64,000 nucleotides of DNA from contig CATNEN010000001.1 of NCBI GenBank assembly GCA_950097015.1, positions 3,906,001 through 3,970,000 on the forward strand, read 5' to 3'. A model generated the notes under the pieces. It saw only the letters and a program-made list of their open reading frames with translations. It was not told where the DNA came from and made no database searches. This stretch comes from Macrostomum hystrix (Eukaryota; Animalia; Platyhelminthes). Shown piece by piece: positions 1-64,000 of this stretch (within the stretch, counting starts at the first letter, position 1; each line of letters starts with the position of its first letter). Made by a program: the position numbers and the translations under genes.

Positions 1-624
1 TTCGTTGACCAAATTTAGTGTTTTTTTATAATTATTCTTATTCTAATCTAACTACTATGCTTATTAATTAGAATATGCTGCGTTTTTATTCAGAACAGAA
101 TGTTCTTGCAAATATGTTTTAATAATGCTTGTGTAATACAGTTTAAACGTACTTTCATGCTGTTCACGCTGATGTTGTTCATTTAACGGTAATTAAACAA
201 CCCAGGTTTGAAAAATAAGTTCCGTAACGATCTACTTTCGTTTTTTGCTATTCAAACAAAAATACGGGTAAATATATTATCTAATTCTTCAGTCTTGTGT
301 TTTTGCCACTTAGAAAGTCATAACTTCAAAAGTGCATATTTTTAACACTAGCAGGTGTCGTCCAAATTGCGCACCTTATTGGCCAAAAATGAATTTAAAA
401 AGTGAGAGCGGGTAAAATATATATTTCATAGATGAGACCGGGAAAAGAGAACATGTGAGAAGAGGTAATAAAGGAAAGTAAAGGCACGGTACGGAAGAAG
501 TGACAGGTGATTGTAAGTGTTGGAGGATGCTAGGTGTTGAAATGGAGGGAGAGTAGAAGCGATAAAAACAGAAGGGTAAGAGGGGATTAGAGGGAGAATA
601 AAATAGTAAGAGGACACTTTAATA

Positions 625-1182
625 CCGAATTATTCGTCCTGACAGGTAATACTTCGTCTTGACAGCTAATAGTTCGTCCTGACAGTTAATAGTTCGTCTT
701 GACAGTTAGTACGAGTACTTCGTCCTGACAGTTAATAGTTCGTCCTGACAGTTAATAGTTCGTCCTGACAGTTAATAGTTCGTCCTGACACAGTTAATAG
801 TTCGTCCTGACAGTTAATAGTTCGTCTTGACAGTTAATAGTTCGTCTTGACAGTTAATAGTTCGTCCTGACACAGTTAATAGTTCGTCCTGACAGTTAAT
901 AGTTCGTCTTGACAGTTAATAGTTCGTCTTGACAGTTAATAGTTCGTCCTGACACAGTTAATACTTCGTCTTGACAGTTAATAGTTCGTCCTGACAGTTA
1001 ATACTTCGTCTTGACAGTTAATACTTCGTCCTGAGACAGTTAATAGTTCGTCCTGACAGTTAATACTTCGTCCTGACAGTTAATACTTCGTCTTGACAGT
1101 TAATACTTCGTCTTGACAGTTAATACTTCGTCCTGGCTGTTAATAGTTCGTCCTGACAGTTTATACTTCGTCCTGGCTGTTA
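625..1182. repeat. 20-bp minisatellite (agttaatagttcgtcctgac)
   Basis: Direct tandem copies with c/t variants and occasional 2-bp insertions. Confidence 0.95.
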
Positions 1183-2039
1183 TTTACAATGAACGGCAGA
1201 CGAAACGACCGTCAACACGATTTAGGTTGGTTTAATTGTAAAATTTCTTAAAGAATAAAACTTTTTTGTTATATTTCAACATCCTCGAAGGTCCACTCAA
1301 AATCTAGATTTGTAGTTCTATATACTCGTAGTTATATTATGTAGCTTAAGCTCATCGCTCAAGCCAGCTGAAACTACGAGTATTCAAAAGCGGCCTGTCC
1401 TTTCTTATTGTTGCGTTTTGTGATCATAAAAGAGACGAAAAGTGTTGTGATCGTGTGATGTTACCATCGTAGCGTTTCGTATATTGGATAGTGACAGAAA
1501 TGCTAAAAGAGAGGATGATAAAGCGGTATATAACCGGCGTCGTAGCCAGACTTTTTTGTGTTATATGAGAGTTTTGCAGCCAAGCCTTTGCTTTTCTACT
1601 GTTGTCAGTAGTCTGAATTGTATCTCTCACAAACTTAGAAAATACTTTTTTAACGGAAAGGAATTCATTTGTTTTGCTTCTATTTTTAGCCTGTCAAGGG
1701 CTGCGGCACTAACACTTGTCCTAACTATCTGTACTTTGGCACTTGTCACATCTGCTCGACCGATTTTTGCAACGGTGGCGTTAAATTTGCACCCATTGCG
1801 GCCGGCTCTCTACTCGCTTGTGTTGCCGCTGTTGCTATGGCAACCCGTCTGGTCACTTAATCTCTTGAACAACGAACAAAAATTGAGAGAACATAATTTT
1901 AACTTGCGAACAAAATGAACAGAAATAGTTCCGCATCCTTTTCTCTAGTAGCCTGTATCCTTTTTATCCAGAGCCACACACCTTACAAAACTCACTAACT
2001 AACTCATTAACTAACTAGAATTTCAAACTAGAATCATCA

Positions 2040-2541
2040 TCATTTGGGAGTCATCATCAAATGGGGGATCATGGTCAACTGGGAGATAATTGTCAACTGG
2101 GTGATCATCATCAACTGGGGGATCATCATCAACTGGGGGATCATTGTGAACTGGGGGATCATTGTGAACTGGGGGATCATTGTGAACTGGGGGATCATTG
2201 TCAACTGGGGAATCATTGTCAACTGGGGGATCATCATCAACTGGGGGATCATTGTCAACTGCGGGATCGTTGTCAATTGGGGAATCATTGTCAACTGGGG
2301 GATCATTGTCAACTGGGGGTTCATTGTCAACTGGGGGTTCATTGTCAACTGGGGATCATTGTCAACTGGGGGTTCATTGTCAACTGGGGAATCATTGTCA
2401 ACTGGGTGATCAACATCAATTGGTGGATCATTGTCAACTGGGTGATCAACATCAATTGGTGGATCATTGTCAACTGGGGAATCATTGTCGACTGGGGGAT
2501 CATTGTCAACTGGGGGATCATTGTCAACTTGGGGGTCATTG
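2040..2541. repeat. 18-bp minisatellite (tgtcaactgggggatcat)
   Basis: Tandem copies; explains the repetitive ORFs at 2040-2636. Confidence 0.95.
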
Positions 2542-3249
2542 TAGCTTTAAAAAGCTGTAAATTCAGCTGCAAAAGAGTATATACTAGACGAATTAAAAAT
2601 ATTTCTGCTCCCCGAAGGGGGGGCAAAACTTGCTAGTGACTTTCTAAAACTTGCTTCGAAGTTATTTTGCTTTTAATTCTATTAGGCCCCTATTTGTAAC
2701 AGCCTTCTAGTAATACAGTTAAAAAGTTGCCAAATTTGTTAAATCTAACATATCTCTTAGTAACACAAACAGAAAAAATGTATTTAAATTCGTGCGCAAT
2801 TCATTTTAGTTTCACAAATCACGTGATATTATCTCTCGTTTTATTGCTACTTCTGTTTTTGCTTCTGTTTATCGATTCTTAATCTCACTGCTCTACTTAT
2901 CAAGTAGAATGTGCTGTGTTTTTTCCTAAGCAAAAAGTTTTTAGATTTACCTAACAAAAGTTCTTATGCTGTTCACTATAATGTCGCTATTAACCGATGC
3001 TTAAATAAATAATATTTTGATATATGTACTAGTACAGCTGCAAGTGTCTTCATACGATTAAATATGTACCTTTGTGGGCCAAAATTAGAACTTAAATGAT
3101 GGAACTGTGATATGGGAAAAAGGCAAGATAAAACATTTCAACATATCGGAGACATGTGATAGACAACACTCGGTGTTGGAAGAGGCCGAGTAAAATGGAG
3201 AAAGCAAAGAGGCGATAAAAGTGGGGGAGGAGAGGCGATATAATGGAAA

Positions 3250-3525
3250 TTATTGATGATAAAATATTTCTTGATTGCACCACAGCTGCAGCTGTTGAAT
3301 GGTGCATCTGAAGGTTGTGTACGTCTGTTCAGTCCATGGACTGAGGGGGGGGGTACGCCACACCCAGCCTCAATTACCACAGCTGATGCTGGTACCCATT
3401 TAACAACTGGATGAACTGAAGCAATGCAGAGTTAAAGTGTCTTATATTGTTGCTGGGAAGTCGGGAATCGAACCCCCGACCTTCAAGTCGTGAGTCCGAC
3501 GCCCTAACCACTAGACTACAACCTG
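3250..3525 (-). mobile_element. tRNA-derived SINE with CORE-like central domain
   Basis: The minus strand reads an A-box (tagtctagtggttagg) and a B-box (ggttcgattccc). These are followed by aagacactttaactctgcattgcttcagttcatccagttgttaaatgggtacc, which resembles CORE-type SINE domains, then an AT-rich tail. Confidence 0.75.
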
Positions 3526-4618
3526 GGGGAGAGATTGGAAGATAAAAATGATGCCTAACTTGCCCTACCTAGTTGTTGATAGCTTCTACTTTCTTTCCTA
3601 TAGTCTGTTTATTTAACACAGAATAGGTAAACAGCAAGTCTATACTTATAAAAGTGCGTAGTCTTATTTATATAATTTTCCGGGCATCCTCTGTGCTTGC
3701 ACATTCAATTTCTTTTGGCCGAACTTTCCTTCCTACAGGAACCACTTCAATTCTATTTAGTCTAACACAGGATCTTCGTCAAGATCATGTCGAGAGCCAG
3801 TAGATTTTAGTTTTAGCCCCTATAGACCTGTTTCCTTTTAGTTTTAATGGGCAGAAAGTCAGGTTTAGGGGGTAAGACAAGACCAACCGTATAAATCTCT
3901 ATAGCAAGATAATAGACTTTGGCAAAGAGCTCCTCTGCCACTCAAGATTGTTCCGGGCGGCTCAACATGCAAGGCAAGTTTCTGGTTGTTGATTTTACGC
4001 GCTGAATAAACACAATCTATCGATATATCAAAATTATCTATGTTTGTGGGTTGTTAGTGAAAAATCTAAGTGAAATTGTGGCGAAGCCACCACTTTGTGG
4101 AGAAAGTGCAAAGCATACTATGAAAGAGCGAAACCCGCATTTTAGAGACAAAGGAGCAAACCTCTAATTCCGAGAATAAGGCGAAATCTACACTTGAATA
4201 AGAAAAAAAGAAACCCCTACTTCGTTGAGAAAGGGGTGAAACCCCCACTTCGTGGAGAAAGGAGTGAAACCCCCACTTCGTGGAGAATGCGGTGAACTCG
4301 ACGAAGCTTCCTGTCATAACCACAGACTCGTATTCTATATTTTGAAGAATTGCAATCTAGATATGTTTAATGGTATTAATTTTTGAATGGTATAAACGAA
4401 AACGTCGTCATACAACCCGCGATTATTTTTAATTCGTACGCACTGTACAAAACTGTTCCATAGGTAACAGAAGCGAAGCTTCAAACACTTCGCGTTTGCT
4501 ATCTTTTTTAATCTATAGAAAATGCAGTTTTTTAAGTCGAAACGCTTTACAGTCGAGATAAAGTATAGAAGCCAGAAAAAGAAAACGCTAGTATTTTTTC
4601 AACTAAATTAATTTAAGC

Positions 4619-6829
4619 ATGTCGCTAAACTGGCGAGATTGGCCCGTGCCGCATCACTCGTCGGCCGCATTGTTGGCCGAACTAGTCGAACGTTTCGAAT
4701 ATCGTGAGGACGACATTCTTGTGAACACTTATCCGAAATGTGGCACAACCCTGACCCAGGAGATTGTCTCATGCTTGTCGCTGGGTCGGGAGGTCACTAA
4801 AAATACGGACTTGAAGCTTCGCTCTCCGTTTCTTGACTTGAGTCCGCCGCCGCGTGTGCTTGATGGCTCGGACGGCCGTCCAATTGACACGGCAGTCGGG
4901 CTGGCGAGTCCTAGAGTGATGAAGACTCACCTACCTCCTGCCTACCATCTGAGACAACTGGTGAGGCCATGGGCTTGTAGAAATTAAAGGTAGAGCTGGG
5001 GAGAGGGAGAGTGAGAAGGGCGAGAGGGAGAATGCGAAGGGCGAGAGGGAGAATGCGAAGGGCGAGAGGGAGAATGCGAAGGGCGAGAGGGAGAATGCGA
5101 AGGGCGAGAGGGAGAATGCGAAGGGCGAGAGGGAGAATGCGAAGGGCGAGAGGGAGAATGCGAAGGGCGAGAGGGAGAATGCGAAGGGCGAGAGGGAGAA
5201 TGCGAAGGGCGAGAGGGAGAATGTGAAAGGCGAGAGGGAGAATGCGAAGGGCGTGAGGGAGAATGCGAAGGGCGAGAGGGAGAATGCGAAGGGCGAGAGG
5301 GAGAATGTGAAAGGCGAGAGGGAGAATGCGAAGGGCGAGAGGAGAATGGGAAGGGCGAGAGGGAGAATGTGAAGGGCGAGAGGGAGAATGTGAAGGGCGA
5401 GAGGGAGAATGCGAAGGGCGAGAGGGAGAATGTGAAGGGCGAGAGGGAGAATGTGAAGGGCGAGAGGGAGAATGTGAAGGGCGAGAGGGAGAATGCGAAG
5501 GGCGAGAGAGAGAATGTGAAGGGCGAGCTAAGCGTGAGAAGGGCGAGATAGAGTGAGAAGGGCGAGACAAAGAGTGAGAAGGGGTAGAAGTAGGGAGAAG
5601 GGAGAAGTGAAAAAAATTACGATGCCGGACGGGTCTGGTCTTCCAGGAGCAGACTTGGGCTCCGACATCTGCCGGCGGGCCACGCAACATTATCGTGATG
5701 CGCAATCCCAAGGACGCGATCGTGTCCGCCTATCACCACATGACTAGCGGAATGAAATCATTGCCAGGTGTGCCGCAAAACTTCTCCCAGTTCTGGCGCC
5801 AGCAACTTCTGCCCACCAGCCTTTCAAACGTTGAGTCACAACCAGCAGCGATGGTGCACAGCTTTTTCGACTTCAACCTGTCCTGGTGGTCGATGCGGAA
5901 TCATCCGCGCGTTCTGATTCTTTTCTACGAAGATCTAATTGAAAATAAAGTGGCACAGGTGAAGCCGTTTTCAAAAAGCCAAAATTTTGTTTAAAAAACG
6001 GCTTAATTATGGGCTAAACAAAGAACTCGCATTGTACCCTACTAAACAAGTGAAATTATTTACAAAATCTCTGGGCAATCATTTGACGGAAGATTAGCTT
6101 GAGCATAAGCATTAGCTTGAGATTAGTATGCTCAAGATCGCTGCTTGAGCACACCAGCTTTGAGACAATCCGACTCATAATAATTTGATGAGGCAATTCT
6201 GCCCATTTCGCTGACTCCTGAGCACACACGCACACAGATACTGTACGCAGGCACACGCTCACACAGGTGTGTACATCTGACCTGACTTTCTCATCGTCAG
6301 GCAGTGTACACTCTCTCTGTGCCTTGGAGGTTGGCCCTCAAGGGCGTAAATTGCACGACAAGCCCCCAAGCCTTCTCTCCACGGCTGCGCCCCAAATAAA
6401 TGTGGCCTCGCCGCGAAATCGAGCTCAGGGACCTTGGTGTGAGGGGCAAAAGAGGCAGAGGCGTTAAACGCTCTGCCACTGACCCAAAATGTTGTGTTTA
6501 AAAACGGCCCAATTAAGGGCCACACAAAGAACTCGAATTGCAACCCTTTTAAACAGGTCAAAAAGATCGCCAAATTTCTGGGCATTAATTTGACGGAAGA
6601 TTTGCTTGAATCGGTGCTTGAGCAGACCAGCTTTGAGACGATGCGACTCAATCCAAATGTGAACATCTCCCTGAGCGCTCCGCAGCTCTGGCGCCCCGGG
6701 ACCAGTTTTATTCGACGCGGCGAAATCGGCGATTGGAAGCGACACTTCACCGTGGCGGAGTCTGAAATTGTCGACCAATTGATAGCCGAGAGACTGGCCG
6801 GTTCTGGGCTGAGCTTCCGTTATGAGTAG
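4619..6829 (+). CDS. Cytosolic sulfotransferase (Sulfotransfer_1 family), ~308 aa; exons 4619-4960, 5647-5958, 6557-6829
   Basis: 5'-PSB loop TYPKCGTT, catalytic KTHLP, 3'-PB RNPKD..VS and C-terminal [12 protein letters not shown]. Two phase-0 GT-AG introns join the three pieces in frame. Confidence 0.92.
5000..5585. repeat. Purine-rich 21-bp minisatellite (gaagggcgagagggagaatgc) in sulfotransferase intron 1
   Basis: Tandem copies. Confidence 0.93.
6180..6486 (-). mobile_element. Probable SINE (tRNA-like head) in sulfotransferase intron 2
   Basis: The minus strand begins agtggcagagcgtttaacg (A-box-like) and later reads gagctcgatttcg (B-box-like). A related head fragment recurs at ~20595-20665. 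Confidence 0.55.
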
Positions 6830-7009
6830 GGATTTCTATCCCTAATCGCGAAAATGAGAGAGAAAGATTCAGAATCATTTTTAAATAACATATTTACTGT
6901 TCTATATCGTAAATCTATTTTAAAAGCATGATATCCTTTATGAATCTCAAAATCGAACTGAAGATCCTCGCATCACAATATTCTTCTCTAGAACCAAAAG
7001 TTCTATTCC

Positions 7010-7470
7010 AGATCCCAAAATCCTACTCCACATCCCAAATCCCAAAATCATACACTAGATCCCGAAATCCTTCGCTAGATCCCGAAATCCTACAATAGAT
7101 CCCGAAATCCTTCACTAGATCCCAAAATCCTTCACTAGAACCCAAAATCCTTCGCTAGAACCCAAAATCCTTCACTAGATCCCAAAATCCTTCGCTAGAA
7201 CCCAAAATCCTTCGCTAGATCCCAAAATTCTACACTAGATCCCAAAATCCTTCACTAGATCCCAAAATTCTACACTAGATCCTAAAATCCTACACTAGAT
7301 CCCGAGATCCTACACTAGATCCCGAAATCCTATACTAGATCCCTAAATCCTATACTAGATCCCAAAATCCTATACTAGATCCCGAGATCCTATACTAGAT
7401 CCCTAAATCCTATACTAGATCCCGAAATCCTACACTAGATCCCTAAATCCTACACTACAGCACAAAATCC
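7010..7470. repeat. 20-bp minisatellite (cccaaaatcctacactagat)
   Basis: Tandem copies. Confidence 0.93.
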
Positions 7471-7885
7471 TGCAAAAGCCTTCCTAAAGTTTCTGTATTT
7501 GCTGGAAAATATCCTCTAACTCCATTTTCCTTAGACAAAAGTACAATTTTGTCGTCCTATAGAACATGCATCTTCAAGGCGATGGTTGCCCTCCTAGAAA
7601 CTAGAAGGCGAGGGTGGAAAGAGCATTCATTAATTGCCAGCTTTTTCGGGCCGGTTTCACCAGTTCCTAAAGGAATCGCTTGGGCTTTTCTTGTCAGATA
7701 AGATAACACGGCTGGTAGTGGGCTTCAGTGTGCATGCTTAGCTTGCTAAAAACATTTGGTCGATTCCGTGTTTTCTGGAAAGATGGCTCAGCCTAGATAT
7801 TGGTCACAGTGTTGCTGTTCTGAACACTAGTTTGACTTGCTTGTGTCTTTAGAAGAGAGTCAGATGTAAGTAATGATATCTAAGC

Positions 7886-9215
7886 TTGAGGCTAATCCCA
7901 GTTGAGGCTATGAGATAATCCCTGTTTGAGGCTATGAGATAATCCCTGTTTGAGGCTATGAGATAATCCCAGTTTGAGGCTATGAGATAATCCCAGTTTG
8001 AGGCTATGAGATAATCCCAGTTTGAGGCTATGAGATAATCCCAGTTTGAGGCTATGAGATAATCCCTGTTTGAGGCTATGAGATAATCCCTGTTTGAGGC
8101 TATGAGATAATCCCAGTTTGAGGCTATGAGATAATCCCAGTTTGAGGCTATGAGATAATCCCAGTTTGAGGCTATGAGATAATCCCTGTTTGAGGCTATG
8201 CGATAATCCCAGTTTGAGGCTATGAGATAATCCCAGTTTGAGGCTATGAGATAATCCCTGTTTGAGGCTATGAGATAATCCCAGTTGAGGCTATGCGATA
8301 ATCCCAGTTGAGGCTATGCGAAAATCCCAGTTTGAGGCTATGCGATAATCCCAGTTGAGGCTATGCGATAATCCCAGTTTGAGGCTATGAGATAATCCCA
8401 GTTTGAGGCTATGAGATAATCCCTGTTTGAGGCTATGAGATAATCCCTGTTTGAGGCTATGAGATAATCCCTGTTTGAGGCTATGAGATAATCCCTGTTT
8501 GAGGCGATGAGATAATCCCTGTTTGAGGCTATGAGATAATCCCTGTTTGAGGCTATGAGATAATCCCTGTTTGAGGCTATGAGATAATCCCTGTTTGAGG
8601 CGATGAGATAATCCCTGTTTGAGGCTATGAGATAATCCCTGTTTGAGGCTATGAGATAATCCCTGTTTGAGGCTATGAGATAATCCCTGTTTGAGGCTAT
8701 GAGATAATCCCTGTTTGAGGCGATGAGATAATCCCTGTTTGAGGCTATGAGATAATCCCTGTTTGAGGCTATGAGATAATCCCTGTTTGAGGCTATGAGA
8801 TAATCCCTGTTTGAGGCGATGAGATAATCCCAGTTTGAGGCTATGAGATAATCCCTGTTTGAGGCTATGAGATAATCCCAGTTTGAGGCAATGAAATAAT
8901 CCCAGTTTGAGGCTATGAGATAATCCCTGTTTGAGGCTATGAGATAATCCCAGTTTGACGCTATGAGATAATCCCTGTTTGAGGCTATGAGATAATCCTA
9001 GTTTGAGGCTATGCGATAATCCCAGTTTGAGGCGATGAGATACTCCCAGTTTGAGGCTATGAGATAATCCCAGTTTGAGGCTATGAGATAATCCCAGTTT
9101 GACGCTATGCGATAATCCCAGTTTGAGGCTATGAGATAATCCCAGTTTGAGGCTATGAGATAATCCCAGTTTGAGGCTATGAGATAATCCCTGCTTGAGG
9201 CTGTGAGATAATCCA
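7886..9215. repeat. 24-bp minisatellite (gaggctatgagataatcccagttt)
   Basis: Long homogeneous tandem array. Confidence 0.96.
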
Positions 9216-9867
9216 AACTTCAGACTAATATTAGGTTAAGTCTGTGAGATAATCCTGAGTTATTATGAGGCATTTTCAGAAGCTCTAGCTTTCATATCTG
9301 GTGTTTGACTGCGTTTTCACATCAGCGTGGAGTATATTAATAATTTATTAGGGAAATAAAATTATACCACAAAGCACTTTCCCTCCCCAGTCTAAATCCC
9401 CAGGCAATTGTTTTATTATCGACAAAATGCGGCATATAGTGTTGTTTCTAGTTTGGAAAACTTTATAGATTATTGATAGAATTGCAACGCAAAGACAGAC
9501 ACAGAAATATTTTGTGCGGCCGTGCACTTTAGCACTGTTCTAATATGCTTTTACGGTTCGTCAATCCTTGCCTCTCGTCTTCTCGTAACGCACAACTCAA
9601 AAAACAACTCGCAACATCCTGCGGGCTGGTCCTGAGCCTACAGCAGTCGCCAACCCACCCAAGACTGCAGGAAGAACTTATTCCTTAGCAAAGCCGCACA
9701 ATTCACTTGCGTCCTTAAATAAAACCCTGCTGATGTTGGAGGGGAAGAAAGAAAACCCACCACCCCTAATCCTATTTTCCCTACAGTGAGCGACTCCAGA
9801 ATTGTACCGATTAGAAAGCCGCTTGCGGATAAATTGGGGGAGAAATATTACTGGCTTGCACTTCTGC

Positions 9868-10122
9868 CTGTGTCTGTCAACTCATTTCTCCCTTGAGTCT
9901 GTGTCTGTCAACTCATTTCTCCCTTGAGTCTGTGTCTGTCAACTCATTTCTCCCTTGAGTCTGTGTCTGTCAACTCATTTCTCCCTTGAGTCTGTGTCTG
10001 TCAACTCATTTCTCCCTTGAGTCTGTGTCTGTCAACTCATTTCTCCCTTGAGTCTGTGTCTGTCAACTCATTTCTCCCTTGAGTCTGTGTCTGTCAACTC
10101 ATTTCTCCCTTGAGTCTGTGTC
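9868..10122. repeat. 31-bp minisatellite (gtgtctgtcaactcatttctcccttgagtct)
   Basis: About 8 near-perfect copies. Confidence 0.95.
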
Positions 10123-11600
10123 TACTCACAGCCTCTCTACTTCTCACAGCTTCTCTCTCTACTTCTCACAGCTTCTCTTTCTCTACTTCTCACAGTCTCT
10201 CTCTACTTCTCACAGTCTCTCTCTACTTCTCACAGTCTCTCTCTACTTCTCACAGCTTCTCTACTTCTCACAGCTTCTCTCTCTACTTCTCACAGCTTCT
10301 CTTTCTCTACTTCTCACAGTCTCTCTCTACTTCTCACAGTCTCTCTCTACTTCTCACAGTCTCTCTCTACTTCTCACAGCCTCTCTCTCTACTTCTCACA
10401 GCTTCTCTCTCTACTTCTCACAGTCTCTCTCTACTTCTCACAGTCTCTCTCTACTTCACACAGCTTCTCTCTCTACTTCTCACAGCTTCTCTCTCTACTT
10501 CTCACAGTCTCTCTCTACTTCTCACAGTCTCTCTCTCTACTTCACACAGCTTCTCTCTCTACTTCTCACAGCTTCTCTCTCTACTTCTCACAGTAATCTC
10601 TCTACTTCTCACAGTCTCTCTCTACTTCTCACAGTCTCTCTCTCTACTTCTCACAGCTTCTCTCTCTACTTCTCACAGCCTCTCTCTCTACTTCACACAG
10701 CTTCTCTCTCTACTTCTCACAGCTTCTCTCTCTACTTCTCACAGTCTCTCTCTACTTCTCACAGTCTCTCTCTACTTCTCACAGCCTCTCTCTCTACTTC
10801 TCACAGCTTCTCTCTCTACTTCACACAGCTTCTCTCTCTACTTCTCACAGTCTCTCTCTACTTCTCACAGTCTCTCTCTACTTCTCACAGTCTCTCTCTC
10901 TACTTCTCACAGCTTCTCTCTCTACTTCTCACAGCCTCTCTCTCTACTTCTCACAGTCTCTCTCTACTTCTCACAGTCTCTCTCTACTTCTCACAGCCTC
11001 TCTCTCTACTTCTCACAGTCTCTCTCTACTTCTCACAGTCTCTCTCTACTTCTCACAGCCTCTCTCTCTACTTCACACAGCTTCTCTCTCTACTTCTCAC
11101 AGCTTCTCTCTCTACTTCTTACAGTCTCTCTCTACTTCTCACAGCCTCTCTCTCTACTTCTCACAGCTTCTCTCTCTACTTCTCACAGTCTCTCTCTACT
11201 TCTCACAGTCTCTCTCTACTTCACACAGCTTCTCTCTCTACTTCTCACAGCTTCTCTCTCTACTTCTCACAGTCTCTCTCTACTTCTCACAGTCTCTCTC
11301 TCTACTTCACACAGCTTCTCTCTCTACTTCTCACAGCTTCTCTCTCTACTTCTCACAGTCTCTCTCTACTTCTCACAGTCTCTCTCTACTTCTCACAGCC
11401 TCTCTCTCTACTTCTCACAGCTTCTCTCTCTACTTCTCACAGCCTCTCTCTCTAATTCTCACAGTCTACTTCTCGCAGTCTCTCCATCTACGAGCTACTT
11501 CTTAAAGTCTCTACTTCTCAAGCTTCAACATTTACTTCTCACAGTCTTTCTACTTTGCGCAGTCTCTGTCTCTACTTCTCATAGTCTTTGTCTATTTCAT
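10123..11600. repeat. ~20-23-bp CT-rich minisatellite (ctacttctcacagtctctct)
   Basis: Tandem copies with variable (ct)n length, degenerate at the right end. Confidence 0.95.
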
Positions 11601-12137
11601 AAAGTCGCTCTTTACTTTTCAAGACTATTATTGATATCAACTTCTCCAGCCAGTCTATTCACTTCTTATTTAATAGCACGCAGTGGCATCCACACTAGTA
11701 CTTCATCAAATTTTCATTCTATTGCCATTTCGTCCACAGTTATAATAAATCCTACAAGGCAGCAAATGTTCTAGTTCGCGCATTTGTACATAGTACATGC
11801 CTGTCAAAACACAGAGCATCCATTTGCAAATGGGATGCCATATTATGCACTCATCGTCTCTCGCTGTTAAACTGAAGAGCAATTCAACCAAACGATGGGA
11901 ATTTCGGATGGCATTGAATGGGCCAGTTGATTGTTTGGACTAATATTATAGGCTTTTAGGTTGGGTTCTGAAAGCCCAACAGGAGAGTGGGGATGAAAGA
12001 GGGGTTGTCTAATAAAATAATGCACCAATACATAGTGCTTGTGCGACTTGTAGTTCCTGTTTACTAAATGATCAAATAAGGAACTATTGTACTGAAATTT
12101 CGAGCATGTTTGTAAAGTCATGAGCATGCGGAGTTAA

Positions 12138-13042
12138 AGATTAAGGATTAGGAAGGATTAGGGAGAGGAATGATTAGGAAGAGCAAGGATTAGGGAGAGC
12201 AAGGACTAGGGAGAAGAATGATTAGGGAGAGGAAGGATTAGGGAGAGGAAGGATTAGGGAGAGGAAGGATTAGGGAGAGGAATGATTAAGGAGAGGAAGG
12301 ATTAGGGAGAGGAAGGATTAGGGAGAGGAAGGATTAGGGAGAGGAAGGATTAGGGAGAGGAAGGATTAGGGAGAGGAAGGATTAGGGAGAGGAAGGATTA
12401 GGGAGAGGAAGGATTAGGGAGAGGAAGGATTAGGGAGAGGAAGGATTAGGAAGTGAAAGGATTAGGGAGAAGATGGATTAGGGAGAGCAATGATTAGGGA
12501 GAGGAAGGATTAGGGAGAGGAAGGATTTAGGAGAAGAAGGATTAGGGAGAAGAAGGATTAGGGAGAGGAATGATTAGGGAGAGGAAGGATTAGGGAGAGG
12601 AAGGATTAGGGAGAGGAAGGATTAGGGAGAGGAAGGATTAGGGAGAGGAAGGATTAGGGAGTGGAAGGATTAGGGAGAGGAAGGATTAGGGAGAGGAAGG
12701 ATTAGGGAGAGGAAGGATTAGGGAGAGGAAGGATTAGGGAGAGGAAGGATTAGGGAGAGCAAGGACTAGGGAGAAGAAGGATTAGGAACATGGAGGATTA
12801 GAGAGTAAAATGATTAGGGAGAGGAAGGATTAGGGAGAGGAATGATTAGGGAGAGGAAGGATTAGGGAGTAAAATGATTAGGGAGAGGAAAGATTAGGGA
12901 GAGGAAGGATTAGGGAGAAGAAGGATTAGGGAGAGGAAAGATTAGGGAGAAGAAGGATTAGGTAGAGGAATGATTAGGGAGAGGAATGATTAGGGAGAGG
13001 AAGGATTAGGGAGACGAACGATTATTGGGAGGAAGGATTAGT
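12138..13042. repeat. 16-bp G-rich minisatellite (ggattagggagaggaa) containing TTAGGG
   Basis: Tandem copies. Confidence 0.95.
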
Positions 13043-14050
13043 GAGCTTCAAGCACACCACCGAACAGTTGTTAAGCCAAATGTGCCTCCCAATGCACTTT
13101 TAGCAGGCTAGCAACCGCGTACCAGACACCCGTAGCAATCTACACAAAAATATGCGCAAGCTGGCGCCAGCAACGCACACATGGCGTTAGGTCGGGAATA
13201 CGCCTCGCAGACTCTGATGGCGCGCGAGTTTTACATTTCCCAACGAACAGAAAAATCCACAAAAAAGCTGTCGACTCCTAGAATGGCAACTCTGCGCTAT
13301 AGTTTTTGGTTCCGCTGTTGCTTCTGGTATAGAGAACCAGAGTGGCTTTATCCCCCCCCCTACATTCGTCGCTAATGTGGGACGACAGCTATAGGCTGGA
13401 TTTGATCTTAACCGGGGCCTGCATCTGAAATCCCAAATTTTACTAATCCTGTTTTTTTGCTCGTCTACACTATGGGAGGGATTTTTGTGGGGGAAGTTTT
13501 CCCCCCACGCTATATTGCTCAATAGTTGGGTCCTAATTCTCTCCCAAGCGATCGATCGATGCGCCTCGTGAGCACGGCGCTATTCTCAAACTGTCCCTTC
13601 CCACATATTTACTTCCCCTTGACGAAATTTAATAGTCTCCTAACAGAGGACTAGCTGCTATTGGCTGCTGGCCTCGCCATCTTATCTTGTCTCTGGCGCC
13701 AACCTCAAGTCCGTCAGTCCAGTATAGCTCATACTCTACCATGGAGTATTCGATTTCCAATCAGAAACGGCTGGCTGCACTGCAGAACTCCACATAGAAA
13801 TCTGCATTACGACATTTCACCCGCGCGCTCACATCCGAATTGGGCTTGAGTGAATCGACCTACCGCTCATTTCTCGTGTCTAGCTTTGATCTTGCCGACT
13901 AATAATGACTTGAATTGTTATGGCTATTGAGAAAATGCTAAATACGAGCTAATTGTAGAAAATGGACTCAGATTAGGGGTCAGCAAAAGCCTTATAAACC
14001 AAGTGGCCAGCGAACAGAATACGGATTATGCCAGCTGAAAGACGATTTAA

Positions 14051-14505
14051 GAGAGAGATGAAACACGGGAGAGATGAAACACGGGAGAGATGAAACACGG
14101 GAGAGATGAAACACGGGAGAGATGAAACACGGGAGAGATGAAACACGGGAAGAGATGAGACACGGGGAGAGATGAGACAGGGGAGAGATGAGACACGGCG
14201 AGAGATGAGACACGGGGAGAGATGAGACACTGGAGAGATGAGACACGGGAAAGATGAGACAGGGGAGAGATGAGACACGGGGAGAGATGAGACACTGGAG
14301 AGATGAGACACGGGAAAGATGAGACAGGGGAGAGATGAGACACGGCGAGAGATGAGACACGGGGAGAGATGAGACACGGGAAGAGATGAGACACGGGGAG
14401 AGATGAGACACGGGAAGAGATGAGACACGGGGAGAGATGAGACACGGGGAGAGATGAGACACGGCGAGAGATGAGACACGGGGAGAGATAAGATACCGGA
14501 AAGAT
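14051..14505. repeat. 17-19-bp minisatellite (gagagatgagacacggg)
   Basis: Tandem copies; a reverse-complement relative lies at 26480-26912. Confidence 0.93.
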
Positions 14506-15304
14506 GAAGGAGGAAGGGGGAGAAAGGCTCAGAAGAATGGGAGAAGAGTTAAGAAAAGATCGGGTGAAAATTTATAGATAAAGTTGAACCAAGAAAGTTT
14601 TTACACGTTAAGCTAGGCGTTTGGGTATTGGCTATTTCAGTATATGACAGCAACTTCACTTTAGTGAATAGTTTTTTAAGAGAAGCTGTGTTTGACTAGA
14701 ACTCAACGAGTGTGTTTGGATTACATTTAAAAAAAAATAGTGCTTTAGAAATAACTATTAACTCGACTTCACTTGAAAATAATGTTTTCAGGTGGCCAAA
14801 TATACGATTTTAATATTTAAAGTACTGTATCTTCGTGATACCAAATAAAAGAACATTTGAGATCCCAAATAATAATCTGAGGATCTCAAAAACAAAATCC
14901 TGAATTTTGATTCATAGCAGAGCAACTGAAAGATCCCAGGATACCAAGCACTGAAGAGTTTGGTCCCAAAAAACGGAATATTATATTAAGAATATTCCCG
15001 TATCTAATAATCCCAAATTTCAAACATTCCCAGCGCGTTAAATGAAAGCCATTGCGACTGCAGAATGCACAGGCACGTTAAAGGGATGCGATTTCCCCCG
15101 CAGTTCTGATTATTCCTAAGCAATAATTTTCGTCGAAGCACCTTGGCAAACTGAGCACTCAAGATTGAGACTGCAATCGTGAGTGCCATTCTAGCGAGGT
15201 GTTGGGAAGTGGTCTGGTGAGTTATTAATTATTCATTCGCACATCTGAACCTACGTACTCGTATATATCATCACATCTTTATTCAATACTTTAAACACTT
15301 TCTC

Positions 15305-15305
<1 letters not shown>

Positions 15306-15341
<36 letters not shown>

Positions 15342-15350
15342 CAGATAGAT
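15306..15350. repeat. (GATA)n microsatellite
   Basis: Direct reading. Confidence 0.9.
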
Positions 15351-15859
15351 CGATTGAAGGAAGTGTCTATTCCTGTTACACTTGCAGCAGGTGGCCAACT
15401 AGCAGATGAATAGTTTATTAGGTCGCTATCCGTAAAGAAAATCTATCAATATTAGATTAGAGTTATCAAATTTCTGATCCAATGCTCAGTACCGACTGAA
15501 TTCTTATTAAATTTTCTCGCAAATTATACGGATAGGATAGGTCGTTGCCTGATTTATGCTCATAATTTCTCTCCCCTTTTCGGCGTTAACGAAGAACACA
15601 GTGCAGCACTGCCAGTTGCTATGGAGCTGGGGAGCTGGTCGCAGCCAGCGAAGCGAGATTATTGGGTTTCGGCATTTCAGAGACATCTCGTTAATCAGAT
15701 CAGCCGGGATTTTTTTTATCTCCGTTTCGCTGAGTACTCGGTCCAGGGGGAGGGAAGGGGAGAGTGAAAGTGATGCGCCAGAGTCTTCTGAGTCCCAAAG
15801 TTGAGTATAGCTTTTACTGTAGTTTATGGGACACAGTTTTTGTACTTCCGCCTTTCACT

Positions 15860-16288
15860 TTTTTCCCATTTCTCCACCTTCAGCTTTCTTCCCACTTCTC
15901 CACCTTCAGCTTTCTTCCCACTTCTCCACCTTCAACTTTCTTCCCACTTCTCCACCTTCAACTTTCTTCCCACTTCTCCACCTTCAACTTTCTTCCCACT
16001 TCTCCACCTTCAACTTTCTTCCCATTTCTCCACCTTCAACTTTCTTCCCACTTCTCCACCTTCAGCTTTCTTCCCACTTCTCCACCTTCAACTTTCTTCC
16101 CACTTCTCCACCTTCAACTTTCTTCCCACTTCTCCACCTTCAACTTTCTTCCCACTTCTCCACCTTCAACTTTCTTCCCATTTCTCCACCTTCAACTTTC
16201 TTCCCACTTCTCCACCTTCAACTTTCTTCCCATTTTTCCACCTTCAACTTTCTTCCCATTTCTCCGCCTTCAACTTTCTTCCCACTTC
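15860..16288. repeat. 26-bp pyrimidine-rich minisatellite (ttctccaccttcaactttcttcccac)
   Basis: Tandem copies. Confidence 0.94.
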
Positions 16289-18013
16289 AGCTGTTATCCC
16301 ATCATCCCTCAGTATATCAGCTGTTATCCCATTATCCTTCAGTACATCAGCTGTTATCCCTTAATCCTTCAGTACATCAGCTGTTATCCCATTATCCTTC
16401 AGTACATCAGCTGTTATCCCATAATCCTTCAGTACATCAGCTGTTATCCCATCATCCCTCAGTATATCAGCTGTTATCCCATCATACGTTAGTACATCAG
16501 CTGTTATCCCATCATACCTCAGTATATCAGCTGTTATCCCATAATCCTTCAGTACATCAGCTGTTATCCCATCATCCTTCAGTACATCAGCTGTTATCCC
16601 ATTATCCTTCAGTACATCAGCTGTTATCCCATAATCCTTCAGTACATCAGCTGTTATCCCATCATCCCTCAGTATATCAGCTGTTATCCCATCATACGTT
16701 AGTACATCAACTGTTATCCCATCATACCTCAGTACATCAGCTGTTATCCCATAATCCTTCAGTACATCAGCTGTTATCCCATAATCCTTCAGTACATCAG
16801 CTGTTATCCCATAATCCTTCAGTACATCAGCTGTTATCCCATCATCCTTCAGTACATCAGCTGTTATCCCATTATCCTTCAGTACATCAGCTGTTATCCC
16901 ATTATCCTTCAGTACATCAGCTGTTATCCCATTATCCTTCAGTACATCAGCTGTTATCCCATTATCCTTCAGTACATCAGCTGTTATCCCATAATCCTTC
17001 AGTACATCAGCTGTTATCCCATAATCCTTCAGTACATCAGCTGTTATCCCATAATCCTTCAGTACATCAGCTGTTATCCCATTGTCCTTCAGTACATCAG
17101 CTGTTATCCCATTGTCCTTCAGTACATCAGCTGTTATCCCATCATCCTTCAGTTCATCAGCTGTTATCCCATTATCCTTCAGTACATCAGCTGTTATCCC
17201 ATTATCCTTCAGTACATCAGCTGTTATCCCATTATCCTTCAGTACATCAGCTGTTATCCCATTATCCTTCAGTACATCAGCTGTTATCCCATCATCCCTC
17301 AGTATATCAGCTGTTATCCCATCATACGTTAGTACATCAGCTGTTATCCCATCATACCTCAGTATATCAGCTGTTATCCCATAATCCTTCAGTACATCAG
17401 CTGTTATCCCATCATCCTTCAGTACATCAGCTGTTATCCCATTATCCTTCAGTACATCAGCTGTTATCCCATAATCCTTCAGTACATCAGCTGTTATCCC
17501 ATCATCCCTCAGTATATCAGCTGTTATCCCATCATACGTTAGTACATCAACTGTTATCCCATCATACCTCAGTACATCAGCTGTTATCCCATAATCCTTC
17601 AGTACATCAGCTGTTATCCCATAATCCTTCAGTACATCAGCTGTTATCCCATAATCCTTCAGTACATCAGCTGTTATCCCATTGTCCTTCAGTACATCAG
17701 CTGTTATCCCATCATCCTTCAGTACATCAGCTGTTATCCCATAATCCTTCAGTACATCAGCTGCTATCCCATTATCCTTCAGTACATCAGCTGTTATCCC
17801 ATTATCCTTCAGTACATCAGCTGCTATCCCATAATCCTTCAGTACATCAGCTGCTATCCCATTATCCTTCAGTACATCAGCTGTTATCCCATTATCCTTC
17901 AGTACATCAGCTGCTATCCCATAATCCTTCAGTACATCAGCTGCTATCCCATTATCCTTCAGTACATCAGCTGTTATCCCATAATCCTTCAGTACATCAG
18001 CTGTTATCCCATC
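16289..18013. repeat. 30-bp minisatellite (ctgttatcccattatccttcagtacatcag) with higher-order structure
   Basis: About 57 units in exact 30-bp register. Confidence 0.97.
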
Positions 18014-18779
18014 TTATCTGTCGCACAAAGCGACTCGCAAGAGAGCTCGGTGTCAAAAAGTGAAAAGTGAAACCATTTTTATTAGCGTGCTCAAGTTCTC
18101 CTGGGTTTTACAGCTTTCCGTAAATGGAAAGCTAGAATTGACAAGGAACAAAAAGCCTGTACAAAGCTGTGCAACAAGTTACATATAGGAGCAAAGTTAA
18201 AACAAGCAGATTATATCACTTAAGAACCGTCCCATGATCCTCTTTAGGCTCAAAGCCAGAAATGTTTCTAAAAGTAGCAACAACCAATTAAGACAACAGT
18301 CTCGACAATGCAGTAAATAAGCCCGTGTTTTACAGTTCAGCAGAGCATTGTGACATTACTTATAAAGGAAGAAAAATAAACCAGAAAAGCAAAGTATGTT
18401 AAAAGTTAATAGTAGAACAATTACACCAATAGGAGAAGGTCAGGAAACCACATTTCTAAGAAAAAATGATTAAGAGGCCAGCTTTCGTTTAAAACATTTC
18501 TGAAAAGTGCTTGGCGGCTTTGTTCTGCTTGGAGCTGTTCGATTTGTTTCCTATTTTATAGCTTCATCGGTTTCTGTCAAGCTTTATTTGTGTAAATATC
18601 GATTTAACAATATTTTTTTCATTTGTCTTCACGTCCTAATGTACCTAAAATAAAAAACGACAAGGAAACTAGCTTTTAAATGAAAAAAAGTGAAAAGCCT
18701 CCCAAACGTTTTCTAAGAAACACAGTCTCCCATCCAGGTAAGCCAGTGGTCCTTTTAAGGTCAGCAAATGTTGATCGCC

Positions 18780-20345
18780 TCACATTCGACAGCCAACCCA
18801 TTCGGCTTGCGCAATCAGTATGACGTCATCCACCAGATCCTTGCTGTACTCTTCGATATCTTTAGCGCTAATTGGAGCCGATGCTTCGGGCGAGATTCCG
18901 TCATCTTTGCCACCAGAGACGGCTGATATGTCAGTGCCGACGGCGCCATTCTGATCCTCGACTTCGGGATCTTCGTCTCGAAGCGCTCGAACCCAGGCCG
19001 CCAGTTTCGTCACAGCACCGGCGGTCGGCTCGCAGAATCGGCGCACAAACTCGTCGTCCAACGGTTGCGGCTCGGCGTTGGCCAGCGGTCGACGCCGGCG
19101 GCACTCGGTCATGGCGCACGCCCCGTCGAAGTCGACAAAGCAGAGACGCAGGGTGAGCTCGCCGGACGGCCTGTCGAAGGCCCCGGCGCACGGCAGCAGG
19201 GCCAAACCCAGCTCTGCTAGAAGACGCTCGCACAGTTGCTCACCTGTGGTCACGCCCTCGTTAGCCAGGTGTTCTCGCACAGGCTCAAAGTCAACCAGCA
19301 GACTGTAGCCAGCCTGCGGCTCAGTCGCCAGCAGTCCGACGTCGCGCAGACGTTTATAAGCGAATGACGCAATCGCGGCCAATACTCGCCGACTATGCCG
19401 CATGTAGGCGTTAGCCGAGTGCAGATCGTGCAGCAGTCGAACGGCCGCGAATTGAGCCGGGGTCGGGGCGCAGGCGAAGGTGTGCGAGGCGGCGCTGACA
19501 ACCGCCAACCGGAGCTCGGCTAGCTCCTCTGGAAACAGGGCGTAGCCTAGCCGCCAGCCGCCCAGGCTGGCCCACTTTGACAATCCGCTAATCACTACGG
19601 TGCCCTCCGAATAGTAGCTGGCCAACGAGTAGAATTCGTCTTCAAAGTGCAGCCTAGCGTAGACTTCGTCGCATACGACAATGTAGGCATTGCTGCGCAG
19701 ATAGCTGGCCAGAGATTCGAGCTCCTTGCGCGAGTAGGACAGCCCGGTGGGATTGTCCGGATTGCACATCACCAGAAGCTTCGGCTGTTGAGAATCAGCT
19801 CCGGCTGCGCGTCCGGCTCTATCTAAGACGTCGCAGTTGAGCTTCCAGTCGCTGTTGGACGACAGCGGGACCTGCCAGTGGCGCCGCTTAGCCTGACGAC
19901 CGCAGCTCAACGCTGCCTGAGCGGCATAGGCCGGCCAGGCTGGCGTGGGCACGAAAACTGGCCCGTCGAACACCAGGCTGATGAGGAAAGCCATCTGTCT
20001 GGCGCCCGGTCCGACGACCACGTCGCGCAATGTAAAATGCTCGAAGCCGTCGTATTGTTCGTGAAATTCCACCAGCATCTGGCGCAGCTCCTCCAAGCCG
20101 GGAGTCGGCAGGTAGTGACAGGCGTCAGCGAATTGGCGCAGGGCTTGTACACCGGACTCCAAGGGCGGGAATGGCGACTGTCCGAAGGCCAGGTTGACCA
20201 CCGGTTCGCCAGTCTGTTGCCTTCTAAGCAATTCGACGCTGGTTGAGAGCTTCGCCGCGGGGCTGCTCAGCTGGGACAGCGGGACAGACAGCGGCGTTGG
20301 CAGCTGCTGATGCTGCTGCTGATCCTCAGATGATGAAATTGACAT
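18780..20345 (-). CDS. PLP-dependent class I/II aminotransferase (aspartate aminotransferase-like), single coding exon
   Basis: Motifs NLAFGQSPF, GLEELR, CNPDNPTG, DEVY, SGLSKWASLGGWRLG (PLP lysine) and LRLCF. The start is probably MSISSS at 20345; the ORF is open to 20471. Confidence 0.88.
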   Translation of the reverse strand: MSISSSEDQQQHQQLPTPLSVPLSQLSSPAAKLSTSVELLRRQQTGEPVVNLAFGQSPFPPLESGVQALRQFADACHYLPTPGLEELRQMLVEFHEQYDGFEHFTLRDVVVGPGARQMAFLISLVFDGPVFVPTPAWPAYAAQAALSCGRQAKRRHWQVPLSSNSDWKLNCDVLDRAGRAAGADSQQPKLLVMCNPDNPTGLSYSRKELESLASYLRSNAYIVVCDEVYARLHFEDEFYSLASYYSEGTVVISGLSKWASLGGWRLGYALFPEELAELRLAVVSAASHTFACAPTPAQFAAVRLLHDLHSANAYMRHSRRVLAAIASFAYKRLRDVGLLATEPQAGYSLLVDFEPVREHLANEGVTTGEQLCERLLAELGLALLPCAGAFDRPSGELTLRLCFVDFDGACAMTECRRRRPLANAEPQPLDDEFVRRFCEPTAGAVTKLAAWVRALRDEDPEVEDQNGAVGTDISAVSGGKDDGISPEASAPISAKDIEEYSKDLVDDVILIAQAEWVGCRM

Positions 20346-21149
20346 CTTCTGAGTCTGTGGGGGTCGGTTTGAGACGCTCTGAAGTTTGCTATGATTGGGA
20401 TTAGGAGCAACACAAATTGTAGGATCAGGGAGATTAATGGCTGATACACAGAAAGATAATACATAATACATAATACATTATGCAGGAGTGCTGTGGGCAC
20501 TGCCACAACCCGCAGCCAGCGAGGAGGCAACTCTGATGTTCACTGGCAGATTAAACTAATCACTGAAATGACTAAACTATATAATATGAATGTATGCGGC
20601 CTCGCCGCGGAATCGAGCTCAGGCACCTTGGTACGAGAGGCAAACGCGTTAGATCGATCTGATCCAATATTGAAGGATATGGAATGACTAGACTCAGTCA
20701 CTGAGTACCACTTACCAGTTATTTAGCGACTTTAGCGAAATCGGAAGCTTTCAATTGTTGAGCAGAATGTGATTCAAATAAAATAAGCTGCTTGTCACTA
20801 TGGAACTAAGCCTAAATGACTTGGGGGAAAATGGCTGCACTATTTATAATCATCTTCATTTTCATGGCCAGTCTAGTGTACTAGAGGCAGGCATCAGGCT
20901 TAAGGTAAAGAGATGAAGTCAATCCCCATTGGTTGGAGTCGCATAGACTGCTAGACGCTGGCCGATGCTAATGTACACTTGATAGGCTTCACACTCCGTG
21001 CAATGGATGCCGCTTTGGAGACAGATGGAGTGTTTCCTATCAGACAATGTCAAAAACACTCCTTACTAACTTGTCCTTTGGTGACTAGGTCAATTCTTGT
21101 CGAATTAAGACACATCAATAACTTCGATATAATCATATGTAAGGATGTA

Positions 21150-22065
21150 CGTCTAACAGGTCTGTGGCCGAATCTAACAGTTTATAACTGATGGTGTCTA
21201 ACAGGTCTGTGGCCGAATCTAACAGTTTATAACTGATGCTGTCTAACAGGTCTGTGACCGAATCAAACAGTTTATCACTGATGGTGTCTAACAGGTCTGT
21301 GACCGAATCTAACAGTTTATAACTGATGGTGTCTAACAGGTCTGTGACCGAATCTAACAGTTTATAACTGATGGTATCTAACAGGTCTGTGGCCGAATCT
21401 AACAGTTTATAACTGATGGTGTCTAACAGGTCTGTGACCGAATCAAACAGTTTATGACTGATGGTGTCTAACAGGTCTGTGACCGAATCTAACAGTTTTT
21501 CACTGATGGTGTCTAACAGGTCTGTGACCGAATCTAACAGTTTATAACTGATGCTGTCTAACAGGTCTGTGACCGAATCTAACAGTTTATAACTGATGCT
21601 GTCTAACAGGTCTGTGACCGAATCTAACAGTTTATAACTGATGCTGTCTAACAGGTCTGTGGCCGAATCTAACAGTTTATAATTGATGGTGTCTAACAGG
21701 TCTGTGACCGAATCTAACAGTTTATAACTGATGGTGTCTAACAGGTCTGTGACCGAATCTAACAGTTTATAACTGATGCTGTCTAACAGGTCTGTGACCG
21801 AATCTAACAGTTTATAACTGATGCTGTCTAACAGGTCTGTGACCGAATCTAACAGTTTATAACTGATGGTGTCTAACAGGTCTGTGGCCGAATCTAACAG
21901 TTTATAACTGATGCTGTCTAACAGGTCTGTGACCGAATCTAACAGTTTATAACTGATGGTGTCTAACAGGTCTGTGGCCGAATCTAACAGTTTATAACTG
22001 GTGCTGTCTAACAGGTCTGTGGCCGAATCTAACAGTTTATAACTGATGCTGTCTAACAGGTCTGC
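21150..22065. repeat. 45-bp minisatellite (gtctaacaggtctgtgaccgaatctaacagtttataactgatggt)
   Basis: About 20 units, each made of two related tctaacag-containing halves. Confidence 0.96.
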
Positions 22066-22407
22066 AGTTTCTGACAATTTCTCTTTTGAATAAGTGCAAA
22101 CGAAAATTCAGAACTTTTTACAATTTTTATTTTCAATGTTTTTTCTGGCAATTATCATTGATAAGGGCACCGAGATAGCAGAGTATATTTTAGGATATCG
22201 AATTCTTGTCTGGAAAGCAGGGGGGAGTATGCCAGAAAATTGATAATCAACGCTTTTTTATTTGAAGTCAGCATTACTTTGGAGACAAAGCGATAATAAA
22301 AAAACTTACTGTATAATTGAAGAATTAATAATTTAACTTTTCTCTTACACATGAAACAACCAGTATTAAACCATTTTTCTAAGTAACCTAACGTGAACCA
22401 AAACAAT

Positions 22408-23336
22408 AAGATTGACCCATCTAGACAATATTTTAGATCATTGACCCATCTAGACAATATTTTAGACCCTTGACCCATCTAGACAATGTTTTAAGATCCT
22501 TGACTCATCTAGACAATGTTTTAGATCATTGACCCATCTAGACAATGTTTTAAGATCCTTGACCCATCTAGACAATGCCTTAAGATCCTTGACTCATCTA
22601 GACAATGTTTTAGACCTTGACCCATCTAGACAATGCTTTAAGATCCTTGACTCATCTAGACAATGTTTTAGACCTTAACCCATCAAGACAATGTTTTAGA
22701 TCATTGACCCATCTAGACAATGTTTTAGATCATTGACCCATCTAGACAATGTTTTAGATCATTGACCCATCTAGACAATGTTTTAGATCATTGACCCATC
22801 TAGACAATGTTTTAGATCATTGACCCATCTAGACAATGTTTCGATCATTGACCCATCTAGACAATGTTTTAGGACCTTGACCCATCTAGACAATGTTTTA
22901 GATCCTTGACCCATCTAGACAATGTTTTAGATTCTTGACCCATCTAGACAATATTTTAGATCCTTGACCCATCTAGACAATGTTTTAGATTCTTGACCCA
23001 TCTAGACAATATTTTAGATCCTTGACCCATCTAGACAATATTTAGATCATTGACCCCATCTAGACAATGTTTTAGATCCTTGACCCATCTAGACAATGTT
23101 TTAGATTCTTGACCCATCTAGACAATATTTTAGATCCTTGACCCATCTAGACAATATTTTAGATCCTTGACCCCATCTAGACAATGTTTTAGATCCTTGA
23201 CCCATCTAGACAATGTTTTAGATCCTTGACCCATCTAGACAATGTTTTTGATCCTTGACCCATCTAGACAATATTTTAGATCCTTGACCCATCTAGACAA
23301 TGGTTTAGATATTTGACCCATCTAGACAATGATTTA
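22408..23336. repeat. ~30-bp minisatellite (ttgacccatctagacaatgttttagatcc)
   Basis: Tandem copies. Confidence 0.95.
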
Positions 23337-23445
23337 GTAAGTTTACCAACTTAGTCAAACATAAAAAAAACTAAATTAGTTAATTTGTTTATTAGTCAAA
23401 TTTGTTAATTAGTTTATAGTCTTTATTTATCCAAATGATGCAAGA

Positions 23446-26400
23446 TCAAAACGGTGACTCTCCCTTGGCCAAAGCGATGATGTTAAAAGTTAGAGTGTCG
23501 GCCTGTCTAGCCATGAATTTCTGTGCTAGGCTGGCACAATCGGCTAGAAAGTCGGCCTCAGTTGTGTCACCGTGATTGACAGGTCCGTTGCGTCGGCCGT
23601 CAAATTCTAGAAGTTTTCCGCCGTGATGCAGAAGGGCAATGTAGTGTAGGTTAGTGCGAGATTCCCTGTCCGGGGCTGTCTGGCCCTCTGTGGCGGCCGA
23701 CTCGTGAGCAGTGCTCAAACCCTACAAAATCGAAGCAAATTTACGCTTATCTGTCAATTAATTTAATAGGATAAACTTAAATAATCAATAATATACTTTA
23801 ATAACCCTACTTAAAGTAGTCTAGTTTTGATATTTTTCCAAATCTCTAACTAATAACTGCCTCGCACCGTTGCGCCTCTCCTTCGTACACTGGCCGACGA
23901 AATAATCTTGGCTAGAAACTTCAAACGCGACTGTACCTCGTCTGACTCCAATATTTTAGCTCGCTCGTCCGGTGTTGAGTCCTTGGATTTGGCTAAGAAT
24001 TTGTCTAGGGTGGAGTCCGCTGCAATATATCAGGTGGGCATTTAGTTAGCATTGCTTTTGTCAGCCAAGTCGGGAATTAAATCATTTCACCTTGAGAATC
24101 CCCATTCACTGCAGTAGCAGCCGCTACCATAGAACTACACTCGACCATAGACAACCAACCAAGTAGAGAATTCAAGTAAAAAAACCAACCGAAGGTTAAT
24201 GGTTGCTGCAGGCATTTTTGTTTAGAATGCACGCTTAAATAAATGGCTTAACTCGATTAAGTATAGTCTATGGCCACAGGAGAGTGCAGTTCGGAATTCT
24301 CCACTTGATTAGCTTTTTTGTCAATGATCGAGTGTAGTTCTATGGCAGTAGCTGCTACTGCAGCGAATGGGTATTTTCAACATGACTGACTTATTATAGA
24401 CTTGGCTGACAAAAGCGATAGTTTATTGATCTGATGGTTGTGTAGGCACACTCACACAATATTGCACACATGCACTCACACTTTCTTCTCATCAGATCCA
24501 ATCCTAGTCAAGAATTTTAACTTTTTAAAGTAGTTTCTAGCTCCTGAAGAAATGCTTTCGTGCAGCGAGCTTTACTCTGAGCTCTGACAATGACATTCAG
24601 GATCATTGAATGGCGCATTGCTAGACTCCCTGGCGGTGTAGGGTCAAAGCCAAGCTTCTGGCTGCTTTCCAATATCAAATCTATCCGCATTTCGCATGCA
24701 CAAGTCTAGCAACTTGACTTCTCAATTTCATGGGTTTAATTTGCTAATATTCTTTTTTTGTGAGTGCATGCATGAGAATTCATATATATTATTTTATATT
24801 CTGCATGGAACTCTTATTAACAGTAGAACTGCCAAGGGGGGATTTCCCCCTCCCCCTGACAATTTTTTTGCTGCACCCGAACGGAACAATGCAAGCACAC
24901 GAAACTCAAGAACACGGGCCAACTTTTTGTTGCGCATCTTCCGAAACAAGAAACAAGTCGCCAGCTCTTCAGACCGTCGAGATATTCAATGTTTCTGGCC
25001 GAAGGTCTGATTTTTCGCATAAGAGCTAGTGTATTTCATACACCCCTATACACGAATTTGCACTGCGCCTCAGTGCGGCCTTTCCAGACCTTCAAACAGC
25101 ATGTCACCCGAATGTGCCTGCATCATCTCCGTCTTTGGTGGTCACCTACCTTTATCTAGACGGACTGCGGGACCTTCAGATGCAAAAAAATGTGGAAATA
25201 GGCCACCCTACGCGAATTTCTAAAATTTCACTGCTGAAGCCTAAATATTAGGCGCAGCTCAACTACAGTACACAATCGCCTAGCCTGTCAACCAATCAGT
25301 CACCACCCTACGCGGTTAACTTTCAGGCGCTGCCAAAAAAGTTTCTAAGGGGGGGAATTCCCCCCCCCCATTGGTATAAAAACGGGCGGCAAAATGGCTT
25401 GGTAGTCCTACTGTTAATAGGTTCTCCAAAATCATGACATTACTCGCCTGCACTCCTTGAACCAAATCCTGTACTTGTAACTATTGAGTTGTGATATCTA
25501 TAGGATGCAATAGATGTGTCATAGGTGTACAATAGCATATTTAAAACAAGCTTTTGTTTAGAATATAGATACATTTGATAACTCACTTTCAATCTTGAGC
25601 TGATTTCTATTATTAGCCAAGGCATGAATAAGGGCCACAGTGCCGCAGGCATTTGAAACTGTCTGTTTCATAAAGTAGACACCATTGTTGCCACTGCTAG
25701 GCAATAGTAGTTCACCAAATGGTTCAGACTCGGACTTCTCAGTGATAGGATAGACTAACAGTAGGCAGACAACTGGGCTAGGAAGCATAGCCAGCAACTC
25801 CTTATCTAGGGAGTACACATCCATGAAGTTCCATTCTGTAGACAGTCCAAGACTGTGAGCATACTTGTTCAGTACCTAAGTATGCATTGAATAGTTGTAG
25901 ATATTATATATTATTTACAATTGCATTGGTTTAAAATGAATCATACAACATACATAGTAATAAAACTATTGGTTTTGTCAGCCTAACTGAGAATCCTGCC
26001 TACGTTGACTGCGAAGGGCCTGGCTGCGTGCAGCCTTAGTCTATGGGCCATAGACAATAAAGGATAAGCAAAGTGATAAAAAGCCATCCAATGTGAGAAA
26101 CGATCGCTTTTTCTCTTTCCCCCAGCTCTCTCCACTCCTCCAAGCGCAACTCCTCCATCACTGCTTCTCCATCACCCACAGTCTCGTTGCTTTCTTGCCT
26201 ATTTATCCAACACTTAGAATTAACAGAGTTCAGTCTTCACCACTGCAATAAAAATACCCGCCTCATCTGTGGACCACCAGCGACTCATCGCGGCCATTGA
26301 AAATGGAAGCTCACTAAGGGAAGCAGCAGCCGTCCTGCAACTGCCTGTCCCAACTGCCTATAGAATTGCCCGTCAGCATCGCCTAGAACAGGGGTCGGCA

Positions 26401-29400
26401 AACTCCGGCCCGCGGGCCAGATGCGGCCCTTGAAGCTCCCAAATCCGGCCCGTTGCCCCTTCTGACATCTACAGTTTCCTGTTTCATCTCTCTCGTGTCT
26501 AATATCTCCCGTGTCTCATCGCTCTCGTATCTAATCTCTCCCGTGTCTAATCTCTCCCGTGTCTTATCTCTTTCGTGTCTAATTTCTCCCGTGTCTAATC
26601 TCTCCCGTGTCTAATCTCTTTCGTGTCTAATCTCTCCCGTGTCTAATTTCTCCCGTGTCTAATTTCTCCCGTGTCTAATCTCTTTCGTGTCTAATTTCTC
26701 CTGTGTCTAATCTCTCCCGTGTCTAATCTCTCCCGTGTCTAATTTCTCCCGTGTCTAATCTCTCCCGTGTCTAGTTTCTCCCGTGTCTAATTTCTCCCAT
26801 GTCTAATCTCTCCCGTGTCTAATCTCTCCCGTGTCTAATCTCTTCCCTGTCTCATCTCTCCCGTGTCTAATCTCTCCCGTGTCTCATCTCTCCCGTGTCT
26901 CATCTCTCCCCTATCTCATATTTATACAGTCAATGCGGCCCGCTGTCGTCTTTTAGGCTCTCTCTTTGGCCAGCAAGCAAATAAGTTTGCCTACCCTTGG
27001 CCTAGCCCTAGAAGGAAGAACTGAGGCGCTTCCTCGAGGTGGTCAACGACTTTTTAAAGTTGATGAAGAAATGCGTCAATTTCTGAACCAGAAGCTGCAA
27101 GAGAACCCCTTCCTAACGTTAAAAGAGATGGCCAACTGCATGGCTGCACAGTTTCCGGAGAAGCCTCAAGTGGGGTACAAGACGGTCGATCGGATGCTCC
27201 AAGGATGCTATACACCCTGAAGCTCGGAACGAAGGGCAGTGACACCAGAGCGAGCTGCAATCTGCCTGAAAACATCGAGGCCCGGAGAGAATATGCCAAC
27301 TTCATGCTGCACCTTGACGGCTCCATACACATCGTCTATTTGGACGAAACTGGATTAAACTTGTGGCTACAGCGATCGCAGGGCCGTGCCATCAGGGGTC
27401 GCCCTGTTAAGCGGACTGTGACGACACAAAGAGACGACTCTTTGGGCAGTGCATTGAGGGACAGCTATTTTAACTCTTTACTTTACTGTACTGTATCATC
27501 CAGTGTGTTCCTGTTTCCATTATTCCGTTCAAACTATTGGCTAGTCATGTGGCTCAGAAGGTACAAAAATAAAAGAATACAATGCATAGACCAATCGATT
27601 CTCACATTGGATGGCTTTTTATCACTTTGCTTGTCCTTTATTGTCTATGGCCCATAGACTAAGGCTGCACGCAGCCAGGCCTTTCGCAGTCAGCATAGGC
27701 AGGATTCTCATTTTGGGTGGCTTTATTCTGAGTTAGGCTGACAAAACCAATACTAATGATATATACTTCAGTTATACTCCTTAGCTACTGCTATACCATA
27801 GTACATTACATGCAAAGCTTACACTAGAAATATATTATTGCAAATGAGAAAAAGTTAGCCTATTCTTTATGTTATGATATGTTGTATTTATTACTTGCAT
27901 ATGCTATATATGAGTTGTATGTTGTCATGGATTTGAGTGCCTGCCTGCCCCATTGCTATGTGTAATGTTGTCACGTGTACACCTGGCGCTTCCCCCCTTC
28001 TGTGTGGATTTTGCAGTACATTGTGGGGTAGGTGTTGCATCAGAGATAGATAGAGAGACTGAGTGTATGTGTGTGCGACCTATCACTAGGCCTAAGTTTT
28101 GAAGGTAAAATATAAAGCAACTGTTCTTGTTGGCCATAGGCCTCTAAGGCATGTATTCCTGCTTATGTTGTCATCACATCATCATAGATTTGAAAACATA
28201 AAACCCGTAGTTTGGAACAATCTACATGTACCTAGAAAAATGACCTCCTGTTTTGGTGTACACTAATGTATGCCATATATAAAGTATAGGCAATTTCCTA
28301 GTTTGGCACATTTAATCATTTTCTATTTGAAATTGAGCATTTTAGTAGTAGAGCACAAATGGGCAACAGAACAAGTTACGGTAGTTAAATGTCTATAAAA
28401 GTTTATACTATCAATAGTTGTTTCTTAAATGGTTTTAAGTGGTATTAACAATAGGACTACCAAGTCATTTTGCCACCCGTTTTTTATACCAAGGGGGGAA
28501 ATTCCCCCCCCCTGAAAGCATTTTTGCTAGTGCCTGAATGCTTTGGGGGTGACTGATTGGTTGACAGACTAGTCAAGGGTGTCCTGTGGTTGAGCTGCAC
28601 CTAATAGTTAGGCTTGAACAGTGAAATTTGAGAAATTTGCATCAGGGTGTCCATAGTGGCCTAGTTCCATCTGTTGTAGCTCTTGAAGGTCTAGACAGAT
28701 AAGAGAGATAGATCTAGATAAAGGTCAGTAACTGCCAAAGTCGGAGATGATGCAAGCACATTTGGGTGACATGCTGATAAAGTTTGAAGGTCTGAAAAGG
28801 CTGCACTGAGGCATAGTGCAAATTCGTGTATAGGGGTGTATGAAATACACTAGCTCTTATGGGAAAAATCGGACCTTTGGCCAGAAACATTGAATATCTT
28901 GATGGTCTGAAGAGCTGACAACTTGTTTCTTGTTTTGGAAGATGAGCAACAAAAAGTTGGCACGTGTTCTTGAGTTTCATGTGCTTGCATTGTTCCATTT
29001 GGGTGCAGCAAAAAAATTGTCGGGGGGAGGGGAATTCCCCCCCTTGGTAGTTCTACTGTTAAATGCTGTAGTAGTGTTGCACTTAATACAGAAAGTTACC
29101 ATACATGTGCAACCTCCTAAATCTTAGCTGGCCGTGCGACTTAGTTTTTGCTCTATTTACGACTTGGTTTGCTCTCATTTGCTCTATTTTTCTCTCCCCT
29201 TTTTGGCCCTTGCTTGGCCCTTGTTTCACCCAACTGGTTCGGCCAGGTCCGCCGGGTGTTACGCATGTATGAAAGTTACCAAATATGTGGTCATGGAATA
29301 AGCGGTGCCATAGAAACACCTTGATATTTAACAAGCCAGCTTATGGTGCTCTCAATGTCAATGGTCAGCGCTGCCATCTCTTGCATACTACACTCAAGGT

Positions 29401-30560
29401 TGCAGAGGTCATTTGAATTGCGCAAGTTCACAGGCAACACAATTGTTGTAGGCACTGAAGGTCTACCAGCCATGTTTTGATATTCGTAGCTAATCCCTTA
29501 CCTTAGCTCGGTCCCAGGTCATTTCGGTGACAAGACATTTTGGTGACAGTCATTTCGGCGACAACTCAAGTCATTTCAGTGACACAATTAGTCAGATTGG
29601 TGACAACTATTTTTGCACCTAAATATGCTAAAAAACAGCCTTCCATTTTAACTATGCACACTTATAAAGTATTAATTAAATAATGCTATAAGTATTAGTA
29701 AGAAGCTGCATCGCTCTGATTAAGTCAGGGTTTTACTTTAAATGAGTAAAATAATTAAATTATTTTATGAGTAATCAATAGTTTCTATAGTTATTTGTTC
29801 CTAATTAAATGTGTATAATAATCATTTTCAAGTTTTGGATTGACAAGGCGAGTGCAGGCTTTAAGCAGCTGCTAGATTTTGAAAGGCTGTTTTCTCAGCA
29901 TATTTAGGTGCAAAAATAGTTGTCACCGAACTGACCAATTCTGTCACCGAAATGACTGTCACCAAAATGTTTTGTCACTAAAATGACCTGGGACCCTTAG
30001 CTCTTATCACCCCCAGACATTTATTCCATAGACTAAATGTCATCCCACATCACTTTAGCACAACTGGTCCATGTAAATATACAATTTCAAACAGAAAAGA
30101 CATAAAAAATTGAAACTAGGAAATTGCTAAAGTATATAATATCCTACTAAAAAGCTCTAAATCTCTCAAAAAATATTTTAAATAGTACATAGCTAAAAAC
30201 GAAAACAATAATTTATACTTGAACAAAATTTTTCATTTTTAGCAAGAAAAGAAATAAGTCAGTACTGTGTTTATTGTTCAATTTCATGATAATGTATGGG
30301 CAACTTTTGTGGACTAGGCCTATAGGCCTAATCATTATCAATAATGTAGTTTTTTTATTTTGATGCATGTTACAGACCAAAATAAAAGATTATGTAGTCA
30401 CCAACAGGCCCTTATAAAACTTTTTGAACGACAACAAGTCCTAAGTGCATCCAGAAATTTCAAGAAACAAATCAAAATAGTCTAAGCCAAGCTAGAAATT
30501 AATGGATTTTAGGCCTACCTCTGGATTTGACTCAAGTGGAATCCATTGCACCGTAGACAT
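23446..30560 (-). CDS. uchl3: Ubiquitin C-terminal hydrolase (peptidase C12, UCH-L3/L1-like), ~229 aa; exons 30560-30519, 25875-25587, 24019-23937, 23721-23446
   Basis: Motifs WIPLESNPE, FMDVYSLD, QTVSNACGT (catalytic Cys), LHYIA (His) and EFDGR (Asp). All three introns are GT-AG with compatible phases (0,1,0). The symbol is a family-level assignment. Confidence 0.92.
24052..24418. mobile_element. Palindromic MITE in UCH intron 2
   Basis: TIR gcttttgtcagccaagtc / gacttggctgacaaaagc, plus an inner ~55-bp inverted repeat (24092-24147 vs 24325-24380). Confidence 0.8.
24821..25413. mobile_element. TTAA-flanked MITE, copy 1
   Basis: ttaa|cagtagaactgccaag ... cttggtagtcctactg|ttaa. Confidence 0.82.
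25969..27750 (+). mobile_element. Defective IS630/Tc1-like DNA transposon in UCH intron 1
   Basis: ~130-bp TIRs (ttggttttgtcagcc...) and a TA target duplication. The transposase remnant has an HTH (SLREAAAVLQLPVPTAYRIAR) and VYLDETG; it is frameshifted and truncated. Confidence 0.88.
26389..26999. mobile_element. hAT (Charlie-type) non-autonomous element nested in the IS630/Tc1 transposase, carrying a 17-bp minisatellite
   Basis: TIR caggggtcggcaaact / agtttgcctacccttg and subterminal ggccc repeats. Imperfect target duplication gcctagaa / gcctagcc. Removing it restores the frame RQHRLE-GRTEALPRGG. Confidence 0.82.
28449..29058. mobile_element. TTAA-flanked MITE, copy 2 (inverted relative to copy 1)
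   Basis: ttaa|caataggactaccaag ... cttggtagttctactg|ttaa; aligns end to end with the reverse complement of 24821-25413. Confidence 0.85.
29510..29995. mobile_element. Foldback/MULE-like MITE
   Basis: Long TIRs starting ggtcccaggtcattt with internal tttcggtgaca repeats; target duplication cttagctc (8-9 bp) on both sides. Confidence 0.85.
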
Positions 30561-31952
30561 TTGTATGTTTACTATTTATCGGTAGAACTCTTTAAATAGT
30601 TTAATTATGCCCTGCTGAAAATAGTTGCAACTCGTAACTTAAAGATAAGCTATCCGTTTACGTTCAGGCTTACTTTTGTGTTCTTTTCATTACGAAAATA
30701 AATTTTCTATGAACTCTTGTTGGCTTTAGTTCAAATTTCTACTATGACATCCACCGATTTAAAAAGTTAAAAAACTAAACAAACCGACTTAAAAAAGGCA
30801 AGTCGCCTGTTTGGCCAATGCTGATTTATTTAGATATTAGGAAAATTTCGCCAGTGTTTATATGCAAATCCAATGCTTAGCAAATGTAGCAAAATTATCT
30901 TTTAAATCGGCACTGGTATATATGTAACGAAGGAAAAAGAGTAGTCGTCGCAGTCGGGAAATCTGTCGAGCATTAGATAGATTAGATTAAGGTTGAGCAG
31001 AGTGCTTTGAGTAGAATAGGGTACACATTAGATTTGAAAGGACAGTATAAATAATATGACAGAGTTTTGAATCCCCAAAGATTGCGGGTTTAATGAGGCA
31101 ATAAATATAAAGGGAGTTACCGATTAATATGCAAACGAAATTATTGGAAACACTGTCGATTGCTTATGAATGGGCGAAGCATCATAAAGACAAAGTAAAC
31201 ACAAATCAGCGAGGTGTAAAAAGTTTTGAATTAATATTTGGGATTTGGGCATAATTTGAAGGTATCAATCATTATCAAAGCGCGAAGGCAATATGCTTTC
31301 AGTTGCCGAAAAGAAGTTTTAAAAAGTTTTAGCCAGTAGTTCATATATGATTTACAAATCATATACAACCAATGCTGGACTTGCATCTTGTGTGTCAGAT
31401 GACGAAAAAGCAGAAGATGAATATCTATGAACCAGTATACAATATATCAAAACTTGCATATCATATTATTAAGAGCTAGCACTATTTCTCTGAGTCTAAA
31501 GAGACGCCTGATATATTTACAAAAGAATAGAAAAAAACAAACGTGAGAAAATGGTACTAGGATTATATAAAGCATATTTTTATTCGTTTACTTTAGCTAT
31601 GGTTTCATACTACTTTTCGAATAGTATGAAAGTTTTAACATTGTTTCAACGGCATTCCTTCGGTTTACGATCCCTGAAATTGGTGACGATCCCCATAAGA
31701 AAGATACGCAAGAGTAAGAAATTAGTGTTTTTTAATCATATTTTAAACCAGCACTGAAAATCACTCCAAGCCTTTTTATTTTTCTGTCGTCAAACGATCG
31801 AACGCCAACAAGAATGAAACTATGCAAAGAGATCTGCTCATTCGCGTACATTCATCAAATTGAAAGAGTTGCTCGTTACAGAACTCGTTTCAGAACTGTT
31901 TCATGAAGAGGATCCTATATATCCACTTCGGTTTACGATCATTTAAATGGCA

Positions 31953-32413
31953 GTTGCAGTCTATTTAAAGTTGCAGTCTATTTAAAGTTGCAGTCTATTT
32001 AAAGTTGCAGTCCATTTAAAGTTGCAGTCTATTTTAAAAGTTGCAGTCTATTTAAAGTTGCAGTCCATTTAAAGTTGCAGTCTTTTTAAAGTTGCAGTCT
32101 ATTTAAAGTTGCAGTCTATTTAAAGTTGCAGTCTATTTAAAGTTGCAGTCTATTTAAAGTTGCAGTCTATTTAAAGTTGCAGTCTATTTAAAGTTGCAGT
32201 CTATTTAAAGTTGCAGTCTATTTAAAGTTGCAGTCTATTTAAAGTTGCAGTCTATTTAAAGTTGCAGTCTATTTAAAGTTGCAGTCTATTTAAAGTTGCA
32301 GTCTATTTAAAGTTGCAGTCTATTTAAAGTTGCAGTCTATTTAAAGTTGCAGTCGATTTAAAGTTGCAGTCTATTTAAAGTTGCAGTCGATTTAAAGTTG
32401 CAGTCTATTTAAA
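31953..32413. repeat. 17-bp minisatellite (gttgcagtctatttaaa)
   Basis: About 27 copies immediately 5' of the LINE ORF. Confidence 0.95.
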
Positions 32414-35400
32414 CGCCCTGGTGTTTGAATAGCGCCGCCGCCTCCTGGTGCCACTGTCTGCAGCTGTCTACCATGCCAGTGCTACCAGTGCGTACCAAGG
32501 CCTCAACGGAGAGCCGCGCTCCTGCTGCGGCTGCCAAGAGCGGCACACCATCCAAGCGGCGTGGCCAACGCAGCGAACGTCGGCGAAAAGAACGGCGCCG
32601 CGAGCGCAACCGTCGTGGCCGACTTCGCGGACGCGAACGACGAGCCGCAAGCCAAAATGCTATGCTGCCTGGTGGTGCGGATCCTCCGGGTGGCGCCGGG
32701 GACCAAGAGGCCCCACAACAACGGGCCCCAGCTGAAACAAAATGCGCGCAACTGCTCAGGGTTGCGACCTGGAATTGTCGAACTCTACGGGCGAGGTGGA
32801 GACAACATCTGCTAGCACAACTTGCAGACGATCTTAAATTAGACCTAATCATGCTACAGGAAATTTCAATTAGCACCGAGCAGGGGCTTCGCCAGGAGCA
32901 CCTCGGCGGCGGCTGGCTCCTACATTATACCTCAGCGGATCCAAGAGGCCGAGGAGGAGTCGGTGTTCTGATAAGTCCACGGCTGCAGCGCTGCACCCGA
33001 TGCGAGAGCCTATCACCGAGACTGCTGCGAGTTGACCTGCGCCTGCGCTCGCGAAATGTGCGCCTGTTCTGCGCCTATGCACCCACAGCTGCACACCCGA
33101 CGGAGCATCAGCAATTTATGGAGTTCCTGTCAGGGCAGCTGGAGGCGGTCGCTCAGCGCGATTCGGTGCTTGTGCTCGGAGACTTCAACGCTGTGATGCG
33201 GAAATCTGAGCGCGCCCGGTTCGTCACTCCACGCGAGAACAGCAACACCGACGCACTAGTTGACTTTGCAGGGCGACACGATCTAGTATCGGCAAACACT
33301 ATTTTCCAAAAGCCGCAACAGAGACTGGCTACTTTTGCAGGATGCAAACGGCCGCGCCAAAAAGCCGACGGTAAATTTGCTAAGAGGAGATTCGCTCAGC
33401 TGGACCACGTGCTGCTTCGCTGGCGAGAGCGGCGCCGCGTGACCAATTGCGACACGGTGGCTCCACTTGCTGTGCCGTCGGACCACAGCTGCTGTATTGT
33501 GACCTGCACCTGAAGGACCCCCTGTATCGACCACCGAGACGGCAACCGAAGCACTATTTCCGAGCCCTTCGCAACTCAACTGTGAAGGATCGTTTCTGTA
33601 AGGCTTTCACCGAGGCAATGGAAGCGAGGGCGGATTAGATAGCAGACTACGGAAGCATCAGTTCAGCCATTCATGCCGCCGCTGCCAAAACACTGCCGAT
33701 GGCGCAGGCAGCACCAAGTGGTAAGCCTGTGTGGCAGGATGACGAGTCACTGCGACAGGCCCGGCTGACAGTCGAGAGGCTGCGACGAAGAGGACAAGCC
33801 ACAGAGGACGCTGAGAAAGCCCTGGCGGAGACCTTCAAGTCGCGGCAGTGCGCCGCGGTGGAGGATGCTATCCGCAAAATCACCGACGCTGGTCCTGACA
33901 AATAGCCGCGTGCCGTTTGGTCGGCTGTCAACGAGCTGACGGGACGCAAGCGGCGCAACGCGCTAAACCTAGCGGGTGATACACCTGAAAAACGTCGAAA
34001 CGAGCTCAAGGACTTCTTCTCCGGCATCGTCAACGCGCCACCACCACCTCTGTGCGACATATCGCTTCCTGAGGAGGTCGTGTTGCCGGAAGAGAGCGCC
34101 TTCAATATCAGCCCAATCACCATTGACGAAGTAATACATCTAGCAAAGAAGACTCCAGGAGGCAAGGCCACGGGACCTGACGACGTACCAGTGGAGGCGC
34201 TGCGTCTCCCTCTAGTAGCACAGGAAGTCACGCGAGTGATGAACTGTGTGCTCGACGGGGGCGCCGCCCCACCCGAGTGGCGAACTGCGCACATTGTCGG
34301 AATCCCGAAGAAACCTGGCACTGTCAAGATAGACGAGCACCGCGGAATCTCACTGATGTCCTGCACCGCGAAACTGTACAACAGGGTACTGCTGACGCGG
34401 CTGCAGCCAGTGCTGGATCCTTTCCTCCGGCGAGAGCAGAATGGTTTCCGGCCGTGCAGGGGCACAGTGACTCAAATTCTCGCGTTGCACCGCATCCTTG
34501 AAGAGGCTCGTATCCACCAAACAACCGTCGTCTGCATCTTTGTAGATTTGCTGAAGGCGTTTGATTCGGTGTCGAGGCGAGTCATCGCAACCATCCTCCG
34601 CGCGTACCACGTGCCTGAGCAGCTGGTGACGGCTGTGATGGCTCTGTACCAGGAGACCAGGGCGGCAGTTGTGACTCCAGACGGCCTGTCTGACTTTTTC
34701 GACACGTCTTCTGGTGTGCTGCAGGGGGACACTCTGGCCCCCTTCTTGTTCGTCCTGGTCCTGGACTGGGTGCTGCGCGTCAGTCTTCCTGATGACTCTG
34801 ATGGCTTCCTGATCTGCCGCAGAACGAGCAGGCGACATCCTGAGAAGCGAGTATCCATACTGGCTTACGCAGACGACCTGGCGCTGTTGTCAAGTTCCGT
34901 TGAAGGAGCCCAACGCATGCTGGACAAGCTGACAGCCGCAGCAGCTGTGGTCGGGCTGACTGTGAACGCCCGAAAAACGATGGTGCTCACGACGCCGACG
35001 GACCTACCGGCTGAGATCCGCTGCCGTGACCCGAGCGGGCAGGTGGCGCTGCTACCTCGCTGCACGGAGTTTTTGTACCTAGGCGGCCTGGTTCCGAGCG
35101 TGCAGGGCGACATCGCACGGCGCAGAGCTCTGGCCTGGGGAGCCTTCCGCTCCTTGCGAACTGTGCTGCAGTGCCCCGCGCTTCCAAACCGGCTGAGGGG
35201 GCGGTTGTATCAGGCCGTGATTGAAACCGTGCTCTTGTACAACGCCCACACGTGGACCCTGACCAGCTCGCAGGAGCGGCAGTTGGACGCCGCACACGCA
35301 GCTCTCCTGCGCGCCACCTTCGGGATCCACTACTAGCCGAACACCGCCACCATTGTCACCAACGATGAATTGTACCGCCGAGCCCAGCTTCGTCGACCAA

Positions 35401-35590
35401 GCCAGCTACTGCGATCCCGGCGCCTGCAGCTGGCCGGACACGTCTTTCGAGCGGAGCAGCGCTGCCAAGAGCCCCTGCAGGATGTACTGTTGCTTTCCCT
35501 GCAGGGACCGCGGCGGCGTGGCCAGGCGAGGACAGTGCGCTACGTCGACCTGCTTCTGTCGGACGCTGGCATCTCCGACCCCCGTGGAGT
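32414..35590 (+). mobile_element. Non-LTR retrotransposon (RTE-like; APE endonuclease + RT), inactivated
   Basis: APE motifs ATWNCRTL, LQE, YAPT, LGDFNA, LDHV, SDH. RT motifs GVLQGDTLAPFLF, YADD, FLYLG, then LAGHV. Frameshift near 33490 and stops at 33636, 33903 and 35334. Confidence 0.93.
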
Positions 35591-36013
35591 GACAATTCTG
35601 CGAAACGCTGCGCTTTTTAGTTTTAAGTTTCATTACTGTAAATACGTTTTCTATAAAAATATATGTAAAAAAATATATAAAAAGAGAAAATTTAAAATCG
35701 CGCCAAAAAGAACTATTTTGTTTTATTTTGTACCGTAAGAAAAATAATGCCGCATGTAAATATTTTGTTTTATTTTGTATCTTGTAAATAATACTATGTA
35801 AAAAGTCGCCATTAAAACAAAAGTTAATTTTTTACTGTATATATAGCCGCAATTTTGACTGGGAAAATATAAGTCGTTTAAGTCGTTTAAGTCGTTTGAG
35901 CTTGCTAAAGTTTACTAAAGTGTTCTGAAGTTGAAGTTTTCGAAGTGTTTAAGAAGAGTTTCTAAGTGTGTTTTAAATCAAAAGATTCAAGTGTTGCATT
36001 GTGTTATTCATTT

Positions 36014-36862
36014 GCATCTTTGCCAAAGGTTCATCAGCGAGTGGGGCTGCAGAGTCATAGAATCTCAGGCAGGAAAGAATTTGCTTAAAGCGATCTCTCG
36101 ACAGAGAGAACGACTGAGCTAGAAAGCCACAGTGAAACACGGAATCACCGGACCAGTAGTGGGCCAGCTCCGGCTTCTGGTCGATGCCCATGAGCAGTAT
36201 AATGCCAATAAGCTTGCGCATTTCATCAGTTGAGCAATCCTTCCAATTCAATATGATTTTGGGGACAGCATCCAATGTCTCGCATTCTTGAAAAATCTTC
36301 CAAGCCTTGTTGTCGGTCCATCTGCGAAGGTTCTCGAACAACTCGTCCGGCAAATACAACTTTAGGTAGGCCGACTCATTTCCATCGGCAGTTTCTGGTG
36401 GCTGCCAGTTGGGCCGAACTCCAGTGGTTCCCAGAAACTCGGGGACTGGAGATGGTCTGTTGTCAAGAGTTTCCTGAACGAGCTCCCAATCACCGACTGG
36501 GATTACAGGGACTTCATTAATCTCTTCGAAAAGCTCTTCGAAGTCGCTAGCAGATTCATCGTCGGTTACAATGGGTGAATCTAACGCAGAATCTATTTCA
36601 GAGTCAGAACTCATGATGCGTTTTTGCTGTCTTAGTCTGTTGTCGAGAAAATATCTTTAAAAATTAGGCTTGACAGCCTTAAAAAACAGAGGAACGAAGA
36701 AAATCTAGTTACTACGTGGCGAATCTGTTTGAAACATGCTTTCAGTCGTGAAGGGTGTGTATGTGAGTTAAAAATTTTCTACCAAAAAAATTCTATGGCA
36801 CGATTTCGGTCCAAGCCGTCAGGAACGGGTGTGTGTGTATAAAAGGGCAGTCAGGAAAAAGG
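36014..36862 (-). mobile_element. 3'-deleted piggyBac transposon
   Basis: ORF from 36614 with piggyBac N-terminal motifs (EMRKLIGIILLMGI, HYWS, LSRDRFKQILSCLRF, DEPLAK). The 5' end reads ttaa|cctttttcc at the LTR's own TTAA site. Confidence 0.88.
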
Positions 36863-36990
36863 TTAAGAGAGACTAGCAGTGAGAAATATACTCAGAACTA
36901 TACTCAGAACTATATTCAGGACTATACTCGGAAATATACTCAGAACCATACTCAGAATTATACTCAGAACCATACTCAGAATTATACTAA

Positions 36991-38669
36991 TGATGTGGAG
37001 TGTGCTGCGGGAATCGAGTGGGAGTGTGAGCCAGCATAATTTTTCAAATTTTTAAGTGTCTAATAATTGCGACCCACATAGCAGCTGGCCGCAAACACGA
37101 TCATTAATCTTAGGGCCGGGTTTGGGGCGGCGGTGAATTAAGTAGCCGTCGAATCCCTTCTCCCTGGATCTGTCTAGACCCCTGTAGGAATGACTGATCG
37201 CGGCCATAGCTTTTATTGTATGAGTAGTTTAGGTCATAATTCTCCTCCAAACCGCGATCAGATATAGGGGGTCACTCGGGCGTTATGAGTGATCATTAAT
37301 TCTTCATGTCCCCTCTTCTTTACAGTATTCGAGCCCAGCTCGACTTTATGACCTCCTTCCTTTTAGATACATGTAAATGTCACTGTAGGCAGGTCGGCGC
37401 CTGCGCTTCCCATTGTCCCGGCGGAGTAACAATCGCTGGCTGACTGCCGACGGCTGTTCGCGCAGGACATCTGTCGTTTCCCGCCGCCGGTTCATTGGGC
37501 AATTGGGGCGGCAATCGCCGCTTCAATTCCTCGATGACAGGCTGGCGCGAATGTGGGTTATTTTGATGGATGTCGGGGTTGGCGTGCTGCAAGGCCTATT
37601 TAAGCAAGCGCGCTGCGCTGCTCCCTCTAGGACCTCTTTTCTCCCACCGGCTCTTCCCCTTTCTCCCTGCCGGTTTACCTTTGCCGGGCCGGAATCCCAC
37701 CGGACCCAGGACTTGTCCCCCAGATCCACTTAGGGCTTAGACCCTAGAGCTTAGAGCTCCACGGCTAGCGCAGGCCCATTGCCTGTCCCCATTCCCCCTG
37801 AGCGCGAGCCACCTCTTTAGGTGGGCCGTTAAATTGAGCCTTGAGCTCCAAGCGTGTTGGCCCCTGCCAACTCGCAGCACTTCCCTCCCCTGTCTCTGCT
37901 GTCTTACCCCACCCCCTTCCCGAGATCAACGGGATTGCAGCACGCGGCCGAAGCGACTCCAGATAAGTAACCCGCGCAGCGGTTTTTTTGCAATTATTGC
38001 TCCTAAGGGACTTTCTATTAATTAGGCGGCTATTAGTGGGCACGGGCTTAGGATTTGAGGCTTAATATACGGACCATTCATTCGCCAATTATTAAAACAT
38101 TAGGCCAAATTTAATAACAATTTAAATCTTTCCGCCATGCTGTTATTTCCTCTTTATTTTCTCATTAGACAGCCCTCTACCATGAGTGGCTAATCTATTA
38201 GGGGAATGGGCTCTGGCACAGCCGAGCTGAAAGCTGCGGCAGGAAGGCAATTGTGAGCGCGCATGAGAGTAATATGGAGCTAGGGATGTGCAAGTAAGAT
38301 GCGGAGTGTAGCACGTGTTTCTTTCTGTCCAGGGGTGGGGAATTCCCTGGCGGGTTTTCCCCATTTCCTGGCGGATCTGGGAGTGCGTGTCGAGCTCCCC
38401 TGCCAATTGAGTTTCCCTTCTGTTTCCCCCTCTCGCTTCTACCGCCAGGGAAGTGGGGGGTGATGACCTTTTAACCTTACGCTTGCATAATCACTCAGCC
38501 AGTGTTCAGCCTAATCTCTCCTGCCTCTGATTTCCTCATCTCGCACAGATTCGGATTTGTTAGTGACCTAATGTGTAAGCTGCAATCTAATGTAAGGAAT
38601 GTGCCTGATGTTTTCATGAGTAGGATTCCGGCTATGGATTCTCATTCGAGTTCTTAGTACCACCTTTCT
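36991..38669. mobile_element. 1.7-kb insertion, possibly a solo LTR of another family
   Basis: Interrupts LTR copy C precisely, is flanked by an actaa duplication and starts TG. Weak terminal inversion and no credible ORF. Confidence 0.55.
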
Positions 38670-38942
38670 ACTAAGAGTATTGCAAAAAGGAAACTGCTAA
38701 ACTCTCGGGGACGCCTAATTGACTGGAAACGTGTACAGTTGCCTAATTACCGCTCGTGCAAATACATACGCTACCATTTGAGAAGCTAAAACGGCCCATT
38801 TAAGGACCGCCAGTCAAATATCTTTTAAATTGAGTCAACAGCAGTGAAATTGTTAAAATAGCCCCGTTACAACTTTGGTGTCTGAAGTGGGATTTTCTTA
38901 TAAAAGCCTGTTATTAAATATTGTAAATTTAGCCCTAGTACA

Positions 38943-39785
38943 ATATCTGCTCGACGATCGATGCGAAGCAAAATGGACAGCTGACGTTCCTCGCATTGAC
39001 TTGAATTTCTCTTTGCTATTTCCATTTGCTATTGCCATGCTATTGCTTTTAAACCATTCGCCCATAATGTCACAAAAGTAGTTCAACCACTGTACGGCAG
39101 CTTCCGACTCGACTCCGTACATATATCGTCTGCAGAGATCTGTGGACGAAAACAAATGAATTAGTAAATAGAATTACTACTACATCTCCACTATACCCCC
39201 CTCAGCTTCGGTTTACGATCCTATGCGTGGAGAATCTGTATGTAAATGATCGTAAACCGAAGGTAGTGTGTATCCCGATAGTGATTAATTTCGGTTTACT
39301 GCTACTACTTACACCAAAACACCCTAACTTCGGTTCACGATCATTTACATGTATTTCTGCCATTTTAATGATCGTAAACCGAAGTGGATATATAGGACTT
39401 AATTTACTCACTTTTGCGACACCGAGCAGATAATATGTGATGAAGCCTACGATGTCCATCGGATTCAACTTTGATCCTTCGAAGAAGGAGAATATCCGGG
39501 TGGATACGCGTTTTTCATGGGCACCAAACGGAGACTTGGTTGGTTTATTGTTGGTTTTGCACCGAAAAACGAGGCCGTCTGCAGTGTTGTGCGCAGGCGT
39601 CATTTTCATTGCGCTATCGCATGTTGGACACGACATTGGCTCAGCGCGCTATAGAAGACCTTCGGCTTAAAGTAGTGAAATCCAATTTCCTTTGTCAATG
39701 AATCGCCATGCCATGGGAGAAACTAGTGTGACGAACTAGAGTTCGTGTGCAGACGAGTTTTCCCAGAAGTCCGAAGACATTATGC
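38943..39785 (-). pseudogene. Merlin/IS1595(ISXO2)-like transposase N-terminal remnant
   Basis: CPTC..AM...DGLVFRC...H.KRVSTRIFSFFEGSKL, then AVQWLNYF after an apparent intron. This matches the Zn-binding N-terminus of this family as I recall it. No catalytic domain was seen. Confidence 0.62.
39200..39398. repeat. Short palindromic element built from ttcggtttacgatc motifs
   Basis: Four motif copies in alternating orientation. The right end is the inverse of 31913-31953. Confidence 0.65.
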
Positions 39786-41875
39786 AAGACCAATAACGAT
39801 TTCTTAAAGTCAACCAAGGCTTGTCAGCGGAAGCGCCAGGGTCCCGGTTACTTGTTCTCGACTTCAATGTGGTTAGTCTCCAGCTAATTAAAATGACTTA
39901 ATTATTTCAAATGTCTGTACTCCTTAGACTTTAGCTATATTCCGCTCCGACGCTCGCGCTTGCGCCACAAACCGTCTTTCAAGTTGTATTTAAATTTGCG
40001 CCAGGTTTCGAGGAAAGATAAAGTAAACAAAAAATAAAGTGACATCGTCACACTTAGGTCGGCTATTCCGTTCAGTTTTTCCAGTGAAACGAACAATCCT
40101 GGTTTCTCAATTTTTGTTTCTTTTGAGCAGGCCATGATCACTGAAATGGAAAAATACATGCGGATCGGAACCGAAATACGGGTATGTAGTATTTTGAGGT
40201 TTGCCGCTTTCACGCGAGCTCGATTCTAATGTATCATTATGTTTTTAATAGTAATTTTACATGATAAAGTTGGCGCTATTAATAGTTTCGCAATTTTCGA
40301 GTATTCGCAATACATTTGTTTTAAATTGTAAAAAATAATTTTTAAAACAGAATTACACTGCGAGCATCGATGAGCGGTACTTAACGTTTGTCTGAGCGAC
40401 AGCGTGTGTGGCGAGTGTATTGTCCGAAAGTGAACTGATTTCTCTCCCGTTAATTTGAAATGCCGTACTGTTGAGAGAAAGTGTTACAGGTAGAAAATTA
40501 TCGTAAACCGATAAAGAATGCCGTTTCAACAGTGCCCTTAAAGACCTTAATAACTGCAAAAGTAATTTATTTTGTGCTAAGCTTAACTTCCTGAAGTTAT
40601 GCTGAAAAAATGTATAATATTTTAGTATTTTATTTTAACATTGTATTCATGTTAGATTTAAAGATAAATAATGTATTATACTGGTCTAGCTAGGTAAGAC
40701 TAGGTAAATTTTACATGTAAGACTATGTTTCACTTTCAAGTACAATTTATTATATTATTTATAGTTTATGAAGCTTGATATGGATCTTGAACACATGCTC
40801 CAAAATATTTGGATATGACAAGAATGGATTATCATATTCCTTCATTTGTATTAGCATAAGTTATTTAGCAATTAAAGTAGGGCCTAAAAGTTTAAAATGC
40901 TTCCTTAGTGAAATCTAGCAAAACCCAGCAACATACACAATACTTGTCTTGCAAGGCTTTTTAGGTTGCCATTTTTACATTGAAGGCAAGAAGGCAAACA
41001 CTGCCTTTTCATTCAATATTGTGTACCAGGGCTTACTTCTTTTTACTTATTTCTACTGAATGCCACCAAAGTTGTACAGGTGGAAATTAATTATCTCACC
41101 GTTGTTATCAAAGTTGTACTGGGCTATTTTAATATTTCTACTACAGTTGACTCACATTAACTGGTGGACCTTAAAAGGGCCGTTTTAACTTCTCAAATGG
41201 TAGCGTTTCTATATGCACGAGCGGTAATTAGGCAACTGTATACTTTTCCAGCCGATTAGGCGTCCCCGAGATTAGAGTTTAGCAGTTCCCTTCGATAATA
41301 TTCTTAGTATAACTTCTGAGTATAATTCTAATTATACTTCTCACTGCTATCTTCCTTTAAAATGAATAACACAATGCAAAGCTGTCGGAAATTTATTTTT
41401 TTAAACACACTTAAAACTATATTTACAAACACCTCTTGAAAAACTACTTCAACTTTTAAACTCTTTAAACACTCTCCTGAAACACTTTAATACTCTTGTA
41501 CAAAGGCTTTCAGCTTTTAACTCAACTCAACAATTTCAACTTCAACTCTAAAAACACACACTTCGAAACACTCTTACAAACTCACTGAAACACTTTGAAC
41601 ACTTTCGAACTCTCTCGAACTCACACACAGGTTATTTTTCCAGACCAAAAGTGCGGCTATTTATAGTGAGAAAAATTAACTTTTGTTTAAACGGGAGCAT
41701 TTTACATAATATTATTTATAATATGCAATTTAAAACAAAATTATTTACATACAGTATTACTTTTGATACGGTACAAAGATAAACAAATTATTATTTTTTT
41801 GGCGCATTTTTAATTTTATTTATTTTTATAATTTTTATAATAGAATAACGTATATACAAGAGGCTAACTATTACA

Positions 41876-41889
41876 ACTTTCCCTCTCTA
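41876..41889 (-). other. Polypurine tract
   Basis: agagagggaaagt immediately before the 3' LTR TG. Confidence 0.85.
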
Positions 41890-41937
41890 AACAAAGAAAT
41901 TTGAACGAAAAACAGAAAAAGAGTGAAAATTTCTTTT

Positions 41938-42606
41938 CTAAAAAGTACAGTTGTTCGGCAAGTCTTTAAAGTAGGGGAAATTTACTTGATTGAACAACCA
42001 GCGAAACTCGATATTCACCAATTGTCGTTGAAAAGTCCTCGAGTCGGCTTGCCGCAGGCGCTGTAGTTCTCGTCCGATTGCGGCGTAGAGGATTACAACC
42101 TCCGGCTGTGCCATCAGCTCTTTTAGCGCCCTTACCGCCGCCCATACTTGTGCTCGTTGGGGCAAGGCCTCGTCCAGCCTTAGGTAGGCTACTCTTGTTA
42201 AGTAGCGCAGAATGGCGAAGCGGAGCCGTTCGGCATGCTCCCCGTACTTCACCATCAATTCTTGATATGTCAGTTCGGTTGATGGCGGTGGCGGAGGCGG
42301 CGGCAGTGCTTCGGCAGCGGGTTGACCATGCTTAACCGCCGGCGCAATGACGATTTGGCACGTGCTTCTGGTACCCGGCGTATTCTTAGCGTGCCTCTCG
42401 ACTGGTGTTACCGCCTGGGCCGCCATTACGTCTGCTCTCCTCTTGTGGGGGTCCAGCTGTCGCACCTTAGTTGGCGAAGAAGTTCGCGGCCGCTTTCCTG
42501 CTACCGGTTGAGGCCTCGTTGGTTGTCGCTCTGGTGCTGATATTTCGGCGTCAAGATCCACTTCAGGTTCTAGAGATCGCAGTAATTCGTCCAGCTCGTT
42601 GTCCAT
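41938..42606 (-). CDS. Gypsy accessory ORF3, 222 aa, unknown function (not env-like)
   Basis: Open frame from MDNELDELL. A homolog at 60940-61410 differs mostly by synonymous changes. Confidence 0.85.
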   Translation of the reverse strand: MDNELDELLRSLEPEVDLDAEISAPERQPTRPQPVAGKRPRTSSPTKVRQLDPHKRRADVMAAQAVTPVERHAKNTPGTRSTCQIVIAPAVKHGQPAAEALPPPPPPPSTELTYQELMVKYGEHAERLRFAILRYLTRVAYLRLDEALPQRAQVWAAVRALKELMAQPEVVILYAAIGRELQRLRQADSRTFQRQLVNIEFRWLFNQVNFPYFKDLPNNCTF

Positions 42607-42654
42607 TTCTCTGCGCAAATTAGCTTTCCTTCTCAAAATTGTTGCTCCTAGATG

Positions 42655-42752
42655 CTGACCCTCCCTTCATTATATAGGCTTTGGGGGTTGGCTAAAAACG
42701 AAATAATCATGGATACTGTTGTCAAGTCCTAACTCGCTTGCTATTGGCTGGC
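42655..42752 (-). promoter_or_regulatory. Putative internal Pol II promoter for ORF3
   Basis: The minus strand has gccagccaatagc (CCAAT) and cctatataatg (TATA) upstream of the ATG. Both are conserved at 61465-61557. Confidence 0.6.
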
Positions 42753-42979
42753 GCGGAAGGTGGGGTTAGGCAGACTCACGGCTGTGTGGCGTGGGCCGGG
42801 AGAAAAGTGGCTGAACATAGTTTGAGCATAGTGAGCATAGCAAAATTTTCCTTTCTTTATAAAACCGTTAAATTTCAATTTTAATCTTCAAGCAAAATGT
42901 TTTTGGAAAGCTGGCATCAAAACGAATACATTGGTTTTTAAATTTTTCAAATATCATATGCCGTTCTCATTTTATTGAC

Positions 42980-43003
42980 TGGCGGCACTAAAAAGGGCCG
43001 TTT
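42980..43003 (-). terminator. Histone-stem-loop-like element after the pol stop
   Basis: AAAC-GGCCCT-TTTT-AGTGCC-GCCA; identical at 61779-61794. Confidence 0.55.
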
Positions 43004-43012
43004 AACTATTTT

Positions 43013-46000
43013 CTACTGTCCATTATTCATTCTCTCGTAGTTAATCGCATTGTTACGTGGTCTAAGATTATATCTTGCTTCAGGAACTTGGTCCTCTTCA
43101 TACTGCTCAGCTTCTTGTTCGATTGGTTCATCTTCTTCAGCTTCTTCTTGAATTTCTTCCTCAATTTCTTCTTCTATTACACTCTCAATTTCTTCTTCTT
43201 CAGATTCTTCAATGTCTTCAGGCTCTCTTATTCTCCACTGAAATCTTCTTTCATCTTCTTCTTCTTCTTCTTTTTCTTCTTCTTCTATCACAATTTCTTC
43301 TGTTCTCTTCTTCTCCTTGACTTTTGTCTTCTGCTTACTAATCTTCCCTCTCTTAATTTTTGGCTCTGTCTTTTTTTCTTGTTGTTCTTCTGGAATTTCT
43401 CTCTCAGAGTTCGGGACTGGTGTGAGGTTGTTTCGGTGAACCAACATTTTCTCACCTGTTCTCGTTCCTTCAATTTCCTTCTGCACTCGGAAAACTGTGT
43501 CACTCATCTGCGCTAATACTCGGTATGCTGCGCGCTTTTTGCGATGGAATTTGTTGCTTTCATCGACATGCAATTGTGGGTTGTTGATTAGAGCTAAGCA
43601 TCCTACTGGGATAATCTTAGGCTGTTTACTCTCAGCAGAGATTTCTTCTCGTTTGTCTCGAATTTTCTCTAACTTCTTCTGAACTATTCCTCTGACTTCT
43701 TCGAGTCGCTTCGCATGATCAGCTACATAGCTCGGATAATCACTGTACTGCTTCGGCTTCTTAATAATGTTATCAATGGGCAAATCTGCTTCTCGGCCAA
43801 ACAGTAAGTAATGTGGAGTGAATCCAGTAGTCTGATTCACACTTGTTCTGACAGCTACTAGTGCGGCTGGGATTAGCAAATCCCAATCAGAGTGATCTTT
43901 CTCCACTAGACAGGTAATGATTGACTTGATTTGTCTATTAAATCTCTCGACCAGTCCGTTACTTTGTGCATGATAAGGCGTTGTGCAGGTATGTTTGATT
44001 CCATACAGAGCACAAAATGCCTGAAACTGCCTACTCACGAATGTCTTACCATTATCGGTATGTATCCACTGACACTGGCCGTATTCACTAAAAATTCTCT
44101 CTTGGATCAGCTTAATGACGGTGTCGGACTTTTGATTCCGAATTGGGAAAGCGAACGGGAACTTAGTGGTACTATCCACAACAGTGAGTACATAACGGTA
44201 TCCTCGCTTACTTTCTTTGGAGATTGGGCCGATAATGTCAATGTGCAGCCGGTGAAATGGTTCGCAGATTGGGAACATCTGTACCGGCGCTTGCACTTTA
44301 CTGCCGACCTTACTCTCTAGACACGGAATACACTCCGAAATATATCGCTCAATAGAGGTCACCAATCCTGGTTTCCAAAACCTCTCACGAACACGCTGAA
44401 TGGTTTTATCACGCCCTAGATGACCTGCGAGAGGACTGTCGTGCAATTCTTTTAGCACATCCTTCTCAATAGCCTCTGGCAAAACCACTTTCCTTTTTCC
44501 GTCTTCTTCAATCACCAGCATTTCATCTTCGATTCTCATGTGTTCATAAAACTTCGCCATTTTCTTCAATTCTTTACTCGCGTTCTCAGGTACTTTTGGC
44601 TCTCGGACATCTTGTTCCTTCCAATCTATCAGTGTCCTTATAGAGGGATCTTCATGTTGAGCTGTTGTCAACTGTTCCTTCTTTAACGGGACATTGAGAT
44701 AGTCGGTTAGAAGTTTCCGACACACGGCCTCATTATGTAATTCTTCCTCAAAATAGTCTCTAGCATCTTCATATTCTTCATAATCATCGTCTTCTTCGTC
44801 TGAGGACTCAATTTCTCTAGTCAGGGAAGTTTGACAGCTCTGATGCACGAGGCTTGGGCTGCATTGAGACTGTTGTTCTGACATTTCTTCTCTTGAATTA
44901 ACTGACTGGTTTCGATTCACTGTAATGGCAGGAGGCTCAGCTTCTACCTGTGGTTCTTCCTTCTGGACCTTTTCTTCGTTGGACTTTTCCGGTGGTCTTC
45001 TAGATAGGCTGTCTGCATTTCCATGCTTTGCTCCACTTCTATGCTCAATATCATATTGGAATTCGCTCAATCTCTCAATCCATCTTCCTAAGATTCCTTG
45101 CGCCTCGGTTTGTCTCAGCAACCATAAGATTGCCTTATGATCTGTGCGAGCCAGAAACCGTTTGCCTATTAGGTAGAACCTGAAATGCTTCATCCCGTCT
45201 ACTAGTGCAAGCAATTCCTTCCTTGTAATCGGGTATCTCTTTTCAGATTCCTTCATCGCTCTGCTAAAATATGCTATGGGCCTTTCAACTCCATCAGATT
45301 GAATCTGACCTAGGCAGGCGCCAATTCTTCCATCGCTAGCATCTGTATCAAGCACCATTCTTACATTTTCATCATCCGTGAACTCAGGATATGCCAGTAC
45401 TTCAGTGGAAGTCATCTTCCTTTTAAGTAGCTCAAAAGCTTCATCATGTTTTTTAGTCCACTTTTCCTTAAAGTTCTGAATTCCTTTCTTGGTTAACTGG
45501 AATAGCGGATTCGCTGCTTCGGCATAGTTCCGAACAAATCTACAATAGTAGTTACATAGTCCGAGAAAACTTCTTAGCTCCTTGACATCCTGTGGTGTTG
45601 GCCAGGTCTGGATTGCCTCTATTTTGGCAGGATCGGTACTTATTCCTTCTCTTCCAACAACATGACCTAGGTATTTCAATTCCTTTTGAAACAGATTACA
45701 CTTCTTAGGTCTCAGCTTCAGTCCAGCAGTTGATAGTCTTTGAAATACTTCTCGTAGGTGGCTCATATGATCTTCAAATTCCTTTGAATAAGTGACAATG
45801 TCATCAATGTAGGACATAGCGTACTTGTGCTGGATACCCATTAACACTAGGTTCATCAGTCTCTGGAATGTTCCTGGGGCATTTGATAAGCCCTGAGCCA
45901 TCACTTGATATTCAAACTGTCCTCGAGTCAAGGTGGAGAAGGCTGTTATGAACTTATGTTCCTCCTTGATGGGTACCTGCCAGTAACCGGAGTTCAAGTC

Positions 46001-47539
46001 TAGGCTGCTGAAGTAGTTGCTTCCAGTCAGATGCGAGAAAGTCTCTTGTATATTCGGCAATGGGTATGGATAGTAGTTGACACGAGAATTCAACACTCGG
46101 AAGTCACTAACAATCCTGATAGTTCCATCTTTCTTTGGCACTATCACCAATGGTGTCGAGTATGTACTATAACAAGGTCTTATTAAATTCTTTACAAGCA
46201 TGTCATCAAGCTGTTCGTCTACTTGCTTCTGTAGATGTGGTGGAATTCTACGGGTTGGAATCCTGACCGGAGTAGCATCTTTTAATGAGATCTCATGGGT
46301 TACCAGGTGGGTCAGACCCATGTCTTGATTAGTCTGAGAGAAGGCTGATCTATTCTCCTTTACTAACTCAACTACTCTTGCTCTTTGCTCTGCTGTTAGC
46401 TCTTCACTGATGTTAATCTCTTTGATCCATTCATCATCCTCCTCAGCTTCATTGCTTTTTACTGTCTTGATTCCTCCATCAGTCTTTGCATTAGGTAATT
46501 TTTCCTCTTTCTGACTATTCAGGTAAACCAGATCTTTTACTTTTAATGGTTTTGCGACTCCAATGAAAGTTGACTTGGATAAGCGAACATCGCTACTTTG
46601 CTGATTGATTACTTCCACTACACCTTCTCCGTTCGTCATTGTTACAAGAGTCGGACTTATTTCCAGACTACCTTCTTTTGTGATTATACTTCCTCCGGAT
46701 CGCTCAATTACCATAGGTGTGCCATGATTTGCTTCATTATTTCTGGCCAATTTTACAGGTATTCTCAATGCACTATTAGCTGGTATAATAATTCTTCCTT
46801 GGCAATATACTCGGCAGACTCTGACTGGTAGCTTAGTGAATCGAATAGGAAGGCAGATTCCATCCTTCATCACTAACATTCCTTTTGTGAAGCTGACATT
46901 CTCGCAATGATTCATAAAAAACTCCATGCCTAGGATATCATCACAGTCGTGACTGCACAGCAAAAACTCTGTCTCGATTTCAACATCTCCAAATCTGACC
47001 TTTGTCGTAATTTCACCTTCAATTCTGACTTTCGATCCATCAAATGTGGTTACTCTTCTATCTGACGGCTCAATCTCATGACTTTTGAACATCTTTTTCC
47101 ATGAACATTTACTAAGAAAATTATGACCGGCTCCAGTATCTAACAAGAAATCAACTTTCTGTTTCCGAATCTCTCCACTCACAACAGCTTCACGTCCTTT
47201 CTTGATCGGTTCTTCATATTCACTGGTTTCTGGGGTAATTTCGGCATGTACCTCTGTACTTTTAATCTTCTCATTCAAGTTTCCACGCGTAGGTGCATAA
47301 TCGCATTTAGGTGCAAGCGGCTTATTTACAGTGGGTGCATTAGGTGCATAATAATTCGCATGACTATTTACACTCTTCTTTGGCAAATAAAACTTATTAT
47401 ACTCGTCACTTCGCTTATGTACAAACTTCTTCTGATTAACCTTATACGCATTATTTACAAATTCAGAGGCCTGAGCTTCGTACTTTCTATTTCTTGAGGG
47501 ACGTGGCCTCGCAGTTCGACCCTCGGCAATCAGTTTCCC
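43013..47539 (-). CDS. pol: Gypsy Pol (protease, RT, RNase H, integrase, acidic tail)
   Basis: Motifs FLLDTGA, YIDDI, LDTDAS, HHCC, HIDIIGP/HTDNG/NGLVERFN. The frame stays open upstream to the slippery site. Confidence 0.96.
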   Translation of the reverse strand, partial: GKLIAEGRTARPRPSRNRKYEAQASEFVNNAYKVNQKKFVHKRSDEYNKFYLPKKSVNSHANYYAPNAPTVNKPLAPKCDYAPTRGNLNEKIKSTEVHAEITPETSEYEEPIKKGREAVVSGEIRKQKVDFLLDTGAGHNFLSKCSWKKMFKSHEIEPSDRRVTTFDGSKVRIEGEITTKVRFGDVEIETEFLLCSHDCDDILGMEFFMNHCENVSFTKGMLVMKDGICLPIRFTKLPVRVCRVYCQGRIIIPANSALRIPVKLARNNEANHGTPMVIERSGGSIITKEGSLEISPTLVTMTNGEGVVEVINQQSSDVRLSKSTFIGVAKPLKVKDLVYLNSQKEEKLPNAKTDGGIKTVKSNEAEEDDEWIKEINISEELTAEQRARVVELVKENRSAFSQTNQDMGLTHLVTHEISLKDATPVRIPTRRIPPHLQKQVDEQLDDMLVKNLIRPCYSTYSTPLVIVPKKDGTIRIVSDFRVLNSRVNYYPYPLPNIQETFSHLTGSNYFSSLDLNSGYWQVPIKEEHKFITAFSTLTRGQFEYQVMAQGLSNAPGTFQRLMNLVLMGIQHKYAMSYIDDIVTYSKEFEDHMSHLREVFQRLSTAGLKLRPKKCNLFQKELKYLGHVVGREGISTDPAKIEAIQTWPTPQDVKELRSFLGLCNYYCRFVRNYAEAANPLFQLTKKGIQNFKEKWTKKHDEAFELLKRKMTSTEVLAYPEFTDDENVRMVLDTDASDGRIGACLGQIQSDGVERPIAYFSRAMKESEKRYPITRKELLALVDGMKHFRFYLIGKRFLARTDHKAILWLLRQTEAQGILGRWIERLSEFQYDIEHRSGAKHGNADSLSRRPPEKSNEEKVQKEEPQVEAEPPAITVNRNQSVNSREEMSEQQSQCSPSLVHQSCQTSLTREIESSDEEDDDYEEYEDARDYFEEELHNEAVCRKLLTDYLNVPLKKEQLTTAQHEDPSIRTLIDWKEQDVREPKVPENASKELKKMAKFYEHMRIEDEMLVIEEDGKRKVVLPEAIEKDVLKELHDSPLAGHLGRDKTIQRVRERFWKPGLVTSIERYISECIPCLESKVGSKVQAPVQMFPICEPFHRLHIDIIGPISKESKRGYRYVLTVVDSTTKFPFAFPIRNQKSDTVIKLIQERIFSEYGQCQWIHTDNGKTFVSRQFQAFCALYGIKHTCTTPYHAQSNGLVERFNRQIKSIITCLVEKDHSDWDLLIPAALVAVRTSVNQTTGFTPHYLLFGREADLPIDNIIKKPKQYSDYPSYVADHAKRLEEVRGIVQKKLEKIRDKREEISAESKQPKIIPVGCLALINNPQLHVDESNKFHRKKRAAYRVLAQMSDTVFRVQKEIEGTRTGEKMLVHRNNLTPVPNSEREIPEEQQEKKTEPKIKRGKISKQKTKVKEKKRTEEIVIEEEEKEEEEEDERRFQWRIREPEDIEESEEEEIESVIEEEIEEEIQEEAEEDEPIEQEAEQYEEDQVPEARYNLRPRNNAINYERMNNGQ
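47495..47539 (-). promoter_or_regulatory. -1 ribosomal frameshift signal
   Basis: G GGA AAC directly before the gag TGA; pol is in the -1 frame; downstream gaggg...ccctc stem. Confidence 0.85.
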
Positions 47540-48525
47540 TGCGCCCGATAGCGCGGTTGTCTGGACTCTTGACAGAATCTGGCCATATGACCTGGCTTTC
47601 CACAGTTGAAACAGGTTCTGGGTTGCTGCTGTTGCTGCATCATTGGCTGTGGCCTGTTGTTATTACGAAATCCTGCCTGCTGTTGCTGGCTAGGCGGGGG
47701 TTGGGCTCTGACAGCCTGGGCGTACGTCTGACGCTGTGGATTCTGTAGAAACTGCTGCTGCTGTTGCATTTGCTGTTGCTGATAGCCATCTTTCTTCTCT
47801 GTTAGTTCTTGTAGCATTTTCCGCTGCTGAGCCAGCTCCATCATCTGTTTCCTCACCAGTTCTTCCAACCTTTCCCGAGCAAGCTTCTCTTGCTGGTTAT
47901 CCTCATCTTCCTTGGCCATTCTTACACCAGAATTATTTCTGTGTGACATACACCAGGCAGCCTCTATGCGCCTGAGAATTCTCTTCGCATCCTGCAGATT
48001 CGCTGGCTGGGCGAAAATCAGCTTTTCTCTGGTCTCTGTCGGAACCTTGGCTCCCCTAATAAACTGCTCTACCAGCTCTTCTTCTCGCTGTTCTATCGTC
48101 ATATTAGGAAATGCCCTTGCGGCTAATTCAATCAAGCAATCGGAAAATGCTTCAGCAGATTCATTTCTTCCTTGCATCCTTCCTCGAAATTCCTCTCGAC
48201 ATTCCGCAGAACTGCCAGTTCTTCCAAATCGCTCAATAAGTCTGTCTTTGAACTCTTGATATTCTAGATCTTCAGGAAGGTTCATTCGTTGAACTGCAGC
48301 GAAGGCCGTTGATAAGTCCAGATTGGCAAGCACTTCCTGCTTCCTGTTTTCTTCCGGAAAATCATCTGCATCACATCGGAGATCAAATGCCAGCAGCCAC
48401 ATCCTGATGTCTTGTCCTGGCTTAAATTTCTCAATTTTCACATGGCGCGTTGGCCCGATTTCGAGTCTGTTTCTCAGTTCCTCGGCTAACATAGCCATTA
48501 AATCTTGAGCTTGTGCCTGATTCAT
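47530..48525 (-). CDS. gag: Gypsy Gag, 331 aa
   Basis: Retrotransposon capsid-like region (QGRNESAEAF) and CCHC knuckle CFNCGKPGHMARFC. Confidence 0.95.
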   Translation of the reverse strand: MNQAQAQDLMAMLAEELRNRLEIGPTRHVKIEKFKPGQDIRMWLLAFDLRCDADDFPEENRKQEVLANLDLSTAFAAVQRMNLPEDLEYQEFKDRLIERFGRTGSSAECREEFRGRMQGRNESAEAFSDCLIELAARAFPNMTIEQREEELVEQFIRGAKVPTETREKLIFAQPANLQDAKRILRRIEAAWCMSHRNNSGVRMAKEDEDNQQEKLARERLEELVRKQMMELAQQRKMLQELTEKKDGYQQQQMQQQQQFLQNPQRQTYAQAVRAQPPPSQQQQAGFRNNNRPQPMMQQQQQPRTCFNCGKPGHMARFCQESRQPRYRAQGN

Positions 48526-48556
48526 CTTGCTTTAATCGCTGCTTCTCTAATCCTTT

Positions 48557-48568
48557 CCGCTGCCACCA
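48557..48568 (-). other. Primer-binding site, tRNA-Leu
   Basis: TGGTGGCAGCGG, 4 nt after the 5' LTR, complementary to the tRNA-Leu 3' end ...CCGCTGCCACCA. Confidence 0.88.
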
Positions 48569-50049
48569 AAGTTGTACCAGGGCTTACTTCTTTTTACTTA
48601 TTTCTACTGAATGCCACCAAAGTTGTACAGGTGGAAATTAATTATCTCACCGTTGTTATCAAAGTTGTACTGGGCTATTTTAATATTTCTACTACAGTTG
48701 ACTCACATTAACTGGTGGACCTTAAAAGGGCCGTTTTAACTTCTCAAATGGTAGCGTTTCTATATGCACGAGCGGTAATTAGGCAACTGTATACTTTTCC
48801 AGCCGATTAGGCGTCCCCGAGATTAGAGTTTAGCAGTTCCCTTCGATAATATTCTTAGTATAACTTCTGAGTATAATTCTAATTATACTTCTCACTGCTA
48901 TCTTCCTTTAAAATGAATAACACAATGCAAAGCTGTCGGAAATTTATTTTTTTAAACACACTTAAAACTATATTTACAAACACCTCTTGAAAAACTACTT
49001 CAACTTTTAAACTCTTTAAACACTCTCCTGAAACACTTTAATACTCTTGTACAAAGGCTTTCAGCTTTTAACTCAACTCAACAATTTTAACTTCAACTCT
49101 AAAAACACACACTTCGAAACACTCTTACAAACTCACTGAAACACTTTGAACACTTTCGAACTCTCTCGAACTCACACACAGGTTATTTTTCCAGACCAAA
49201 AGTGCGGCTATTTATAGTGAGAAAAATTAACTTTTGTTTAAACGGGAGCATTTTACATAATATTATTTATAATATGCGATTTAAAACAAAATTATTTACA
49301 TACAGTATTACTTTTGATACGGTACAAGGATAAACAAATTATTATTTTTTTGGCGCATTTTTAATTTTATTTATTTTTATAATTTTTATAATAGAATAAC
49401 GTATATACAAGAGGCTAACTATTACAATTGTCAATATTGCCCATATTGGTGCCAAATTTGATTGTATGTAGATCTATTATTGTACTAGCAACTTGCTTGG
49501 CTAATAATTGGTATAAGTAGTCAAGATGCTAACAATTAAACCTTCAAAAGCAAGATTCAGCTAGTTGTCTTGTTATTCACCTGTGAAAAAGATGTAGTCA
49601 ATTGTATGCATTTGAAATATAAAGTGCAACTTCCAGAATCTCAGCTGGTCATGCAACTTAGTTTGGAATAAAAAAGGTGACACATTGCAGCAGATAAGTT
49701 TGATAGCAATAAATACTAGGGCTGGCAATTGGGGAATTATTTTTGGGGAGTTGGGGATTGGGGAATCATAAAAGTTGAGAAACTTGGGGAGTCGGGGATT
49801 GGGGAGCTTTCAGAAGTCGGGGAATCGGGGAGTTGGGGACCTAAAAAAGTTGAGGAGTCGGGGATTTGTGAGTATAGGTAAGAAAATAATAACCAAGAGA
49901 ACTTTGCCATTTTGCAATGGAAGTGGAAGAAATTTTAAACACAAGCAGGAAGATTCAAGCCATTCATTCCGTAAATGGCTTAAAAAGAGCAATTTGCTGA
50001 TTACTCAAGTTCTTAAAATACTTTTGCCTTGAATGCAATTACCTGCACA

Positions 50050-53000
50050 CCATATTGCGGAAGGTTTTCTGTGTACGCCGGACACATTTTCATTGAATTT
50101 TCAATTGTACGCCAACGTCGCCAACAAATGTTAAATGTACGCCAACTTTCTTATTCTTTCAACTTTCAACTTTCTTCTTTCATGTTTACAGTGGATTTGT
50201 TATAATACAGAGCTGTCTCAGTCAATCTGTTACATAGTCATTTAGTTGTTGACACTGATGAAGCAGCAGCTTGACAATTGATCTAGTCGCTTGTCGACAA
50301 CTTAGCTTGTGGAATGTTTTTTCGCCTTCGTTAGATCGGCAAAGAATGGGTGGAAATGGGGCCGAATTCCATGCAAACTGTCCCCCTTATAATACAGCTT
50401 CGCAGCAGTATCTAAGAAACATTCAAGAGCATTGCTGCCAACGGGAGGCAGCATCCATTGCAGCTTGGCCCGAAGCTGCAACGTGTTATTGGACTGAGGC
50501 CCTTGCTGTTGCTGCGACCGCATGGTGGCGTAGAATGACTCTACGATGGCCTCTAAGAATTTGGGGTTGAAAAAATACTTGGAGATGGACTGATCAATAG
50601 ACATACAATATGACGTATTGAGCTGTACTAGATAATGTATAAGATCGATACTAATAGCCCAGTACAGTACAGCTTAATGCACAAGGTAAAGTGGATTACC
50701 AGTCCCACCACGGTTGAGCGCGAAGTCCAACAGAGCGCAGGTTTGCTAACCAGCCCGCTGATAAACGCACGGAGTTGAATAGATTGCGCGGTAGATAAAA
50801 GCTTCATCAACAGTACACTCCACCTGACCATTGGCAGTTGTGCAGGTTAGCCGAAGAGCCATGTCGGCAGGACCGTGCGGTGGAGCCAGAGCAACTCTTT
50901 CGATTGGCCCTTTAATGACAGGGTTCAGCCAGCCGTCTCGACATTCGCCGGATAGCATCACGTGCTGGATGGTCTCAATGTACGAAGCTACGTACTTTCA
51001 GCAGACACGTGGGTCAAGGTCAGCAAGTTGCGGAAATTTTGCCGCTGCCGTCACAAGCTGCCGACAGGCAGGCGCATGAGTCACCTCTTCGATCTCGGCC
51101 TCGGAATCCGCTGAGGCTATACAGCGAATAGCATGCTCGGCGTCGAGGCAGACGCAGTTTAAAACATCTGCATTAGCGGCTTTGTCCATGCGGGAAACAA
51201 GTGCACTGTGCAGAGCACCAGCAAGTCTTCGCATGTCCTCGCGCATGTCCTAAGCAAAATCAAAGGAAATGGTGATGCAGGTAGCTATTTTCGAAAGATC
51301 GAGATGGATATTGATGTCAACAAATTGCCTTAGCGCATTTTCAAAATTAGTTTTCGGGATGGTTTCAATTGAAAATATAATAGGATAATGAAGATATTGT
51401 ATGGAAAGTGCAGTTTTTTAGTACCCACCGGAGGTTCCCGCGCAGTCCACTGAACCGACCAAACTTGTCTTCCATGAGAATTAATGACAGGGGTGTTTCT
51501 AGCAGGCTAGTTTTTGTCAATGACCCAGCCACGTAGCAGCCATATGCCACTGAATGAGCCACCTGGTTGTACGGAGTCACCGTTTTTGAGACACTGCTCC
51601 AGTCTCGGGTAGTCAGAGACACGGAACTCCTCGGCCCGCCGCTCTAGAAAACTAGCGACAGTTCTCCAGTGGAGCTGGACCTTCCAGTGAGGTAGCTGGA
51701 GGTTCTGCGCCATCTCCATCAGGGCCCTGTGCCAAAATGGTTCATAGTTGTTTATCATTATGTTTTAACAAAAATGTAAGCAGAAGCTATGGTCAACAGA
51801 ACTTACTTAATTGGACCGAGCAAGTCGAGCAGACATAGCAAGTCGAAGGCAAAGTTGTCTCCAAACATTTCGTATTGGAGGGTCTCGTCTGCTGTGCAAA
51901 ACGGATTTTCTTTCCGAAAAGCCGCGTGCAGCTCGCCAAACGACTTCAGGATTGTCTCCCACTGGGACATGACAGAGCTTACAAATCGTTGCGTTGCAAA
52001 GTGGGAGATTGCGCGGGCTCCATCTTTAGAAACTGCCTGCATATGAATGAGAAATAGTACAGCAGTAGTATAGTATGTAGTGCAAATTTGTTTAGATTAA
52101 GCATTTCAGGAATAGATTAGTAAGTGTGAATTCTACCTGCAACGTGGCGTAACCGCGGCCGCGACCAAACAAATGAGCAAAGTTGTTTGCTCGCTTGATG
52201 AATGCCCGCAGATAGTGGCCGTCGTCCTTGCTATCGCGGACATCGGTAACTGCCAGGTTTAGAAAGTGCGCAGCATCCCAGATGATGGGCACATCCAAAT
52301 CCGCAATGCCGCCACTGGTTAGTTTGTCATGAAGCGCCTGCCGAAATGGGTTCGTCTGATACTGCCCGTCAGCAACGGCACCAACCAATTGGCTTAAAGG
52401 CAGCTTAAACGGAGCTAGGCCATCAAAGAGCCGCTGGACAAGAACTGCTCCACTGCCGTCCATGTCACTGTCGTAAACGGGTGGGGCACCACCAGGAATG
52501 GCCATCGCAAGTCCCGAGTCACCTCTGCAGATTAAAGATAAGTAAATTTCTTTTTCTTTTTCTAACTTTCAAGGGAGAACTCAATCGAGAATATGAGTAG
52601 CTATGCTTTGTGACAAAGAAAATTAACTTACCTAGCCAAAACCATTACAGCCTGGTTAGTAACACGGCCTGGAGTGCTTTTTTCGCAAGTAATGGCAAAG
52701 CATGGCGGACGTCCAGTTGACAGCAGAGGTGCCTTCAAAAAATCAGCGGTCATTCTGTCAAGGCAGGCCTCAAACAGCTGCCAGATTTCCACGCAGAAGT
52801 CACTGTAGAAAGTATTGTGATGTGAATGAATTTTTAATGAGAAGGAACTGAATGCATCTAGTATGCAGTGGTACCGGTATTACCCACGGGGCATCAAAAA
52901 ATGGCTAACACAATTGGTTGGGGTTGGTAAAGTACATGTACATGTAGCTACATCATTATACATACCGTCCATGTCCTCTGTTGCCCACTTCAGCATCAGA

Positions 53001-55882
53001 AGCAGCCAGTAGGCAAATGAGAGTCTCGAAGTGGCGCCCTGCTGCAGCTAGCTCAATGTCAGTGGCCGAAGCGCGCATTAGGGTCCGCACAACCTTCGCA
53101 TTTTGGTTTTCAGTCACTTTCTTATCTTCGAACTTATGGACGGCTTCTGCATGCCACTTGCCGGTAACGCCAGACATATGTAAGCTGACTTCGTAGTGTA
53201 GTCTAGAAAACTCTGCGCCACCAGCAAGCGCCTTTGTCATTCGGTCCTTGGTGATGAGCAGCCCAGTTCCAATAGAACCAGTAGATGTAGGTGACACATT
53301 GCTGTAGGAAATAATGCGTTAGCATATTAGCAAGGTGTAAAAATGTAGAAATTTATGTATTAACTATACATCTAGGATTGGGCAGTTTGAAATCAAAATT
53401 TGCACTAGGAGGCCAGAAACGATTAATATTTTTAACTTGGGTCTGAGAATTCTGGGATTGCAATTGGGATTCCATTTAATAGATAGACAGAGCTTAGCAA
53501 ACTTACAGAATATCCTTGATTTGCGACGCAGGCAACTTTCCCGAGAAAAGGTAATCCTCCTTCTCCTTAACTCGGATATGGTGAAAACAGGGAACACAAT
53601 AAAGTATTGTGTCGTTGCCACATTGTCCTACAGCCAAATACTGGTGTCTTAATAGATCGGACATCGTTTCAAATCTAACAGATGGCTCCGTAGGTTGCTT
53701 AGTTGCTGCTGAAGTAGTTCCACTGACCCCACCATGCAGGATCAAATTTTGTACGATTTTAATGAGCAAATCAACTTTGCCGTTGACAGTTGCCAATGTA
53801 GGATTGGCACTGGCTTGCTCAGGATCAGGATCAATATCTTGGGCCTGCTCCATGACGATGGGTGTCAGCTGCAAAATGCTCTGCTGAAGCACATGGCGAC
53901 GTTGAGAAGTGTCTTTGGTCTCTTGATTTGCTGTTGACTCTAGCACATGGGTCACCACCTGCTCTTGCTCAGATTCTAGCTCTGCTGAGGCCTCTAAAAC
54001 CGATGCTGGAGGTGGCTGCTCCATATTAACATCTGCTTCAGCTTGCTGCTCTGGCATGGCCTGCACCATATCAGCTGCTTGCTGTTGCTCCTGAGGCTTC
54101 TGCCGCACAGCTAGCAGTGCACTGACTTGGGGTGCATCTGCAGGAACAAAGGCCAGTGATGAGTCACTTTGCAACTCCTTATGGTGTCGTGCAGAATGCC
54201 TTTTCCGGTGAGTAGCATCATTTCGATATATTTTGCATTTGCTCTCAGGCTGGCCCTTTTGCAAGCAGTTCAGGCAGTAGTGAAAATCCTTGACTGTTGG
54301 GCGCAGATTGGATTTGCCCCTTTTTGCTGGTGGCTCCTTAATGGCACTATCAGGTGTTGGACGTTTACGGCCTAGAAGTGCAGCCCACTGAGCAGCAGCA
54401 GCAGTGCCAGAGCCAGATCCAGTCCCAGATGCAGTGCTAGTAGTAGTTGTAGCAGTGGTACCAGTAGCAGTAACCATAGTAGCAGCTGCAGCTATTAAAG
54501 TTGTGAATAAGAGGTTTCTTATTTTAAATATTCCTAATTTAATTACATATTATTTACATAATTAAGTAAATTAAATCATCTTTAAATAAAACTATAGTCA
54601 CTGTCACTGTTAAAAACTATAGTCTAACTCTTAAGTCATCTGAACTCTAAAGTTCTAACTTCTTAGTTCTTAAAGTGTAAGAAGCTTATGAAGTAATAAA
54701 TAAGCTAGAGGAAAGTTTTAGTTATATATTTTTAGACATTTTGAAATTAATTACAATAAAGAGAATTTATTATATAATTATAAAAAATAAGAAATACCAA
54801 AAAACAATAGTTAATATTAAAATTTAAAGAATTGTATAAATAATAAATATAGTCTATAGTACAGACAAGATAAGTCATACTCATAAGTGAGATAACTATA
54901 GATATAATGATAAAAAAAGATAGACTAGATCCGCTCATTTTTTATTTCAATTGGTGAAACAATTGAAATAACTTCAGTGTATGCTATTTATCAACTTAAA
55001 GTGATATTCTTCACTGAGAATCTCTCTCGATCTACTCCAAATCGAATCACTGGGCCACCCAAATCATATTTACATTAGATGCATTACATACATCTACGAG
55101 TCTACAACTATGACTAAATAATGCATCTCTGTCTCTGTCTATAAGACTATAGTCTATGTCTGTTGGCATATATTATCAGCTAATAAATGTTTAGGTAGGC
55201 CTACTGTACTAGTAAATGGTAATTGGAATGGAAGTAAGTAATTGGAAATGATATTAATAATTTATAACTCACTTTCTTCGTTGTGATCAGTTGCAGTTGG
55301 ACTTTCACTTGGACTTAGACTTCTAGTTCTATAAGTATGAGAATGAGAGTGATGACTCTGACGATCTTCTGATTCAGAGTCAGAATCAGATGAATTGCTA
55401 GTGTAAGCAGTAGCCATTCTTTTATATTTAATGAATAATAAAATAACTTTTTGCTTTCATTTCAGTAACAGTAACAGAGTAACAATTAACGGAAAACAGA
55501 AATTAAACATAACCAGAACCAGAAGTCCGATCAGATCATCAGAACAGTATATTATAATTATCAACGGTTTAACGGTAAAAAATCGACGAATATTTACATT
55601 TAAATTTAAATTACAAAAAATTGATAACGACATGACGATTGTCGTGACGATTCCGGTAATTAAAATGATTAGTAAATGAGAAAATAGTAGCAGAAAAAAT
55701 GTTTTTTTAAATAACTTAACACAAAAATGCACGAAAAAATTCTTTATATTAATTTGTACGCCAGTCGTGTACGCCACACTGTACACAGCCAAGAAATGTA
55801 CGCCGGTGTACTCCATAGAACTCAAGTGTACGCCGGAAAATTCCGGAAAATTCCGGCGTACACCCCTCTTTCCGCAATATGG
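50050..55882 (-). mobile_element. Full-length hAT-like DNA transposon with a multi-exon transposase
   Basis: TIR ccatattgcggaa / ttccgcaatatgg, exact 8-bp TSD cctgcaca, and subterminal tgtacgcc repeats at both ends. Confidence 0.88.
50302..54477 (-). pseudogene. Spliced hAT-like transposase (about 8 exons, probably defective)
   Basis: BED-like CxxC...HxxxxH finger, then (E)KSTP, ADGQY, WDAAHFLNL, ATQRF and EAIVES. Apparent in-frame stop near 50746. Exon limits are approximate. Confidence 0.7.
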
Positions 55883-57199
55883 CCTGCACAATAGAGAAGT
55901 AGAAAAAACATGGTAATGAAGTTACCAGTGTAAGTATTAACTATTAAAATGAGCACAAGTGCAAATAAACAGACAGGTACAACAGGTACAACAGACAGTC
56001 TCCCAGTAGTAATTTCAGTCTTAATGAGAGTCAAAGCATTCAATTCACGAGAGCTTCAGCATCTTTGCCATCATTGTTGTGCATTTGCATCATCAGAATC
56101 TGGTGCCCTCAGGTTCCATTCTTCATACTCTCCTGATAATTAACTGCTCGTCTTCCTCAGCCCTGAAACATAAGAAAGTGAATACAGTTAAAAAACATTA
56201 AAAAATCAAAACCGAATTGTAAAAATAAGACAAGCACCGAAATTTACGAACCTCTCCATTGCCACAATAGCCGAATACTTTCTTGCCACCAGCAACAGGC
56301 AGTTTTCAGCCTTTGTTGCATGCAGTCTAGATCAAAGCCTGTTGCCATAAATGAGGCCGGCTCGGGAGAAGTCTCTCGCATGAGACACTGGTTGGAGTTG
56401 TGGCAAGATATTGCCTTGCAGCCTTGGTGAGGGTTGGCAGCTTCGATCGGTTGACCTTCCAGAACTCAAAGACACAGCTTGTCTTCTTTGGGCGCCTATC
56501 CCCTTCAATCATCTCAGCCAACTGAGCAAACTCTGTCTTGACGCAAGCAGCCCTAATGGAGCAAATTTAAAAAAGCTGCGGACACTCCTGCTAGGCATGC
56601 AGGTGCGCAGTTTGTTTCAAGAAAAAGAGCGCAAGTGTGTAATTGCTCCAATCAGAAGGTGGAAAATTGCAAACATGAAGTATTGACTTCTTATTTCTTA
56701 AAAACAAAGTTAACAAACTTAACAACAAACAAACCAACTTGAACACAAAACTAAAAAGTATTGAACAACTACTTTGAAAAGAATTTAAGCACTGAACTTT
56801 GCAACAGTAATGCATGTAAACAATCTTAATTGGCAAAGTAAAAATAAAAGTCAATGATGCAAGTAGACCATAGACTTAGGTAAAGGCATTTTCAGTTTCT
56901 TTGTGTGAAAAAAAATTGGAAACAGAAAAAAACAGTAAAGCTCAGCTGCATTCAATCTGCCCAACATCAATATCTAGATTACCTGTTTTCACTGAATATG
57001 GTACATCTCAATTCTCAACTCAACCAACAATGGCGTGTAGCCACAGACCCAGCTCGTAAGTAGCCTCCTCGTTCAATTCGAAATATATTCTACAGCCTAG
57101 ACTCTAGAGCAACAGTCTCATACAGCGATGAGCTGACAACAACAAAACGAGTGCAGGTAAAAAATCGTTGCTAGTTAAATGACTTGACACGAATAAAAT

Positions 57200-59100
57200 C
57201 TACTTTAGCTGAACATGACCTTCAGATTTCAGTTGCTCCAGCACCGCCTGCTTTAGCTTATTTGATCTGGCAGACAAAAACGTAACCGGGTGCGACGTCA
57301 GCCATTCGCGACTGATCCGATTCAGTACAGTCGTGGGTATGGCAGCAAGAGTACACTGCAAATGCCACGCCAAGCGGGTGTACAACTCTGGCGTGCTAGA
57401 CAGTTGAAGTGCGCCTTGCATGCACTGCCGCTCCATCGACGTGTACAAGCTCTCCACGATGGCCTCAGGGCAGCCCTTGGCAAGGGCCAATCTAAGAGCG
57501 CGCAAAGTGGCTTGCCAAATTGTGTTTACAGTTGGTCATCGGTGTACATGGCTTTTTTAAACGCCTGTTCCTGTACTTTGAGTTTAACAGGTCCTTGTCC
57601 GAAGTCAATCGCAAATTCATCCGATACTTCGGTTAACGCCAGCATCAGCACTCGGTCGTCTGGCACAATGTCACCGAAAAGCACTCGCCGACAGTGGGCC
57701 GAGACACATCTTCACCCCAGACAATCTGCTTGAGCGTGTCTTTGCGAGACAGGTATCTCGTTTAGTGTCGTCAGCCAAATTCGAAGCTCCGTTACAGTAG
57801 CCTGCACCATGGTGAAGCTCGACGAGACAAAACGTGTTTTGCTGAAAGATTTAGTCTTTCTAGCTCGCCTGTCGCGAATTCGTTCGGCAACTTGGTCTGC
57901 CTTCACAAGAATTTTTCCCCGCTGAGTTTTGCGGTGCAGCCAGTTAAGGGACGCTATCATTCGCTGGATAGGAGCGCTAGATTTTCGAATGTCAGTGACA
58001 ACTAAATTTAGCCAGTGCGCAGCGTCCCATACTACTTCGTAAAAAGCACCGTCGATGCAGTCGGTCGACGTGCCTGCGCTTTCAACAGAATCGGCTTCGC
58101 GCAAAGCTTCCTGAAGCAATGACTGCATCGTTGTCTGGAACTTGTCTGTTTGGTACTGGCCATCCGCAGCGACACCACCACAGCGCTCGCGATGGAGACT
58201 TGCCGATTTGGCAACCGTCACTGCAGAACTGAATTGTTATTAGAGGTTGATTAAAGTTAGAGACTTGTGCTAAATAACTATTAACGAAATATTTATGTGC
58301 ATGTGTAATTTTATTGTTAATATTAAAAACTGAAGTAATGTCTACCGACTACCGGCACTAGCCTCCGATTAGTTATCATATGGCTGCTTTCTCTCTTATT
58401 ATTTATTTTTGTTTCGCAGTGATAATTATAGAATAATAAAAAAAGTAATTGACATAGGCTTACTTCGCCAATGCCGTTGCATGGCCGCCCGAGAGACTGG
58501 CATCAGCACTGCTGTACACGTCAGGCGCACCAAGGCAATACGCCCTTCGCAGTTCATCTCCGTGAAGCGCGCACGCCATGACAGCTTGGTTAGTCGTACG
58601 CGCTGGAGTGCTTTTGTCCATAGTAAGACAAAAAAGGAGGCAGAGAAGTAGACGGCAGAGGATCTTCTAAATCTGCTTGTCTCCAATGTAAACGTTGTTG
58701 ACAAAGAATTGCGTTAAATCCCTCGTATTGTGTGGCTCCAGTCCCAGAGAGCACGACCGACAAGCCGGAAGTTACCAGAGCCTTTGCTGCAGTCATGTGG
58801 CGATTAAGCTGCTCGGATTCACTTCCCAGCTCACCGAAAGCTCTGAAAGGTAAAAGAAGAGTAGCAGGTAAGCGTTCTGCATATATTTTTGAGAAGGTGC
58901 TGCTGGTTGCCTGCATGATTTTATAGGGTGGTACTTTAACGTCGATTGCAATACAGTTGGGTCAGCGGAATGAGTCCAAATTTCCGCGGAATTCTGTGTG
59001 AAAGCGTCCCCTGCTTGCTCTTCTCGGATTGCTGGGTGTCGGGCCAATAAACCGAGGGGAGGGGTTTTCGATGTCACTTGGGATTCCCCATCCTTGCACG
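57200..59100 (-). pseudogene. Second, diverged transposase of the same hAT-like family
   Basis: Motifs MDKSTPARTTNQAVM, AADGQY, WDAAHWLNL, SKTRF and PEAIVES, with several frameshifts and stops. Confidence 0.72.
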
Positions 59101-59216
59101 CAGCAATTAATTTTCTACCTGGAATCTAGTGCTTGCACCTGGACAGCAATCGAAATAATTTTGAAAATTGATGAGAACAGCTTCGCCATAAACACGATTA
59201 GTTAGAATAAGAGAAA

Positions 59217-59703
59217 ATGAGCCGCCGCTCATCAAGACAACCGACCATTTGGTTGCTAGTACTTTTTGACGCAGATGGTCTAGTAGATTCTATTGAATTT
59301 AAGCAGACAGTGCCTAAAGTTGGAGAGCGAATAAACATAAACTACGAGTACTATGGAGACGAACAGCTTGTCGAAGTCTTAGCTGTGTCAGGTGAGCTAA
59401 AGCTTCATATCTGCATATGCTACTCAATTCACTAATGCATTCAATAATTCAGTCTTTCTTTTCATTTTCTCATTTTCTCTACCTTTTCCTGCCGAGCGAA
59501 GAAACCAACATCTCCGTTCCTGCCGGAATGGTCAGCAGGGCTGACCATAGACACACTCATTTTTTCAAAGCAGGCAACATCACAAGTCCTTTCCTGCACT
59601 TTTTTATCGGCAGCAACGGAATACAAGTTAGGCAGGTTAAGGTTAATGGGCGGCCCTCGCCTACCCCGCTGTGTCAGCTTCGACCACCCTCTTTCTCTCT
59701 TTC

Positions 59704-59755
<52 letters not shown>

Positions 59756-60290
59756 AAATCCTCTCTTCCACTCTTTCGTCTTTCCTCTATACCACTAACT
59801 GACTCTAAATTGTAGTACAGTTCAGATATTGCAATGTTAAATTTTTGTTCTTCTTCAGATGACAAGGCCATTGTTCGTCAAGCCGACTATGACTTTAACA
59901 AAAGCTCACGGTTGAAGGCCATCGAAGAAGAAAAAAAGTGCAGAGAAGAACAACACGCACCTTCGACTGGCGGCTTCCTTGATGTGCATGTACATGCTCA
60001 CCAACCTACTGTTCCCAACAAGGTGCACCAAGCGGCTCCTTCCACTATTCCACCCAATACTCTGAAGAGTAAGGCATCGTCTTCTTTAACAGTGGCGAGT
60101 AAAATTCTTAAGAAATCAAAGGCACAGAAGACTGCCCCTGCTTCAGTTATCAGCCGCGCGATGCCCCCTACAGAAACTAATCAGCAGGAAGCGGCTGCCA
60201 ACGCAGCCATTCGAGATCCGGCTCTGACTGAGACAGTCAGCTCAATCTCCGAGTCATCATTAACCAGAGTGCTAGGAATCAACGTGCGGA
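59217..60290 (+). CDS. Spliced ORF of unknown function (exons 59217-59391, 59859-~60290), truncated by a Gypsy LTR
   Basis: ATG, donor g|gtgag and acceptor ttcttcag| join in frame (..EVLAVS-DDKAIVRQ..). Confidence 0.55.
59690..59753. repeat. (CT)n microsatellite
   Basis: Direct reading. Confidence 0.9.
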
Positions 60291-60294
60291 TTCT

Positions 60295-63200
60295 CTTCTC
60301 TTCTGTAATATTCTTAGTATAATTTCTGAGTATAATTCTGATTATATCTCTCACTGCTATTTCTTAAAATGAATAACACAATGCACACAATTACCTTCGG
60401 AAATTTGCTTTTTTTAACACACTTAAAAGTTCTATTTATAAACACACTAAAAACTCCTTCAATTTCAACTTCAATTCTTTAAACACTTCAAATTATCTCA
60501 ACCTTTAAACTCACTCTTTAAACTCTCTTGAAAACACTTCAAACTTATGAAAACCTTGAAATCTCTTAAAACCTGACAAACTTTACAAAACTTACTTCAA
60601 CACACACTGACAACGTACAACTGACAACTTTATTTTTCTCTCTGAAAACTCGCCGCTATTTATACACAGGGAATTTAGCGTTTGTTTTAATTCGCATATT
60701 TTACATAATATTATTAACATGATGAAAAGTAAAACAAAATTATTTTCATACAACATTACTTTTAATACGGTACAAAGATTAACAAAAGATATTTTTGGCG
60801 CGTTTTTGATTTTTATTTATTTTTTTCGATTTTATAATAAGAGCAAGAACGTATATACATAATGAAATGGCTAAAACACTGTCACAACTTCCCTCTCTAA
60901 AAGAAAAATTTGAATAAAACAAAATAAGTGAAATTTTTTCTAAAAGTTGCAATTTTGCGGCAAGTCCTTGAAATACGGGAAGTTCACTTGGTTAAAAAGC
61001 CAGCGAAATTCTATAATCACTAACCGATGCTGAAAAGATCTGCTATCGGTTTGCCGCAGGCGCTGAAGTTCTCCTCCTATTGCTGAGTAGATGGTCATTA
61101 CTTGCTGCTGTGGCATCAGTTCCTTGAGTGCTCGAACCGCCGCCCACACTTGCGCTCGCTGTGGCAGGGCCTCATCCAATCTTAAGTAGGCGATCCTTGT
61201 GAGGTAGCGGAGTATGGCGAAACGGAGCCGTTCCGCGTGCTCTCCGTTGTGCTGGTCCATTTGCCGTACCTTGATGGGTGAGGAGGTTCTTGGTCGTTTT
61301 CCTGTCACTGGCTGAGGTCTCGTCGGCTGTCGCTCAGGTGCTGCTATCTCGGCGTCGAGGTCTACTTCCGGCTCCAGTGATCGTAACAGTTCGTCGAGTT
61401 CGTTATCCATTTCTCTTTTCTGCGCAAATTAGCTTTTCACAATGGATGCTCTTAGGTGTTGACCCTCCCTTCATTATATAGGCTTTGGGGGTTGGACAAA
61501 AGCGAAATTATCATGGAAACGGTTGTTCAGTTCTATCTCGATTGCTATTGGCTGGCGTGGGAGGTGGGGTTTAGGCAGACTCACGGCTGTGTGGCGTGGG
61601 CCGGGAGAAAGGTGGCTGAGCATAGTTGAGCATAGCAAAATTTTCTTTTCTTCATAAAATTTTTAATATTCAACTTTAAGTTTCGAGTAAAACGTTTTTG
61701 GAAAGCTGGCATCAAGACGAATACATTGGTTTTTTAATTTTTCAAATATCTTATGCGGTTCTCATTCTGTTGACTGGCGGCACTAAAAAGGGCCGTTTAA
61801 CTATTTTCTACTGTCCATTATGCATTCTCTCGTAGTTAATCGCATTATTACGTGGTCTAAGATTATATCTTGCTTCAGGAACTTGATCCTCTTCGTACTG
61901 CTCAGCTTCTTGTTCGTTTGGTTCATCTTCTTCAGCTTCCTCTTGAATATCTTCCTCAATTTCTTCTTCCATTACACTTTCGATTTCTTCTTCTTCAAAT
62001 TCTTCAATATCTTCAGGTGCTCTTATTCTCCATTGTAATATTCTTTCATCTTCCTCTTCTTTTTCTTCTTCTTCTTCTATCACAATTTCTTCTGTTCTTT
62101 TCTTGTCCTTGACTTTTGTCTTCTGCTTATCAATCTTCCCTCTCTTAATTTTTTGGCTCTGTATTTTCTTCTTAATTCTTCGGATGTCTTCTTTTTTCCA
62201 AACTATCAGGTCCTTATAGAGGGATCTTCATGTTGAGCTATTGTCAACTGTTTCTTCTTTAACGGGACATTGAGATAGTCGGTCAGAAATTTCCGATACA
62301 TGGCCTAATCTCTGGCACATTTTCCTCACTTTTCTCTCGAGAGCTCAACTTCTTTTCACACTTATCAGTCAGGGAAGTCTGGCAGCTCTAATGCACAAGG
62401 CTGAGGCCGCATTAAGACTACTGTTTCTGATATTTTTTTCTCTTCGAACGACTTACTGACTTCACTTCTTTCTCCTGAAACATTAACTTTTGATCTCCTT
62501 TCTTTTGAAATAATCAGCTGGCATCGAGTCGGATTAGTTACAGAAGTCTGACATCTCCTTTCGTTGTTTATCCTAAATTTTACTTTGCTTGTTATTTATG
62601 TGAGTAGGCATAATCGTTTATCTTTCTGCGGTTGCGTGTTTTTAGCATAATAATTTGCATTTTAACTTGTTTATATTTTTATTGCTTTTGTTTCTTTTCT
62701 TTATAGCATGTTTACACAGTTTATATACACAAAGCATTTCTATACACTATTTACAAATTCAGCTTCATCCTTCACAGTTCCTGTCGGACACCTTCATTTA
62801 TTCTCAGAGCGTTTCAGGATGACTCTGCACACATGGTAACCTGGTCTTTTGTCCTCTTGTTCTTTGCTGATTCTGCTTTTTATTTCTGTTGATGTTCCGG
62901 GTGTACCACATTGGTAGCACCTGTTGAACATGTGGAAATTGTCCTTCGTTATGGTCTCATGATTCCTTTTTCCTCTTCCAGCTGATCTATTCTCAGTTGT
63001 TTGTTTTCCAAACAATGAGGGATGAGCTGGCTGCTGGTTCATCAGCACTGCCATAATCAACATTATAATCGACATCTTAACTGCTTTTCACTCTGTTTTA
63101 ATCGCTGCTTCTCTAATCCTTTCCGCTGCCACCAAAGTTGTACCAGGGCTTTACTTAACAACTGGCTTTTATAAGAAAATCCCACCGCTGTTATCAAAGT

Positions 63201-64000
63201 TGTTGCAGGGCAATATTATTAAATTTAACTTTAAATTTTAAATTTAAATTAAAATTTAAATTTAAATTTAAATTTAAATTAAATTTATTCAATCGCTGAC
63301 ACGCTGACACCGAAGTTGTTACAGGTGGAAATTAACTATCCCACCGCTGTTATCAAAGTTGTGGTAGGCGTGCTTTCTTCTTTTTACTTAAATTCTACTG
63401 AATGCCACCAAGGTTGTACTGGGGCTATTTTAATAATTTCACTGCTGTTAACTCAATTTAAAAGATATTTTTAAATGGCGGTCCTTAAATGGGCCGTTTT
63501 AGCTTCTCAAATGGTAGCGTATGTATTCGCACGAGCGGTAACTAGGCAACTGTACACGTTTCCAGTCAATTAGGCGTCCCCGAGATTAGAGTTTAGCAGT
63601 TTCTCTTCTGTAATATTCTTAGTATAATTTCTGAGTATAATTCTGATTAGATCTCTCACTGCTATTTCTTCTTAAAATGAATAACACAATGCACACAATT
63701 ACCTTCGGAAATTAGCTTTTTTAACACACTTAAAAGTTCTATTTATAAACACACTAAAACTCCTTCAATTTCAACTTCAATTCTTTAAACACTTCAAATT
63801 ATCTCAACCTTTAAACTCACTCTTTAAACTCTCTTGAAAACACTTCAAACTTATGAAAACCTTGAAATCTCTTAAAACCTGACAAACTTTACAAAACTTA
63901 CTTCAACACACACTGACAACGTACAACTGACAGCTTTATTTTTCTCTCTGAAAACTCGCCGCTATTTATACACAGGGAATTTAGCGTTTGTTTTAATTCG
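60295..64000 (-). mobile_element. Internally deleted, non-autonomous Gypsy (copy B)
   Basis: Truncated 3' LTR 60295-60886, PPT, ORF3, pol tail 61808-62160 and degraded gag/pol pieces. PBS at 63123-63134; the 5' LTR runs from 63139 past the window end. Confidence 0.9.
60940..61410 (-). CDS. ORF3 homolog, 156 aa
   Basis: Intact frame with an in-frame loss of 66 central residues relative to copy A. Confidence 0.82.
   Translation of the reverse strand: MDNELDELLRSLEPEVDLDAEIAAPERQPTRPQPVTGKRPRTSSPIKVRQMDQHNGEHAERLRFAILRYLTRIAYLRLDEALPQRAQVWAAVRALKELMPQQQVMTIYSAIGGELQRLRQTDSRSFQHRLVIIEFRWLFNQVNFPYFKDLPQNCNF

Follow-up and report, generated by a model that had tools for sequence, protein, structure and literature searches.

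We conclude that a Ty3/gypsy LTR retrotransposon, element A, carries stem-loops whose likeness to the histone mRNA 3' element is genuine and not due to chance. Judged from the sequence, we tentatively suggest that element A uses these imperfect loops, located 13 nt behind pol and in the LTR, as weak signals for the host SLBP/U7 histone mRNA machinery, mainly after pol. Element A is intact and recent. It shows the order PR-RT-RH-INT with gag, and direct LTRs with TG..CA ends, a target duplication, a predicted primer site and a predicted polypurine tract. It shares the window (the whole stretch of Macrostomum hystrix DNA that was analysed, 64,000 nt) with two related copies, B and C.

41022..49426, minus strand: element A, intact Ty3/gypsy LTR retrotransposon; its 854-nt LTRs show 3 differences, 4-nt target duplication ATTG, Pfam PR, RT, RH, INT and zf-CCHC
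48573..49426, minus strand: 5' LTR of A
49348..49356, and again 41797-41805, minus strand: 9-mer in U3 of A that we take to be an E2F-type site; identical in B and C
49208..49216, minus strand: predicted LTR TATA box; 29 nt behind it AATAAC (A), AATAAA (B) or AATATA (C), then a GT-rich tract
48551..48568, minus strand: predicted primer binding site
47530..48525, minus strand: gag
43013..47659, minus strand: pol (PR-RT-RH-INT), an open frame overlapping the end of gag
42962..42976, minus strand: a purine-rich run, candidate downstream element, overlapped by an AATAAA that is present in A only
42670..42800, minus strand: ORF3's predicted internal promoter, with GC box, CCAAT and TATA; conserved in B too
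41938..42606, minus strand: ORF3, 222-aa orphan with a helical C-terminal domain; an AATAAA ~115 nt 3' of it is kept in A and B
41877..41888, minus strand: predicted polypurine tract
41022..41875, minus strand: 3' LTR of A, with AATAAA at 41824 and 41820 in U3
60296..64000, minus strand: copy B, a deleted relative that has lost gag and most of pol; ORF3 open, 3' LTR cut before the loop; extends past the window
35628..38942, plus strand: copy C, a solo LTR belonging to a third subfamily and interrupted by two insertions; its start is approximate

The pol RT-RH of A is 90% identical to M. lignano BOX15_Mlig011037g1. In a quick tree, which contains no named references such as GyDB members and is relied on for this three-member clade only, element A groups with two M. 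lignano proteins (BOX15_Mlig011037 and Mlig004203; SH-aLRT 100). Metagenome contigs searched with pol alone yielded no close relatives, and a search with an alignment yielded only distant ones (80 + 1 loci). Two older relics of the LTR end and primer site were found inside the LTR of A, at ~48669 and ~48627, the oldest LTR-end relic lying ~45 nt behind the LTR loop.

Six histone-like loops had been described in a sequence-only reading of this DNA, and all six 16-nt cores were recovered at their positions with the flanks given for them.

48717..48732, minus strand: loop in the 5' LTR of A; mismatch at pair 3, 191 nt upstream of the gag ATG
41166..41181, minus strand: loop in the 3' LTR of A; 756 nt 3' of the ORF3 stop
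42984..42999, minus strand: loop behind pol of A; mismatch at pair 4
61779..61794, minus strand: pol loop of B, same sequence as that of A
63480..63495, minus strand: LTR loop of B; neither pair 3 nor pair 6 forms
38793..38808, plus strand: LTR loop of C; neither pair 3 nor pair 6 forms

Five of the six lie on the minus strand and that of copy C on the plus strand, each being the sense strand of its own element. Using a 24-letter IUPAC histone stem-loop consensus as the search pattern, we obtained 6 sites in the window with at most two mismatches (one mismatch in 2 sites, two in 4), the match spanning 22–23 of the 24 positions of the RNA consensus and taking in the two arms as well as the 3' flank. 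Zero sites were obtained with at most 3 mismatches in 60 dinucleotide shuffles of the window, with at most 4 in 300 shuffles of element A, or with at most 5 in the distant gypsy loci (81/81, 542,816 nt), and loop patterns searched in viral and prokaryote contigs gave 0 matches. With 4 mismatches, where chance alone predicts 0.1 such sites, a hairpin at 6502-6525 was rejected as a further, seventh copy. The six sites hold only three distinct cores, since the LTRs of A are copies (3 differences), a single core is common to B and C, and A and B separated recently at their pol ends (0/12 four-fold sites differ). This recent divergence leaves the identity of the pol loop between A and B with little weight as evidence.

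Measured against histone 3' ends, the loops are imperfect. The proposed check with Rfam RF00032 gave 21.7 bits for the LTR loop of A and 15.9 bits for its pol loop, both below the gathering threshold of 34, and the model missed the LTR loops of B and C (no match at E<=10). Instead of six pairs around a four-base loop, the A LTR and both pol loops form 5/6 pairs; the LTR loops of B and C form 4/6, a two-pair-missing state that no more than 36 of 44,646 Rfam loops show. The single stem mismatch first described thus applies to A and to both pol loops, whereas the LTR loops of B and C, correctly called weaker, miss two pairs each. The SLBP contact positions are invariant across sites. The G-C pair in stem position 2, along with U at loop positions 1 and 3, is kept in 6/6 sites; the former together with the U at loop position 3 is diagnostic (Zhao et al. 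2026, bioRxiv 10.64898/2026.10.14.759114), and loop U1 and U3 are SLBP determinants (PMC4604434). The flanks are A-rich 5' (AAAC in 6/6) and of the ACCA type 3' (ACCA in 2, GCCA in 4), and the 5' half of the motif (AAACGGCCC) is invariant while the 3' arm varies.

The usual stop-to-loop distance is 25–60 nt (median 30), and metazoan histone loops have an MFE of -7 to -10 kcal/mol (Zhao et al. 2026, bioRxiv 10.64898/2026.10.14.759114). Here, the pol stem begins 13 nt 3' of the pol stop, as the sequence-only reading had it, the LTR loop lies 756 nt from the ORF3 stop, and the 26-nt MFE ranges from -4.3 to -7.0 kcal/mol with unremarkable folding z-scores (-0.3 to -1.9). The pol loop is predicted to fold with a probability of 0.77–0.95 in a 216-nt context, the prediction for A collapsing in 2 of 6 contexts tried, and the LTR loop of A would form in just 4–12% of the ensemble in most longer contexts. 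Predictions show no difference between the 5' and 3' LTR loops, and the idea that they fold differently was dropped as unsupported. Behind the pol loop, AATGAGAAC is common to A and B, as claimed, and purines make up 10/13 nt in A and 9/13 in B. Only 5–7 of the 13 nt behind the LTR loops are purines; no conserved downstream element is found there, and an 11–13 nt indel sets A apart from B and C. The AATAAA after the pol loop is indeed present in A and absent in B, but an argument built on its loss is weak because B lacks most of pol.

The proposal that loops end both transcription units suits the pol loop, which sits where a terminator would be needed, between the pol stop and the second (ORF3) promoter. 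It fits the LTR loop poorly, given its distance from the ORF3 stop and its second occurrence in the 5' LTR, 144 nt upstream of the LTR end and primer site, a position that places it in the leader of every full-length transcript. A small ORF ending immediately 5' of the LTR loop was also considered and found unsupported: by eye, each of the three frames has stops, and C shows a 5-nt gap.

The pol and LTR loops share a sharply bounded island of 29–35 nt around the histone element, their other flanks being unalignable (local score 38 for A and C vs a maximum of 29 in 200 shuffles; for B 30 vs a shuffle maximum of 34, not significant). The motif itself is the conserved unit common to two places in the element. 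A motif no more conserved than its flanks would have spoken against the histone-type interpretation, and that is partly what we observe: between A and B, the LTR loop is 22/25 identical and its upstream flank 85/95. Conservation falls directly 3' of the loop (22/25, then 35/60). The mismatch sits at different pairs in the two paralogous loops, the pattern expected from independent weakening.

ORF3 evolves under purifying selection, with 32/58 four-fold sites differing and residue changes in 21/156 codons. Neither a Pfam search nor a homolog search gave a match, and viral and prokaryote contigs contained no ORF3 relatives. Its structure models have low confidence (pLDDT 46 and 64), and a fold search gave no specific match (the best, at Z 6.0 and rmsd 6.4 with 74 aligned, being generic helices).

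How might such loops work? The proposed mimicry of histone 3'-end processing is favoured by the non-chance likeness, the invariant SLBP contacts and the position of the pol loop; against it, all loops fall below the Rfam cut-off, and the LTR loop has neither the spacing of histone messages nor a conserved downstream element. In a broader scenario, which we regard as possible but doubtful, the SLBP/U7 pathway forms the 3' end of the retrotransposon's gag-pol mRNA and perhaps also of its genomic RNA, the weakened hairpins serve as a leaky message/genome switch, and an E2F-type promoter confines the life cycle to the S phase of flatworm stem cells. In our preferred reading, the LTR promoter would fire in cycling cells because of its E2F-type site, which is invariant across the three U3 versions (A, B and C) and was present by chance in 44/3000 shuffled U3. 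SLBP would bind the pol loop and some transcripts would be cut ~5 nt behind it, yielding a separate non-polyadenylated gag-pol mRNA that ends upstream of the ORF3 promoter, is translated mainly in the S phase of stem or germ cells, and leaves that promoter shielded from read-through. Stem mismatches would keep both signals leaky, letting a share of the transcripts run through both the 5' LTR loop and the pol loop to yield full-length genomes; this leakiness is an after-the-fact account of the mismatches. Finally, and as the weakest of the four steps, the genomic RNA may terminate at the 3' LTR loop. Ordinary AATAAA signals could supply every 3' end. Planarian stem cells contain non-polyadenylated stem-loop histone mRNAs (PMC10954484, PMC6312358).

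The loops may instead descend from, or merely resemble, a captured histone 3' end that now has another RNA role, the LTR loop forming the final hairpin in a conserved leader block of ~200 nt close to the primer site, for packaging, dimerisation or strand transfer, and all transcripts being polyadenylated at ordinary signals. We consider this conceivable, though on the whole unlikely. Every stem is mismatched, AATAAA words occur at each required 3' end in A, and the LTR loop lies within the block conserved at 85/95, while in models the flank 3' of it can pair ~70 nt upstream and would hide the loop. A TATA box, an AATAAA-like word ~30 nt on and a GT-rich tract are the classic short-R LTR design, and this layout is present; the R/U5 border would then lie directly behind the TATA box and the LTR loop therefore in U5. 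However, the AATAAA-like word is canonical in just 1/3 subfamilies, the leader structure shows no compensatory change (0/30 pairs, 3 sequences), and a decaying relic would not retain precisely the SLBP contacts at two paralogous sites whose flanks cannot be aligned. The two loop regions show no long-range pairing with each other: 137 and 87 of 200 shuffles were equally good.

It is less probable still that SLBP binds but U7 cleavage does not follow, the loops being internal tags on polyadenylated RNA for gag-pol translation, storage or decay in oocytes or cycling cells, with gag-pol bracketed by two loops. The problem of self-cleavage in the 5' LTR would disappear, and the invariant contact positions, the unconserved downstream element of the LTR loop and, in the intact copy, the AATAAA 7 nt 3' of the pol stem all fit such tags. 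SLBP binds the long polyadenylated H2AFX isoform (PMC4604434), and SLBP-dependent polyadenylation is reported for Drosophila maternal histone mRNAs (PMC11997800). Mismatched stems would weaken binding too, though, and the purine-rich run lies at the expected distance behind the pol loop in both A and B. Very improbable is a DNA-level element (a site for a transcription factor or a boundary, used close to both promoters) or a fortuitous resemblance that was duplicated inside the element, which could account for the invariant 5' half beside a varying 3' arm and for the unremarkable z-scores but not for 22–23 of 24 RNA consensus positions matched across both arms and into the 3' flank, each time in sense orientation, with zero such matches in shuffles or in 81 other gypsy loci.

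Use of the pol loop by the SLBP/U7 machinery, if true, would tie the element's protein output to dividing cells and provide a means of limiting transposition to dividing stem cells. Macrostomum stem cells can rebuild gonads, and Macrostomum LTRs have acquired host heat-shock elements (PMC12801592). The words 'histone' and 'stem-loop' are absent from the main text of that M. lignano family survey; its six HSE families (supplement 5) gave 3 short matches, none of them a loop, and the related M. lignano gene ids and SLBP/LSM11 are absent from the supplements searched. Element A resembles the M. lignano Ty3/gypsy (Ty3/Mdg4) elements (BOX15_Mlig011037, Mlig004203), with which it forms one clade, in PR-RT-RH-INT order, TG..CA LTRs and the 4-nt target duplication, but differs in its pol C-terminus, its orphan ORF3 with its own promoter and its histone-type loops. 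Tail-less transcripts, if they exist, would escape the poly(A)-primed 3' libraries used in Macrostomum, and the RNAi and transgenesis available there make the idea directly testable.

With the metazoan histone mRNA 3' end (RF00032 plus HDE; SLBP, U7 snRNP, CPSF73), the loops share the 6+4+6 register, G-C at stem positions 1–2, loop U1 and U3, an A-rich 5' flank and an RCCA 3' flank, and the pol loop in addition its place shortly after a stop codon and the purine-rich run that follows it. They differ in their mismatched stems, sub-cut-off Rfam scores, 13/756-nt spacing, the lack of a conserved HDE at the LTR loop and their retrotransposon carrier. Transposons can employ unusual 3' ends and split mRNA from genomic RNA: non-poly(A) 3' ends are known from barley BARE-1 genomic RNA and from ENE triple helices in plant and fungal transposons, although these signals differ from those of element A. 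To our knowledge, no retroelement of the BARE-1 or ENE type uses a histone stem-loop, and we found no published precedent in the literature for histone-type loops on an LTR element. The HDE-like motifs of human HERV1/LTR12 likewise place a cis-element of the histone 3' end pathway on an LTR element, but that is a U7-complementary motif of 15 nt that takes part in transcriptional repression via NF-Y, without cleavage, and the available text describes no stem-loop (PMC11417402), whereas element A carries a stem-loop of the SLBP type. Replication-dependent histone mRNAs are described as the sole non-polyadenylated cellular mRNAs, and SLBP CLIP in human cells identified no bona fide non-histone target (PMC4604434). 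A retrotransposon in the SLBP/U7 pathway would, if true, break this histone exclusivity and be the first protein-coding non-histone client in a retroelement.

The histone-type stem-loops of this ordinary retrotransposon are real, do not arise by chance and have apparently not been described before; judged from sequence, they are substandard as histone signals. The features concerned are:

41022-49426, minus strand: A, an intact Ty3/gypsy element; LTRs of 854 nt with 3 differences between them, target duplication of 4 nt
60296-64000, minus strand: B, a relative of A with deletions
35628-38942, plus strand: C, a single solo LTR of a third subfamily, interrupted by insertions
42984-42999 (A) and 61779-61794 (B), minus strand: pol loops
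41166-41181 and 48717-48732 (A), 63480-63495 (B), minus strand, and 38793-38808 (C), plus strand: LTR loops
41938-42800 (A) and 60940-61610 (B), minus strand: ORF3, the third gene, with its own GC box, CCAAT and TATA; 222 aa in A
49348-49356, 41797-41805, about 60793 and about 35700: E2F-type site, ~140 nt before TATA in the U3 of three subfamilies
48573-48690 (A), 63150-63420 (B) and 38860-38942 (C): LTR-end/primer-site relics

Element A encodes gag with a zinc knuckle and a PR-RT-RH-INT pol, followed by the loop, a spacer of ~200 nt, GC box, CCAAT, TATA and ORF3; the three promoter motifs are also kept in B. The closest database proteins to its pol are BOX15_Mlig011037g1 (90% in residues 430-900, 76% overall) and Mlig004203g3 (63%), both of Macrostomum lignano, which join A in one long-branched clade (SH-aLRT 100) in a quick tree of 98/163 rows, with two thirds of the unnamed proteins omitted; this pol affinity makes a host in or near Macrostomum likely. 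Two inserts (35973-36656 and 37000-38660) interrupt solo LTR C, one a fragment of a piggyBac-like transposase (Pfam DDE_Tnp_1_7), the other unassigned. Directly before it lies a GC-rich non-LTR retrotransposon with APE endonuclease, RT and broken frames (32413-35600). A long inverted repeat at 39237-39353, with a weak Rfam match to a miRNA model, is probably a MITE-like palindrome. Farther away, at 18780-20477, a long frame without introns holds an aminotransferase class I/II domain (E 3e-43) and is surrounded by numerous minisatellite arrays (600-32400).

All six 16-nt cores, of three distinct types, lie where the sequence-only reading had placed them, on the element sense strand. We searched with a 24-letter IUPAC histone consensus adapted from that reading's text, which matched two window sites with one mismatch and four with two, plus an unrelated one with four. 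Sixty dinucleotide shuffles of the window gave no site with up to three mismatches and 0.1 per shuffle with up to four, and 300 shuffles of element A gave none with up to four. Scanned on both strands, 81/81 distant gypsy loci totalling 542,816 nt held no site with up to five mismatches. Their RT-RH identity to A is only 40-51%, and 66 of the 81 had a co-oriented integrase match, 61 of these with at least 150 nt past the first stop; a looser structural descriptor gave 3 matches there versus 4 in the window. We conclude that the loops are real and no general trait of gypsy elements. The unrelated site (6502-6525) is a strong GC hairpin inside or beside coding pieces that appear, by their motifs, to be sulfotransferase-like; part of it is duplicated at 5979-6102, and its resemblance is probably chance.

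The single stem mismatch noted earlier holds for the pol loop (pair 4 unpaired; 26-nt MFE -7.0 kcal/mol) and the A LTR loop (pair 3; -4.3 kcal/mol) but not for the B/C LTR loop, which misses pairs 3 and 6 (-5.7 kcal/mol). According to Zhao et al. (2026, bioRxiv 10.64898/2026.10.14.759114), histone loops have an MFE of -7 to -10 and lie 25-60 nt (median 30) behind the stop, only 36/44,646 Rfam loops have at least two mismatches or odd loops, and G-C at stem position 2 and loop U3 are diagnostic; SLBP determinants are loop U1 and U3 (PMC4604434). The stem-2 G-C, U1, U3, 5' AAAC and 3' RCCA are retained in 6/6 sites. The pol stop is followed by its loop after 13 nt, the ORF3 stop by the LTR loop after 756 nt. 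Purines at +10 to +22 number 10 and 9 behind the pol loops but 5-7 downstream of the LTR loops, a region in which an indel sets A apart from B and C. The proposed Rfam RF00032 search brought no loop to the 34-bit cut-off (A LTR loop 21.7 bits, A pol loop 15.9) and did not report the LTR loops of B and C. By sequence, then, the loops appear like histone 3' stem-loops at contact positions, yet fall outside that family through mismatched stems, sub-cut-off scores and off-range spacing.

Behind the pol stop, A and B are identical for 38 nt, then differ at 6 of the next 62 and 7 of the next 40 (p about 0.02-0.1, a hand estimate); this is weak evidence, because the pol tail itself differs at 0/12 four-fold sites (10/60 codons differ). 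The LTR loop with its flanks (22/25 identical) is more conserved than the 60 columns downstream (35/60) but not than the 95 nt upstream (85/95): it closes a conserved block on the 3' side and forms no peak of its own. Stronger evidence is the only stretch shared by pol and LTR neighbourhoods, a 29-35 nt island with the loop at its centre, scoring 38 in A and C against a shuffle maximum of 29, and 30 against 34 in B (200 shuffles each). Compensatory changes were seen in 0/30 predicted pairs among three sequences. Strong purifying selection acts on ORF3, in which A and B differ at 32/58 four-fold sites but in the encoded residue at only 21/156 compared codons; the frame is open in B, 66 aa shorter. 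Its protein is not env-like, and family, homolog and fold searches gave no match. Copy B is mosaic (61227-62173 vs 42422-43380): its pol tail is close to that of A, whereas synonymous sites in its ORF3 are almost saturated, which implies that recombination took place between the two genes.

We tentatively prefer the explanation that the element forms leaky 3' ends of the histone type, chiefly at the pol loop, whose position between pol stop and second promoter would suit a terminator. The E2F-type 9-mer, unchanged across the three U3 versions (44/3000 shuffled U3 had such a site), would point to transcription in cycling cells; partial SLBP/U7 cleavage would then yield gag-pol mRNA without a tail, and read-through past the loops genomes. 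In planarian stem cells, histone mRNAs end in a stem-loop and carry no poly(A) tail (PMC10954484, PMC6312358); RNAs of this kind also feed piRNA production (PMC10954484), so such an end would not hide the element.

An RNA end at the LTR loop is favoured by the oldest LTR-end relic, ~45 nt behind it, a usual U5 length, and by a hexamer behind the LTR TATA that is AATAAA in only 1/3 subfamilies. Against it count an R that would be ~470 nt long, the presence of this loop in the 5' leader as well, where it is predicted to fold no differently, the TATA, AATAAA-like word and GT-rich tract of the classic short-R layout, and an AATAAA ~115 nt behind ORF3 in A and B. The relics, of older LTR ends, stand in tandem at the LTR 3' end, each followed by a primer-site-like stretch, presumably resembling tRNA-Leu 3' ends; they differ between subfamilies and suggest that the LTR was extended several times and that the primer tRNA was switched.

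Another RNA role, or a relic, with ordinary polyadenylation is possible though unlikely; intact A has AATAAA 7 nt behind the pol stem, and its loss in B, once offered for a histone-type end, carries little weight because B has no working pol. SLBP binding without cleavage is distinctly unlikely. A DNA element or chance is very improbable beside the shuffle results. The proposed histone mimicry is supported in part: the non-random loops and kept contacts stand, while the weak signals count against it. The bolder reading, in which the SLBP/U7 pathway ends gag-pol mRNA and perhaps genomic RNA, weakened hairpins switch between the two and the life cycle is limited to stem cells in S phase, is doubtful.

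Among the literature matches listed, in a search mostly of papers outside subscription, none described a histone stem-loop on an LTR element, in line with the initial claim of novelty. The Macrostomum LTR survey (PMC12801592) describes, in its accessible part, capture of heat-shock elements by LTR elements, and a keyword search of that text and supplements returned no mention of a histone loop. The nearest case found is human LTR12, in which a U7-complementary motif acts in transcriptional repression (PMC11417402), whereas the Macrostomum hystrix element carries the stem-loop.

What the first reader, a model, noticed from the sequence alone, without database searches (positions are those of the whole stretch)
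63123..63430. Shuffled array of tRNA-Leu PBS / LTR-end cassettes inside U5
Seen, on the sense strand: U5 is built of units of the form [LTR-end-like ..ACA | ACTT + PBS-like sequence + spacer]. Copy B has 4 internal units (63177-63420), A has 2 (48610-48670 and 41059-41119) and C has 1 (38868-38895). Spacers are shared but reordered: cagtagaa..aagtaaaaagaag is second in A and first in B; aatttccacctgt is first in A and second in B; ttttcttataaaagcc is fourth in B and the only one in C. Known tRNA-Leu 3' ends (from memory) give complements TGGTGGCAGCGGTGGGATT and TGGTGTCAGAAGTGGGATT. B has tgAtAAcagcggtgggatt and C has tggtgtcTgaagtgggatt, i.e. two isoacceptors. These match further into the tRNA than the functional 12-nt PBS does, but most are damaged. 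Inference: since priming position defines the U5 end, the units could be alternative priming/att sites, a record of primer capture, a bipartite PBS, or decoys for 3'-tRNA fragments that silence LTR elements via the PBS.
Basis: partly seen in the sequence, partly recalled or inferred. Interest (0 to 1): 0.85.

Follow-up and report, generated by a model that had tools for sequence, protein, structure and literature searches.

The report
Stacked old primer sites in LTRs
The end repeats of a jumping gene, likely from a flatworm, carry a shuffled stack of worn copies of the element's own 'end plus primer site' module, likely left by slips during reverse copying rather than kept for a job, and similar stacks occur in four other unrelated sequence families.

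Summary
Seven such sites occur against none in 200 shuffles. Contigs of four runs show further orders. A metagenome scan found the same kind of stack in 7 of 23 hits, four unrelated families; 0 of 12 prokaryote hits. Module breakpoints lie within 0-5 nt of the end of the 18-nt tRNA match, and inner modules keep tRNA letters that the working PBS lacks. Likely cause: plus-strand strong-stop DNA slips back into U5; priming at the last PBS then copies the older module into both LTRs; template switching shuffles them; inner modules decay. A decoy or bipartite role is weak: in the youngest element all inner sites are poor tRNA partners. Ten paper searches found no description, but this scan noted the same kind of array before on other DNA (e1-9523320). 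New variant of a known kind; moderate interest.

The parts
63116..63134 (-). Element B working PBS (12 nt match to tRNA-Leu(AAG) end, mismatch, then GGAT)
   Evidence: strongest tRNA partner in B, -29.1 kcal/mol
63135..63138 (-). 4-nt ACTT linker between LTR end and PBS
63139..63200 (-). B module u4: linker + Leu-AAG copy (3 G>A changes at its 5' end) + spacer ending in the true LTR end
63201..63316 (-). B module u3: linker + scrambled PBS copy + spacer swollen by an AT-rich palindromic expansion (about 63219-63287)
   Evidence: a contig of run X3 skips 106 nt here
63317..63359 (-). B module u2: linker + Leu-AAG copy (same 3 G>A changes) + spacer s2
63360..63414 (-). B module u1: linker (ACCT) + PBS copy with 8 matching 5' letters + spacer s1
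63415..63455 (-).
   Evidence: contigs of X3 and X4 join its 5' part to an intact 3' half (joint 63192-63470)
63139..64000 (-). Element B 5' LTR (runs past the window end)
   Evidence: 98% identical over 402 nt to the 3' LTR
60296..60886 (-). Element B 3' LTR, broken off before the module array; purine tract just upstream at 60887-60900
48550..48572 (-). Element A working PBS and linker, identical to B's
48573..48705 (-). Element A 5' LTR module array: u0, u2-type (5 G>A changes), u1
48573..49426 (-). Element A 5' LTR, 854 nt, TG...CA
41022..41154 (-). Element A 3' LTR module array, identical to the 5' one
41022..41875 (-). Element A 3' LTR; 3 differences from the 5' LTR; 4-bp target duplication CAAT
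47530..48531 (-). gag frame, 333 aa, CCHC zinc knuckle
43013..47659 (-). pol frame, 1548 aa, protease-RT-RNase H-integrase
38831..38942 (+). LTR C end: u0, then linker + Leu-CAA copy (17 of 18) + spacer s4, ending at an LTR end with no PBS after it

Best explanation
The array is a stack of diverged copies of the element's own LTR-end/linker/PBS junction, likely made by slips of reverse transcriptase at the plus-strand transfer step and likely kept as neutral relics. Steps: (1, inferred) plus-strand strong-stop DNA, which ends in up to 18 letters copied from the primer tRNA or just beyond the PBS, re-anneals a few dozen bases back in U5 and recopies the LTR end, linker and PBS; (2, shown for A, C, L126, L133 by position) when the most downstream PBS primes, the older module becomes part of the LTR and is copied into both ends; (3, inferred) priming at an upstream site instead leaves the extra modules in the leader, as in L130; (4, inferred) template switching between co-packaged RNAs at the shared linker and at the PBS 3' half shuffles, adds and removes modules; (5, shown) inner modules decay while the terminal end and working PBS stay constant.
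For: Breakpoints: in 13 of 13 inner modules measured in five families, only 0-5 letters after the PBS copy match the leader; two more variants stop after 8 and 10 PBS letters (read by hand). Inner B and C modules carry the tRNA letters at positions 13-14 that the working PBS lacks, and no contig of X1 or X3 is listed with a tRNA-perfect working PBS. This fits Ty3, where the tRNA-copied strong-stop strand is a displaced dead end and the PBS is not inherited from the tRNA (PMC5371799 section 2.2). L139 has a perfect Leu-CAA copy, then a copy of its U5 end, then a perfect Leu-AAG PBS. Spacers align to each other and to the LTR end. Arrays are identical in both LTRs of A. Recurrence: 7 of 23 metagenome hits extend to both 18-mers, 0 of 12 prokaryote hits; L130 lies before a gag frame; L133 has TG...CA ends and a 4-bp target duplication. 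Decay: mismatches 2,2,0,0 from 5' to 3' in L137, 4,0 in L131/L134, 5 in A.
Against: L137 modules carry 3 and L131/L134 modules 5 leader letters after the 18-mer, so those were not cut at the tRNA stop and may be copies of the genomic junction. The window's inner modules could predate the change in the working PBS, which would explain their tRNA letters without tRNA templating. u0, u2 and u4 share the same derived changes, so many modules are copies of an already damaged one. The scan pattern demanded the 3' half of the upstream PBS, which biases towards breakpoints at or after letter 18. The linker is unchanged in all but one window module, and B's u2/u4 have all three changes in the first 6 of 18 letters; both could reflect selection. 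The A58 stop itself is not absolute (PMC1785368). No intermediate was observed.
Confidence: 0.6

Rival explanations
1. Plain DNA-level tandem duplication (replication slippage or unequal exchange) of the genomic LTR/PBS junction at a time when the PBS was a perfect 18-mer; no tRNA templating; isoacceptor differences arose later by primer switching at the working PBS.
For: Leader letters in L137 and L131/L134 modules; near-identical 62-nt repeats in L133; shared derived changes among u0, u2, u4; the other four families have perfect or near-perfect terminal 18-mers.
Against: Breakpoints cluster within 5 nt of the PBS end in all five families; the conserved leader never appears in a window module, except a possible 8 letters in B u3; orders are shuffled between dispersed copies over only 8-25 shared letters.
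Confidence: 0.2
2. The inner modules are kept by selection as sinks for 3' tRNA fragments, as helpers that load tRNA, or as spare priming/att sites that let the element switch primer tRNA.
For: Inner B modules cannot pair the tRNA's CCA end yet keep 12 perfect letters (-24 to -25 kcal/mol), while the working PBS is mismatched just where the 5' part of an 18-nt fragment would pair; C's module is a good Leu-CAA site (-28.9); 3' tRNA fragments do act through the PBS in mouse (10.64898/2026.01.22.698655); the 18-nt fragment is listed among snail small RNAs (PMC7328434); recurrence in five families.
Against: In A all inner sites are weak (-5 to -14 kcal/mol); module number and order vary freely, down to copies with no linker-led module (joints 63192-63470 and 63156-63470); inner att ends are more diverged than terminal ones; the same preprint reports seed-independent repression, which weakens the seed argument.
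Confidence: 0.13
3. Bipartite PBS: the tRNA 3' end pairs at the working PBS and its T-arm side pairs at an inner module.
For: The working PBS lacks tRNA letters 13-14, which inner B modules keep; Ty1 and Ty3 use split sites (PMC5371799).
Against: Inner modules repeat the same 18 letters rather than a further tRNA segment; the gain would be about 6 pairs; A's modules have lost that stretch; four other families have a full terminal 18-mer and still carry stacks.
Confidence: 0.04

Closest known systems
Canonical U5-PBS junction and plus-strand strong-stop DNA of retroviruses and Ty3/Gypsy elements
   Same: Each module is this junction: ...CA, short linker, complement of the tRNA 3' 18 nt (PMC1785368 passages, PMC5371799 section 2.2).
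   Different: Normally one per element and outside the LTR; here up to five, inside both LTRs, shuffled, with two isoacceptors.
cqgypsy_1 of Culex quinquefasciatus (Osvaldo lineage; PMC3286476, section read whole)
   Same: tRNA-derived sequence at the LTR/PBS boundary with a 26-nt duplication of the LTR end.
   Different: Two whole tRNAs, one event, one element, read by the authors as a possible SINE-like insertion; no array or shuffling.
Engineered retroviral vectors with two PBSs (Voronin and Pathak 2004; title seen in a reference list only)
   Same: Two priming sites on one RNA; the title reports frequent dual initiation.
   Different: Laboratory constructs; here natural, heritable stacks.
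Ty1/Ty3 bipartite PBS (PMC5371799 passages)
   Same: More than one tRNA-complementary stretch in the RNA.
   Different: Those pair with different parts of one tRNA; here the same 18 letters are repeated.
Tandem arrays of TRIM/Cassandra elements (PMC7215508, search listing only; structure recalled)
   Same: Several PBSs in a row in one locus.
   Different: Those repeat whole LTR plus PBS plus purine tract; modules here lack U3 and any purine tract.
Earlier finding of this scan, e1-9523320 (AI note, unchecked)
   Same: LTR-end plus PBS modules inside both LTRs, read as former primer sites.
   Different: Non-coding element, two extra modules; no shuffling or second isoacceptor in the lines shown.

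Membership tests
Ty3/Gypsy (Metaviridae) LTR retrotransposon, element A | Paired LTRs with TG...CA ends and target-site duplication | tested here: met
   854 nt, 3 differences, 4-bp CAAT
Ty3/Gypsy (Metaviridae) LTR retrotransposon, element A | gag, then protease-RT-RNase H-integrase order | tested here: met
   Pfam
Ty3/Gypsy (Metaviridae) LTR retrotransposon, element A | PBS after the 5' LTR, purine tract before the 3' LTR | tested here: met
Mdg3/micropia clade | RT/integrase phylogeny with named members | not tested
   No named reference proteins among the 120 hits listed. Leu PBS, 4-bp duplication and two frames fit the Mdg3 rows of PMC3286476 Table 1; circumstantial only.
Primer-binding site (inner modules) | Complement of a tRNA 3' end directly after an LTR-end motif | tested here: met
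Primer-binding site (inner modules) | Pairing with the CCA end sufficient to prime | tested here: inconclusive
   Contiguous 5' match 0-8 letters inside against 12 at the working PBS; C module -28.9 kcal/mol; priming not testable
Primer-binding site (inner modules) | Match to the host's own tRNA-Leu genes | not testable with these tools
   No genome held; no tRNA gene in the window
Bipartite PBS (Ty1/Ty3 type) | Segments pair with different, non-overlapping parts of one tRNA | tested here: not met
   Modules repeat the same 18 letters as the terminal PBS
3' tRNA-fragment target or decoy site | Strong complementarity kept in young copies | tested here: not met
   A: -5.1, -11.3, -14.4 kcal/mol; kept only in B u2/u4 and C
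3' tRNA-fragment target or decoy site | Fragments or Argonaute bound at the site | not testable with these tools
   No small-RNA data served
Tandem-array TRIM | Each repeat holds a whole LTR, PBS and purine tract | tested here: not met
   Modules of 42-62 nt (one 116) hold only the LTR end, linker and PBS copy
CRISPR- or integron-like cassette array | Constant repeat with foreign, unique spacers | tested here: not met
   Spacers are versions of the element's own LTR end

The most novel reading that the evidence does not exclude
Gypsy LTR ends act as a tRNA-templated recording array: each new module is a captured plus-strand strong-stop end, so the stack logs which tRNAs primed past rounds, and it gives the element a route to change primer tRNA or LTR length by switching which PBS is used, with inner copies soaking up silencing tRNA fragments.
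Probability: 0.2. Interest if true: 0.72.

Novelty: new variant of a known kind. Interest (0 to 1): 0.48.

Why it matters
If the best reading holds, LTRs can grow at their 3' end by recycling a known dead-end product of reverse transcription. That gives a natural, countable test of whether Gypsy elements inherit PBS letters from the tRNA and how they change primer tRNA, and it warns that LTR-end and PBS calling can be off by whole modules. It recurs in at least five families, so it is not a quirk of one genome. If the modules prove functional, they would be a transposon counter-measure against tRNA-fragment silencing.

Tried and rejected
Whole genome: none held, so no full copy table and no host tRNA set. 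No RNA holder listed. Viral collection: two gapped patterns gave 125 loci, 0 with two 18-mers within 3 mismatches; exact 18-mer scans gave 5 loci, two of them Gypsy-like (L151, L153), neither with a Leu stack; 4 Pol relatives (L166-L169) show no Leu PBS or stack, so stacks are not universal. Deaminase-type editing as the cause of the G>A changes: flanking LTR shows G>A 5 of 35 and C>T 4 of 37, and with 10 G and 2 C in the 18-mer a hand tally of 13 G>A to 0 C>T has p about 0.09; not supported. RNA structure: A array folds no better than shuffles (z +1.0), B z -1.6 from its AT palindrome. L130 gag shows no pairwise similarity to A gag; 120 Pol relatives find no coding match in the seven array loci. 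Supplements of PMC12801592 do not hold the three motifs searched (5 files). Primary papers on dual priming, Ty1 PBS inheritance and Ty3 bipartite PBS were not held. Look-ups in earlier findings by sequence and place were empty.

Full report
Setting. The window is animal DNA rich in repeats. Element A is a Ty3/Gypsy retrotransposon on the minus strand with LTRs at 48573-49426 and 41022-41875 (3 differences in 854 nt, target duplication CAAT), a gag frame with a CCHC knuckle and a protease-RT-RNase H-integrase frame. Its RT region is 90% identical to a Macrostomum lignano protein and 63% to a second one, so the host is likely that flatworm or a close relative (inference). B is an internally deleted relative whose 5' LTR ends at 63139 and whose 3' LTR (60296-60886) has lost its end. 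C is an LTR on the plus strand, split by insertions, ending at 38942. No whole genome is held.

The observation. On the sense strand every LTR ends in modules of [linker ACTT, tRNA-Leu PBS copy, AT-rich spacer ending in ...ACA]. Orders: A = u0, u2-type, u1, PBS; B = u0, u1, u2, u3, u4, PBS; C = u0, Leu-CAA module, end. The two reference 18-mers are the first 18 letters of probes for tRNA-Leu(AAG) and tRNA-Leu(CAA) in PMC7997516 (one passage seen); the AAG-type 18-nt RNA is also listed among small RNAs of a snail (PMC7328434, one passage), so it is likely conserved in invertebrates, but the host's own tRNAs were not seen. Seven sites pass the linker-plus-18-mer test, against a maximum of 0 in 200 shuffles. 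The spacers align to each other and to the LTR end: the array is a diverged repeat of the LTR-end/PBS junction, not a set of foreign cassettes.

Other copies in the species. Contigs of runs X1-X4 (one study; X1 may be the window's own source) were laid on B (15 of 17 joints shown) and those of X1 and X3 on A. Read by hand, the joints show: the C form; the A form; a form with u1 alone; spacer s4 placed before a u2 module; a u1-type PBS copy with an intact 3' half followed by s4; modules cut after 8 or 10 PBS letters, one with the CA of the LTR end missing; and forms in which u0 runs straight into s4 with no linker-led module. So PBS copies and spacers recombine separately and module number runs from none to four. 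Over the working PBS, where summed depth is about 7,800 in X1 (not a copy number), the only listed change is a 1-nt deletion at depth 161; no tRNA-perfect version is listed, though the tool warns that a missing row is no proof.

Other organisms. One metagenome scan for a Leu-AAG PBS with an upstream PBS 3' half gave 23 loci. In 7 of 23 the 14 letters not asked for also match (0-4 mismatches; the other 16 have 8-13); the same pattern in prokaryote genomes gave 0 of 12. The seven form four families: L126/L133/L137 (one marine assembly), L130, L131/L134 and L139. L130 lies before a frame whose relatives carry retrotransposon gag and CCHC domains; L133 has TG...CA ends and a 4-bp target duplication; the others have no coding evidence. 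L126 and L133 end at an LTR end with no PBS, so perfect inner sites did not stop priming further downstream. L137 decays 2,2,0,0 from 5' to 3'; L130 has decayed modules after its best sites; L139 has Leu-CAA then Leu-AAG, both 18 of 18. In the viral collection, neither of two Gypsy-like loci with a Leu PBS and none of four Pol relatives shows a Leu stack.

Mechanism. In 13 of 13 inner modules measured (B u3, the u0 modules, C, L126 and L133 were left out, lacking a clear 18-mer or a known leader), 0-5 letters after the PBS copy match the leader. One breakpoint is therefore tied to the end of the PBS, where plus-strand strong-stop DNA ends (PMC1785368, passages, which also reports that the A58 stop is not absolute). 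In Ty3 the tRNA-copied strong-stop strand is displaced, accumulates, and does not pass its letters to the PBS (review PMC5371799, passages and section 2.2). That would explain why the working PBS here stays mismatched at letters 13-14 while inner B and C modules carry the tRNA letters. The likely route is a slip of this end back into U5, recopying of the junction, then priming at the last PBS, which carries the older module into both LTRs (identical arrays in A). Against pure tRNA templating: 3 and 5 leader letters in L137 and L131/L134, shared derived changes in u0, u2 and u4, the possibility that the modules predate the PBS change, and the bias of my pattern towards breakpoints at or after letter 18. 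Some modules are thus likely copies of genomic junctions or of older modules.

Function. The working PBS is the best tRNA partner in A and B (-29.1 kcal/mol; perfect -39.9). Inner sites give -5.1, -11.3, -14.4 in A, -9.9 to -24.9 in B, and -28.9 for C with Leu-CAA. Terminal LTR ends differ at 0-1 of 11 letters, inner ones at 2-5. The youngest element with open frames thus has the weakest inner sites. This speaks against a kept decoy or bipartite role. In favour remain B's modules, which cannot pair the CCA end but keep 12 perfect letters, and mouse evidence that 3' tRNA fragments act through the PBS (10.64898/2026.01.22.698655, passages; its supplements not seen). The G>A changes do not require a deaminase, and the region has no notable fold.

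What is in print. Ten searches found no description of PBS-module stacks in LTRs; one search was swamped by unrelated uses of 'PBS'. The M. lignano LTR survey (PMC12801592: first sixth of the text, term search of the whole text, term search of 5 supplements, supplement 1 whole) does not mention PBS or tRNA in its main text. The nearest case is Culex cqgypsy_1 (PMC3286476, passages and one section). PMC4580426, PMC13570524 and PMC12371157 (passages) had nothing on arrays; Voronin and Pathak 2004 was seen as a title only. This scan noted the same kind of array before in another genome (e1-9523320; unchecked, found after my reading was set down).

Verdict. Real, recurrent and apparently undescribed anatomy built from known parts. 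Most likely a by-product of reverse transcription that logs old priming junctions (0.6); plain duplication 0.2; selected function 0.13; bipartite site 0.04. New variant of a known kind, interest 0.48.

Noticed in passing
window 41876-41879, 48569-48572, 60887-60890, 63135-63138: Both outer ends carry a matching 4-nt extension: AAGT between purine tract and TGT, ACTT between ACA and PBS. The cDNA may have 4 extra base pairs per end, more than the usual 2 (usual value recalled).
   Followed up: partly
L133, oriented 2228-2582 on the minus strand: A TG...CA element with a 4-bp target duplication made almost wholly of five modules; its left end is an inverted copy of the module spacer.
   Followed up: partly
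L130:147-260: Decayed modules lie downstream of the best PBS copies, in the leader before gag, the mirror image of the window's case.
   Followed up: partly
L151:5901-6018: Gypsy element with a perfect Leu-CAA PBS and a second junction-like motif about 95 nt upstream that does not match Leu; tRNA type not tested.
   Followed up: no
window 63317-63355 (-): Spacer s2 folds back on the 3' half of its own PBS copy (7-bp stem); may be a snap-back product or chance.
   Followed up: no
window 63219-63287: AT-rich palindromic expansion inside module u3, skipped by a contig of run X3.
   Followed up: partly
window 35628-38942: LTR C is split by insertions, one with a DDE_Tnp_1_7 transposase fragment at 35973-36656.
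   Followed up: no
window 60887-63134: Element B is internally deleted (2.2 kb, only scraps of pol, no match to A's gag) but shares A's PBS and 15 nt of leader exactly; likely non-autonomous.
   Followed up: partly
window 32413-35336: LINE-like element (endonuclease and RT frames) preceded by 51/68-nt tandem repeats at 31952-32413.
   Followed up: no
window 7700-17900: Dense cluster of minisatellites with units of 16, 20-22, 24 and 30 nt.
   Followed up: no
window 41938-42666 (-): 242-codon open frame between pol and the 3' LTR of A with no Pfam match.
   Followed up: no
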